Shown here piece by piece: positions 1 to 58,029 of a stretch of 58,029 nt of DNA. Under the pieces are notes generated by a model that was not told the DNA's origin, did not search any database, and was given only the letters and a program-made list of their open reading frames with translations. The DNA lies in the NCBI GenBank assembly GCA_002104905.1, contig MCFE01000558.1:1-58029 (forward strand). Direction: 5' to 3'. The position numbers were made by a program, and so were the translations under genes. The stretch's first letter is position 1. Each line of letters starts with the position of its first letter. This DNA comes from Basidiobolus meristosporus CBS 931.73. Taxonomy: Eukaryota > Fungi > Basidiobolomycota.

Positions 1-2208
1 GAATGCTACCATTGCAATATGTCCAAATTGTCAGGAATCCACCATCATTGAGAGAAAATATTGTTCACACTCTGGATATATTCAGGTACTACCCCATTCA
101 AAGAAGCTAAAGCAGTCCAACAAGTATTGCAAAGCTACACAGTACTGCACTCAGTATCAATCAAGTGCAAACATATTCAATATACTTGATGGAAAGCATT
201 ACAAACAGCTGAGATGCAAGGGCTACTTTGAAGTTATGTATGACCATGCCTTTGCTTTAGCACTTGCTGGATTTCATTAAACACTACTCTATCAGCAAAT
301 CCTGCTGGTCACCAATTCTCATCAATCTGAATCTGCTGCCCATCTTACAGTATCAGAGCAATAATCTGATGGTAGTCTCACTGGTGTCTAGGCCTAAATC
401 ACCATCCAACCTGGATAGCTACCTGTATCCATTGCAGGATGAATTTTATGTGCTTTCCAGTGGGATAACAGTCAATGGCCATCATGTAATAGTGCATATT
501 ATTATCTGCATTAGAGATACTCAGGCCATCAGCAAGATAGCAGGTTTTTTGGGCACAATGGACAGTATTACTGTCAAATGTGTGAGATTTAGGGGATTTA
601 CTCCATAGCTCACACACATTATTATCACCCAAACACCAGCACTAAGAACATCATATTTCCACAGAGAGAATGTACAGAAGTCAGCATGCAATTGCAGCAA
701 AGTTGGCAAGCCATAAGCCATTGGCCAGAATATGGAATCAAACAGAAACTGGAGATACTTGAGATAGTGGGTGTCTGTTGGAGCAAAAGCTTTCCACTGG
801 GGCAATGCATTTGCTTTTTAACTATATCCCTATACTGATGACCAAATTGTATAAGGGTCATTTCAAGCTACATGAGCCCTTCAAGATACTGGAGAAATTT
901 GAAAGAGTTGGCATGATATTACAGAGTATCTGCTACCCTAAGTACTTCTCATGGGCTCTAATCAATATTCAAATGCATATGCAACAATACAAATGCAAAG
1001 ACTGGATGAACTGGATATGTATTTATTCAAGTGGTGTTCTGAAGCCATTCCTACAAAGAGTTCATTGGAAGCATTGGGAGTCATATGTGGACATTTTAGG
1101 AATATTTATCCAGAAGAAGATCACCAATACCAACTTGGTGCATCTACAGCTGTTGTGCAAGGAGTTTGTAATGGGATTTGAGCGGCTAAACTACAAACAT
1201 AAAACTGAGAGTGTAGATTTCTGCTGCTACTGTATCCATTGTCCACTCCATCTTGCACAGTGTGTGGAGAATATTGGGCTTTGCTTCACCTTTTGGGAGT
1301 TTCCTATGGAGCAGGTGTGTGGGGAGATAGGAGGACAAGTCAAGTTGCAGGTACTACCATGTGCCAATTTCATCCAGAATATTACCTTCAAGTCCATCAT
1401 GGATGTGATGAGTTGGCATATGGAGGATGGCCAGGAATAGTTGGAAAATACTGAGGGCAGATGTGCACATGGAGACACCTATGCCTATGGCATTAAGAAG
1501 CTAAGCAGCCCCAATGTGTGGGTAATCAGTTAAGTAATGCAAGGTTGGGTTGGGTGTAACAAGCAAATAATTTTTATAGGGAAAACTCTACCAAGGTATG
1601 CTGGATTTCTCTTGGTCACAAGCCAACTTCTACACTGTTCAATACAGAATTCACACAAATAAGAACCAAAGCGCACCTATAAGAGGGATTAGAATTCAGC
1701 AGGAGAAGGAATATATTGGCTAAATATCAAGAAGTTCTTTGTGGATATTTGGGAGGTATTCATGGAAGAAGTGGCAACAACCAAGCATGTGTTTGCAAGA
1801 TGTATGTGTTACCAGCAGTACAAGGAATATGGCAACTTTGCAAGTATCACACTAAAAAGCCGTAAAGTTGAGGTGATAGAAGTATGTCAATTGTGGCAGG
1901 TGTGCGTATTTGTAGAGGTTAGTGAGCAGGAGGCCACAGTTTTTTTGATTCAAACAATATGTGGAATACCCAAGGTAGTAGTGGGTAAGCAAATAAAGAG
2001 GGGTGATTCTACAGTGGCATATATGAGTTGCACAAGGGGATATAGTATATGATGGTGTAAAATTAGCAAAACACCATCATGATTACATCATAAGATTGTT
2101 GAGAGGATCTCTAATTCCAAGCTGCTGGTAATATGATGGTCTCTAAACAGGATCCTGATGGCTGATCTGGATTGGATCCGCCTGCGGGACCAAATTATTT
2201 ATATAGGG
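1..2208 (+). mobile_element. Degenerate CACTA/EnSpm-like DNA transposon (Transposase_21/DUF4218-like), right part; left part lies outside the window
   Basis: Fragmented ORFs carry PKSPSNLDSYLYPLQDEF, QQYKCKDWMNW and HCPLHLAQCVENIGLCFTFWEFPMEQVCG, which resemble CACTA transposases. Homology with the inverted copy at 51765-53331 ends at ...CCAAATTATTTATATAGGG (2208). Nearly CpG-free. Confidence 0.75.
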
Positions 2209-2840
2209 ATGGCTAGTACCTGAGATGTGGAGTGTTGTCAGTTTTGAGAGAGTTGGAGTCTGGCTGATATTAAGAAGATGTGCTGCTGGCCATTTCTTGG
2301 TTTTTGTTTCTTGGGGTCAGATCAGATCCATGGATGGGACCCTATTGTTGTTTGTAGGGACACTGATAGCAGGGAGGGCTCAAGAGAACTTGGAATTCTG
2401 CTGTTCCTCTGCTGGCCTTTGGTTGGTGCTTTTTCACAGGGTTGGTTTGCCCTGGTGGGTTGTGTGGACTGCATGGACTGCATCTGGTAGGGGATTGGTG
2501 GGATGGACTGCTCCAGAACACCAGTGGGTTCCCTTGGGGGTTTTTGCCCCTCCCCCTGGTATTTCCAGCATGATTCCATATTCTTTGTGTGAAGCAATCC
2601 CAGTATTCAGAAAGAATTGCTAGGTGCTGGTTGGGTTTACTATCAGGTAGAGGTTACCAGTGGATTTCTGCTTGGGTAAACTCCCCAAAGCCTGACTTGA
2701 TGTAAGCCTCTCTCCCCCCCCCTTTTGCACACCAGTTTGGAGGTGACTGACAATGGGATCACCAGTATTTCCCCATGGACCCTGCACCTTCCCTTCTAGG
2801 CATCACCATGACTGTCCTCTGCCAACTAACTTGTATGAAA
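2209..2840. repeat. CpG-free decayed repeat remnant of unknown family (possibly a gag-like fragment on the minus strand)
   Basis: No CG dinucleotide seen in about 630 bp at roughly 50% GC. Broken Q/P-rich minus-strand frames; no diagnostic motif. Confidence 0.3.
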
Positions 2841-3000
2841 ACGTAGGTAGGGGAACTCCCGGGGGATGGTTGGGTACAAGCTGGCCTTGATCCAACCGGG
2901 AAGCAGGAGATTGTGGGGGAGGGAGTGGGTCGCGGTGCAGTGACGGAACAGATGGAGGTGGAAGGAGACAGGAGGATGATGGGGGCAGATGGAATCGTCC

Positions 3001-3677
3001 TCAGTCAGGGGACAGCTCCTTGGCCTTGGCCAGGATATCCCCATGCTCCCATAAACACTCATCCCCACCGTGGAGGGCGACCTCGATCATCACCTGGGCC
3101 AGTTGGTCGACGAGGATGGTGATGGAGGGGAGGAGGTGAAGGAGGTAGGCGAGTGCCCGGTTCCACCGGGAGTTCGCGAGGATTCCCCCGGGTCGAAACA
3201 GGTGGACTCGAAGGAGGCCTCGATCCGCGCACAACTGGGTAAGGTGAGCCTCAGTACGTCCCTTGACGTAGCGGGTGATCTTCTCCAGCCAGAGGGCTCG
3301 ACTCTCCGTGGGGTCAGCCCCCAACCCGCTGAGGTAGCAGAAGCGGAGGTGGGGGTTCACGTTGGAGAGGGCGGTGGCGGTGGCGGTGGCGGCGGCCAGG
3401 GTGTACTCAAAGCTAACTCTGAGGTACTCCTCCTCGGTGGGGAAATCCGACGCCTTCCCTCCGATACACCAGACGCACGCCTCGTGGTCCCCGAGTCGGG
3501 CCAGGTGGGCGGAAGGACGGGCGAAATCTTCCACCATGATGAGGCTCAACTTGTCGTGGCGACCTTCTAGGGGCGTCTAGAAAGCACGGTCACTTGGTCG
3601 ACGGAGGCTGCTTCCAAACACCGTCGTAGCACCTCGCCTCCGACAAACCCGGTGGCACCTGTGAGAATGACTTTCAT
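3001..3677 (-). CDS. NAD(P)-binding Rossmann-fold atypical SDR (TIP30/CC3-like), intronless, with an apparent 1-nt frameshift near 3570
   Basis: ATG at 3677 gives MKVILTGATGFVGGEVLRRCL (GxxGxxG). After SRRP the frame hits TAG. The shifted frame continues LEGRHDKL...FCYLSGLGAD...VKGRTE...FRPGGIL to TGA at 3001. Confidence 0.75.
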
Positions 3678-3808
3678 GGGGTGGTTTGTAGGCAAGTGGG
3701 TTTGAGAACGCTTTTATTTTGGCCGATTCAGACACACGTCTACATGAATATATGCAAAGAGGGAGGACGATTCACGTGGTGAGGATGGCTACGGAAATAG
3801 CGGGTGGT

Positions 3809-6800
3809 TTACTGGCGCTGGGTATTGGGAGAGGGACGCTCGGCGCCCGCCGAATCCCTCAGCTCCACAATGGATAGATCATGGAACCTCTCCAGAAGCT
3901 CATACATGCTACGGCTACTCTGCTGGAACGGCCGGGAGTCGGGGTCCTTCGCGGGCTCCACGTTGGCCTGGCTTTTCTTCTCGCCCTCCTTGATGGCGCT
4001 CATGAGTTCCTTGTCGTTGAGCGCCTGGATGGGTTTGGCCTCCTGGTGGTTGGACAGCAACCCGATCAACGTCATGTAGACGGTGTGTCGGTGGGCGCGG
4101 GACTCGTGGAGCTTCAGCGACACCTGGACGTGGTCGAACACGTTGAATTCGATGGTCTTCGAGGAGTCGAGGATGGTGACCGTGATCCGCGTGGCATCCG
4201 AGTCAACACTGCATCTTGGAAGATAGGTGGAATCTACAGGGGAAAAGCATTCGTCACCAGCAGTCGCCACGACGATCAACCCGATCGAACTTACCATCTG
4301 AGGGGCGGCCAGAGATCAGCGACTGCGGAACGATGTTGTGTCCATCCTTGTCCTTCAAGTAGACAGGACCCTTGATTCCAAATCTAGCAATGGCAATCTC
4401 GGTCAGCAGGGAGACCCACAAAGTGATCATGTGACCCGTCTACCTTGGTACGAACACAAAGAAACCGTTATCTCGGATCTCACTGATGATCCCCTTTTCG
4501 AGGATGGGCCCGTTCTTGGACTGCAATGCAAGCATCAGCTCTGCGCTCCCTCGAGTGCGCTACAGTGGTGGAAATGCATACCTTCTGCATGACATAGAGA
4601 CTCTGGAACAGCTCGATCGAATCCTACGTTGGGGCGTGGTTAGCGGGAGGCACGCCGGATGCTAATACCGCAACAAATGTACCTTCGAGGCAAACTTGGC
4701 CTCACGGGACTTGGAGTTGAGATGTGTGGCGATTTCGGACAATTTGCTGTTGCTCTCAACAACCGAGTGATGAGGGAGGGCAGTCTTCGGGGAAGCCAAC
4801 GTGGCAAGCAGCTGTCTGTGAACCACCAAATCGGCGTACCGACGAATAGGGGACTAGGAAAGAATGGATAAATGCGAGTTCCGAACAGAAGGGCTAGGAA
4901 ACCGAACCAACAGTGAAGTGAGTGTAAAACTCCAGGGCAAGGCCGAAGTGATAGAAATCGGCCACATCGTAGGAACCGGAGGAGATGTACCTAAAACGCC
5001 GGTGAGTCGTGCTCGTACTCTAAAATGCTCGCCTAATGGTGCACAGAGGAACATACCCAGCCTCCTGCATGGCCATGGTAGCCATGGTCTTCAGCATCAC
5101 CACAAAGTCTTTATCCTGTTGATTCTTCTGAGCCAATTGCAACGAGATTGCCAGGGTGGCGTTGCTGGAAGTGTTGATTTTCAATCCCTGGGTGGAGAAG
5201 GTGAATCTCGGTTGCTACCTCCGATTTCCTTGCTATGTTCGTTACCCTGGTTTCCGCCGCCTGTTTCAACTGGCGGAAGTGACTTTCAACCGGAGACGGA
5301 TGTCTTCTCAGCATCGCTGAATGCTTGAAGGTGCTGAAGATCTTCTTCGCCACCGATGTGTTGGCGAGAATCATCGCTTCTTCGACGATCTTGTGGACCT
5401 CCAGAGGCTCTTTGGGGAGTGCAGCCGAATTAAAGATAAACGATGGGGATAGCAATGATGAGGGTTGACAATGAGCATTAAAGCCCCTTCGTCATGCAAA
5501 GGATATGAATATCAGCGATCCCATCGCCTTCGGAGAACTTGAACTTGACCTCTGTGCTCTCAAGCTCTAGAGCACCATCAGCGAATCTTCTAGCCTAAAG
5601 AGTCTGGCTCAGCAATAGTGCTTAGCATGCTATCCGGGCTCACTCACTCTGATTTCCCGGAAGATCGAGGCCAGTCGCTTGATACATTTCCGGAATAACT
5701 CCTCCTTGGAGCGGTCTTGGAGGGAAATGACCGAGAGTCAGATCAGGGAATAGTACGAATGTGGCGAAAAGGGCTTACCAATGCCAGGAACATTCCTTTT
5801 CCCATCCAACAGGGCCTGCGCTTGCTCGTAGGCCATCTCACGAGCCGAACGAATCACAGTTTGGCCGAACGAGGTGGCTTTTATATTGTACTTGGAGTCC
5901 AGGATCCAAAACACCGACACTAAATAGAAGAAGCGTGAGGACTGTTCCGAGAAAGAAACCGGCTACGTGGTGTACCAGCAAATCTATCGACGTTCTCCCG
6001 CAGAGAGCAGACTTGCTCACTCAAAACTTGGGGCAGCATGTCGAATCTCCGGTCAGCCAGATAAACCGTCGTCCCTCTGCCAAAGAGATATTAATGAGCA
6101 TATCTGGGCTGCGAAGCTGCCAAGTAAACGTACCGAGCCCTCGCTTCGAGATCAGTTGCACTATTTTCCAGCACGAAGGATGACACATCGGCAATATGTA
6201 CACCAACTTCGAAGTCACCATTAGGAAGCTCCTGGACAGACAGAGCATCTGTGTTCATAAATGTTAGCAATGGTCAAAGGCTTTGCAAGGGCCAAAGCAC
6301 CGATTTGTACCGTCGATATCTTGGCAGCCCGGGGGATCGATACTGAGAACCACGTTAATGAAGGGGCACCCAAGCGCCTAGAACTTGGAGTCAATGGAAT
6401 ACCTGAACACTGTGTGAGTGAAGCGAATGTCGCGACGACTGCGGATTTCCTCCTAAACGAAATCAGTGGGTGAGTGGTTGGCCAGTGGACATCCCTTGGT
6501 TGGTGCACACCTGGGTTGGTTTCCAAGGGCTTTCCTTGGTATTGATTGGCATTTCCTTTAGCGACGCAGCGCTGAAAGCCGATGATGACTGGGAAACCGA
6601 GATGTTATGTTCAACCAAGATGGCAGAGATCTCAGTGTCAAGCTGATGAATGGGTCCTGAGAATCGAAGGGGTTAGGATTGGGCGTGTGAGTGTCCCTAG
6701 AGGTAGACTTGCCTAAGGATCGGACATAGTGGCCGTTGGGGTATTGCGAGGTGGTTTCCCTGCAGCCAGGTGTTAGCGAGGGTCGACCAGTTATTTCCGA

Positions 6801-8554
6801 GCAACATTACCAGCTGTCAATCCGCACAACGATTCGATCGTTCTGGATGGACCGGATGTTGTGGTGGCGAATACGGATTTTGGGGATGACAGGGTCTAGC
6901 GGGACAACCAAGTGGAAAGAGCCACCCTATGCTACGGTTAGTGGTGGCTGTGGAGAGGGAAAGCGGAGCCATCTTCTTACCTGATCCACAGCATCGATCT
7001 GTACGGTAGCAACGTACGACCTCCAATTCCTCGTTATCACCCCAACCACCCGTCCAGTTGGTCGTTTGAGCCCGCTCTTCCCCCTTTGTGGTGCAAGGCC
7101 TTTGATAGGTTAGCTTTGCGCTGGCAAAGTCAGTAGCTGTATATTTACCAGCGTCTGGTGTGCTGCTCTCATCAATGCGGTATATCGAATCCGAGGGATG
7201 TGTCCACTCGCTCTCTGGTAGGAGCTCAACTGCAACTATGTCTCCGGGGACTGCGGCGCAAAAGGGTAAGCAGAGGTTACGGTTGATCCACGAGGCATGT
7301 CGACTTACTCGCCCGGTTTCTGTCAGTCTCGCCAACTATCATAATGCCATTGGGAAAGCTTGAGCTGTTCTCGACATAGGCGTTCTGGCGATTCCCGTTG
7401 CTGATTCGAAGCATCCCCTTGAAAAGCACGTTGGATTTGACCCCTGCTTCAATCTCCTCACTCGACTTGTACTTAACGGCCGTTAGATTTGGCGGGCGTT
7501 CCCGGAGAGAACGTGCTACTAACCTCAACGTATCTGGCCCCGCTCGACCCACTAGACGTGCTCTCCTTCCCGTTGAGACACGACTGGATCCTGATACTGA
7601 GCTCCTTTTCCTCAAGAACAATGTCCTTCAACGACAGGAATAAATCGTGTAACGCCTGGTGATTGGGCCAGTGAGTCTCAAGGAACTGCTCGACATTGCA
7701 CACCTTCACCTGCGCCTCGTCCATGGTGCCAGTGTAATCTTCAGGGCCGAACTACGGGCGAGAGCAGTTGAGAACCCTAAGCAGACAGCATGCTGGAAGA
7801 ATGGAAGCCTTTACCTTTTCGGATAATATCAGGATGGGGACTTGGGATTTCAAGTGAGAGCTGTACCAATCGGCGGTGGAGCAGATCGCTTCAACAACGA
7901 ACTGAGTTACTGCATCGCGCGAAGCCACATTCTACAAAAGGTTTACCTCGCCATTCACGGGCAGGGATTGATTCACCAGGAAGTCTCTGAACATATGTTT
8001 GGCTTAAATACTCATTGTAGAAGAGCACGCAATTCCGGCGGGAATCGGCAATGATTTGTCGTAGAGTGCGGTAGGTTCTTGCTTTTTCGACTAATTGTAA
8101 CTAGGCGTTGAATAGAAAGGTTACTACCACCCTTAGGTCGATAGGAAGTGTCATCGAGTACCCCAGTGGCTACTGTCTGCGTGAATATGATGTTGAGCAA
8201 TTCTTCGTGCTCTAAGATCTCCAAGTACCGATTGACAACCTAAAAGTCGAGAACACATCAGACAGGAGGGGTGGTAAATGGCGGGAGTAGACAGGGCTTA
8301 CGGAGCTGTCTGGGATTATGTAATACTGAGCTTCACTCGACAAGGAAGCGCCGGTTGTAAAGGTATTCTTGCAAACAGAATTATTGCAGAGTTGTGACTG
8401 GCAAGGAAGGTCATTTCGAAGGTATTCTGGAGACTATATCTTAGTATTCAAAGAGCCGTTTACAGCATTCCCAAACATCCCTACGTTCTCTGACTTGTTT
8501 TACTAAAGCGTTTTTCTTCGTTTTACGGAAGAAGCTACGATCCGTTTTCAACAT
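3809..8554 (-). CDS. DIS3L: DIS3-like exoribonuclease 1 (PIN-CSD-RNB-S1), multi-exon
   Basis: Spliced reading gives N-terminal [84 protein letters not shown] and [20 protein letters not shown], and C-terminal [23 protein letters not shown], which resembles metazoan DIS3L. Confidence 0.88.
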
Positions 8555-8760
8555 ATTGCCAACTACACACACGAAAGTGGGCTAACTCCAGCAGCTCAGG
8601 TTATTTGAAAGGTTGTGAGGATCCAGATGATCAGATTTATCATTGAAATTGCTGCACATATAGCCAATCCCCTAACGACATCATCTCATATCCCTTGAAA
8701 TTCAATGGGGCTCCTAGACCGTGTGGCAGTTTAAGCTTCACTTGATAAATATCTCCAGGA

Positions 8761-10279
8761 ATGGCCACTTTTGAGGAACAGCGGGAAAAAGGTAGAGATT
8801 TACTCGGCTTCGCCACCCACGAGTCCAGACAAGTTCCTTTAATCGAACTACTGCTAAATTTGTCTGCCTTTCGACGTAGACGCAGAATCATTGGTTGACG
8901 AGGATGAGGAAATGACGGAGGAACAGAGAGGTCCATTTCAATTGCTGTCGGTTGCGCATGTCGAACAAGTAGGCTAAATCGATTTCTTTAGTGCAAATGG
9001 CCGACGGTGTGCAACAGGTCGAGAAGGTTCTGGGGAAAACCTCACACATAAGTAGAGACGTCATCGAAGATACACTGTGGTACTATTATTTCGACGTGGA
9101 GCAAACCATAGATTATTTGCGAGGTAACTGATTGTTTGATGAACGCTGTAGCCCACAGAATTGACACGCCATATTTTTTTGTCAGCCAAATATCCGGATA
9201 GTTTGATATCCAGCCTCTCTGAAGACCAAGGTGACTCTTTTATTCTTCTTGAGCCTCACTCTAGCTAACCTTTGCTTATAGAGGAAGCCAAATCTGGAAC
9301 CAAGTCAATTGCGGATGACCCTCTACCGCTCAGCACACAAATGGGTACACAGTCAAAACCCAACCCTACCACTATGAGTAAGCTCACTGAGGCATCAAGC
9401 AAATTATCACTCAACGATATTACCTCTCGGCTTTCATTGCAATCCAGCTCCCTCAGCTCAGCTACCAAGAAACTCGCTACAGACGCAACGAAAAATGACA
9501 AGCCACTTCTCTCTTTAGGCTCGAATTCTCTCTCTAAATCTACCATTAAGCCAGGCTTCGTCACAAACCTCTCAGGGAAACCTGGCTCAGCTCTCCATAC
9601 TCTCAAACCCATCGCACCCCTAACATCCACCCTTTCTAAATGCAGCGCCCCAGGGCTACAGTCACAATCGCTGTCAAACAGTCTCAAACACAGCAGCTCG
9701 ATATCATTGAGAGACTTGGGCACAAACAGTGGCCAGGCCGCTGCTAAGGAGCCCGCACATCGTAATATTATCAGTAGCGCATTGAGTGCATTATCCCAGT
9801 TACCAACAACTGGCGACAAGCCGGCTAAAAATACCTCATCCAAGTTGAATATAACCAGGACTGCTCCGATTAAGCCTCTATCAACCCGCGACTCGAGCAA
9901 TATGGCATCTTTAACACCAAAGAAGACTCTAAAAGAGATGACAGATTCTAACAGGTCCAAATTGCAGAGCGCAAACCCGGCAACACCTCCATCCGACGAG
10001 ATCTCTCCCAACGACACCACAACTATGGAAGCATCTCTCCACAAATCGAATTTGGTTGCGTCTCCCTCTGTGTTTGCTATCTCGGTGTTCGAGAACCTAG
10101 ACCAAGAGCATGAACGAGCATCGTTTTCGGCCAAGGACGATTGCAAGTTCTTTTATTCAATCCAATCCGAACACCTTCCGAAGCTTGTTAAACCTTTCAA
10201 ATTCGATTCGCCTAGTCCTGATGATATTGTACTGGTTGCACAAAGTCACCGCAGTGGTGGGAAGTTGGAAGTAAAATGA
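8761..10279 (+). CDS. HBS1 N-terminal domain plus Ski7-like (HBS1Lv3-like) exosome/SKI adaptor, no GTPase domain
   Basis: Phase-consistent GT-AG exons give MATFEEQREKDAESLVDEDEEMTEEQRVQMADGVQQVEKVLG..IEDTLWYYYFDVEQTIDYL (HBS1_N-like). A long Ser/Lys-rich exon follows with ASPSVFA and PFKFDSPSPDDIVLVAQ, ending at TGA 10279. The start codon is tentative. Confidence 0.8.
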
Positions 10280-10780
10280 GCTGGAGTAATCGCGCAGAAA
10301 AGTGAAAGCACGCCAAGTAGACGTTTATCGGTTGAAGATACCAATTCTGTTTTATGTACAAATTTCTGCTCAAAGATGCCTGGTTGATTTCCGCACTAGT
10401 CACACAGTATACATAATAGATCTAATAGAATATGAGTTGGTGAAATGTCTTGCAAAGTCGCAGTTGACAGAGGTCGTTTTAGCTATAAGTATTTGTTGCG
10501 TTTCCTGAGCGCTGTATATGTTAGTCGCTGTCGTCTGTGCATCGCCTTCTTAGTTGGTGAGTTCTTACTGAACTCTTGGGCTACATCGGGACTCTCCTTA
10601 ATACCTGAACCAAGACTTGTGAGTGTGTGGATGAACCCGGTTCTGACGAACAGGTAATGCTTACATGGAAGGTCCCCTTTAATCTGGAGTTCATGGGGAG
10701 GGTTTTTGTATCTTTTGGTGGCCTTCTTCAAACTTGTCGATTTACTGTTCGAAATATTGCATTCACTGTCTACTCCCATA

Positions 10781-13700
10781 TCAATTAGTAGGGCCACAAC
10801 AATCACATGAATGTTCTGGAATACCAAAAGTGACCCTTCTCTTCAATGATATTCTGGGCTGTGGCATAGGCTCATCCAGATATGTAGGAGTAAGTCTGCC
10901 TGGGCTCTTGATCTCTTTTTCCATTTTTTCTTCAGCTGTTGATGTTTTGTATAAATCAGGAGTATTGTGCAGACCATGGAGTAACAATTATTACCCTACC
11001 TCTACTGGTCACATTATCACTGCTGTATTTGAGCATATCACTGGCTTTACTTGAGCTGTCTTGAGGGAGAATCCTTTTGCTTTGAGGTTTCCTTAGTTTT
11101 CTCAATTGGGTAGAATTTTGGGCCTTTACTTCAGTTTCTGTGCCCTTGTAAGGACCATTAACAGATTTCTGCACATAAATGTTCAGCAGCAGAGAAACAT
11201 AGCATTGATGGTGGGTTGACTACCTGCCACTCATACTTGAGATTCTCCAGATCGGTGTCCCATAAGTCCGTTGGAGACTTTCCCTCAAGTAGCCTAATTT
11301 CCTGCCGATTGATGGCAATCTCCTCAAGGCACTGATCTATCTATATTATAAAACGATTCATTAGCAGGTTGTCCTTAGGATACTGGAGCCTTGGTATCCA
11401 CCTTCTCTTGTGTGAAACTTGATATTGGCATGTCGAGTAAGTAGTTGTACCCAGTAATTTCATCACACAACGATACACCTTTTGTATCTTCACCTGAAGG
11501 GTATACTTTGGTGTCCACATCAGTCTTATATCCTTTTTGCTCAAGCTCAGTAAGGATATCTCTTTTTTTCCGATTGTGTAACACTATGGTTCCATCAATC
11601 ATTTCTCTTAAAAAGTGAGCCTTGTTCTCTAAATTTTCTTTCTTCCTAACTAATTGTCTAAGAAGCCATTCCTATTATGCAAGATCCATGAGCAACTATC
11701 ATGAATGGAGTTCTAAGAAGACCAGTTACTTTGCGCTTGACATAGTATTCCAAACGTACTTCGTAAAACTCCCCCAGCATCTCTTCAGGCGAATGATATT
11801 TCCGAATTCTTAGATTTTTATCGCAACAAACCATATTGGAGGTGGAGATGTAGTTGACTAATTTGAATTTGTTTTCCAGCCCTTCAGATTCTGCTTCCTT
11901 CATTTTCTCTTCTGATAATTCTATTTTGAACTGAATCGAAGTATGGGTATGACACTCTTTATAGCTCTGAGGAGTGCGTGAGATTAGTTTGATTTGAATG
12001 ATAAATCTGGTTAGTCATGCACATAGCCAGTACCTTAATAAAAGGCTCTTTATCTTCATCAGATAACAAGCTTTCCAAATAATCCTTAAAAGGCTGTGTC
12101 CAACTTCGAACTGGTAATTCGTTGATTTCAACACTTGTAGGACTTGTTTTCTTTATGATTCCGGCTACTTTGTATTTGTCATGGGAGATAGGTATGATGG
12201 TTCCCTATTACAAAGAACACACCTTAGCACTCGCATATTTTTCATGACCAGCAGTAATATAGAAAACCTTGAAGCCTCTGTACCAAGGCGTCATTTTAAA
12301 GGTTTCTCTCCCATTCATTTTGCGTTTGAGATTTTCTATTACATCTAAGGGGTTGTAATTTGGGATTGTGGAACTCCACCCAGTGCCAACTCCTTCTCCA
12401 CCATTTATAAGCAGCAAAGGCACTATAGGAATATACCTAAATATACGAAATAAACACCTAATGTAGCAATTGAAATCGCCATTATACCAATTACCATTGG
12501 GGTTCAATTATTTGACCGTCATCACTTTTGAGATATGCCAATAACGGTTCATCAGCAGGATGAAAAATAAATGGAGCTATATCAGCGAGAGATGTATGTA
12601 TGTGACGGACATGGGCTGCATCCTTTCCGCCCTAATATTTGGAATGGTTAAACTGAATACATTCATACTTCTATAGATAGACTACGTGCTTGAGCTCGTG
12701 TCCCAAACTGTCCAATGGGCTCCAATAAATTGATGTTATTGCTTCCCATGAAATTCTGAGCCAACCCAATTATAATGGCACATAAACTCTGTTTCCCATG
12801 GCGATAAGAGCAGTGCTCCCTAACGTAGTCTGCAAGTTGCTGGACCTGAAAGGTAGTACTTTAGGGAAAATCTTGAAATATTTATTTACATAATGGTTAC
12901 CTTGATCCTCGTCTTCAACTTTTTCTGGAAGCAGTTGAATAGAACCTTTCTATGACCCGGTTTGAGACCGTCGATTAAGGAAGGAACTGAATGTATATTA
13001 TCATTCATCGCTATATATATATGTATGTACATACATATATAAGTAGATTGGAGGCTTAATCAATGGTAAAATAAAGGCCCTATACAAACGAAAATTAACT
13101 CTTTCGCGATGAAATCGGAAACTTCAACTCGAGACGCATTATAATTCATGCAGATTCCAAACTACCAAATTCAATTGCTAAGTTTGGTGGATAAAAATCA
13201 AACCTAGACACAAAGTACCTCGAATTTTCTGAGCCACACTTTGCGACCATCTCCTTTCGCTCCATCCAATGCTAAATCGATTAGGAAGTGGTCCGTGGGC
13301 TTCGCTTGAGAAGCATTTTCCTGGTAATACTTCAATGCTGCGAAATAGAGCTTAGCATCGCTAGCGGTGTTTGCTCCTAAACCCTGTGAAACGTAAACAT
13401 GGCTAATATGTTTCCCTTCTCAATGTATGATTAGGCGTTGTGGAACTACTTTGTGATATTCTACGCTCCATCCAATTCCATTGTTATTGCATTTTTTCCA
13501 AGCTTCATATTCTGGAATAGTAAAGAAGCTAATATCGAGTGGATCTTTTTTGACCTAATGAAATCGACAGTTATTTATCATCACTCTCTAGAAATAACTT
13601 GAGGAACTCTGAGCTTACGCGGATAATGGGCGTGATGAACTCTCTTAGAAAACCAGGATTTTTTAACAGAGTCGGCCAGAAATGATCAATAAATTTAACT

Positions 13701-15597
13701 ATAAGATCCTTGCTGTGAGACCCATTGTGATTCTGGTCAGTCATGATCATCAAATGACCATAACGTAAACTCTGGGTAGTGTGGTATTTTTTGCCATACC
13801 GCAACCCTAGAATCCTCTTGACATTGTTGATTTCGATATTTTCGTAGATTTGCTTACGAGAGGCACCTCTGACATCGAACACCTTTCCACTTAACGGAAA
13901 TATACCAAAATAATCGCGGCCAACAATCTCTAGTCCACTCATAGCTAGTGCTTTAGCCGAATCACCTTTGGTGAGTATCAGAGTGCAATCTTTCGCCCGC
14001 TCTGTCCCTGCAAAGTTGGCGTCATCAAGATTATTCAGCCTAGATAGCCTGGATTTCTTTTGATTGTCGCTTTTTTTCAACATTTTACCTTCGCTTATAG
14101 AAGCCAAGTTTGTGATGGATTCGACAACTGGTGCTAAACTAGCAAGCTTCGTCATGAACCCGTTAGACAATATTGGCTTGGATCCAAATTTGCTGGGTCT
14201 AAGCGTAAGACACTCTTTGGTTGGTGAATCGAATGTAGGATTTTCAATGGAACAATTGATAAATATCCAACATTGATTTTTTACTTGACGCTTCTTGATT
14301 AATGTACTTGTGCACCTTGCTTTAGCACAATCCAAAAGCTTATTGATGATTTGATCAGCAACATACTGCACATGTGTTCCACCCTTGCTAGTAGATATAC
14401 TATTGACAAAACTGACTTGCTGAAATTGGCTTTCACTTTGCGTGAAGCAAACCTCCCAGCAGTTTCTTCTCTCGCTTTTGATTCGTTCATAAATAATCAC
14501 GGGTTTTCCGAGCTCCTTGTTATGAATTTTATCTTTCAAATATAATTTGACGTAATCTTCGAAGCTTTTGATAGAAATCAAATGCTCGTTGAGATATACC
14601 TGGACATCCCCTCCGAAACATCCAGCAATATCATACACTCGTTTGATAAATAGGCTCTGGTGTACATCATCGATCTCATACATGCCAAACTTGGCCAGAT
14701 CAGGCTGAAAGGTGATTTTGGTATAATCCGTCTTATTACCAGTAGTGATAAAAGGTTTGCCGACTGTGGACATGTTATTGCTGAATACCTAAAATGCAAC
14801 AGTGGAGAAGTCCACGTTTTTAACATGTGAGCGCATCACATTATGAGATCATACGAGTTAACCTGCTTATAGTGCTGGCCATTCTCCTTGCTTCCAATTT
14901 CAACAATGAACTGTAAACTATAAATGTTACAGAGCTTTGCTCCATATCCGTCGTAATAGCCAGTATTTTTCTTTTCGAAATCGTTGCGGTTAGGTAAATG
15001 TCCAAAAATCAGCTCCGGTGTGTAGATTCCCTCTTTGGACTGGAATTCAATTGGAACACCCATTCCGTTGTTGAAGACAGAGATGATATTTTTCTCTTTA
15101 TTGATGTTGACCTTGAGGGTATTCATACTAGGATCTCGCACCTATATATAGGATCGGGCTAACTAAAACTACTGTTCCTTCATTTAGAAACACATCGGCG
15201 ATTTTACCTTATTTCCCGTGGCGTTGACCAGAATTTCGTCAAATATCTTGTAAAACCCGGGTACGATTTTTGTCTTCTTTAATGCCATACATTGATCCAC
15301 GGTAGAGTATACCCATAGATTTCTTTCAGTTGCATTGACTGATCCAATGTATGTATCAGGTCGGTGCAGTATATGTTCAATTTGAGTTTTCCTCTGGTAA
15401 ATGTCTATTACTACTTTAGAGGATGAGCAGGAGATTACTCTGTACATAGCATTCACTCTACCATCTAGGGATTTTTCGAGTGGGCTGGACAATGCTACAT
15501 TTGGAGGAGCATACTTGCATTTTTTAGGTGCACATGTTCCGACTTTCCGGACTCGGCGATAATGAATTGCAGTGCTGTTGACTCTAGTCATCTTCAT
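10781..15597 (-). CDS. TOP2: DNA topoisomerase II paralogue with substituted catalytic residues (probable pseudoenzyme or decaying duplicate); 3' end uncertain
   Basis: Top2 motifs in order: YQRKTQIEHILHRPDTYIGS, KIFDEILVNA, GYGAKLCN, TOPRIM, DGLKPGHRKV, GSNNINLL..GQFGTR, NGGEGVGTGWS. Exons are separated by short introns; a 400-codon exon spans 13571-14773. One probable +1 frameshift near 11640. Confidence 0.85.
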
Positions 15598-15866
15598 GTA
15601 GAACTTTGTGAATATGAAATCAGTGCAATGGGAACTGAGGACGCATTACCATGGAAGAGATGGACTCACGATTAAGAATGAAGAGATAGGGTGATTTCTA
15701 ACATAGATTATATAGGCAAGCTTCAGGTGGTTGCGTGTATGCGCATACCATTAGTCGAATGACGCGGACACGTATGTGAATGCTCAACAATGGTTTATTT
15801 CTAAAGACCTCGGCGTATTTTGGTATCTGGGCAAAATGTGTACAATGTCACTCATATAAGGAGCAT

Positions 15867-17536
15867 TTATTGAACCATTGGCCTGACGAAAGATTCAGAA
15901 GTGAGTAAATAGTTTGCAATCTCGGTAGTAGACAACATAAATACCTATATTCACGCAGGACCACTGGAACACTGGTACATGGAATCATACCAACTTCGGA
16001 AATAACGACCGTGATAAACTCCGAGGGAGTCAGGTCGTAAAGAAGATTCAACAGCCTCAAGTCGGGGATTGCCTTCCAGTCAGAAAGAGTCGAATGCTGA
16101 GTCCTGGTTGGCTTGATATTTCCAGAGGCGGAAGGACGGTCTGCTGAAGCAACCTCCTCAACATCCCCAATCTCGTTGTACACAAAGGAGTCCAGCTGTA
16201 CACGATCAGAGAACTTGTAAGTCTCACAGCAGACAATGACCGGGATTTTTTGGTGATTGGCCATCATGGCAACTATGGCAGTACCAGCACGTGAAAGCAT
16301 AGCTCCGTTGGAAAACATTCCATGTGCACCCAGAAATACTTTGGATACCTCCTTGATCACAAAGCCAACGGCGTTGATCAAGACGTATGTGCACTTTATT
16401 CCGGCCTGAGTCAGTCGCTTCATCAAGGTGATTCCTTCAAGCTTAGGTCGAGAGTCAACCACAATTACACGGAAGGAAATCCCCTTGGTATGTGCTTCAA
16501 GCAGAAGGCTTTGGACTATTGAGGAGCTAAAAGGTGATTTAGATACAAGGCTGCAATCTCTCGAAGCGAAGAATAGTGTTACCAGGCGTAGGTCAAGATC
16601 ACGTCGTTATTTTGAATCTTGTTGAGCCCAAAATCGACAATCATCTTGTCAGCAACGGTGATTCTGTCACGGATAAACTGATCGATTCGCTCAATGAGCA
16701 AGGCTTTGGCCTACAAATAAACATTACTCGGCTGTTGTTGTTGTTGTTGGAATGAGTAAACTTACGTCTTCGTCGGGTAAATCGATGCTTAGAATGGAGA
16801 TTTCGTATTTCAGATAACGAATTGCGTTGCCCATACTAACAGAGAGCGGACGCATGTTTACCAAGTAAGCAATTTGGGGGTTCAAATAGTGTTGGAGATT
16901 GCGGGTGAGAGTGGTATGTGGAGGGGTTTGATAATCTCGGATTACCTAAAGCTTTCTGTTAGCTTCGAAACCTTTGAAACCCATGCTACAAAACCACCTA
17001 CTTTCTTGAATGCGTTCAGGGTTGCCAATGCTCTGGCATTTGAGCCGGAAATCTGGAATTCGGAAAATTGCAGCCCAAGTGACATGATGGCTGGGTGAAG
17101 TTCTTTGGGGGCAGTCACGCCTGAAGGGCCCTTGGATTCCTCTAAATGAGCGAATAGACCGAGCTGTTTGGGTTTCTTATCTTCTTTTGAATTGATAGAT
17201 TTCGTTTTCGGCTGAGGTGTGGCATTTACCATAGGCTTGGTAGGAGTAGGCTTCGCAGCGTTAGCAGAGCCTCCCTTTGCTTTTTGTTGAGCACTATTGG
17301 CTTTCATGGCTTCCTTTTCTGCGCGTTGCTTCTCCTATTTTTAATTCCGATTAATACATCACCCGCCAGAAACGATACAAACACTCGGCAACCTGAAGTG
17401 CTCGACGTTCGGCTTTTGTCATTTCTTTCTGGGATTTTCTTACAGGAGTTTCCTCACCCTTGCGACTCTCATGCTCGTCTTTGCCTTTCCCTTTGCCCAA
17501 GGAGTGAGGTGGCGAAGAATCGGTGCCGTTTGACAT
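15867..17536 (-). CDS. GCD2: Translation initiation factor eIF2B subunit delta
   Basis: TKAERRALQ, LHPAIMSLGLQ..ISGSNAR, RPLSVSMGNAIR, VDSRPKLEG, CETYKFSDRVQLDS, YDLTPSEFIT..TSVPVVLRE; multi-exon. Confidence 0.95.
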
Positions 17537-17953
17537 CTCGTAGCTATGGTAAGAGAAACGGGATCATCAATGCTTGGGAAATATCGAATTTACTGTTGGT
17601 TGCCATCCGCCAAATGTTGTTTATATTTCATGTCTCTTGATAATCTAATCCAAATCGATTTAGAACTTGCATAACTCGGGCATAACGCTTAATGACCTTT
17701 GACAAATCAAGATATTTACGGTTAACAACTTGAACGACCAATTCGTCAAAATGATATTCTAATTGTCAGCATCACCACACATTGGTTCATTGATTTGTCA
17801 TCAATACCCACACACCTACGATATTATCCTAAACTTTAGGAAAATGAATGACTCAAAACCAGACAAAATGATGAAATCCGCTTCCAAGTAAATTCTTATC
17901 AAGGAATGAAATTTACATTTAGCACATACCTGTCGCTAGTATTGGTACTCTAA

Positions 17954-20841
17954 ATGGCGTTCCGTCAACTCTCGTCAGTTTCGAAGTTCCTCCCGGCCCC
18001 TCGGAGTTTTCTACTACTCCCCCGAGGCCAGAGTCTCTGCGCCCGTTCACAATTCTCAACAGTACGCTTCACGCATTGTTGGCCTCTTTTGTATCCACCT
18101 TCTTGCCCCTAACTTGTTGCTTTCTATTGGTATAGCTTTCAAGAAAGCAAATATCCCACGGTCCCTTAGCCTACAAGCCCGGTGCTAACTCACATTTCTA
18201 TAGCAGTAAACTATTGAAGTTAGAAGTAGGGTTTTGGACTCGGTCTTTTCTCAAACACTGACTAAAGTTTCCTCTTGTGCAAATCGTGGTGTAACAGGCA
18301 AAAGACACGTCGATATTTGTTAAAGCTAGGAATTTCGCTACCAAAACAAAACCTTCTGAGCTCTCGAAACCTCCCCAGCCACAGGCCAAGAAGTTGTCCG
18401 AAAATGCCAGTAGAAATTCAACCGACTGGCAGATTATTAAACAAATGATGAAATATGTTTGGCCTAAAGGTGATAGAGCCGTCAAAATTCGAGTTGTCAG
18501 CGCTCTTGTCCTTTTAATTGCCGGGAAGATTCTCAACGTTCAAGTCCCAATGTTCTTTAAGGATGTTATTGACTCTCTAAATGTCGATATCACCACGGGT
18601 AGTACAGTATTTACGGTTGTTGGGGCCATGCTGATTGGATGTAAGTGTAATGCAGCGAACTTCATGTTATTCAGCCACTAAAGCCTCTGATGTTTATCAA
18701 AGATGGTGCTGCTAGACTCGGCTCCTCTGTCTTCCAGGAGTTACGTACCGCCATTTTTGCCACTGTGTCACAGAAGGCGATTCGACGTGTTGCTGCCAAT
18801 ACCTTCTCCCACCTTCATAGCTTGGATTTAAGTTTCCATCTGACTCGGCAAACAGGAGGTCTCAGCAGAGCTATAGATAGAGGAACCAAGTAAGCGACTT
18901 GACACCACCCACTCATTTCACGAGACGCATGTTAACCTGGCGGCCATTTTAGAGGAATCAGCTTCCTACTTTCTTCGGTTGTGATACATATCGTCCCCAC
19001 CGCTGTCGAGATTGCCATTGTTTGCGGCATTCTGGTACTTGTTGATCCACACTATACTCTTATCTTCTGCAGTTCATTGAAACAGATCACATCTTCAGGT
19101 CTCGAAATACGGCCCATCCTTTGCTGTTGTCACGCTCGGAACAATGGTTGCGTACACCGCTTTTACCGTTGCCGTCACATCCTGGAGGTACCTGGCATAT
19201 GCCGCCGATGTATAGATACTTGCACCGTACTCATCCACCTCCACCTAGAACCCAATTTCGTAAGCACATGAATGCTGCCGACAACGAGGCCGCAACCCGT
19301 GTTGTGGACTCTCTGCTCAACTACGAAGCCGTTAAGGTGAATATCTCTGACCCCCTCCCTCCTTCGGTCCATGCTAAAACAGCGCTGGTAGTACTTTAAC
19401 AACGAGAAATTCGAGCTCGAACGCTACGATCAGTCCCTCGCTAAATACGAAAAGTCTGCATTGAAAGTGGCCAGCAGTCTTGCCCTGTTGAATGCCGGTC
19501 AAAACATGGTATTCAGTGTTGCTTTAACCGCGATGATGTGGTTGGCTGCTCAAGGAGTGGTTGAAGGTGATTTCCAGGTCCTTTTATCATTCAAGTCCAG
19601 GACTCATCTCACACAATGTAGGAACACTGACGGTTGGCGATGTTGTCTTGGTCAATGGGCTTGTCTTTCAATTGTCGCTTCCCCTCAACTTTTTGGGCTC
19701 CGTCTATCGGGAAATGAGGCAGGCTTTGATTGACATGGACGCCTTGTTCAACCTCCAAGGGGTGGACATGAAGATTAAGGTTGTTGCTGCTGGTTTCTGA
19801 TCAGATCATCCACTAGAGCTAAACAGGATGTCTTTACAGGAGAAGCCAAACGCCCCACCTCTGGTGCTCAAAGGCGGCGAGATCCGATTTGAAAATGTTG
19901 TTTTTGGCTATCAGCCACACAATCCCATCCTCAAGGGCGTCAGCTTTACCATCCCTAAGGGAGAGAAGGTGGCCATCGTGGGACCAAGCGGCTGTGGGTG
20001 AGTAACTCTTCCAGAAGCTTGCCATTTGATAACCAGCGACCCTGAACTCGTTTTTCAGCAAATCCACTATTCTTCGTCTTCTGTTCCGTTTCTACGATCC
20101 ACAATCTGGAAACATCTACATCGACGGCCAGAACATCCGAGATGTCTCATTGGACAGTCTGAGAAAACACATCGGCGTTGTTCCTCAGGTATGATCAGAG
20201 ATGTTGCTAGGGTTGTCTAGCACGCATATTAACCTCAACATCTTGTAGGATACCGCGCTTTTCAACGATTCCATCTACTACAACATCCTCTACGGCAACA
20301 CCAACGCCTCCAAGGAACAAGTCTACGAGGCTGCCAAGAAGGCACAGATCCATGATGTGATCATGCGATTCCCCAACCAATACGATACCAAAGTTGGTGA
20401 AAGAGGGCTGATGCTCTCGGGCGGTGAAAAGCAAAGAGTTGCCCTCTCCAGAACAATCCTCAAGAGCCCGCCCATCCTGATGTTTGACGAGGCTACATCT
20501 GCACTCGATACGCACACGGAGCAGTCCATCTTGGAATCAGTGCGCAGCATACTTCGCAGTGAAAACCACACCAGTCTATTTATCGCACATCGCTTGAGGA
20601 CCATCAATGATGCTGGTTTGTACATTTAATCCAATGGACTAACGCAGACACACCAATGTGTTGACTAACCCATTTTCCAGATACCATCATAGTGCTGAAG
20701 GATGGAACAGTGGCCGAGCAAGGATCCCACTACGATCTGATCCGCAATAACACAGGCAGCGGGCTTTATCAAGCGATGTGGAACTCTCAAGAGTTGACCC
20801 AAGCCACCATAGAACAAGATAGACCCAGCCAATCCCAATAA
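17954..20841 (+). CDS. ATM1: Mitochondrial Fe-S ABC half-transporter (ABCB7/Atm1)
   Basis: Basic N-terminal presequence, [56 protein letters not shown], Walker [27 protein letters not shown]. Confidence 0.95.
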
Positions 20842-21018
20842 CCCCTTCAATGTCCAATCCCAACAACCCCTTCAATGTAATTCATACAACAACCCATCCA
20901 TAAACACCTTGAACACCCATTCATACATACTTGAACGTGCTTCTATTTTATTTCGAACTGAACACCCTGAACACCCATTCGTACATACTTAAACGTGCTT
21001 CTATTTTATTTCGAACTG
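20829..21018. repeat. Two short tandem duplications (25 bp x2 at 20829-20878; 58 bp x2 at 20903-21018)
   Basis: CCAATCCCAA(T/C)AACCCCTTCAATGT occurs twice. AACACC(T/C)TGAACACCCATTC...TTTCGAACTG occurs twice. Confidence 0.75.
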
Positions 21019-21140
21019 AATTGCCAACTACTGAAAATGCAACTATGCAGAAGAAAACCCGACCAAAAAAGAATATGCTGATGTGTGAGAAGTTTAGGCT
21101 GAATTACTCATGCTATATATAAAATAAATGGAGTCTATGT

Positions 21141-23078
21141 TTAGTATTGATGTTGATCACGGGACTCTCTGCGCATGCGGTCCATGCGGTCGGCGTTGTG
21201 TTCGCGGGAGCCTCTGGATCCGCGTTCGTGCCAGCTTCTACGTCCTTGATCGTTGGAGGGTCTGCCATAAGAGGATGTGTTGGAACGCTGGAAATCGCGA
21301 CCTCTCGGCCTACGCTCGTAGCCGTTGTCGTTGGAATAACGATCGGCGACAAGGCGGTCGTCTCTGGAGCGGAAGGATCCGCCAAAATGACCGCCTCTCT
21401 TGGAGAATTTGTCGCGCTTGCCCAGGAGACCCAGCTTGCTGAGGAATGATTCACTAACATGTGGTGGCTCCTCGACACCAAAGCCCTTATAGAAGTCATT
21501 AGCAATAGGAAGAGTCTCGCTCTTGGGGAAACGCAGGTCTTGGGCACGGCTGGTCAAGTAGCCCAAATGAGCGCGGTAACTATCCTCGATCAAGACGGGG
21601 TCCACAAGTCTCAAGGCCTTGTTCACGGCCTTGTCAGTCTCGGGCGACTCGGCGATGGGGGTGAACTCGGTGCTCTTCTCGATGGGAAGATCGGAGACTC
21701 CCTTGAGGAAGCCAGATTCATATGGTGCCAACAACAAAACACCCTCCCCGTCCTTGCCAGCACGACCAGTACGGCCTACGCGGTGAATGTATTGCTCACG
21801 AGAGGTAGGGGTACCAGCTTGGACCACAAGAGAGACTCCGGGATAATCGACACCACGTGCAGAAACATCCGATGTGAACAGGATTCCGTTTGGTGATTTC
21901 TTGAAGCGTTGGGCAATCTTTATACGCTTGCTTTGGTCCATGCGAGAGTGAAGCTCGTAGATAGGGTAGCCCATGGCTTCGAAAGCAGAAGCGAACAACG
22001 CTGTTGTACGGGTGGTAGGGCAAAACACAATGATCTTTCCGCCTTGGCTCTGAGTTTCACGATGCTTCTCAAGGATGGATCGGAGATAGTGGAGCTGGGA
22101 TGTAAGTGGGGCAACGACGTAGGACTGCTTAACCTTCAGGTTTGTATTGACGTCATTGGGATCAACGGTGTCGAGGAAAATATGATCAGGTTTCAAGGCC
22201 AGATGGGCGATTTTGCGAATCTGTGGAGAAACGGTTGCGGAGAACATGAAAGTCTGTCTTTCCTTAGGGAATCGGTTGAGGATATCGGTGATTGTATCAC
22301 GGAAACCCATCTCCAGCAATTGGTCAGCCTCGTCGAGAATAACCAGCTTGGTGCCTTCGATTTGCTTTTGGAAGATTGTGTTTTCACTAAGGAGATCGAG
22401 AGCTCTTCCTGGGGTAGCAATAATGAAGTCCACACGTCTAGTGGAGATGATTTTCTTGTTTAAGCCCTTGCTGGTACCGCCGACAAAGCAATGAGCCTGG
22501 AAAGGATAGAAGCTGAGAAGCTTCTCGGCCTCCTCCGCGATTTGCAATGCCAGCTCTCTGGTAGGAGACATGATGAAGACCGAAACGCGCTTGCCTGTCT
22601 TGAGATCTCTAACATCGTTGTTGCGTAAAGCGGTTTCGATAGCAGGGATCAGGAAGCCAAGGGTTTTGCCTGTCCCGGTCTTGGCTTTAACAAACAAGTC
22701 TTGAGTAATGGGAAGCTTGCTTAGCACTGCATCTTGGACTTTGGACATATCTTCATATTTGAAGACCTGGCTGATAGCACGCTTGGTCTGAGGAGCAATA
22801 GCCATATCAGCAAATTTGGCAGGAGCCTTTTTCTCGGTGACATTAACTAGCTCCTCGGCTTCAGGTGAGAAACCCTCATCCTTGTTCACATTAAGGTCAG
22901 CCAAATGTTTGGCAATGGTTTGAGTGGAGGAGGCACGAATAGTCAGTGGTACATTCAGGGTGCGAGCTCCGATAGTGGAAGAGAGGAATGGTCTGTGGAC
23001 TAGGGTTTTGCCAGCAAGGGCAATGTTCCTAGTTAAAGGAGCGTGGAGTACACTGATACAACGAGCTGCCTTAAACAT
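21141..23078 (-). CDS. MSS116: Mitochondrial DEAD-box RNA helicase, Mss116-like, intronless
   Basis: AKTGTGKT, SPTRELALQI, TPGR, DEAD, SAT, HSRMDQSKR, ARGVD, HRVGRTGRAG; presequence-like start MFKAARC; Arg/Gly-rich basic tail. Confidence 0.88.
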   Translation of the reverse strand: MFKAARCISVLHAPLTRNIALAGKTLVHRPFLSSTIGARTLNVPLTIRASSTQTIAKHLADLNVNKDEGFSPEAEELVNVTEKKAPAKFADMAIAPQTKRAISQVFKYEDMSKVQDAVLSKLPITQDLFVKAKTGTGKTLGFLIPAIETALRNNDVRDLKTGKRVSVFIMSPTRELALQIAEEAEKLLSFYPFQAHCFVGGTSKGLNKKIISTRRVDFIIATPGRALDLLSENTIFQKQIEGTKLVILDEADQLLEMGFRDTITDILNRFPKERQTFMFSATVSPQIRKIAHLALKPDHIFLDTVDPNDVNTNLKVKQSYVVAPLTSQLHYLRSILEKHRETQSQGGKIIVFCPTTRTTALFASAFEAMGYPIYELHSRMDQSKRIKIAQRFKKSPNGILFTSDVSARGVDYPGVSLVVQAGTPTSREQYIHRVGRTGRAGKDGEGVLLLAPYESGFLKGVSDLPIEKSTEFTPIAESPETDKAVNKALRLVDPVLIEDSYRAHLGYLTSRAQDLRFPKSETLPIANDFYKGFGVEEPPHVSESFLSKLGLLGKRDKFSKRGGHFGGSFRSRDDRLVADRYSNDNGYERRPRGRDFQRSNTSSYGRPSNDQGRRSWHERGSRGSREHNADRMDRMRRESRDQHQY

Positions 23079-23969
23079 GATTACCTTCAGTTGACCAAGT
23101 GACAAGTGAGAGATGTATAAGCTCAAGATTTGCTCAGCACGCATTTATCGAGATTTTCTTTTTTTAGCAAAAATTTTTTCAGTTCCGCAATGTCACCAGT
23201 GAGACTTCGAATACCTTGGGCGATAAGAGATGATTGGTCCCAAGGTTTCTGGCCAAAAAAGGTAAGTAGGTCTATTTGAAAATATTTTACTCCTGACACC
23301 TATAACATATTACTGTAGACAAAGAAGCGGCGAGAGTAACGCGTACTCAATCTGCAAGATTCACCGGTAGAGAGACTCCTACACATGGTTCATGGACATA
23401 GAGTGTTTCTTTACAGACTGCAGAATTGTTCATTATCGCATGCTGTCATTGTCTCTGCATCTATTAATAATACTCATGGAATGAATGGACGAAACATCCG
23501 GTTTCATTGTGTTGTAAGGTAGAATTGGATCGGCTCAGGATCATCATATGGATGAAACTTAAATATGAATAGCAGTCATTTAAATGATTTTTTAAGTTGC
23601 ATCTGAGCCAGGTTTGTTTACATTTGATCCGTTTCTCACCAGGGTTGATTACATTGGTCACCCTCTCCTTGGTTGTCTAGGCTTGTTCTTCATTTCTCTC
23701 ACCATTGCGCATTTCCCTTTTCTTCCCCCCTTTGGCTTTTCACTCCAGACCTTTGGAACTTTTTATATAGCTATTGTCTTTTAGTATTATATACGCTTTC
23801 TACCTCTGGTTGCTCCCTTCTTACCCGTTTCGGTTTTAACGTCACCCGTCAGGCACATTCACGCGTGATTTTCTCCTTCAGATCGAACTAGACCTTCTTT
23901 TCGATTGTCATTAGCTTGTACAAGTTTACATAACCCCAAGCTTGCAGTGTTGAAGAAAAAGGCCTATCG

Positions 23970-25364
23970 ATGACTTCCTCGACACCCACACGGAAGCGTC
24001 CGGCTGATATATTGGGCTCTGTCTCCCCTCCCCCCAAAAAGTTTAGCTTCTTTGGTTCTTTGTTTGGAAGAGCGTCCCAAGAATTTACCACCTTATGCTC
24101 GTCCCTATCTAGCATGCTCTATGTCTCTTCGGTAGGTGTATACGATATCTTTATGTGTTGACTGTATGTCTGATGGTGGACTACATAGGCTCCAGTCGCC
24201 CAGAGCACCCCTTCGAAACGTGTTGGTCACTCCGAGGCTCGCAGCAAACAACGCAAGAATCGGTCTTTGAAGAGCTCGAGAAAAATTGCTACTCCTGTTT
24301 CTAAAACTAGAAAGCGCCTACCACGTTCACATCATTCTTCACTTCAATCCAGTCCCGAACCTTCTTCGTCGAAGAATAGCTCCCCTAAAGGTATTTTGCA
24401 AGCATTTTGAGCTGTCCAGATTGTTAAATATCGTACTGATTCAACCTCTCGAAGAAATCATCCAAGATAAGTATCTAGCCGAGCTGCTATCCGATGATAA
24501 ATGTACCCCTCCTGGCGACCTCCCACCCGGTAGCACCACACCTCAATACTCTCCGAAATACACCACCGAGCCAGTTGTGGTCATCCCCGTCAGAGCTGAC
24601 ACCTCCCGTGCAGGCTCTCGCAAAAGAAGGCGTGTGCGTGAACCGTCCCCTGTGGTTGATTTCGATGAGATTCCCGCCTTGATCGATAACGACACAGCAT
24701 CAAATACGACCGATGATATCCATATCTATCAAAGTCCTCTTGCGTTGAGGAATTCTCTAAATAGACATGGATCACTCAGCCCTCCCTTGGGCTTGGATTT
24801 GTCTTTCTACTCCCCGCCAGCCAAAGATCTTTCGGTCGAATCGCCAGATTGGGTGAAGCGAAGAAGAGTAAATCAACTTCATAACAGCGAGATGCTATAC
24901 ACTCCAAGTAAAGCCGGAAAGATAGCCAAGCTGGAAGAGGAATTGCAGGCATTGAAGGATCAGGTACATCTCTAGCTTTTGATTCGGAGAGGGGCTACTG
25001 CTAACAGATTCGAGTATTTAGGTTGCGTCCTTGCGACAGGTGCTGGAAGAGAAAGCCAGTGGGCTAACGAATTCAACGGGTCCTCGTCGTCTGCCTCTTC
25101 AGTAACATTTGGGTGTGCACCACCTCCACCACCTCCGCCACCACCACCAGCCTTTTTGCTCGGCCCTAACCCATTGACCATTAAACTGAAAACATCTGAT
25201 GGGAACTTGAAACAGGTATTGTAGTCGTCGGTCATCTGATTACTGGTCCTTGTACTGAGCAATACTACTAGGCGAGTCCATCCGAGAAGCTCCACAATGA
25301 CCATATGGCGTTGTTGTTGCAGGAGATGCGCACTGTGAAACTACGCAAGACAGGTCGGTTGTAG
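23970..25364 (+). CDS. Proline-rich protein with a coiled coil and C-terminal MRTVKLRKT motif (MTFR1/Mito_fiss_reg-like architecture), multi-exon
   Basis: Spliced reading: basic/Ser-rich N-terminus, KIAKLEEELQALKDQ, a poly-Pro tract and MALLLQEMRTVKLRKT. Both ends are tentative. Confidence 0.5.
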
Positions 25365-25742
25365 AGAGGGTCTATTCGGTATATATCCCATTCTTTCGGA
25401 TCCAAGTAAGAAAACTTGTGGACTTTCTTGTTGAACGAGGAGAGGAGAACATGGAGTTTTTTCACTTGGTTCATGTACAGTTTTGAAATAATACAACAAC
25501 ATCCAATCATTACTCGTTTTGCTATCAGTACATCTTTTTCCACCGGGCTTCCTTCTTCCTCCTCCTCCTCCCTCTCCTATATTTATTCGCTTGTTCCTCG
25601 TTGACGTTGGTTAGATCTCAATAAATCGTTCGGATTAGTATCTTGCATGCCGAATTAAGTTGTATGTGTGATTTATTAGTTAATGCAAAGTGTATGTTGG
25701 ATCGGTTTGTGCCACCAAACTGGCTCTATAAAGATTCTAGCA

Positions 25743-26300
25743 CTACTTGCTTGCCGGCTTGCTGGCGGATGCTGGTGCGGTGCCAGTCAAAGGTTTGACT
25801 GAGGAGCCGGGCGCACTACCGGTAAGGGGCTTAACGCTGGAGCCCTTAGTGTTGCTGGTGGGTTTGGTACCTGTGGCAGGCTTGTTGCCAAAAGCAGGCT
25901 GTCCTGTGAAAGCCTTTCCTTTGCTGTCACCGGTACCACACTGACGATAACCGGCCTTCATGGCTTCAGCCATTGTGGTGAAGCATACCTGATTGTTCGG
26001 GTTGATGTTGATAGAGCTGGCGGTTTTGGTGCTGAAATGGGAGCATTGCGGAGTATGCAAAATCTTGGAGTTTTTGTTACCTGGTTTCAAAAGAATTCTG
26101 CTTTAGACAGGATGTCTTTGACCTGACCTCTAGAAAGTCCACTTACCACAGAAAGCGCATTGTAAAGAACAGCACGGACAAGCACCTGCGTTGGCAATCG
26201 AGGTAGGAGCCTTGAAGCTGTTGGTGGGCTTAGTGCCGGGTTTCTGGGCGGTGAGGGTTGGAACTGGTGCGGTGGTATTTGGCTTCGGTTGAGCGCTCAT
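25743..26300 (-). CDS. Small protein with an Ada-like metal-binding domain in low-complexity P/T/K/G flanks, one predicted intron
   Basis: ATG at 26300; a GT-AG splice joins FC|GNKNSKILHTPQC..INPNNQVCFTTMAEAMKAGYRQC. The tail has GSSVKPLTG(S/T)AP twice. Confidence 0.55.
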
Positions 26301-26777
26301 GTTGTGACAAATCCAATGGGAAGAAGTCTGGGCTCTAGATAGTTATCTAAAAAATTTGCACCCTTGGTATCATAGAGGCCTCTACCCCACATGTTTATTT
26401 TGTTGTTCGATAAATGGAAACAAGATACCATTGTCGGGTGGCAAATTACCGGCGTATTAGGAACTTTACCCTTATTCACATCAGCATCAATCAATCAATG
26501 ATCACGGTCGATCAAAAACATGCCAATCGATCGGTGATGTCATGATGATTCTTGTCCTACGAGACCAATCAATAAGATACAGTGCGATGTCACCAGGCTT
26601 GGTTCCACGCATTGCCGGCATCTTATCTGCTGTAGATCCGCCAGAGAGTGACTTGCCTGTTCTGTGGATGCATGATGATGATGCAAATCACTCTTTATTT
26701 ATCTGGAGGGTGCAGTGTATGGTGTGAGGTGTGAAGGGTATCATTCATGGGTACTGATGCCACACTGAATGAGAGGC

Positions 26778-29700
26778 TCAGGAGTAGCAATACCTAGCTG
26801 GGTTGCTGGCCCTTCTTTCCAGCTGGGAGTTGTTGGGTTCTACAGGTGTTGGCGTGGGTACTGCCTCCTTCGTATACTTGATACTGAAAACACATTGATA
26901 GTCCATGAAGGTGTTTGCCACACAATGGATGGCGTTCGAGTCAACATTAAGCTTGCGCAGATTACGACAGGGAATGACTTGCTCTAGGTTTCCTGTGTCA
27001 ACATGGCGGACCTCGATGAATGTGGGATCGAAGGCAAGGACGTAGGGGTATTGGAGAGCTAAGCGTTGGGAATCCTTAGGGCCGAGAAACAAATCACTAA
27101 GGGATAGACAGCTACTTACCAAACGAAGCAGGGTTTCCTTCCCAATTGACCAGCCAGCTTGGTCTCGCTCTTCGTCCGTTTTTGTTCACATAAAATGCGA
27201 ATTCTATCCAAGTTAGCACATCCATCTGTATGCGGGACATATAAATCTCCATCGCTCACCATCGTAGCACAAAATAAAGTCACCATCTTTGAGTCTAAAG
27301 ATATCAATCGGGCGGGCATTCTCTTTCTTCGTGACAAAATTCAGATTCTCATCGAACGGATCCAACAGGCCTGCAAATAGAGTTCAGCTATCGTTGTTAA
27401 ATTGGAAGGTTCTTGCATACTGACACTGGGTACTGAGCGTGGCAAGATCAACCACTTCGAACCCTTTAGCGCATCCTACACAAAGCTTGGACTTCAGGAA
27501 ATGAACCGATGATGACTCTGTGGGGATGTAGAATTCCTTATAGATTTTCATCCCATCAATGCCGTTTCTAATGAGCAGCCTGCCGAGAGAGTTCTTCTTC
27601 GGCTTTACGGATGCCTGAATGGGCTCGTATGTTTTGACGGTTGAGGAGAATGCTGTGGATTTAACGGCACAAACCAGCGTTCTTCCTACGCAAACGCCCA
27701 CCTCAAAGAAGCTGACATGGGATGTGACCTTGCGGGCTCGCTTGACGCCCACCATCTCGCTTGATTCCAGCACCTCGAGAGGATACGAGACGAGCATCTT
27801 GTCTAATGGGGAATGTTAGTGTGCGCAAGGCTTTCAGGGATCTTTGCAGCAGCTGCCTTACCGGACAAAACCAACAACAAGTTGAAGTCTTCGAGAATCG
27901 CGATCTGGGAGACTTTCTCTATATCGATCACCTTTCTGAACCTCTGCTTGATACCGTTCGCTCCAACATAGATCCCATCCTCTGCGCCAATGGCCACCTT
28001 CTGGCCATATGAGTATGTTGTTGAGCAGGTAATCTTGTATGTTACTCCAAAGGTGGAGCTGTCCGAGAGTTGACTCATCTCGAAAATGCTGGTCTTGCGA
28101 GTGATCAAATCCCTCTGCTGCTCGATCTTCTCCTCCCATTCTTTTCGATCCGCCTGATTGGCAGCATAGAGGGTTAGTGACATCCCGTTGCGGCCAAGGT
28201 GAGTGATCACCAGGGGATAGCCTCCTTTATTGAGATCCGGCATGTACTTGGGCGTTGCTATGGCGCTGGTGCTTTTTCCTAGGAAGCTAGAGCTGGACCG
28301 GCGAGTGGCCGACTTCTGAACCGACTCGTCGCGAGAAGAGAACGACAGCAGCTCAAGTGGAATCGGCTAATCCAAAGATAGTTATACATCGAGCCGTTCC
28401 CATAGACGGGTGTGAGCTTACCTTTTTGTGGACTCGGTACTCATACCGGTCCCCATCACGGGTCTTCTTCTTTTTGGTAAGAAGGAGCATATGGTCGAAG
28501 AGAAACATGGTCAACTCCACTTGCTCAACGCCTGACTTCTTTTTGATGACTCCATCGCGAATAAGCTGGCGTGACTCGTCCAACAGTCTTAAATCCTAAG
28601 GTTGTGTGGTAGCGGTTGTGAGCATGTGGCCCCCTTGAACCGAAGTGAATGCCAGCATCTACCTTACTCTCGCCATCCTTGCACACCAGCGTGTCGTTGA
28701 GCTTTGTGAGTCGTAGCCGATTATCGGCTTTCCCGCTCTCGGCGTTTATCTGGGAGAGACATTCCTTGATAACACTTATAGCAGCCGTGAGATTCTCGAT
28801 GTCTGCGTGGCCTTCTGGAGAGCTCTTGATTACCCCTTCGAGCAGCAAGGGATATCGACCGAGACGAGTGGTTGGCCGAGCAAGAAAGCTGTGGATTGGT
28901 AGTTTGCGTAGCTCAGGAAGCCTTTCGCGCTCCTACAATCCAATCAATATTACAATCAGGAACTGCATGGAGAAGGCCGCGGAAGAAAGAAGTTACCTCC
29001 AGAAATTTCGCCAACTTGGGATTGCGTTTGACTTCAACCTCCAACCGATGCTTCGAATAGACCTGGTGTCCACCGTAAATCACAAACGGCTTCAGACTCT
29101 TCACATGGTTCAGGAAGATGTCGCCGATCTGATCAATGACAGGTTGTTCATCTTGTCTGTCGCCCAGGGCACGGCCCAGCTTCGCGCTGACATTATGGAT
29201 CTCGTTGATGTTGTAGAAGACATCGCGGACAAATGGCTCTCTTGCGAACGGCTCAATGTATGGGCCGTATCTGAGAGGGGTGATATAAAGCTACATCTCG
29301 AGGATTAATCCACCTGGCAGCCTCGTCATCTTGGATAAACAGAAATACCTCTTTCAGCAGCTCCAGATCATTGACGAAGTCCTTCTCGGTGTAGATCAAC
29401 TCGAAAATGATCTCCTGTCGCTTTCGCTCTGATTTCGACAGCGAGTCCGATATCTCTTTCGGAACGGATTCGATCCACAGTTCCTGGCGTTTCTGAGCGT
29501 CGATATTGTCAGACCTCTACACTGGATGATCAATGAGACTGGTGCAAATGGGTACCTGCTTCTCCTGAGTGGATGTTCTACTGTCAGATCTTTCTAGCGA
29601 TGCGTTGCTCAATATGCTCATCCTCGCCTGCTGCTCCATGCGTTGCGGACAGAAGCTACAATAGCATAGTTTGTTCGGAGAGCAAGTTGGGGAATAGCAG

Positions 29701-30963
29701 CCAGTGAGCTGCGTGAACACCCCACTAACCTCCTGCTTGTCATGAGGTGTCGAGCTGTTCGTGCGCACGGAAGCGTTGTCGTCGAACGCACCGGCGGACT
29801 CGCGGAATACATAGAGCTCATCTGGGCTATCTCGAAGCCGGTGCTCATACGTCACATCATGGAAGAGTTTCTGGCTATCCAACGCACGTCCTACCTTAAA
29901 AGCCATTCCACGATCTTTCGTAGGTATAACCTTGCAGAGAGTATCCTACATGGGGCAAGAGCACGCATGAGACATGGTCGTTTTGCTATCAAAAAGGTTG
30001 GTTGGTTGAGTGGATATCATACAATTGCCTCTTGGCCCGTGAAAGAGTCCTTGTACTCCAAGGAATCCTTGACATGGTTTTTGAGCGAGATGTGTTCTCG
30101 GAATGCTTCCGCGATCGAGGAAAGAAGCGCTGAAGTGCCAATCGTGCTGTAGCTCTTGACAGAACGGAGCGAATTTGATAGGCTGGGGACCCGAGATAGG
30201 CCCACGTCAGAGTTGCTTCTAAAATGAAACTGGCTATTCTTCGGCGGAGAGCTGGTAACTGCAGCAGAGTTTACTGGTTAAATTTTCTGAGGGCAGACTG
30301 TGGCTTTGTATTGGAAATACCTCTTTTTTCGCGAAGTGTCTGCCTTCTGGTAACCCCCGAGGCAGAAGGTGAAGACTGAGCCGTTTCAGGTGTGGCCTGT
30401 TCCTTGGTGGATTGTGAAGGGTTTGAAGTGGTACCGAGAAAGGCAGATTTTCTAACAAAATAATCTCCCTGCAGTATAGAGTTTGGAGAGTCTACAACTT
30501 GTGCTGAAAACTCCTCGTCTATAGGAGAATCAAGCACTCTGGAAACATCGTACTGAGAGCCGGATGCGCGGTAAGCCCCGTAGCTTGAGGTCTCTCTCGA
30601 AACAGAGCCACTCCTACTTCGACCTGGCCCCTGTCGTCCACCTTGCGTCGAAGAGGTTTCCTCTGGCCTTGTTGAGGATCTAACAACAGCTTGTATTTGA
30701 GGAGCCTCCTCTTGGGGAGAGGGGAGATGCATTGGGTAATGCTTTGAACTATATACACTGACTCTAGATTGATTGCTAAAAGCATTATATCTGGAGATAG
30801 AAGTGTCACTGAACGAAGAGAATGATATAGAGGACGCAGTGGAGCGATGCCCTCGACGGTTGAGATATACACTTTGCTGAGATAAATATGAATTGCGGGA
30901 GTTCAATGCGTTGGTGGATCCATTCATTGGCTGGCTAAAAGGTCTTCGGGACTCATTTAGCAT
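26778..30963 (-). CDS. ROM2: Rho1 guanine nucleotide exchange factor (DEP-DH-PH-CNH), Rom1/Rom2-like
   Basis: HVKDSLEYKDSFTGQEA and ALDSQKLFHDVTYEHRLRDS (DEP), RKRQEIIFELIYTEKDF and LLLEGVIK (DH), LFDHMLLLTKKK (PH), and CNH segments LKSKLCVGCAKGFEVVDL and PYVLAFDPTFIEVRH. Confidence 0.93.
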
Positions 30964-31337
30964 GATGGGAGAGAAGTAAATAGTGTGAAGGTAATAAGAA
31001 GGGAATTAATGTTGAGCCATTTGTACAGAGAGATTTTGGGACCAGTCTTGCTATAATTGCTGATATTCAAATCTTATTCGCGATACGATAACGATTTCTT
31101 TGACTACGATATATCAACGTAACAAACTTTGATCGGCGTAATCGATCAACAAGGATTATTTCCGCATTCTACCATGACACATTTGTGAGCAATGATTAAT
31201 TGATTTTACTGGTAAGCATTCTCTTCATTGATTGATTTTATTAGTGTACATTTTGTTAGCATAAGCGATAATAGATGTTGTGATGGTATTGTTGGCTATT
31301 GTGCTATTAATACATGCACCGAATCAATGAGGCATTG

Positions 31338-32036
31338 TTAGAGAGCGCAGGCACCGTCCGAACAGGTTTGCCCGGTTCGGGAAGCTTCCCCGGATGCTTT
31401 TCCGATGGCCTTCTTGAAGGCGCTGAGGAATTCTGAGGAATCCTGAGCGCCTGAAAGCCGGTACTCTTGATTGATTGTGAAATAAGGAACCCCATTGATA
31501 TACTTGCGGTGCTCCTGTATTTCACTCCGAACCTCATCGTCGCCATCACCTGACAAGAGGTATCTCTGGAACTCTTCTTTGTCTAACCCGATCTCTCCGG
31601 CAATCCCAACCAGTATTGTTGGGTCGGCTAGGTTCTTGCCCTGTTCGAAATACGCCTTGAAGATAGCCTCAACCGCGTCATTTTGCTTCCCTCTGGCCTG
31701 GGCGAAATAGATTAGGCGGTGGGAGTCCAATGTGTTGCCCAGAGTGCCGTCCTGGACAAAATTGATGCCCTCGCCCTCCCCAACTTGCCTTAATCTTGCT
31801 TCCATCCTTTCGAAATTATCTTTTCCAAACCTAGAATGGTAGTAGCTTCTTTTGTCTACTGCTGCTTCCTGATGTGGGTTCAGTTGATATGGATGCCAGC
31901 GCACTTCCACCTGAACCTCAGGGTCATTCTCTCGTATCTGAGCAATAGCTTTGTCCAGTTTGCGTTTGCCAACGAAACACCAAGGGCACACGTTGTCCGA
32001 CACAACATCGATCTCGAGAAGTTTTGATGGAGCCAT
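31338..32036 (-). CDS. DsbA-family FrnE-like thiol-disulfide oxidoreductase, intronless
   Basis: IDVVSDNVCPWCFVGKRKL, WHPYQLNP, NTLDSHRLI, INGVPYF..LSGAQ, C-terminal CSDGAC. ATG at 32036. Confidence 0.9.
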   Translation of the reverse strand: MAPSKLLEIDVVSDNVCPWCFVGKRKLDKAIAQIRENDPEVQVEVRWHPYQLNPHQEAAVDKRSYYHSRFGKDNFERMEARLRQVGEGEGINFVQDGTLGNTLDSHRLIYFAQARGKQNDAVEAIFKAYFEQGKNLADPTILVGIAGEIGLDKEEFQRYLLSGDGDDEVRSEIQEHRKYINGVPYFTINQEYRLSGAQDSSEFLSAFKKAIGKASGEASRTGQTCSDGACAL

Positions 32037-32405
32037 GCTGCGCTTTGGTATGCCAAGTAGAAGTCCCGAGTTCGTACTCGATTGAAATCCACCATCCACA
32101 CATTTGTGTATTTATATCGTTTCTTGATCCACGAATTTCGATTTGATTTGTAAGCGTGACAATTACTCAATAGCGATGGATATTGGACAATATTATATTG
32201 GTATCGCTAATTGGCTTTGTGGGATGGATAGATGTGCTTAATGTAGTGGGAGGTTGTGTATCTTAATGCTGGATTTCAATGCTTGATTAAATGCTGCGAT
32301 CGTTGGCAAGCGAAATTGCGGAGCATGTACTGACTAGTCAGTCATCGACTTCAACAGCCTCACAACTGTTTCTTTTCTACGTGGTGTCTGCCATACTAAT
32401 AGATA

Positions 32406-35400
32406 ATGACTCTGATATCTTCAACCTTATTTTTTAGTACCTCAGAATTACTTGCTTCTCATTTTACACAAGAGGTTACTGCGGCTAGCAAAGGCAAGGG
32501 GAAAGGGAAAAGAAGAGAATCGACTACGGCACCTGAGGCAAATGAAAGCACCGAGGGGCCATTTGTTTGCGATTTTGAAAATACCTATTCAGAGTGGAGA
32601 GAGAAGATTCAAGATTATCAGCGTCTGGTGGAGGAATATAAAAGGTAATTTGTCCATTCTTGGTTTTTGTCAGCCTGTATTAACAGACAACTTAACATCT
32701 TTGCATTTTTTGGCAAAGTGAGCTAGGTATGTCGGTATTTGCTGAAAATATCAACGTGCCAATTGTCTAATCTTCGAGTCATGTTTTCGAAGCAGACCAG
32801 CACAATTCAACAGAACCACCGGAGTATGGGTGTGATATCGAGTTCTCTCCAACTCCTCAGTTTCCTTCTTTTCAAACATTTGAAGAAACTGCTGATGAGC
32901 TCACGTTACTTCCCAAAGCACGGACCGAATCGCCTGGTTTAACACAAAGCCGGCACACTTCAGAGAAAGCCACAGAGCTGCCGACAATCTATGATAGAGG
33001 TTGGCTACTAGAGTAAGTTCTATCCTTGCCATTTGTTTTTCCTATTTATCCCAGCATATTCTTATCGGAAACTCAAGTACTTGTCGGGAGCATTTGTTAC
33101 GGCAAAATGGCCACACTGAGCCGGAGACTACTGCCTTGTTTTGTGAAGATCTGGTAACCGTATTAAATTCGCAAGATAACGGTAGGATCCATAGTAGCTC
33201 TTGACGTTTAAGCAAATCGATGATAATCCCGGTTCGTTCAATGGCTAGATGAGCAAATTCAAGCCTCTTTAGTGGATCTTCTTGGGTTCGAGAGTTTCGA
33301 CCTGATCACTACGTTGATCACAAACCGCCAGCAGATCACCTCCAACATCGGCGCAGTCGTGATTCACCAAGCCAAGGTATTTCCTGGCAGCAACACCAAC
33401 TCGGAACATATCAAGTTTTCTCACCTTGCACACTAGGCAGCTCCTAATGAACCACCTCCAGAGTGGCGGCCCAGCTATGGCACTCAATTTACAGTCCAAT
33501 CAGAAGCAGAGAAACTAGAGCAGAAACAGCTTAGGAAAGAGAGGAAAAAGGCCGCTGGACTAGCGGTGAAAGATGGTAATTTGCTTATTGATGCTCAGCC
33601 CCTACCAAGATGAATGATCTTTACGAAGTGTCCCAAGATTATCAAGATTTCGACACCCAGGAATTACGAAGATTACGCGAGGAATCCTTGAATATGGCAG
33701 CTTCTACCGATCCATTTGCCAACTTGAGAAAGGCAAGTCATTTCCACTTTCCTTGAATATCACGAAGTTAACATAGATATGGCCGTTTTAGTCTACGAAT
33801 GCCGCAGAGAAATATCCACACGTATATCAATCTGGGCCGAGTGGAAATACACTCTCACTCTTTGGGACTCGGTTTGCTTTGCCGCAAGGCACCATTCGAG
33901 AGGATTTCACTGTAAATTGCATTTATTTTGAATTTGCTGCTATCAGTCATTGACTTGAGCGGTTGCTCATTTGTAGAATTACGAGGAGATCACCATTCCC
34001 ATCGCTAAGGTTGCACCACCGCGTGTTGGAGAAAAGCCAGTGGCTATTTCCTCTATGGACATACTATGTCAAAACTCATTTAAGGTGATTTGTCGCATTT
34101 CATGGGCCATTTTCGCAACGCATCTAACTGTCTTTATATAGGGATACACATCACTAAATAGAGTGCAGTCTATTGTCTACCCAATTGCCTACAAGACCAA
34201 CGAAAATATGTTAATTTGTGCACCAACCGGTGCGGTAAGTGGAGATTTATCCTAGGTTATTGTATGGATCTGAGTATATTAATATGTACCATCAAGGGCA
34301 AAACCGAAATTGCCATGCTATCTGTTTTGCGTACCTTATCACTCTACTGTACGCCTGCGCCAGGTGAAGCTGTGGAGGGAGAAAGGTTAAGCATAGCCAA
34401 GAGAGATTTCAAGATAGTCTACGTGGCTCCCATGAAAGCGCTTGCTGCGGAAATTGTCCGAAAAATTGGCAGTCGCCTCAAGTGGCTTGATATTCAAGTG
34501 AGAGAACTGACGGGTGATATGCAGCTCACTAAATCCGAGATCCTAAATACCCAGATTATCGTGACCACGCCTGAAAAATGGGATGTTGTCACCAGAAAAA
34601 GCACTGGCGATGTCGAATTGGCTCAAAAAGTCCGGTTACTTATTATCGATGAGGTTCATCTACTGCACGATGACAGAGGTTCTGTAATCGAGAGTATTGT
34701 TGCTAGGACGCTTCGCCAGGTGGAGTCCAGTCAGAGCATGATCCGTATTGTTGGTCTATCCGCTACTCTGCCAAACTATATAGATGTGGCGTCCTTTTTG
34801 AGGGTGGACCCTTATCAAGGCCTGTTCTTCTTTGATAGTGGCTTCAGACCAGTTCCATTGGAGCAACACTTTTTGGGAGTCAAAGGTAAAACAGGCAGTT
34901 TGACGGCCAAGATGAATCTAGACAAAGCTTGTTTCGATAAGTGCCATGACCTTATTCGAAATGACCATCAAATCATGGTGTTTGTACATGCACGTAAAGA
35001 AACGGTCAAAACTGCCCAGATGCTTAGTGACATGGCGCTATCGGAAGGCATTACGGAGCTATTTGATTGCTCCGACCACCCACGTTACGAGCTTGCCAAG
35101 CGGGAGGTGGCGAAATCCCGGAATAGAGAGCTCAAAGAGTTGTTTAACAAAGGGTTTGCCATGCACCATGCTGGAATGCTCAGGTCCGACAGAAACCTGG
35201 TGGAGCGGTTGTTTGCCGACGGGCTAGTGAAGGTTCTTTGCTGTACTGCTACGTTGGCCTGGGGTGTCAATTTACCGGCTTATGCTGTCATTATCAAAGG
35301 AACGCAGGTGTATGACGCACAAAAGGGTAGCTTTGTAGACCTTTCGATTCTTGATGTTCTGCAGATCTTTGGTAGAGCTGGTCGACCTCAATACGAATCC

Positions 35401-38400
35401 CACGGCGAGGGATACATCATAACGAACAATGAAAAGTTATCGCACTACGTGTCCTCGATGACACAACAACACCCTATCGAATCCATGTTCATCGAGAATA
35501 TCATCGATAACTTGAATGCCGAAATTTGCCTAGGGACGGTTACAAATGTCGACGAGGCGGTGACATGGCTAAGTTACACGTATCTCTACGTGAGAATGAA
35601 GAAGAACCCGTTGGTGTACGGGATGAACCATTCCGAGCCGGTCGAGGATCCTTTGCTGGGTTCCCGTCGACGAGATATCATTGTGTCCGCTGCTCAGAAG
35701 CTTCATCAGCTCCAGATGATTATCTTTGACGCAAAAACCGGCTTCCTAACTGCCAAAGATCTGGGTAGAATCGCATCATCCTTTTATCTGCAACACACCA
35801 GTGTAGAGATCTTCAACAACCTAATGAAGCCCAGAATGACGGAGGCTGATGTGTTGGCGATGATCAGTTTGAGTACAGAATTCGACAACATCAAGGTCCG
35901 TGAAGAGGAATCGAAAGAACTGACCGAGCTAGTAGAGTACAATACGGCATGCGCTGTCAAAGGCGGGACAGATAACACTTACGGGAAAGTCAACATCCTT
36001 CTCCAGGCTGGAATTTCTCGAGCTCAGATTGAGGATTTTGCTTTGGTATCGGATTCGGCTTATGTGATGCAGAATGGTGCGCGTATCACTCGGGCCTTAT
36101 TTGAAATCGCGATGAATCGTAACTGGGGGCCAGTTACCGCGGTGCTTCTTTCCATCAACAAATCCATCGATAAAAGAATGTGGTCGTTTGAGCATCCTCT
36201 AGCCCAACTTGGGCTGAATCGTGAACTGATCCAGAAACTCGATGCACATCCACATCGTATAAGCATCGAAGAGATGCGTGATATGACGCCTAACGAGCTT
36301 GGTGAGCTGGTACACCACGTTCGCATGGGGTCCACAATTGCTCATTTTGTAAAGCAGTTCCCAGTGCTAGAGCTCGACGCATCCATCGCACCCATCACCA
36401 GAAATGTTCTCAGGGTGCAGCTGACCATCACCCCCGATTTCGTGTGGAATGACAATGTACATGGATCCGTGGAGCCATGGTGGATTTGGGTGGAAGACGC
36501 GGACAACACCGAGATCTACCATTCAGAGTACTTCTTATTGAGTAAGAGGACCATGAAGGAGGCCCACGTGCTAGGGTTTACGATCCCAGTGTCAGAGCCG
36601 TTGCCAAACCAAATCTTCATCCGAGCAGTGTCGGACAAATGGATAGGCGCGGAGACCTTAATACCCGTTTCATTCAAACACTTGATTCTACCAGAGCTAC
36701 AGCCACAGCACACAGACTTGTTGGACCTCCAGCCATTACCAATCACTGCTTTGCACGACGAGGTGTTGGAGGGGATTTGCGCTAAGCGCTTCTACCACTT
36801 CAATCCAGTTCAGACACAGATCTTCCACACGCTGTATCATACCGAACACAATGCACTCATCGGTGCGCCAACTGGATCCGGCAAGACTGTAGCTGCCGAG
36901 CTTTCCATGTGGGGGGCATTCAAGGCCCATCCAGGCTCTAAGGTGGTCTACATTGCGCCGCTCAAGGCCTTGGTGAGGGAGAGAGTGCAGGACTGGAAAG
37001 CCAGATTAACCGGGCCAATGAACAAAAAACTAGTGGAGCTGACCGGCGACGTGACGCCCGATTTAAAGACGATCCAATCCGCCGACATCATCATCACCAC
37101 ACCAGAGAAATGGGATGGAATCAGTCGTGGCTGGCAAAACAGAAGCTACGTCAAAGCGGTCTCGCTGGTGATCATTGATGAGATCCATTTGCTTGGAGGC
37201 GATCGTGGGCCAATTCTGGAGGTGATTGTCTCCAGAATGAATTACATCGGATCGCAGATCGACAGAAAGGTTCGTATCGTTGGTCTGTCCACGGCATTGG
37301 CCAATGCCACTGATCTTGGGGACTGGCTGGGCATCAAAGAGGTAGGATTGTTCAATTTCCGTCACTCAGTGAGACCGGTTCCTCTTGAGATCTACATCGA
37401 CGGATTCCCAGGCAAGCATTATTGCCCCAGAATGGCGTCCATGAACAAGCCAACTTATGCTGCAATCAAGACCCACTCACCGAACCAACCGGTGATTGTG
37501 TTTGTGTCGTCACGTCGACAAACGCGCCTTACTGCTCAAGATCTAATGGCCTTCTGCGCCATGGAAGATGACCCCCGGCGTTTCTTGCATATTCCTGAAG
37601 ATGAGCTAAATATGCTGCTTCTGCAGGTGCAAAACCCCAACCTCAAATTGTGCCTTGGATTTGGCATCGGGCTGCATCATGCCGGTTTGACCGAGGTGGA
37701 CCGTAAGATTGTCGAGGAGCTTTTCGTCAACCAGAAGATTCAGATCCTGATCGCGACTAGCACCCTTGCCTGGGGAGTCAATTTCCCAGCCCATCTGGTA
37801 GTGGTGAAGGGAACAGAGTTCTTTGATGCAAAGAAGAAAGGATATGTAGATTTCCCAATCACCGATGTGTTGCAAATGATGGGCAGAGCAGGTAAGAACT
37901 ACTCTCAAAGACTCTGTAGCGTGCCGTGCCGGGGACTCCACTAACCCTACCTTTGCCCTCCCCAACTTCTAGGTAGACCACAATTTGATAACACAGGTAT
38001 TGCACGTATCTTTGTCTCCGACTCAAAGAAGAACTTCTACAAGAAATTCCTGCACGAGCCATTCCCAGTCGAGTCCAGCCTCCACCTGCACCTCGAGGAT
38101 CACTTCAGTGCCGAGATCGTTGCGGGAACTATCCGCACCAAACAGGATGCCATGGACTATCTCACATGGACCTATTTCTACCGTCGCTTGAAGATGAACC
38201 CGACCTACTACGGATTGGAGGAGGTTTCCGAGAAGGGAGTGAACCTGTTCTTATCGGAGATGATCGAGAAGTCTTTGGGAGAGTTGGTGAAGTCTTCTTG
38301 TGCAGAGTTCCTGGATGACATCGAGGTAGCCCCCACGGATGCAGGAAAAATCGCCTCCCACTACTACCTTAGCCACATTACCATTCGACAGTTCCTGTCG

Positions 38401-39360
38401 TCGTTGAAGGCCAAGGCCGACTTTGTGAAGATCATGAGGATCCTGTGTGACGCCTACGAGTACGAGGAATTCCCCGTCAGGCACGAAGAGGACCTGATCA
38501 ATAAGGAGCTGGAAAAGGAGCTACCCCATCAAGCGAACCTGCCTTACGACAGCCCCCACGCGAAATCCTTCCTGCTGCTGCAAGCGCACTTCTCACGCCT
38601 TCGCCTACCCATCTCTGACTATATGACCGACACCATCTCGGTCTTGGACCAGTCGATTCGTATATTGCAGGCCATGGTCGACATCGCCGCCACCCAGGGG
38701 TACTTGACTACCTGTCTCGAGGTGATGGCCGTGATGCAGTCCATCAAACAGGGTCGCTGGCCAACCGACCATTCCCTCTTGATGCTGCCTCATCTAAGCC
38801 TGGACCAGATCAACCAGATCACCTTCAAGAACCGCAGCATCAGATGCACGGGTGAGGTCCTGGCGATGGTCGACGGCGAGCTGGAGAAGTCCCTGAGAGC
38901 CATTCGTGGCTTGAACCGAGATCAAACGAATGACATCTTGAGGGCCGTAGGCAGTCTGCCCGTGATGGAGATCAAATACGCGATCCGAGACGCACGGAGC
39001 AGATCCCTCTCTCCAGACACGGAGTATCAACTGGAAGTGACGGTCCACCGCAAGTTCCCCTCCAAGAAGTATCAGCCCAAGGAGACGTATGACGGCCGCG
39101 CGTACTGCGCCAAGTTCGCCAAGCCCCAATATGAGGGCTGGTGGATCGCGCTGGGCGACGCCGAGAACGACGATCTCATGGCCATCCGTAGGATCAGTAT
39201 GCAGTCCGGGCCTGGACAGAGATTCTCGCCCACCAGCACGGTCAGAATGAGCTTCGTCACCCCCGAGGCTCCAGGCACCTACAGACTCACGCTGTTTTTG
39301 ATGTCGGACGCATACATGGGCTTGGATCAACAGTACGACCTGACGCTCAATGTTGAATGA
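32406..39360 (+). CDS. SLH1: Ski2-like tandem-cassette helicase Slh1/ASCC3 (ribosome quality control)
   Basis: Two helicase cassettes ([32 protein letters not shown] and [26 protein letters not shown]), each followed by a Sec63 region. The 5' exons and start are tentative. Confidence 0.95.
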
Positions 39361-39524
39361 GCACCCAGCCAAACCATTGCTAGTAGAACAGGGAATAAAA
39401 TGGGAAAGACAGATGAGATGTTTATGTACTTTGTGTGCATTAGGCCATCGCTAATGGATGTTATTGTATAAGTAAATATTGGAGCATTAAGATTAATTCG
39501 ACTGATTAGGGATTAGGAGGGGGA

Positions 39525-40862
39525 TTAGTATTCTTCCTCAACGTCGTCGTTCTCGTAATCGAGATCTTCCTCGGCGGTGGCGTCCTGGTATTGCTGGTAT
39601 TCGGAGACCAGGTCGTTCATGTTGGATTCGGCCTCGGTGAACTCCATCTCATCCATCCCCTCGCCAGTGTACCAATGCAAGAAGGCCTTGCGGCGGAACA
39701 TCGCGGTGAATTGCTCGTTGACCCGCTTGAACAGCTCTTGGATGGCGGTGGAGTTTCCTAGGAAGGTGACGGCCATCTTGAGGTCCTTGGGTGGGATGTC
39801 GCAGAGGGAGACCTTGATGTTGCTGGGGATCCACTCGACGAAGTAGCTGGAGTTCTTGTGCTGTGCGTTGAGCATCTGGTCGTCGACCTCTTTCATGGAC
39901 ATGTTGCCACGGAACATGGCGGCGCATGTGAGGTACCGGCCGTGGCGTGGGTCGGAGGCGGCCATCATGTTTTTGGCGTCGAACATCTGTTGGGATAGCT
40001 CGGCGACCGAGAAGGACCGGAAATCCTGGGATCCTCGGGAGGTCAATGGGGCGAAGCCAACCATGAAGAAGTGGAGACGAGGGAAAGGAACCATGTTGAC
40101 CGCAGTCTTTCTCAGGTCGGAGTTCAATTGTCCGGGGAACCGTAGGGAGGTGGTGGTTCCGCTCATGACGTTGGACACGAGGTGGTTCAAGTCTCCGTAG
40201 GAGGGGTTGGTGAGCTTCAGGGTGCGGAAGCAAATGTCATACAACGCTTCGTTATCAATGCAGAAGGTCATGTCGGAGTTCTCGACCAATTGATGAACCG
40301 AGAGGGTGGCGTTGTAAGGCTCCACCACTGTATCCGAGACCTTTGGGGAGGGCACGACTGAGTAGGTGCACATTATACGATCGGGGTACTCCTCGCGGAT
40401 TTTGGAGAGAAGGAGAGTGCCTAGGCCAGAGCCGGTGCCACCGCCAAGGGAATGGGCCACCTGGAAGCCTTGAAGGCAGTCGCAGTTTTCTGCTTCCTTG
40501 CGAACAACGTCGAGCACAGCGTCAACCAGCTCTGCACCTTCTGTGTAATGGCCCTTGGCCCAGTTGTTGCCGGCACCACTTTGGCCATAGATCATGTTGT
40601 CGGGACGGAAAAGGCCGCCCATGGAGGAGCCACGGATGTTGTCCATGGTTCCAGGCTCGAGGTCGACCAAGACAGCGCGGGGAACATACTTTGCGGAGGC
40701 GGCCTCGTTGTAGTAGACATTGATTCTCTCCAACTGGATATCGGAGTCCCCATAGTATGCACCAGAGCCATCGATGCCGTGCTCGGCGGAGATGGTCTCC
40801 CAGAACTTGTGGCCAATCTGGTTACCGCATTGACCAGCTTGCACCTGAATAATCTCTCTCAT
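39525..40862 (-). CDS. TUB2: Beta-tubulin, divergent and intronless
   Basis: 445 aa; MREI start, [18 protein letters not shown], acidic tail. Confidence 0.98.
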
Positions 40863-41538
40863 TGCGGGTGGTTAGGTAGTTAAAGAAGCGAGTGAAGGAG
40901 TAGGAAAAGAAAGGGGTATGGCTTTCTAGCGGCCAACGCAGCAGCCTTTATACTCTGTGTAATCCATCGAGAATTAGCGTTGCATAAATGCTGGCTGATT
41001 GGTCGAAATGCAAATGCAATCAACCATTATGCTACTCCAGGTACCAATTAGTTTTCACTGAGCCTGATTGTGGTTGAAGGCTAGCTAGTCGACGTTACCA
41101 ACCATTGAAATTGGGTGGTTGGGTTGGCCATTTCCTATGGCTAAAAATAGCAGTCAAGCGGTTTTTGGCGAAGCCGCCTCCCTTGAAGCACGGTGTCCGA
41201 CAGGATTGTCTTCCCCGTGTGGATTCCGTAAGAATATGAACAGAAGGTGGCAGATGTGGACTTGGGACAGTACAAAAGTATCTCCGTGAGTGTCGAAATA
41301 AAAACAGTTTAATGAAACATGTACACAATATCACGCATTTGAAGGGACAGGCATCCTCCAGCATCTGTCTCGACCTTGCTCGTGGACCAGGAGAAGGAAG
41401 CTCTTTAAATTATATCTTGGGTCACTGAGCTCCACCTTGCGGGGACGACTGTTGAAACGAATCACTTCCAGTGGACGAAGAGTAATGTACAAAAGCAGTT
41501 AGAATGGGAGCAGGAAGAGTGGCTGACCCCTCACGCGC

Positions 41539-43003
41539 TCAAAGAGAGCTGCGACTAGGCGTAAGGTAATGTGGAAGATCTATTGAAACCTCGTGAACTA
41601 TGAGCAGCGGAAGCTCAACCACAATGGAACTGCCAGAGGTTGGTCAGGTTATCCACTTCCGAACAATCAATCAAGGAGGCCTTACTTGATGGTGCGGATT
41701 AAGGTTACTTTGATTACGTAGGAGACATCCAGTAGGCGGGACCTTCTCACCGTTATAGCGTCAATCTAGGTGAAACCAAGTTAGTGCAGGCTGAGTATCG
41801 ATTGAGAATGGGTCCTCTACCGGAATATGCAGCCCAAGTGTGCAGTCTCGCTCCACTCCGCCATCAAGGCCCACCAGAACGGACTTGCTTTTGCATACTT
41901 GGCTCGTCAGCGTAGTTTGATAGGCAACGACGGGCTGAGCCAGATTCTTTGCCGAGTATGCTTTGAAGCACTGGACCAAAGAGAGCTTGATTGCCGAGAT
42001 CTATGCCAAAGCGAAGAAATTCAGTCTCCTTCCTGGGCCCAATACGGCCTTCCCTGTGCATACCTTTCGTCGAGTTTCGTTCCGAATTCGAATCCCAATT
42101 GGCACCTCCCTACCGGAAGGCCATACCTGTCTTGGCAGGAAACACTGAACCCTGAGCAATCCCTTGCCCCCAAGAAAGATCTGGCGTTGACATTCGGCGG
42201 TCACCGGCACTCGTAGCAAGTGCTGCAGGTCCATGGAAGGCTCTATGCCCTCATATACTGTGGCCTCCTGATGCGTGACCAAGCATCTCTTTCTGTTGTG
42301 GAACATCAGCTCGACTGAGCTGCTCAAAGGTCAGTAATGGGCCCATCGGATCGGCGGGACTACTTTCCTACCTGGCAAGGATGTACCGGATCTCGGAGAA
42401 CGGGTTGGAGAATACGCTTGGGATGGTTTGTGGCAGATCCAGTGTAAACGGAAGATAGATCTTTCCCTTCTTGGCTGGCCACATCCCATCCTCCCCGGGA
42501 GGCTCTGTGGAGATCTCAGGGGCAGGCCCTACTTCGGCAGACTGCAGGATGGTGGGCAATGCCAGGAATATGTGCCGGTTACATCGGGTGGATACTCCCC
42601 GTTTGATGTTTGGTCGGTCGACGATTTCTAGTCAAATGGGCCCGGTGAGTAGTGCTGTCTGGCACAAGGCCATCAGTGAGGAAATACCTTCAAAGCCTAT
42701 CACCTCGACGCCGATTCTGCCGATGCGCAGCTTGGGCTCTGGCGAGCATTCTACTTCTAGTTGGCCCCGAATTGCAAACCCTCCCACGCAGAGTGGATTG
42801 TTAAGATGGATCTTTGTTTTGACTCTGGGATGTCTGGTGGTGATGTTGTTTGCGTGCAGGCTTAGGGAAGTCGGGCTTCTAGGCTCTGGTGGGATGCCAT
42901 GCGTATCGTTGCGGACCGAGGTCGTCGTCGCATGGATGCTGTCCTCTGCGGCAGGTTTCGTTGCTTGTTGGCTGATATTCGGCTTCCATCGAAGCGGATT
43001 CAT
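41539..43003 (-). CDS. Arrestin-like adaptor protein (arrestin N/C-like folds), multi-exon
   Basis: Spliced reading: GGFAIRGQLEVEC..RIGRIGVEVIGFE, LPFTLDLPQTIPS, GGKGLLRVQCFLPRQVWPSG..IRIRNETRRK, LLDVSYVIKVTL, SIVVELPLLIVH. Confidence 0.7.
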
Positions 43004-43296
43004 CGCAGAGACAGTTGGAAGGGGCCAAGGGAAAGCCCTATAAAGTAGGGACGTTGAGACACCCACAATGGGATTCGTGACAATCGTCCTATTGTTTAAT
43101 GTCCGAGGGATTGTAGCATTCTATTTTGTATGCACGGAAAGACTGCTATTCGTCTGGATTGACTGTTTCTCCTATCCTGTTATTGGTGATTAGTTTAGGC
43201 GACCAGTTAAGTGAGATTTGGAGTTGCGTACTCATCGCCTAGATTTATGCCGCACAACGACCTTTGCACATACAAAATGCTCCTTTGATTTCTACC

Positions 43297-44805
43297 ATGA
43301 CCACTAGGTTCTCAAAGTTCTCCTATTTATTCACCGGGGTCACCGTAGCCATAGCTACCTTTGGCCTGTTAAGATACTACACAAGACCCAAGCGTAAATA
43401 CAGAAAGCCAATCAGAAACAATGTGAACATCCCCCTGATGGAGTATGACGAGGACGACGCTCAGTACCAGGAAAGCCAGAATCTGCTGAACCTCCTGTAC
43501 TCCATCGCCGAAGATCAGTCACGAAAAGGTACCACCCCCTCCCCCCCCTTTGCCGTGCCTGATAGCTAACCAGACCTTTCGCTGCCCTTGCGCGCGCTCT
43601 GACGCTGGATAGATGGCTACATACATCGTAAGTTTCCTTCCAAGAGATGCTCAGGAACTGTTTGATTGAAACGTGCCCCTTCCCCAGGAGGAATCACCTG
43701 CAATAATTGCGGGACCAGTCCAATCCGTGGGTTGCGATTCAAATGCTCCAATTGCGTAGACTACGATCTCTGCGAAACCTGCGAGGCCCAGGAATGCCAC
43801 AACAAAACCCACATCTTCCTGAAGATCCGGATCCCAATCCCGCCCCTTGCCAACCCACGCTCCGCCCTGCTCAACGTCTTCTACCCAGGTAACGCGGCCC
43901 TTTGGCCCCTCGTGCGACATCAGACTCACCCTCCCACCTAGGAAAATTCAACATCGCCTCTAGCCTGCCGTACGAGCTGTCTCGGGACCTGCAGAAGAAA
44001 ACACATTGTACGTTGGACCCCATCCTCGATTGAGCTGCGAAACAGCGCTAACAACCATGTTGCCCGTAGTTGACCAAGTGGAGCTGGAGGCGCTTTTCGA
44101 CCAATTCAAGTCCCTGGCCACAGCCGAAGGGGAGGGGATTGTGAAGCCCGTGTTCGAGCAATGCCTGGGCCCGCTGGGGATGGAGAAGAACCTGATCACC
44201 GAGCGGATCTTCAAGTTCTTCGACCAGAACGAGGACGGGCTGATCGATTTCACGGAGTTCGTGAGCGGCCTCTCCATCCTCTGCAAAGGAAACCTGGAGG
44301 AGAAGATTATTCGTAAGTGCAGCCCCATTGATCTTCCTGGCCAGCGGCTCATGGGTTTTTCGTAGATGCGTTCCGTGGGTACGACATCGATGGAGACGGC
44401 CTGATCAAGCGCGACGAGCTGCGCAAGGTGATCAGCGCCTACTTCCATTTGAGCACGGAGCTGGTTCGGGACGTGGTGAAGGCGATGGACGAGGAGATGA
44501 TGGAGAGCTTCGAGTTTCTGCCCGGGCAGCCGGTCTCCGCCGCGTTCACTGCGCCCATCCCCACCGACGAACTCCCCGCGAACTACTCGAAGAACAGCGA
44601 GATGCTGCCCACCCTTGACGACGACGACGAGAAATGGCCGGTGATGGAGGCGATGAGCCAGGATGCCATGGACGAGATGATCGACAAGGCGTTCAGCTTC
44701 GAGTCCGCGTGCAAGGAGTTCATCACCTTCGAAGAGTTCCGGAAACTAGTCGAAAACGATTCCCGACTCATCGCCTGGTTCGAGGCACTCGGCTCTGTAT
44801 TCTGA
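43297..44805 (+). CDS. ZZ-type zinc finger plus EF-hand calcium-binding protein with an N-terminal hydrophobic segment
   Basis: CNNCGTSPIRGLRFKCSNCVDYDLCETCE..H..H (ZZ); EF loops DQNEDGLIDFTE and DIDGDGLIKRDE. Confidence 0.88.
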
Positions 44806-45090
44806 GCCGCTCCCTAACCATAGTTTCGCCATGTGTAGATCGGTTTTGTATTATTATATCTTCTCCAGTGGCTCCCCACTTGGTTCCACTTTATTTGGAG
44901 GAACGGTCGGCGGAGGCCGCTCGGGTTCAGGAATAAAAGTTTCTCTCGCGACAGTGCATATTATTGGCAACCTACAACAAACGGTGTAGCCTCGTTGGAT
45001 GGTTTATTGACCGAAATACAGGGCCTCTAAAGAGAGTTGCTTATGAAGTGAAGTGCAGGTGAATAGAGTTGGGGGAAGGAGAATGCCGAT

Positions 45091-45378
45091 TTACAGAAGC
45101 TTGCCTAGTCTAGCAAGATGGTAGTTGATGGTGTTGGGCTTCTTCGGTTTGTTGGGCTGGTTGGGAGAGGTTAGTAGCGAACTCAACAGGGAGAATTGGT
45201 ACTCGAGGAAACTTACAGAATTCTTCATACACGCCATCACTGCCTTGGCAGACTCGGCGCATTTCGGGTTGTCGGGGGTGAATGAGGACCAGCAGTTGAG
45301 AAGCATGGTGACCTCAGCGACACAAGGGCTCTCGGCGATGACCTTGCGGGGCTTGACCTTAAGATACTTGAGTTTCAT
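45091..45378 (-). CDS. MRP10: Mitochondrial small-subunit ribosomal protein mS37 (CHCH), two exons
   Basis: Twin CX9C (C..CW..C..CM) and NTINYHLARL. Confidence 0.85.
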   Translation of the reverse strand: MKLKYLKVKPRKVIAESPCVAEVTMLLNCWSSFTPDNPKCAESAKAVMACMKNSVSFLEYQFSLLSSLLTSPNQPNKPKKPNTINYHLARLGKLL

Positions 45379-45767
45379 TGGGAGGAGTAAACGGTGCCAG
45401 AGGAAGCTTCCTAACTACAATGCAAGGTTGGTCAAGAAAACGTCTCGACTTTCGGGTGGGTGGTCAATCGCGAAAGTTTTTCATCGATTGATTTTGAGCC
45501 ACTTCCCTCCCCTACCTTTCAACCGTATCAACCCCACTTCAAAATTTTTCCACCTGATCTCCGACGTCTCGTTAAACCCACGTTTAAGCAGGATCCCGCC
45601 AAGGTGATTAAGAAAATGTCCACATTTACGTCATGTTCCTAACAATGTGGGCGGACTATCAGATGATCCGATTGCTCCTGCCAAATCGATGGGTGTAAGT
45701 CCTACTCCCATCCAGTTTCCCTCGTTATATTGTTATCTTTTCGACTCTACTCACGGGTGAGAAAACC

Positions 45768-47068
45768 ATGGCGAAAGGGGACTACGATGTCGTTATGAAG
45801 AGTGATAATGTTTGTTGCATTTGATAGAGGCATACCGTGGCAGAGATAGCGGTCGTTAACCCAAGTTTGTCTCCCACCGTAGGATCTTGAATTTCAAGGT
45901 AAGCTTCGGTTGCTGCTGACCTAGGCTGGCGCTTAAGGTGACCTTCTGAGCCAGATTTCACCGATTCCACCTCAAACTTCGACTCGACTGCGAACACCAG
46001 CAAGCCCACCGCAAACAGCACCAGCAATACCGACAACCAAGGTTCGAGTTCCCTCGCTGATTCGAAGCTCCCCTAATACCCGTGTTTAACGGCATCTTTC
46101 TTGACAAAAGGCTTCACCAACGCCTCGTTCTTTGGCCAGCCCACGCAAAACGAGCCGCCCAAAAAGGTGTCGGTGTGGTCGGTCGACTTCTACGCGCCTT
46201 ATTTCAACATCGACACCATCCAAGTAAGTAGGGCCACGGCCCAGGGGGATTCTAGCCCGACTGTGCATTAAAGGGGTGCACACCTGTAGGTAGCGAAACG
46301 GATGCTGGAGAGCGTGATTCCGTTCAAAACGAATTTCATCAGCGATATCGACGATAGCCCGGACTTGTACGGTAGGCCCTCTAGCTGTCCCCTCGAAATC
46401 TCCGCGTGGTTGCTGACCGAGTGTTCCCAGGGCCATTCTGGATCCCCACCACAGTTATCTTCGCGATCTTCGTGACATCCTCCCTGTCCGAATCGATCGT
46501 AGCGTACATCTCCGACCAGCCTCACATGTACGACTTCAACTTGTTGTGGTTTAGCGCGGTCACCGTCTACGTGTACGTCACAGTTGTTCCGGCCATCTTC
46601 TGGATTCTTACCAAATGGCTTGGCTGTCAACCGTCCCTTCTGGAGATCCTTAACGTGTACGGATACGCCCTCTCCATCTGGATCCCCATCTCGGTAAGAG
46701 GACTCTTCCTTGCGGAAACACGGAGCCTGCCTAACACCAACTCTAGGTAGTCTGTATCATCCCCAATGAAGTCGTGAGATGGTCGCTGGTGGGTGCTGGG
46801 TTTGGAACTTCCGGTAAGTTTGTACGGCCTTCCTCGCCTCGCCGGGTTCGCGACCCCTAACCCATCTATTCCAGGGTTTTTCATGTGCCGAAGCATGTAC
46901 AAGGTGATCTCCCGGTCGGAAAGATTTTTCCCCAAGCTGCTGATTCTCTTTATCCTGGCTGCGCACGCTGCACTGGCATTCGTCTTCAAGTTCAAGTTCT
47001 ATTCGTACACCATCAACTTCAAGGTGATCAGAGACATGACCGACAACATCCTAGACAGCGCGCAGTAG
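45768..47068 (+). CDS. Yip1-domain Golgi membrane protein (YIPF1/2-like), multi-exon
   Basis: WSVDFYAPYFNIDT, PDLYGPFWIPTTVIFAIF, YGYALSIWIPIS; several transmembrane segments. Confidence 0.88.
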
Positions 47069-48384
47069 CCTCTCCACCATCTCCCCTTTATTTGTCATTT
47101 GATGATGTTGATACACGTACACATGAATTAAATGCTCCTTGTTTCGATCAATCTGGTTCGATGGAAGCGACACGAAATAGTCAAGTGGTGACGTTTATGT
47201 AACATATTCTAGGAAATCGATTAGCGTATGCTTGTGCATCCCTACCATCGGGCAAGTGGCGAATGCATAGTACAGAAATGAAGACCAAGCGGACACTCCA
47301 CCGACGACCAACAGGAACGTCAGCACTCGAAGCATTGCTCCTTGAAAATGCCCCTAGATCTGAGTAAATAATGTTGACCAGCGAGTCGTTTTGCATGCCA
47401 AAATAATTCCCAGATTTGGTTAATCATTCTTGAGGTAGCAAGCTCGTGGATCGTCTGAATGACGGCGCCACATTTTGAATGTTGGTGTTGGATGCACCGG
47501 TCGACAGCGAATATATTCTCCACAGTAGCCTCTCATTTGTATTGGCCAAGATCCGAGTTGATTCGGTGCAAGGGTAAAGATGTGCACAGCAAAATCTGGG
47601 CTCCGGGTGTTGTGTTAATCCAAAGTCAAATCATTCGAATTTGGCTCTCCAACATCTTCCCACTGTTCAAACCTCCAGGCACAGTCAATTAGAATTGAGT
47701 CCTCTCTGGTAGCAACCATCACCTTGTATACGTACACGTGTTCATCAAGATAACGTACGAAGGAGAGCACCTCTTGGCTTGAAAATAGGCAAATGATTTA
47801 ACCCTGAAACATGTATCACGCTCTTAAATAGCTGGTTTCCCTTACTTGAGGGGAAATCCGATTGTAGTTTCTGGTTTGGGCTGTCGTCAGTAGTTACGTG
47901 ATCCAAGTGGTGAGGGAGAGGTGAGCTTGATTTTGTATGAGGCTGCTTTGCGAGTGTTCTATGTTGTGTGCTGAACGGGTGTCGGTGGAGTTTGAGTTTT
48001 GATGGCAGAAGGATCACATATGATACGATATTTACTCGCCGGGAAGATCCTTGTAAACAAACCTAACAACAAGCAGTGGCACATACGGTTGGACAACCGT
48101 TCCTTTCCTACTTCACTCCATCTAGGTAGGGAGTGTATTGAAACTGGTCACGTGCGGGTTTTCTTTCTGTCAACGGAAGGTTTGCTGCAGCATGTTACGA
48201 TGGGAAATATGCATCTAAATACATGGAGGCAGGTATGAAGAATGCGGGGGAATAAGGTTGAGTCCACACAATAGACAGATTTCATATTCATCAAGATGTG
48301 CCTTGGCTTACTGAGACACCACTGGAGTGAAAAAGGGGCAGTAAGGGAGGGTGTGGGGTACCCCATACTTTCCTCCGAAGTGAG

Positions 48385-48390
48385 TATAAA
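48385..48390 (+). promoter_or_regulatory. Candidate TATA box of the Gly/Asn repeat gene
   Basis: TATAAA about 50 bp upstream of ATG 48436. Confidence 0.45.
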
Positions 48391-48435
48391 TTGATCAAGA
48401 CACTCACTTGGCAGCATATCTCTCTCAACAACAAA

Positions 48436-50340
48436 ATGAAATTCTCCGCACCAAGAATCTTGTGCTTCCTCTCTGGTTTGGCTGCAATCAACGCCGCAGC
48501 TTTCGATAGAAGACTACAGGCCAGAAGCGGTGGGGCTTACGACGTGACCGATCTATTTGACGGAGGGAATGAAAGTGGTGGTAGCGGAGCTGGCGCTTAT
48601 GGCCCCGGAAATGGTGATAACGGAAGCGGCGGTAACGGCAATGGAGGCAATGGTGATGGCAGTGGCAACGGCGGTAATGGAAATGGAGGAAATGGAGATG
48701 GCAATGGTAATGGAGGCAATGGAGCCGGTGCTTATGGCTCTGGCAATGGTGGAAACGGAAACGGCGGTAACGGCAATGGAGGCAATGGTGATGGCAGTGG
48801 CAACGGCGGTAATGGAAATGGAGATGGCAATGGAAACGGTGGCAACGGAGCCGGTGCATATGACTCTGGCAATGGTGGAAACGGCGGTAACGGCAATGGA
48901 GGTAATGGTGCTGGCAATGGCAACGGCGGTAATGGAAATGGAGGAAATGATGATGGCAATGACAAGGGAGGCAGCGGAGACGGTGCATATGACTCTGGCA
49001 ATGGTGGAAACGGAAACGGCGGTAACGGCAATGGAGGCAATGGTGATGGCAATGGCAACGGTAGTAACGGAGCCGGTGCTTACGACTCTGGAAACAGCAA
49101 CGGCGGTAATGGAAATGGAGATGGCAATGGAGGCGATGGGAACGGTGGTAACGGAGCTGGTGCTTACGACTCTGGTAATGGTGGAAATGGAAATGACGGT
49201 AACGGCAATGGAGGCAACGGTGGTAACGGGGCCAGTGCTTACGACTCTGGAAACGGCAACGGCGGTAATGGAAATGGAGGAAATGGAGATGGCAATGGTA
49301 ATGGAGGCAATGGAGCCGGTGCTTATGGCTCTGGCAATGGTGGAAACGGAAACGGCGGTAACGGCAATGGAGGCAATGGTGATGGCAATGGCAACGGTGG
49401 TAACGGAGCCGGTGCTTACGACTCTGGAAACAGCAACGGCGGTAATGGAAATAGAGATGGCAATGGTAATGGAGGCGATGGGAACGGTGGTAACGGAGCT
49501 GGTGCTTACGACTCTGGTAATGGTGGAAATGGAAATGGCGGTAACGGCAATGGAGGCAATGGTGATGGCAATGGCAACGGTGGTAACGGAGCCGGTGCTT
49601 ACGACTCTGGAAACAGCAACGGTGGTAATGGAAATGGAGATGGAGATGGCAATGGTAATGGAGGCGATGGGAACGGTGGTAACGGAGCTGGTACTTACGA
49701 CTCTGGTAATGGTGGAAATGGAAATGGCGGTAATGGCAATGGAGGCAATGGTGATGGCAGTGGCAACGGCGGTAATGGAAATGGAGATGGCAATGGAAAC
49801 GGTGGCAACGGAGCCGGTGTATATGACTCTGGCAATGGTGGAAACGGCGGTAACGGCAATGGAGGCAATGGTGCTGGCAATGGCAACGGCGGTAATGGAA
49901 ATGGAGGAAATGATGATGGCAATGGCAAGGGAGGCAGCGGAGACGGTGCATATGACTCTGGCGATGGTGGAAACGGAAATGGCGGTAACGGCAATGGAGG
50001 CAATGGCAACGGCGGTAATGGAAATGGCGACGGAGGCAACGGAGCCGGTACATATGACTCTGGCAATGGTGGAAACGGAAACGATAGTAACGGCAATGGT
50101 AATGGAGGTATTGGCAACGGTAATGGAGGAAATGGAAACGGTGGTAACGGCGCTGGTACTTATGGCTCTGGAAACGGCAGCGGTGGTAACGGAAACGATG
50201 GCACTGGAGGCGGCAATGGCAATGGTGGTAACGGAGCCAGTGCTTATAACTCTGGAAATGATGGAAACGGAAACGGAGGCAATGGCTCTGGAAGCGGTAA
50301 TGGGAATGGTGCCGGCAACGGTAGTGGCGATTGTCAGTAA
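48436..50340 (+). CDS. Secreted Gly/Asn-rich tandem-repeat protein (634 aa)
   Basis: Signal-peptide-like MKFSAPRILCFLSGLAAINAAA, then GNG/GGN repeats punctuated by about 18 GAGAY(D/G)S-type motifs; ends GSGDCQ. No introns. Confidence 0.82.
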   Translation: MKFSAPRILCFLSGLAAINAAAFDRRLQARSGGAYDVTDLFDGGNESGGSGAGAYGPGNGDNGSGGNGNGGNGDGSGNGGNGNGGNGDGNGNGGNGAGAYGSGNGGNGNGGNGNGGNGDGSGNGGNGNGDGNGNGGNGAGAYDSGNGGNGGNGNGGNGAGNGNGGNGNGGNDDGNDKGGSGDGAYDSGNGGNGNGGNGNGGNGDGNGNGSNGAGAYDSGNSNGGNGNGDGNGGDGNGGNGAGAYDSGNGGNGNDGNGNGGNGGNGASAYDSGNGNGGNGNGGNGDGNGNGGNGAGAYGSGNGGNGNGGNGNGGNGDGNGNGGNGAGAYDSGNSNGGNGNRDGNGNGGDGNGGNGAGAYDSGNGGNGNGGNGNGGNGDGNGNGGNGAGAYDSGNSNGGNGNGDGDGNGNGGDGNGGNGAGTYDSGNGGNGNGGNGNGGNGDGSGNGGNGNGDGNGNGGNGAGVYDSGNGGNGGNGNGGNGAGNGNGGNGNGGNDDGNGKGGSGDGAYDSGDGGNGNGGNGNGGNGNGGNGNGDGGNGAGTYDSGNGGNGNDSNGNGNGGIGNGNGGNGNGGNGAGTYGSGNGSGGNGNDGTGGGNGNGGNGASAYNSGNDGNGNGGNGSGSGNGNGAGNGSGDCQ

Positions 50341-50659
50341 CTCATAGAGCTATGGTAGAATGATCATGTATTTAAAATCTATTTAATCCATAAATAAAAT
50401 TGCTCAATAGATCGAATGCCATTTTGTATGATGTTGCTTCTCTAAGTGTTCTGTGGCTTTGTATTTGAAGCAACATATGGCTATATATGTTTTACTCCTT
50501 TGATTTATGTAGATTATGGTTAAGGGGAGAGCAGGAAAGTGATGATTGCGGATCCATTGATACAGGTGGACTATTTGTGTATGCCGCCTATTGGAAATCA
50601 GTCTAGAGCCAAAAGAAGTGTTAGGAGAGTACTGAAAAGTTAATGCACTCAGATTTTTT

Positions 50660-50890
50660 GGGGAGGGGGAAGGAAAGTCATCAAGTGGTGAAATCTTTAC
50701 TTACTTAAAACAAGCAAATCTGAAGTTGTTCCTTGAAAGCTAGGCCTCACAGATATCTTGGGGAGGGAAACTCACCAAGTATTGGTGAAATCTTTATTTG
50801 CAGTCTGGATTAAAACAAACATAGAAGCCAGCAGGGATGTAAGTCCCGTAAACAATAATTCTAAACTGAATTCAAAGCAGTATCCCAAAG
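50660..50890 (-). mobile_element. Two old 3'-end fragments of the telomeric retroelement family (SINE-like at 50660-50757; ORF1-element-like at 50758-50890)
   Basis: Each starts with a G-rich run plus the AAAGTCA(T/C)CAAG..GGTGAAATCTTTA-type tail and matches the corresponding younger units. Confidence 0.7.
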
Positions 50891-51381
50891 AGTGAAATCT
50901 TTATCAAGTATCCTAAATAAAGAAGCCAAGTTAGAATATAGATATCTGGAATGCAGAAAGCCTACAAGATTAACTTGGACTTTGCTGCTTCCCAAATATC
51001 CTTAATATCAAAGTCTAGTGGAAAACGCAGTAAGACTGCTTGTTCACTGTAGTATTTCCTGAGGAAGATTGTCACTTGGAGGGAGGCATGGTTTTTGAAT
51101 AAGTTGGTAAATTCATTGAGGAGTACTTTCTCAAGAGAAAATGATACAAAGAGAGGACTACCTAAATGATGTCCAAATATGTGATCCAAGAGCTCCCAAT
51201 CTAGCATATTTTTGACTTCATCTGTAGACTCCTCAACAATATCCTTATCAAGAATAACTCATAAGAGATCCCTGGCAATGTATTGAATGTTAATAATATT
51301 AGGCATATGGATGTATAGGTCCTTGAGGTAGTGTACTTGTTCTGATATTGAAAGGTAACCAGCATTTCTGAAGTAGTAAAC
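50891..51381 (-). mobile_element. Diverged ORF1-like retroelement (second subfamily), 5'-truncated, one in-frame stop
   Basis: YLSISEQVHYLKDLYIHMPNIINIQYIARDLL*VILDKDIVEE..DHIFGHHLGSPLFVSFSLEKVLLNEFTNLFKN..VTIFLRKYY aligns with the ORF at 56775-57302. Tail GTGAAATCTTTA..AAAGAAGCCA. Confidence 0.75.
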
Positions 51382-51764
51382 TTAGGGTAAGGGCTAGGGG
51401 GAAACAGTTGCCAATAGGTGAAATATTTATTTTAGCCAAGACAAAGGAGCCAGCACTACTGTTGTGGCTTTGATACAAGAGTGCGGAGCTGAGGGAAATT
51501 GGTAGTTAAATCAAATAGAAGAAATGATAGCTCTTCAGTGCTCAAGACTGTTCAGGGTTAGGGGGGATGAAAGTCACCAAGTGGTAAATTCCTTATTTAC
51601 TTATAACAAGTATCTAAAGAAGCCAAGTTAATGTGAAGTTATTCCTAGAAAGCTGCGTCTGAGAGATATCTTCCAGGTAAGCCAGGACTGAGAAGTGAGA
51701 ATCTGAGTATATCTGAGGTGAATAGTAATGATTTGTGGTAGCTGATATATGGCCAGGATGGCCA
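51382..51764 (-). mobile_element. Degenerate telomere repeats plus RT-element 3' fragment (51382-51553), then AGGGTTAGGG plus SINE 3' fragment (51554-51764)
   Basis: TTAGGGTAAGGGCTAGGGG precedes sequence matching the RT ORF end (CTACTGTTGT.GCTTTGATACAAG). The second part matches 56121-56390. Confidence 0.78.
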
Positions 51765-53331
51765 CCCTGTGAAAAATAATTTGGTCATGCAAGTGGATCT
51801 AATCCAGATCAGCCATCAGGATCCCATTTAGAGACCATCACAATACCAGCAGCTTGGAATTAGTGACCCTCCTGACAATCTTATGATGGGATCATGATGG
51901 TGTTTGCTAATTTTACAACCAAATAACAGGATAAAACTTTACAATATTTTATTGGTGCTGTGACAATATTTGCATCGTATTGTTGCGGTCTTTGAATTAT
52001 TGGCAGTATGATGGCCTACTACTGGTTCTGTAAAATGCTACCATACTAACTTACCAAATGGTATTTCCTTTTTCTACCTCCCCTTGTGCAATTCATATAT
52101 TCCACTGTAGAATCACCCCTCTTTATTTGCTTACCCACTACTACCTTGGGTATACCACATATAGTTTGAATCAAATAAAACTATGGCCTCCTACTTACTA
52201 ACCTCTAAAAATGCACACACCTGCCGCAATTGACATACTTCTATCACCTCAGCTTTGCAGCTTTTTAGTGTGATACTGGAGAAGTTACCATATACCTTGT
52301 ACTGCTGGTAACATATACATCTTGCAACATATGCTTAGTTGTTGCCACTACTGCCATGAATACCTCCTGAATATCCACAAAGAGCTTCTTGGTATTTAGC
52401 CAATATACTTCTTCTCCCTGCTGGATTCTAGTCCCCCTTATAGGTGTGCTTGGGCTTTTGCTTGTGTGAATTCCATATTGAATGGTGTAGAAGCTGGTTT
52501 GTGACCATGAGAAATCCAGCATATCTTGGTAGAGTTTTGCTGATAAAATTAGTTGCTTGTTGCACCCAACCCAACTTTGCATTACTTAACCAATTACCCA
52601 TGCATTGGGGCTGCTTAGCTTCTTAATGCCATAGGCATTGGTGTCTCCATGTGCACATTTGTCCTCAGTATTTTCCAACTCTTTCTGGCTGTCCTCCTTG
52701 TGCTAACTCATCACATCTATGACGGACTGGAAGGTAATATTCTTGAAGAGATTGGGATATGGTAGTACCTGCAACTTGACTTGTCTTCCCATCTCCCCAC
52801 ACATCTGCTCCATAGGAAACTCCCAAAAGCTGAAGCAAGGCCCAATATTCTCCACATACCATGCAAGATGGAGTAGAGAATGGATACAGTAGCAGCAGAG
52901 CTCTACATGTTCAGCTTTATGTTTGTAGTATAGCCGCTCAAATCCTGTCACAATCTCCTCACAAAACAGCTGTAGATGCATCAAGTTGGCATTGGTGATC
53001 TGCTTCTGGATAAATATTCCTACAATGTCCACATATGACTCCCAATGCTTCCAATGTACTCTTGGTAGGAATGGCTTCAGAACACCACTTGAATAAATAC
53101 ACATTAAGTTCATCCAGTCTTTGCATTTCTATTGTTGCATATGTGCATGAGTATTGATTGGAGCCTGTGAGAAGTATTTAGGGTAGCATATACTCTGTAA
53201 TATCTTGTCAATTCTTTCAAATTCCTCTGGTATCTTGAAGGGCTCATTTGGCATGTAATGCCCCATGTACAACTTGATCATCAGTATAGGGATATTGTTG
53301 AAAAGCAAATGCATTGCTCCCAGTGGAAAGC
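51765..53331 (-). mobile_element. Second, inverted, truncated copy of the CACTA-like transposon
   Basis: The reverse complement aligns with about 790-2208 (HWKHWESYVDIVGIFIQ, IHSLLHLAWYVENIGPCFSFWEFPMEQMCG). The terminus CCCTGTGAAAAATAATTTGG interrupts a SINE; the element is cut at GGAAAGCTT|AGGGG. Confidence 0.85.
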
Positions 53332-53630
53332 TTAGGGGAGGGAAAGTCACCAAAGTAGGTGAAATCTTTATTTGATTTCAGACAAGTCTAACTTCAAATA
53401 AACAAGCCAGCTGGGAATAGAAGATTCCCAAAGTAAAAACCAAGTTGAATATGAATAAATCTAAGCTAAGGTTAAGGCAGTATCCCAGAGTACACTGGAG
53501 TTCAGGTTCATGGGGGAGTGAAGTAGATAAGTTTGAGAGATATAATAATCTTTCAGAAAGTGGGTAACAGCAGGTGAAGGGAAGTTTTTGATAAGTGAAG
53601 TGAATCTTGAGAGCAGAGATTCCTCTAATG
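53332..53630 (-). mobile_element. 3' fragment of the ORF1-only retroelement
   Basis: TTAGGGG plus tail; near-identical to 56652-56943. Confidence 0.85.
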
Positions 53631-55146
53631 GGCTAGGGGGAGACAGTCACCAACAGGTGAAATCTTTATTTCAGTTGAAACAAAGAAGCCAGCACTACTG
53701 TTGTAGCTTTGATACAAGAGTGTGTAGCTGAGGGGAATTTGCAGGTAAGTTAATAAGAAGTGATGATAGTTCTTCAGTGCTCAAGACACTGTTCAGTGGG
53801 AAGGGGGGTAGCAAGAGAGGTAGGAATGACTTGTGAACAACATTAATGAGGGGAATGTGATAAGGATTGATATTCATCATAAAGGGAGTGTGCTGCTGCA
53901 GATATTGCTGCCAAAAGTCTGTCAAGTACTTCAGGTAGGCCAGCTTGGGCTTTTCTGACTGCAGAATATAGTGAGCAAACTTCTTGACTTCAGGATCTCC
54001 AAGTATAGTTCTCCAGCAGGAGCCAGGTGTTGTGTGGTGTGTTCTCTTACAGGCCTTAATCAGTGGGTTGTTGCAGTTATGAAGTCTGAGGTATAATCTG
54101 GTTCTAAGGTAGAGAAGTCTGATCTTGTAGGGCATAAACCCAAAAGCACCAAGAATAGCATGTCTGTAGGGGCATTCAGGCAAATGAGGCACCAAGGAGG
54201 TAATGCACCATACTGCAAACTTGTCAAGCTTAGTACAGTCTCTAGAAGTAAGAGAGAGAAGTGGTAAGCCAAATTCCAGGACAGGGAAGACAAACTGCTT
54301 GAGTAGAAGGAGGCAGCTGGTAGCTGAAGCTGTAGGAGGAGTAACAGCCAGTAGCTTGTGGAGTGCCTGTCTTGCCAGGATAATTCTCTTCTTCAGGTGT
54401 GCTCCAGAGTCTAGTCCATTAGGAAGAAAAGGAAAGCCAAGATATTTAGCAGAAACCTGAGCAGGTAGTGTTGAGTTCTCCAAGTTGATGGGAGAGCCCA
54501 AAGGTACTGTCTTTGCAATGGAAAGCTGGAGATTATTCTTCTGCAGATACTGGTGGATGGTCTGGGAGTCTTGTTGCACATTGGAGGAGGATATTCTGAT
54601 GTCATCAGCAAGGAGAGTAACCAGACAGTCAGCTGAGAGTCTTGGGAAATCATTCAGGAAGATGGCAAACAGTATAGAACCAAGCACAGAGCCTTGAACC
54701 ACTCCATTAGGAACTGAGAGCACAGCTGATTGCTCACTTGGGTGCAGAGTTCTTGCTTGTGGATCCAGAAACAGAGACCTGACAAGGAGGGTGAGAGAGG
54801 TACTGGAGAAGCATTGCAACTTGCACCAAAGCAGATTTCTGTCAACAGAATCAAAGGCCTTAGTAATATCAAACAGAACAGAGGGATACTTGCACTGGAG
54901 AGAGTGATCTTGGCTAAGTATGACTGCATATTCCAAGGAGAGGCCAGGAACTAAGCCAAACTGTGCAGGATGAAACTTGAGGGAGTTGGAGTAGAGCTCC
55001 TGAGCAAGCAGAAGCTCAAACACCTTTCTGCAGGTGGGCAGCAGAGATATTGGCCTGTAGGAGCTAGGATCCAGGTGCTTTCCTTTACCCTTGTACAGTG
55101 GCAGAACATTCGCAAAGGACCATTCCTCAGGAGTAGAAAGCTGGGC
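53631..55146 (-). mobile_element. 5'-truncated non-LTR (LINE-type) retrotransposon with an open RT frame
   Basis: The frame is open from the truncation point: PEEWSFANVLPLYKGKG..SYRPISLLPTCRKVFE..FDITKAFDSVDR..GVVQGSVLGSILF..LADD..KYLG, stop at 53695, then a short 3' UTR and tail. Confidence 0.93.
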
Positions 55147-56100
55147 TTAGGGGGGGAGACAGTCACCAACAGGTGAAATCTTTATTTCAGTTGAAACAAA
55201 GAAGCCAGCGCTACTGTTGTAGCTTTGATACAAGAGTGTGTAGCTGAGGGGAATTTGTAGGTAAGTTAATAAGAAGTGATGATAGTTCTTCAGTGCTCAA
55301 GACACTGTTCAGTGGGAAGGGGGGTAGCAAGAGAGGTAACAATGACTTGTGAACAACATTAATGAGGGGAATGTGATAAGGATTGATATTCATCATAAAG
55401 GGAGTGTGCTGCTGCAGATATTGCTGCCAAAGGTCTGTCAAGTACTTCAGGTAGGCCAGCTTGGGTTTTTCTGACTGCAGAATATAGTGAGCAAACTTCT
55501 TGACTTCAGGATCTCCAAGTATAGTTCTCCAGCAGGAGCCAGGTGTTGTGTGGTGTGTTCTCTTCCAGGCCTTAATCAGTGGGTTGTTGCAGTTATGAAG
55601 TCTGAGGTATAATCTGGTTCTAAGGTAGAGAAGTCTGATCTTATAGGGCATAAACCCAAAAGCACCAAGAATAGCATGTCTGTAGGGGCATTCAGGCAAA
55701 TGAGGCACCAAGGAGGTAATGCACCATACTGCAAACTTGTCAAGCTTAGTGCAGTCTCTAGAAGTAAGAGAGAGAAGTGGTAAGCCAAATTCCAGGACAG
55801 GGAAGACAAACTGCTTGAGTAGAAGGAGGCAGCTGGGAGCTGAAGTTGTAGGAGGAGTAACAGCCAGTAGCTTGTGGAGTGCCTGTCTTGCCAGGATAAT
55901 TCTCTTCTTCAGGTGTGCTCCAGAGTCTAGTCCAGTAGGAAGGAAAGGAAAGCCAAGATATGTAGCAGAAACCTGAGCAGGTAGAGTGGAGTTCTCCAAG
56001 TTGATGGCAGAGCCCAAAGGTACTGTCTTTGCAATGGAAAGCTGGAGATTATTCTTCTGCAGATACTGGTGGATGGTCTGGGAGTCTTGTTGCACATTGG
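55147..56100 (-). mobile_element. Second, more deeply 5'-truncated copy of the LINE RT element
   Basis: Near-identical to 53636-54584 (roughly 15-20 differences by eye). Starts at TTAG plus a G-run; truncated just after the ADD motif region. Confidence 0.93.
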
Positions 56101-56122
56101 AGGGTTAGGGTTAGGGTTTAGG
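56101..56122 (+). repeat. Internal telomeric repeat tract
   Basis: AGGGTTAGGGTTAGGGTTTAGG lies between a truncated LINE and a SINE. Confidence 0.9.
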
Positions 56123-56643
56123 GGGGAGGAAAGTCACCAAGTGGTGAAATCTTTATTTACTTATGACAAGTATCTAAAGAAGCCAAGTTAATCTGAAGTA
56201 ATTCCTAGAAAGCTAGGTCTGAGAGATATCTTCCTGGTAAGCCAGGTCTGAGAGTTGAGAAGCTGAGTGGTACTATATTTCCTAGTTAGCTAGGTCTGAG
56301 AGAGGTTTCCTGGAAAGCCAGGCCTGAGAAGTGAGAATCTGAATATATCTGAGCTAAGTTTTACTGGTTTGCGGTAGCTGAATTGTGGCCGGAATGGCCA
56401 GTAGACTGGGGGAACTGAGATGAATTTCTGGGCAATCACTGGCCAAATTTACTAGGCAAATCTGACCAATTAGCATTTCAAGGATTTCAGCCAATCAGAG
56501 CCTTTACTTTGCCCGATGGTTGATCAAGCCATCTCCCAATGAGCACACATCAATTTATTGATCAAATTTTGCTGGATCCAGGATTTGAACCCACAACCAT
56601 GGGTATGGAAGGGTTAGGGATAACCACAAGGCTAAGTGTTCTT
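56121..56643 (-). mobile_element. Full-length 523-bp SINE-like element with tRNA-type A/B boxes
   Basis: Minus-strand TAGCCTTGTGG (56634-56624) and GGTTCAAATCC (56591-56581) lie 32 nt apart. No ORF; LINE-type 3' tail; same ends as the copy at 57306-57828. Confidence 0.75.
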
Positions 56644-57303
56644 GGTTAGGGGAGGGAAAGTCACCAAGGTAGGTGAAATCTTTATTTGATTTCAGACAAG
56701 TCTAACTACAAATAAAGAAGCCAGCTGGGAATAGAAGATTCCCAAAGTAAACACAAAGTTGAATATGAATAAATCTAAGCTAAAGTTAAGGCAGTATCCC
56801 AGAGTACACTGGAGTTCAGGTTCATGGGGGAGTGAAGTAGATAAGCTTGAGAGATATAATAATCTTTAAGGAAGTGGGTAACAGCAGGTGAAGGGGAGTT
56901 TTTGATAAGTGAAGTAAATCTTGAGAGCAGAGATTCCTCTAATGAGAAGGTCTTGTAAACTGGAGAATCAGGAAACTCTTTAAAGGCATGGTCAGTAGGT
57001 TCCCAGTAAAACTGGTCAGAGACATTTTGAGAGAATTCTTTAGCAATACTTTTGTCAAGTACTACCTCCAGAGTGTGATGGTTGATAAATCTCATGTTAA
57101 CAATATTGGATAAGTTGTAACCTTGTTGCTTGAGATACATCCTATGCTCAGATATAGGAATAAACTCCACATTGGCAAAGTAGCAGACAGCCCAGTCAGT
57201 AGCAGGAGGTAGATCAGAAGTGGCAGGAAACTTTCTTTTGGTCTTTGGGGGAGCAGCAAGAATTCTTGAGGAAGCAGGAGCAGGCTTTTTGACAGCTTCA
57301 GAG
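56644..57303 (-). mobile_element. 5'-truncated RT-less retroelement encoding an ORF1/RNA-binding-like protein
   Basis: The frame is open from 57302 to the stop at 56775 (SEAVKKPAPASSR..DWAVCYFANVEFIPISEHRMYLKQQGYNLSNIVNMRFINHHTLEVVLD..), followed by about 120 bp of UTR and the shared tail. Confidence 0.75.
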
Positions 57304-57305
57304 TA

Positions 57306-57828
57306 GGGGGGAGGAAAGTCACCAAGTGGTGAAATCTTTATTTACTTATGACAAGTATCTAAAGAAGCCAAGTTAATCTGAAGTTATTCCTAGAAAGCTA
57401 GGTCTGAGAGATATCTTCCTGGTAAGCCAGGTCTGAGAGTTGAGAGGCTGAGTGGTACTATATTTCCTAGTTAGCTAGGTCTGAGAGAGGTTTCCTGGAA
57501 AGCCAGGCCTGACAAGTGAGAATCTGAATATATCTGAGCTAAGTTATACTGGTTTGCGGTAGCTGAATTGTAGCCGGGATGGCCAGTAGACTGGGGGAAC
57601 TGAGATGTATTTCTGGGCGATCACTGGCCAAATTTACTGGGCAAATCTGGCCAATTAGCATTTCAAGGATTTCAGCCAATCAGAGCCTTTACTTTGCCCG
57701 ATGGTTGATCAAGCCATCTCCCAATGAGCACACATCAATTTATTAATCAAATTTAGTTGGATCCAGGATTTGAACCCACAACCATGGGTATGGAAGGGTT
57801 AGGGATAACCACAAGGCTAAGTGTTCTT
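57306..57828 (-). mobile_element. Terminal full-length 523-bp SINE-like element directly abutting the telomere
   Basis: Near-identical to 56121-56643; A box 57819-57809, B box 57776-57766. Confidence 0.78.
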
Positions 57829-58029
57829 GGTTAGGGTTAGGGTTAGGGTTAGGGTTAGGGTTAGGGTTAGGGTTAGGGTTAGGGTTAGGGTTAGGGTTAG
57901 GGTTAGGGTTAGGGTTAGGGTTAGGGTTAGGGTTAGGGTTAGGGTTAGGGTTAGGGTTAGGGTTAGGGTTAGGGTTAGGGTTAGGTTAGGGTTAGGGTTA
58001 GGGTTAGGGTTAGGGTTAGGGTTAGGTTA
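57829..58029 (+). repeat. Telomere (TTAGGG)n, about 33 units
   Basis: Uninterrupted GGTTAG repeats to the window end, with two TTAGG variants. Confidence 0.99.

Follow-up and report, generated by a model that had tools for sequence, protein, structure and literature searches.

A third topoisomerase II gene of Basidiobolus meristosporus with all three active centres replaced: a possible pseudoenzyme or a duplicate in early decay

The third topoisomerase II (Top2) gene of Basidiobolus meristosporus CBS 931.73 carries replaced residues in all three active centres of the enzyme, and its core of more than 1000 codons is open. The gene lies on the minus strand of contig MCFE01000558.1, at about 10956-15597 of the window (the whole stretch of 58029 nt that was analysed), and encodes the 1209-aa protein P0389. 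Few enzymes are as conserved as the type IIA topoisomerases. Judged by its sequence, P0389 is non-catalytic with near certainty, and is either a young non-enzymatic protein derived from Top2 or a duplicate in early decay. Our estimate for the view that it is a pseudoenzyme maintained by selection is an even chance. On either reading, the public annotation of P0389, "DNA topoisomerase II", overstates its function.

Identity and locus of the gene

There are three Top2 genes in B. meristosporus. The sequence-only reading had taken the gene for a paralogue, and it is a true one; two canonical copies, P0331 and P0293, were found in the same genome, and this third copy was named "B2". A search with the 400-aa exon, under a length filter that left out full-length relatives, gave no match above 55% identity. 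Relatives were retrieved with P0290:1-800 and with an alignment whose first sequence was a full-length chytrid Top2. In a quick IQ-TREE tree, P0389 was placed inside Basidiobolus Top2 clade B, where it pairs with P0290 of B. ranarum (SH-aLRT 99). The loci of these two genes have a common gene order, namely DEAD helicase, IF-2B, Top2 and HBS1_N, and the pairing of IF-2B with Top2 is also seen at the B1 loci. A look-up of the ORFs neighbouring P0389 returned no exact annotated product.

The identity of P0389 is 65% to P0290 and 47-54% to the canonical enzymes. Exon 3 matches TOP2A in the PDB with E=4e-114, and Pfam recognizes DNA_topoisoIV (4e-95), TOPRIM_C (5e-31) and DNA_gyraseB (2e-23) in the protein. 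Homology to the type IIA enzymes is clear, and the domain order is complete, running through GHKL, transducer, TOPRIM, WHD/DNA_topoisoIV and C-gate. A retrocopy origin was ruled out by the 15 introns at conserved positions.

Gene structure and integrity of the core

The gene is laid out in window positions as follows, in the direction of reading.

15462..15597, minus strand: exon 1a, N-terminal and weakly conserved, with an ATG at 15597; the JGI model of P0389 starts at the Met at 15447, not at this ATG
15405-15461, minus strand: intron 1, phase 1, 57 nt, GT-AG, at the same position in P0290, P0293 and P0300
15208..15404, minus strand: exon 1b, 197 nt as in all three paralogues; GHKL N-box E-x-x-x-N retained, N-box Asp to Gly at 15214-15216
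14863..15141, minus strand: exon 2; ATP lid TGYYDGYG at 14941-14964 and a 9-nt deletion relative to all paralogues
13619..14788, minus strand: exon 3, 390 codons, transducer and TOPRIM; carries the QTK (Gln to Pro, 14222-14224), TOPRIM Glu (Glu to Lys, 13967-13969), PLRGK (Arg to Ser, 13889-13891) and DxD (to NxN, 13724-13732) changes
13450..13554, minus strand: exon 4, 105 nt, the paralogue length
13219..13383, minus strand: exon 5, 165 nt, the paralogue length
13086..13161, minus strand: exon 6, 76 nt, the paralogue length
12901..13010, minus strand: exon 7, 110 nt, where the winged-helix domain begins; KPGHRK retained
12690..12845, minus strand: exon 8, 156 nt; YHHGE changed to YRHGK (Arg at 12801-12803, Lys at 12792-12794), GQFGTR retained
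12632..12689, minus strand: intron 8, at a conserved position, with the donor GC, not GT (12688-12689); the JGI model has a 37-nt GT-AG intron here, which gives 7 extra residues
12495..12631, minus strand: exon 9; active-site Arg retained, catalytic Tyr to His at 12602-12604
12268..12436, minus strand: exon 10, 169 nt, the paralogue length
12034..12204, minus strand: exon 11, 171 nt against 174 nt in the paralogues, in frame
11730..11966, minus strand: exon 12, 237 nt, the paralogue length
11402..11671, minus strand: exon 13, 270 nt, an in-frame length variant
11224..11340, minus strand: exon 14, 117 nt, the paralogue length; the conserved core ends here
10956..11168, minus strand: last exon of the annotated model, a short basic tail with a stop at 10956-10958; the 3ʹ structure is tentative
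10483..10536, minus strand: relic of the ancestral C-terminal domain with a conserved basic motif (RRQRLTY..RKRNK), then a stop at 10483-10485

The gene had been described as keeping over 1000 codons, its splice sites and its domain order, and this description holds. The 15 core exons comprise 1128 aligned codons with 0 stops and 0 frameshifts, and the positions and phases of the core introns are identical to those of three paralogous genes. GT-AG borders are found in 14 of the 15 introns; intron 8, with a GT donor in all paralogues, is GC-AG here; and exon lengths differ from those of the paralogues by multiples of 3 only. No disabling lesion was found in the core; outside it, lesions were confined to the fast-evolving C-terminal domain, besides the one GT-to-GC donor. 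The frame of the relic at 10483..10536 is outside the reach of splices with a conserved phase and a normal intron length: a hand check gave no such path from the core frame, and an atypical intron of ~420 nt would join the two. Similarity to the paralogue tail continues past the stop at 10483-10485. The C-terminal domain of P0389 has no terminal acidic motif, while the B1 copy of the same genome retains the full tail.

Replacement of the active-site residues

The substitutions reported by the sequence-only reading were all recovered on the minus strand, at the coordinates it had given. Catalytic PRYIFT has become VRHIHT, TOPRIM TEGDSA has become TKGDSA, DQDHD has become DQNHN (13724-13738), PLRGK has become PLSGK, FDSQTK has become FDSPTK, and the ATP lid TGGRNGYG has become TGYYDGYG. 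The 3-residue deletion reported together with the lid corresponds to 9 nt just upstream of it in the same exon, which is 279 nt long, compared to 288 nt in all three paralogous genes. Three further substitutions were added to these, namely the N-box Asp to Gly and the two that convert YHHGE to YRHGK.

Residues were compared with those of 220 aligned Top2 proteins from outside Basidiobolus. P0389 alone carries D78G, G142Y, Q362P, E447K, D526N, D528N and Y782H at invariant positions, and R143Y, N144D, R473S, H728R and E731K are further changes. At 11 positions (D78, G142, R143, N144, Q362, E447, R473, D526, D528, E731 and Y782) the residue of P0389 occurs in 0 of the 220 proteins; seven of these columns are 100% invariant across the 220, a pattern far beyond chance. 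The catalytic Tyr, which is His in P0389, is present in 220/220 background proteins and in 5/5 Basidiobolus paralogues. Among the acidic metal ligands of TOPRIM, Glu has changed to Lys and the second and third Asp of DxDxD to Asn, in columns that are 100% invariant elsewhere. With substitutions unmatched in this alignment, the proposal that all three active centres are disabled is borne out. All Pfam domain scores of P0389 are reduced: the Toprim score of 16.9 is below the cutoff of 23.1, and no Pfam match to HATPase_c was obtained. Retained residues include the GHKL catalytic Glu, the Mg-binding Asn, the QTK Lys and the Arg adjoining the tyrosine position, and, at the DNA gate, the active-site Arg, KPGHRK, GQFGTR and the PLxGK Lys.

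In yeast and human Top2, mutagenesis has established that the loss of any one such residue abolishes or cripples cleavage or ATPase activity. When this established knowledge of type IIA enzymes is applied to the substitutions seen here, P0389 would be unable to act as a topoisomerase. Considering that its catalytic residues are replaced and its C-terminal domain is truncated or decayed, P0389 is not a Top2 member in the enzymatic sense.

Age and spread of the loss

Every catalytic residue is intact in P0290, the syntenic orthologue from B. ranarum, which indicates that the catalytic loss is young and lineage-specific. A second isolate with the same species label (runs X4/X5) has a collinear orthologue, on a 37-kb contig, with ~83% nucleotide identity to the P0389 stretch, and some but not all of the losses are found in it. 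Where P0389 has Asn at the first DxD position (13732), this isolate has a G-starting, Asp-type codon, and it carries ancestral bases at three radical sites (13732, 13659 and 13713). The last DxD Asp is already lost in this isolate, with a codon that starts with A at 13726 as in P0389, which indicates that the frame stayed open after at least one of the catalytic losses. Between 12070 and 13003, four 1-nt indels separate P0389 from the second isolate, all of them intronic, and the sole exon indel is 3 nt; the alignment of this isolate also shows 1-nt gaps at four exon sites, near 13314 and 13322 (exon 5), 13537 (exon 4) and 14945 (exon 2), which may be real or artefactual.

A lack of orthologues in related species had been named as a sign of simple decay, and it is not what we see, as syntenic orthologues are present in both B. 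ranarum and the second isolate. The dead state, on the other hand, is not conserved in the family, P0290 being fully canonical.

Selection on the P0389 lineage

In pairwise dN/dS comparisons with B. ranarum or B1, synonymous sites were saturated and NG86 was undefined, and therefore ancestral-codon counts were used. The pN/pS on the P0389 branch was ~0.13, compared to 0.02-0.05 for the paralogues (dS saturated), and not the ratio near 1 that the earlier reading had associated with a decaying pseudogene; as an average over the whole branch, this value leaves room for a short recent neutral phase. Lineage-specific replacements were found at 12% of invariant sites versus 35% of variable sites. 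At sites at least 80% conserved, the mean BLOSUM62 score of the replacements was +0.20, versus -0.29 expected under random mutation (P=0.004), and over all sites the replacements were more conservative than under random mutation with P<0.0002. According to simulation, neutral drift to a 12% loss of invariant residues needs d ~0.06, for which ~7.5 stops are predicted and P(no stop)=0.0005, or 0.004 at the lower confidence bound of d ~0.04, P-values that are inflated by ascertainment, as the gene was picked by a scan for looking intact. Four tests, on frame and exon lengths, on the conservation of the sites hit, on the expected stops and on replacement chemistry, point to probable protein-level selection during the loss of the active sites, and this selection may have ended very recently.

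The branch of P0389 is 3.5 times (dN) to 5 times (tree) longer than that of its orthologue. The extra substitutions are even across all domains (16-34%), with no interface visibly spared, and the selective sparing of a clamp or interface is therefore unsupported. The excess of replacements relative to the orthologue varies rather little between conservation classes, at ~12-23%. The GC3 of P0389 is 0.42, versus 0.52 in B1 and 0.50-0.75 in neighbouring genes, and is closer to the intron GC of 0.355. RIP-like mutation as the source of the GC content of 39% and of the many Glu-to-Lys and Asp-to-Asn changes was ruled out by the balanced lineage-specific spectrum, with GC>AT at 0.187 per GC site, AT>GC at 0.139 per AT site, and C>T/G>A not dominant.

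Possible origin and function of copy B2

Copy B2 probably arose together with its IF-2B neighbour when a segment was duplicated long ago. Its residues for ATP binding and hydrolysis, those for metal-assisted cleavage and the catalytic tyrosine were lost in the B. meristosporus lineage only. If P0389 is a pseudoenzyme, selection on the protein, weakened but still real, would have kept the core of ~1130 codons open and correctly spliceable, and the product would most likely be a Top2-fold protein of ~1200 residues without enzymatic activity. Such a protein would still dimerise via the Top2 gates and bind DNA without cutting it, pairing either with itself or, in a non-productive heterodimer, with the active B1 paralogue; the heterodimer would damp Top2 activity. 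The clamp, scaffold or dominant-modulator role suggested at the outset is likewise putative. A stronger version, to which we would give rather poor chances, is that P0389 represents the first type IIA topoisomerase to have become non-catalytic in nature, with dead ATPase, metal and tyrosine centres, kept by B. meristosporus as a non-cleaving DNA-binding dimer or as an attenuator acting through inactive B1 heterodimers, and seen within a few per cent divergence of its birth.

Alternative explanations

The main competitor is a decaying duplicate, that is, an early unprocessed pseudogene that became redundant beside two canonical Top2 genes, whose constraint collapsed so that active-site residues went along with all the others, and whose frame stayed open through a short, fully neutral phase or luck. 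We regard this as a serious possibility, though one with the balance somewhat against it. It accounts for a lineage-specific loss next to a canonical orthologue, a long branch with relaxation uniform over all domains, the flat replacement excess, the GC donor, the C-terminal decay with its premature stop, the lowered GC3 and the general drop in Pfam scores; in addition, no RNA run with the stretch was found among the matches listed, and the scan, through ascertainment, would tend to pick up the rare pseudogenes in which stops are absent by chance. However, the neutral phase that it requires predicts the several stops estimated above, the indels specific to P0389 are all in frame, its replacements are significantly conservative, the 1-nt indels relative to the second isolate (12070-13003) are found only in introns, and the sole splice-site change among 15 introns, GT to GC, is the mildest possible.

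Two other explanations fare much worse. An artefact is very improbable, whether through mis-assembly or because P0389 is a divergent haplotype of a gene with a canonical second allele. The Basidiobolus genome is very large, at least diploid and rich in duplicated genes (PMC3281927), and run X3, with the same sample label, is without the P0389 locus and has two diverged Top2 plus IF-2B loci, both of which would fit an artefact; however, a Logan contig assembled independently from the source reads covers the whole stretch at normal depth and shows 0 differences to it, indicating no assembly slip within that data set, no other contig of the source run has at least 80% identity on the stretch apart from a 34-nt piece, and the collinear copy in the second isolate shares part of the degeneration. 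That P0389 is a still-active type II topoisomerase using unusual residues is scarcely credible, even with the complete domain order, the strong Top2 match and the retained catalytic residues listed above in its favour, for none of the 220 Top2 proteins has the residues that stand here in place of the nucleophilic Tyr, the TOPRIM Glu, two DxD Asp out of three, three residues of the ATP lid, the N-box Asp and the QTK Gln, mutagenesis shows that losing any one of them is enough to abolish or cripple cleavage or ATPase activity, and a 5ʹ-phosphotyrosyl link is impossible with His.

The comparators for P0389 are unusually clean, consisting of a canonical B. ranarum orthologue, an intermediate second isolate and two active paralogues in the same genome. 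If expressed and selected, P0389 would show the passage of a large multi-gate enzyme into a non-enzymatic DNA-binding or regulatory protein; if merely decaying, it would be a well-dated case of slow frame loss in a 1200-codon duplicate.

Comparison with known systems

Like the eukaryotic type IIA enzymes (yeast Top2, human TOP2A/TOP2B), P0389 has a GHKL ATPase, a transducer, TOPRIM, a winged helix, a tower and a coiled-coil/C-gate, and its exon-intron structure is that of its Basidiobolus paralogues. Unlike them, it has a replaced catalytic Tyr, TOPRIM Glu, two DxD Asp, ATP lid, N-box Asp and QTK Gln, and its C-terminal domain is truncated or decayed. The kinds of lesion are those of engineered dead Top2 subunits, such as the yeast active-site Tyr-to-Phe and the ATPase-site mutants. 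These subunits still fold, dimerise and bind DNA, and their heterodimers with the wild type block strand passage. They are laboratory point mutants, whereas P0389 is the product of a natural gene with ~190 further lineage-specific replacements.

A literature search found no natural type IIA paralogue in which every active centre is replaced. The closest parallel found is in the type IIB lineage, namely TOPOVIBL, a topoisomerase-derived protein with a "GHKL-like" domain that is without ATP-binding motifs and is kept in a non-ATPase role (PMC9665070). TOPOVIBL and the Rec102-type partners of SPO11 show that parts of type II topoisomerases can have non-catalytic descendants. However, they belong to family IIB, are ancient, conserved across eukaryotes and proven in a meiotic role, whereas P0389 is of type IIA, young and limited to one lineage; and in them the ATPase subunit alone is degenerate while the partner SPO11 retains its tyrosine, whereas P0389 is dead in all three centres. 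With unprocessed pseudogenes, P0389 shares accelerated evolution, the loss of invariant residues, a splice-donor change, a decayed 3ʹ part and a lowered GC3; unlike them, it has kept its 1128 core codons open, with a pN/pS well short of neutrality, conservative replacements and in-frame indels.

Gene model and genomic setting

An exact look-up of a tubulin open reading frame (ORF) identified the window as the entire contig MCFE01000558.1 (58029 nt, assembly GCA_002104905.1), and the database names for its products are those of Basidiobolus meristosporus CBS 931.73. The genes are densely packed with short introns of 55–78 nt, and the features considered here are as follows.

8761–10279: HBS1_N/Ski7-like gene
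~10956–15597, minus strand: Top2-like gene (exon model and public model P0389)
15848–17600: IF-2B gene, paired with the Top2-like gene
48000–57800: strongly GC-skewed block with a reverse transcriptase, preceding the telomere repeats
57830–58029: TTAGGG telomere repeats at the right end of the contig, ~42 kb from the Top2-like gene

The largest exon of the Top2-like gene is a 400-aa ORF matching human TOP2A residues 205–583 (E=4e-114). The exon model, drawn by eye from the sequence and then checked by script, was confirmed by mapping the public protein P0389 ('DNA topoisomerase II', 1209 aa) onto the window. Only four differences were observed: in P0389 the start codon is later, one acceptor is shifted by 6 nt, a 37-nt GT-AG intron replaces a 58-nt intron at a conserved position, and the last exon is unspliced.

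Substitution of the catalytic centers

The sequence-only reading had reported replacements in all three active centers, including Tyr to His at 12602–12604, TEGDSA to TKGDSA at 13967–13969, and DQDHD to DQNHN at 13724–13738; every substitution that it listed was recovered at its position. Three more were found, namely N-box Asp to Gly and the two changes that turn YHHGE into YRHGK. When the product was aligned with 220 Top2 proteins from outside Basidiobolus, not one of them had the residue of the window gene at D78, G142, R143, N144, Q362, E447, R473, D526, D528, E731, and Y782 (P0389 numbering), and 7 of these 11 columns were 100% invariant. The Pfam domain HATPase_c was no longer detected in the product and Toprim scored under the cutoff; the remaining three domains still scored strongly. 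Residues kept were the GHKL Glu and Asn, the lid Lys, the QTK Lys, the Arg adjoining the tyrosine position, KPGHRK, GQFGTR, and the PLxGK Lys. Taken together with the established chemistry of Top2, the substitutions imply that the product cannot be a topoisomerase.

The Top2 family in Basidiobolus

Among 1.8 billion representative proteins, none exceeded 55% identity to the big exon, full-length relatives lying outside the length filter. Relatives were reached via an alignment of five window exons with a full-length chytrid Top2 as its first sequence, and then via residues 1–800 of the B. ranarum protein P0290. Five other Basidiobolus Top2 proteins were returned, giving three paralogue groups in all.

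Top2 paralogue groups in Basidiobolus (B. meristosporus; B. ranarum; identity to the window gene)
Clade A: P0331; P0381; ~50%
Clade B1: P0293; P0300; ~63%
Clade B2: window gene; P0290; 65–66%

All catalytic residues were intact in the other five proteins. A search for the canonical TOP2, the check that had been proposed, returned two canonical genes in the same genome (P0331 and P0293). In a quick IQ-TREE tree, the window gene and P0290 were sisters (SH-aLRT 99), and their loci have a DEAD-box helicase, IF-2B, Top2, and an HBS1_N gene in common; this placement and these neighbors make the two orthologues. The dead state arose later than the split from B. ranarum. The counterpart of the HBS1_N/Ski7-like gene adjoins Top2 in B. 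ranarum (L002, the P0290 locus, 11744–13404) and encodes 463 aa with HBS1_N as the sole hit, so this arrangement is conserved between both species.

IF-2B also lies immediately upstream of Top2 at both B1 loci, so that the pair is found in the window and at three further loci comprising B1 and B2 copies of two species (L002 3944–11571; L003, the P0293 locus, 3631–10633; and a third locus, L004, 3670–11742). The B1/B2 split was therefore a segmental duplication of IF-2B and Top2 together, older than the split between B. ranarum and B. meristosporus. In the same tree, in which the root and deep forks were weakly placed, the stem of clade B (B1 and B2) was long (0.52) and set it apart from clade A, which grouped with other early-diverging fungi. 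As a paralogue, clade B may be old, rapidly evolving, or of foreign origin.

Exon–intron structure and a second isolate

P0290, P0293, and P0300 were mapped exactly onto their own loci, and the introns of the window gene had the same positions and phases as theirs. Exon lengths were equal or differed by multiples of three (279 vs 288, 137 vs 134, and 171 vs 174 nt in the window gene and the paralogues, respectively, and two further exons that vary in length in every copy). GT-AG was present at 14 of the 15 core introns, and the intron 8 donor was GC (12688–12689) where all paralogues have GT. The 1128 aligned core codons contained no stop or frameshift.

Public runs X4 and X5, from a different sample with the identical species label, yielded a 37-kb contig collinear with window 11194–16951, with identities of ~83% in the Top2 exons and ~90% across IF-2B. 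Divergence kept several introns from being aligned, and all gaps were read only in block 12070–13003, where four 1-nt indels all fell within introns 7 and 10 and the one exonic gap, in exon 9, removed 3 nt, as a conserved reading frame would predict. Elsewhere, in an alignment read only in part, four possible 1-nt gaps fell in exons 2, 4, and 5, so that the isolate's copy may or may not be intact. Among the few base differences that could be read for the second isolate, the first Asn of DQNHN corresponds to a codon that begins with G, as for Asp, while the last Asn codon begins with A as in the window, this Asp being lost in both; ancestral bases were also present at two more radical sites, 13659 and 13713. 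This mixed state shows that the catalytic losses piled up stepwise. At least one metal ligand had been lost before the isolates diverged by ~17%, and the frame nevertheless survived.

Run X3, which shares its sample record with the source runs, was without the window 11100–17000 locus. It gave two contigs (11 and 35 kb) with Top2-like and IF-2B-like pieces at 77–81% identity, one with canonical DQDHD, and appears to represent another Basidiobolus genome that carries this sample label.

Relaxed constraint on the window gene

Synonymous sites were saturated between species and NG86 was undefined, so an ordinary dN/dS was not obtainable. From pairwise non-synonymous distances, a hand least-squares fit to the tree ((window, P0290),(P0293, P0300)) gave dN branches of ~0.168, 0.048, 0.055, and 0.040, respectively, a 3.5-fold acceleration in the window gene; the branch lengths in the protein tree were 1.01 vs 0.20. 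When codons identical in the other three genes were taken as ancestral, pN/pS was 0.13 in the window gene vs 0.02–0.05 in the others. At sites conserved at ≥99.5%, 95–99.5%, 80–95%, 50–80%, and below 50%, the proportions replaced in the window lineage were 12.6%, 11.6%, 23.9%, 27.3%, and 34.8%, respectively, and 0% of sites in both top classes had changed in the functional paralogues. This gradient suggests that constraint is strongly relaxed, yet not gone. RIP-like mutation was ruled out by a balanced mutation spectrum.

Maintained protein or decaying duplicate

The window gene could be a duplicate whose selection has ended, a reading to which we give a real, though minority, chance. Excess substitutions were spread near-evenly over the ATPase, transducer, TOPRIM, WHD, tower, and C-gate regions (16–34%), with no protected interface standing out among the six. 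GC3 was lowered to 0.42, vs 0.52 in the B1 copy, 0.50–0.75 in neighboring genes, and 0.355 in its own introns. A search turned up no RNA run for this organism. The C-terminal domain, ~325 residues in P0290, has shrunk to a tail that is short and basic. One motif conserved in this domain persists at 10492–10536, in a frame that normal splicing does not reach; a stop follows at 10483–10485, similarity runs on through it, and the terminal acidic motif is absent. The B1 copy of the same genome continues its C-terminal domain past the end of the public model P0293 (1228 aa), which appears truncated; further exons downstream (L003 10633–11537) include the terminal acidic motif.

Against an end of selection, a purely neutral phase explaining the 12% loss at invariant sites needs ~6% nucleotide divergence, at which simulation on the orthologue's codons gave a mean of 7.5 stops and P=0.0005 for no stop (P=0.004 at the lower confidence bound of 4%; nonsense made up 5.3% of non-synonymous mutations at the sites tested), an argument weakened by the gene having been picked in a scan for looking intact, which does not weaken the chemistry, site-class, or indel arguments. 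Compared with random single-base changes, the observed replacements also leaned toward conservative exchanges, both over all sites (P<0.0002) and at ≥80% conserved sites, where their mean BLOSUM62 score was +0.20 vs an expected -0.29 (P=0.004). The balance of this evidence appears to favor protein-level selection during and after catalytic loss, and we put the chance that the gene encodes a non-catalytic protein maintained by selection at about even or slightly better. Under the mechanism that we prefer, such a protein might act as a Top2-fold dimer that binds DNA without cutting, or might pair with the B1 enzyme in an inactive heterodimer and so lower Top2 activity.

Basidiobolus has a very large genome in which redundant gene copies are retained (PMC3281927), a background that would fit either a maintained protein or a decaying duplicate. 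The literature searched contained no description of a dead type IIA paralogue. Among documented descendants of topoisomerases that lack catalysis, the nearest is the GHKL-like TOPOVIBL (PMC9665070), which belongs to the type IIB lineage, whereas the window gene is of type IIA.
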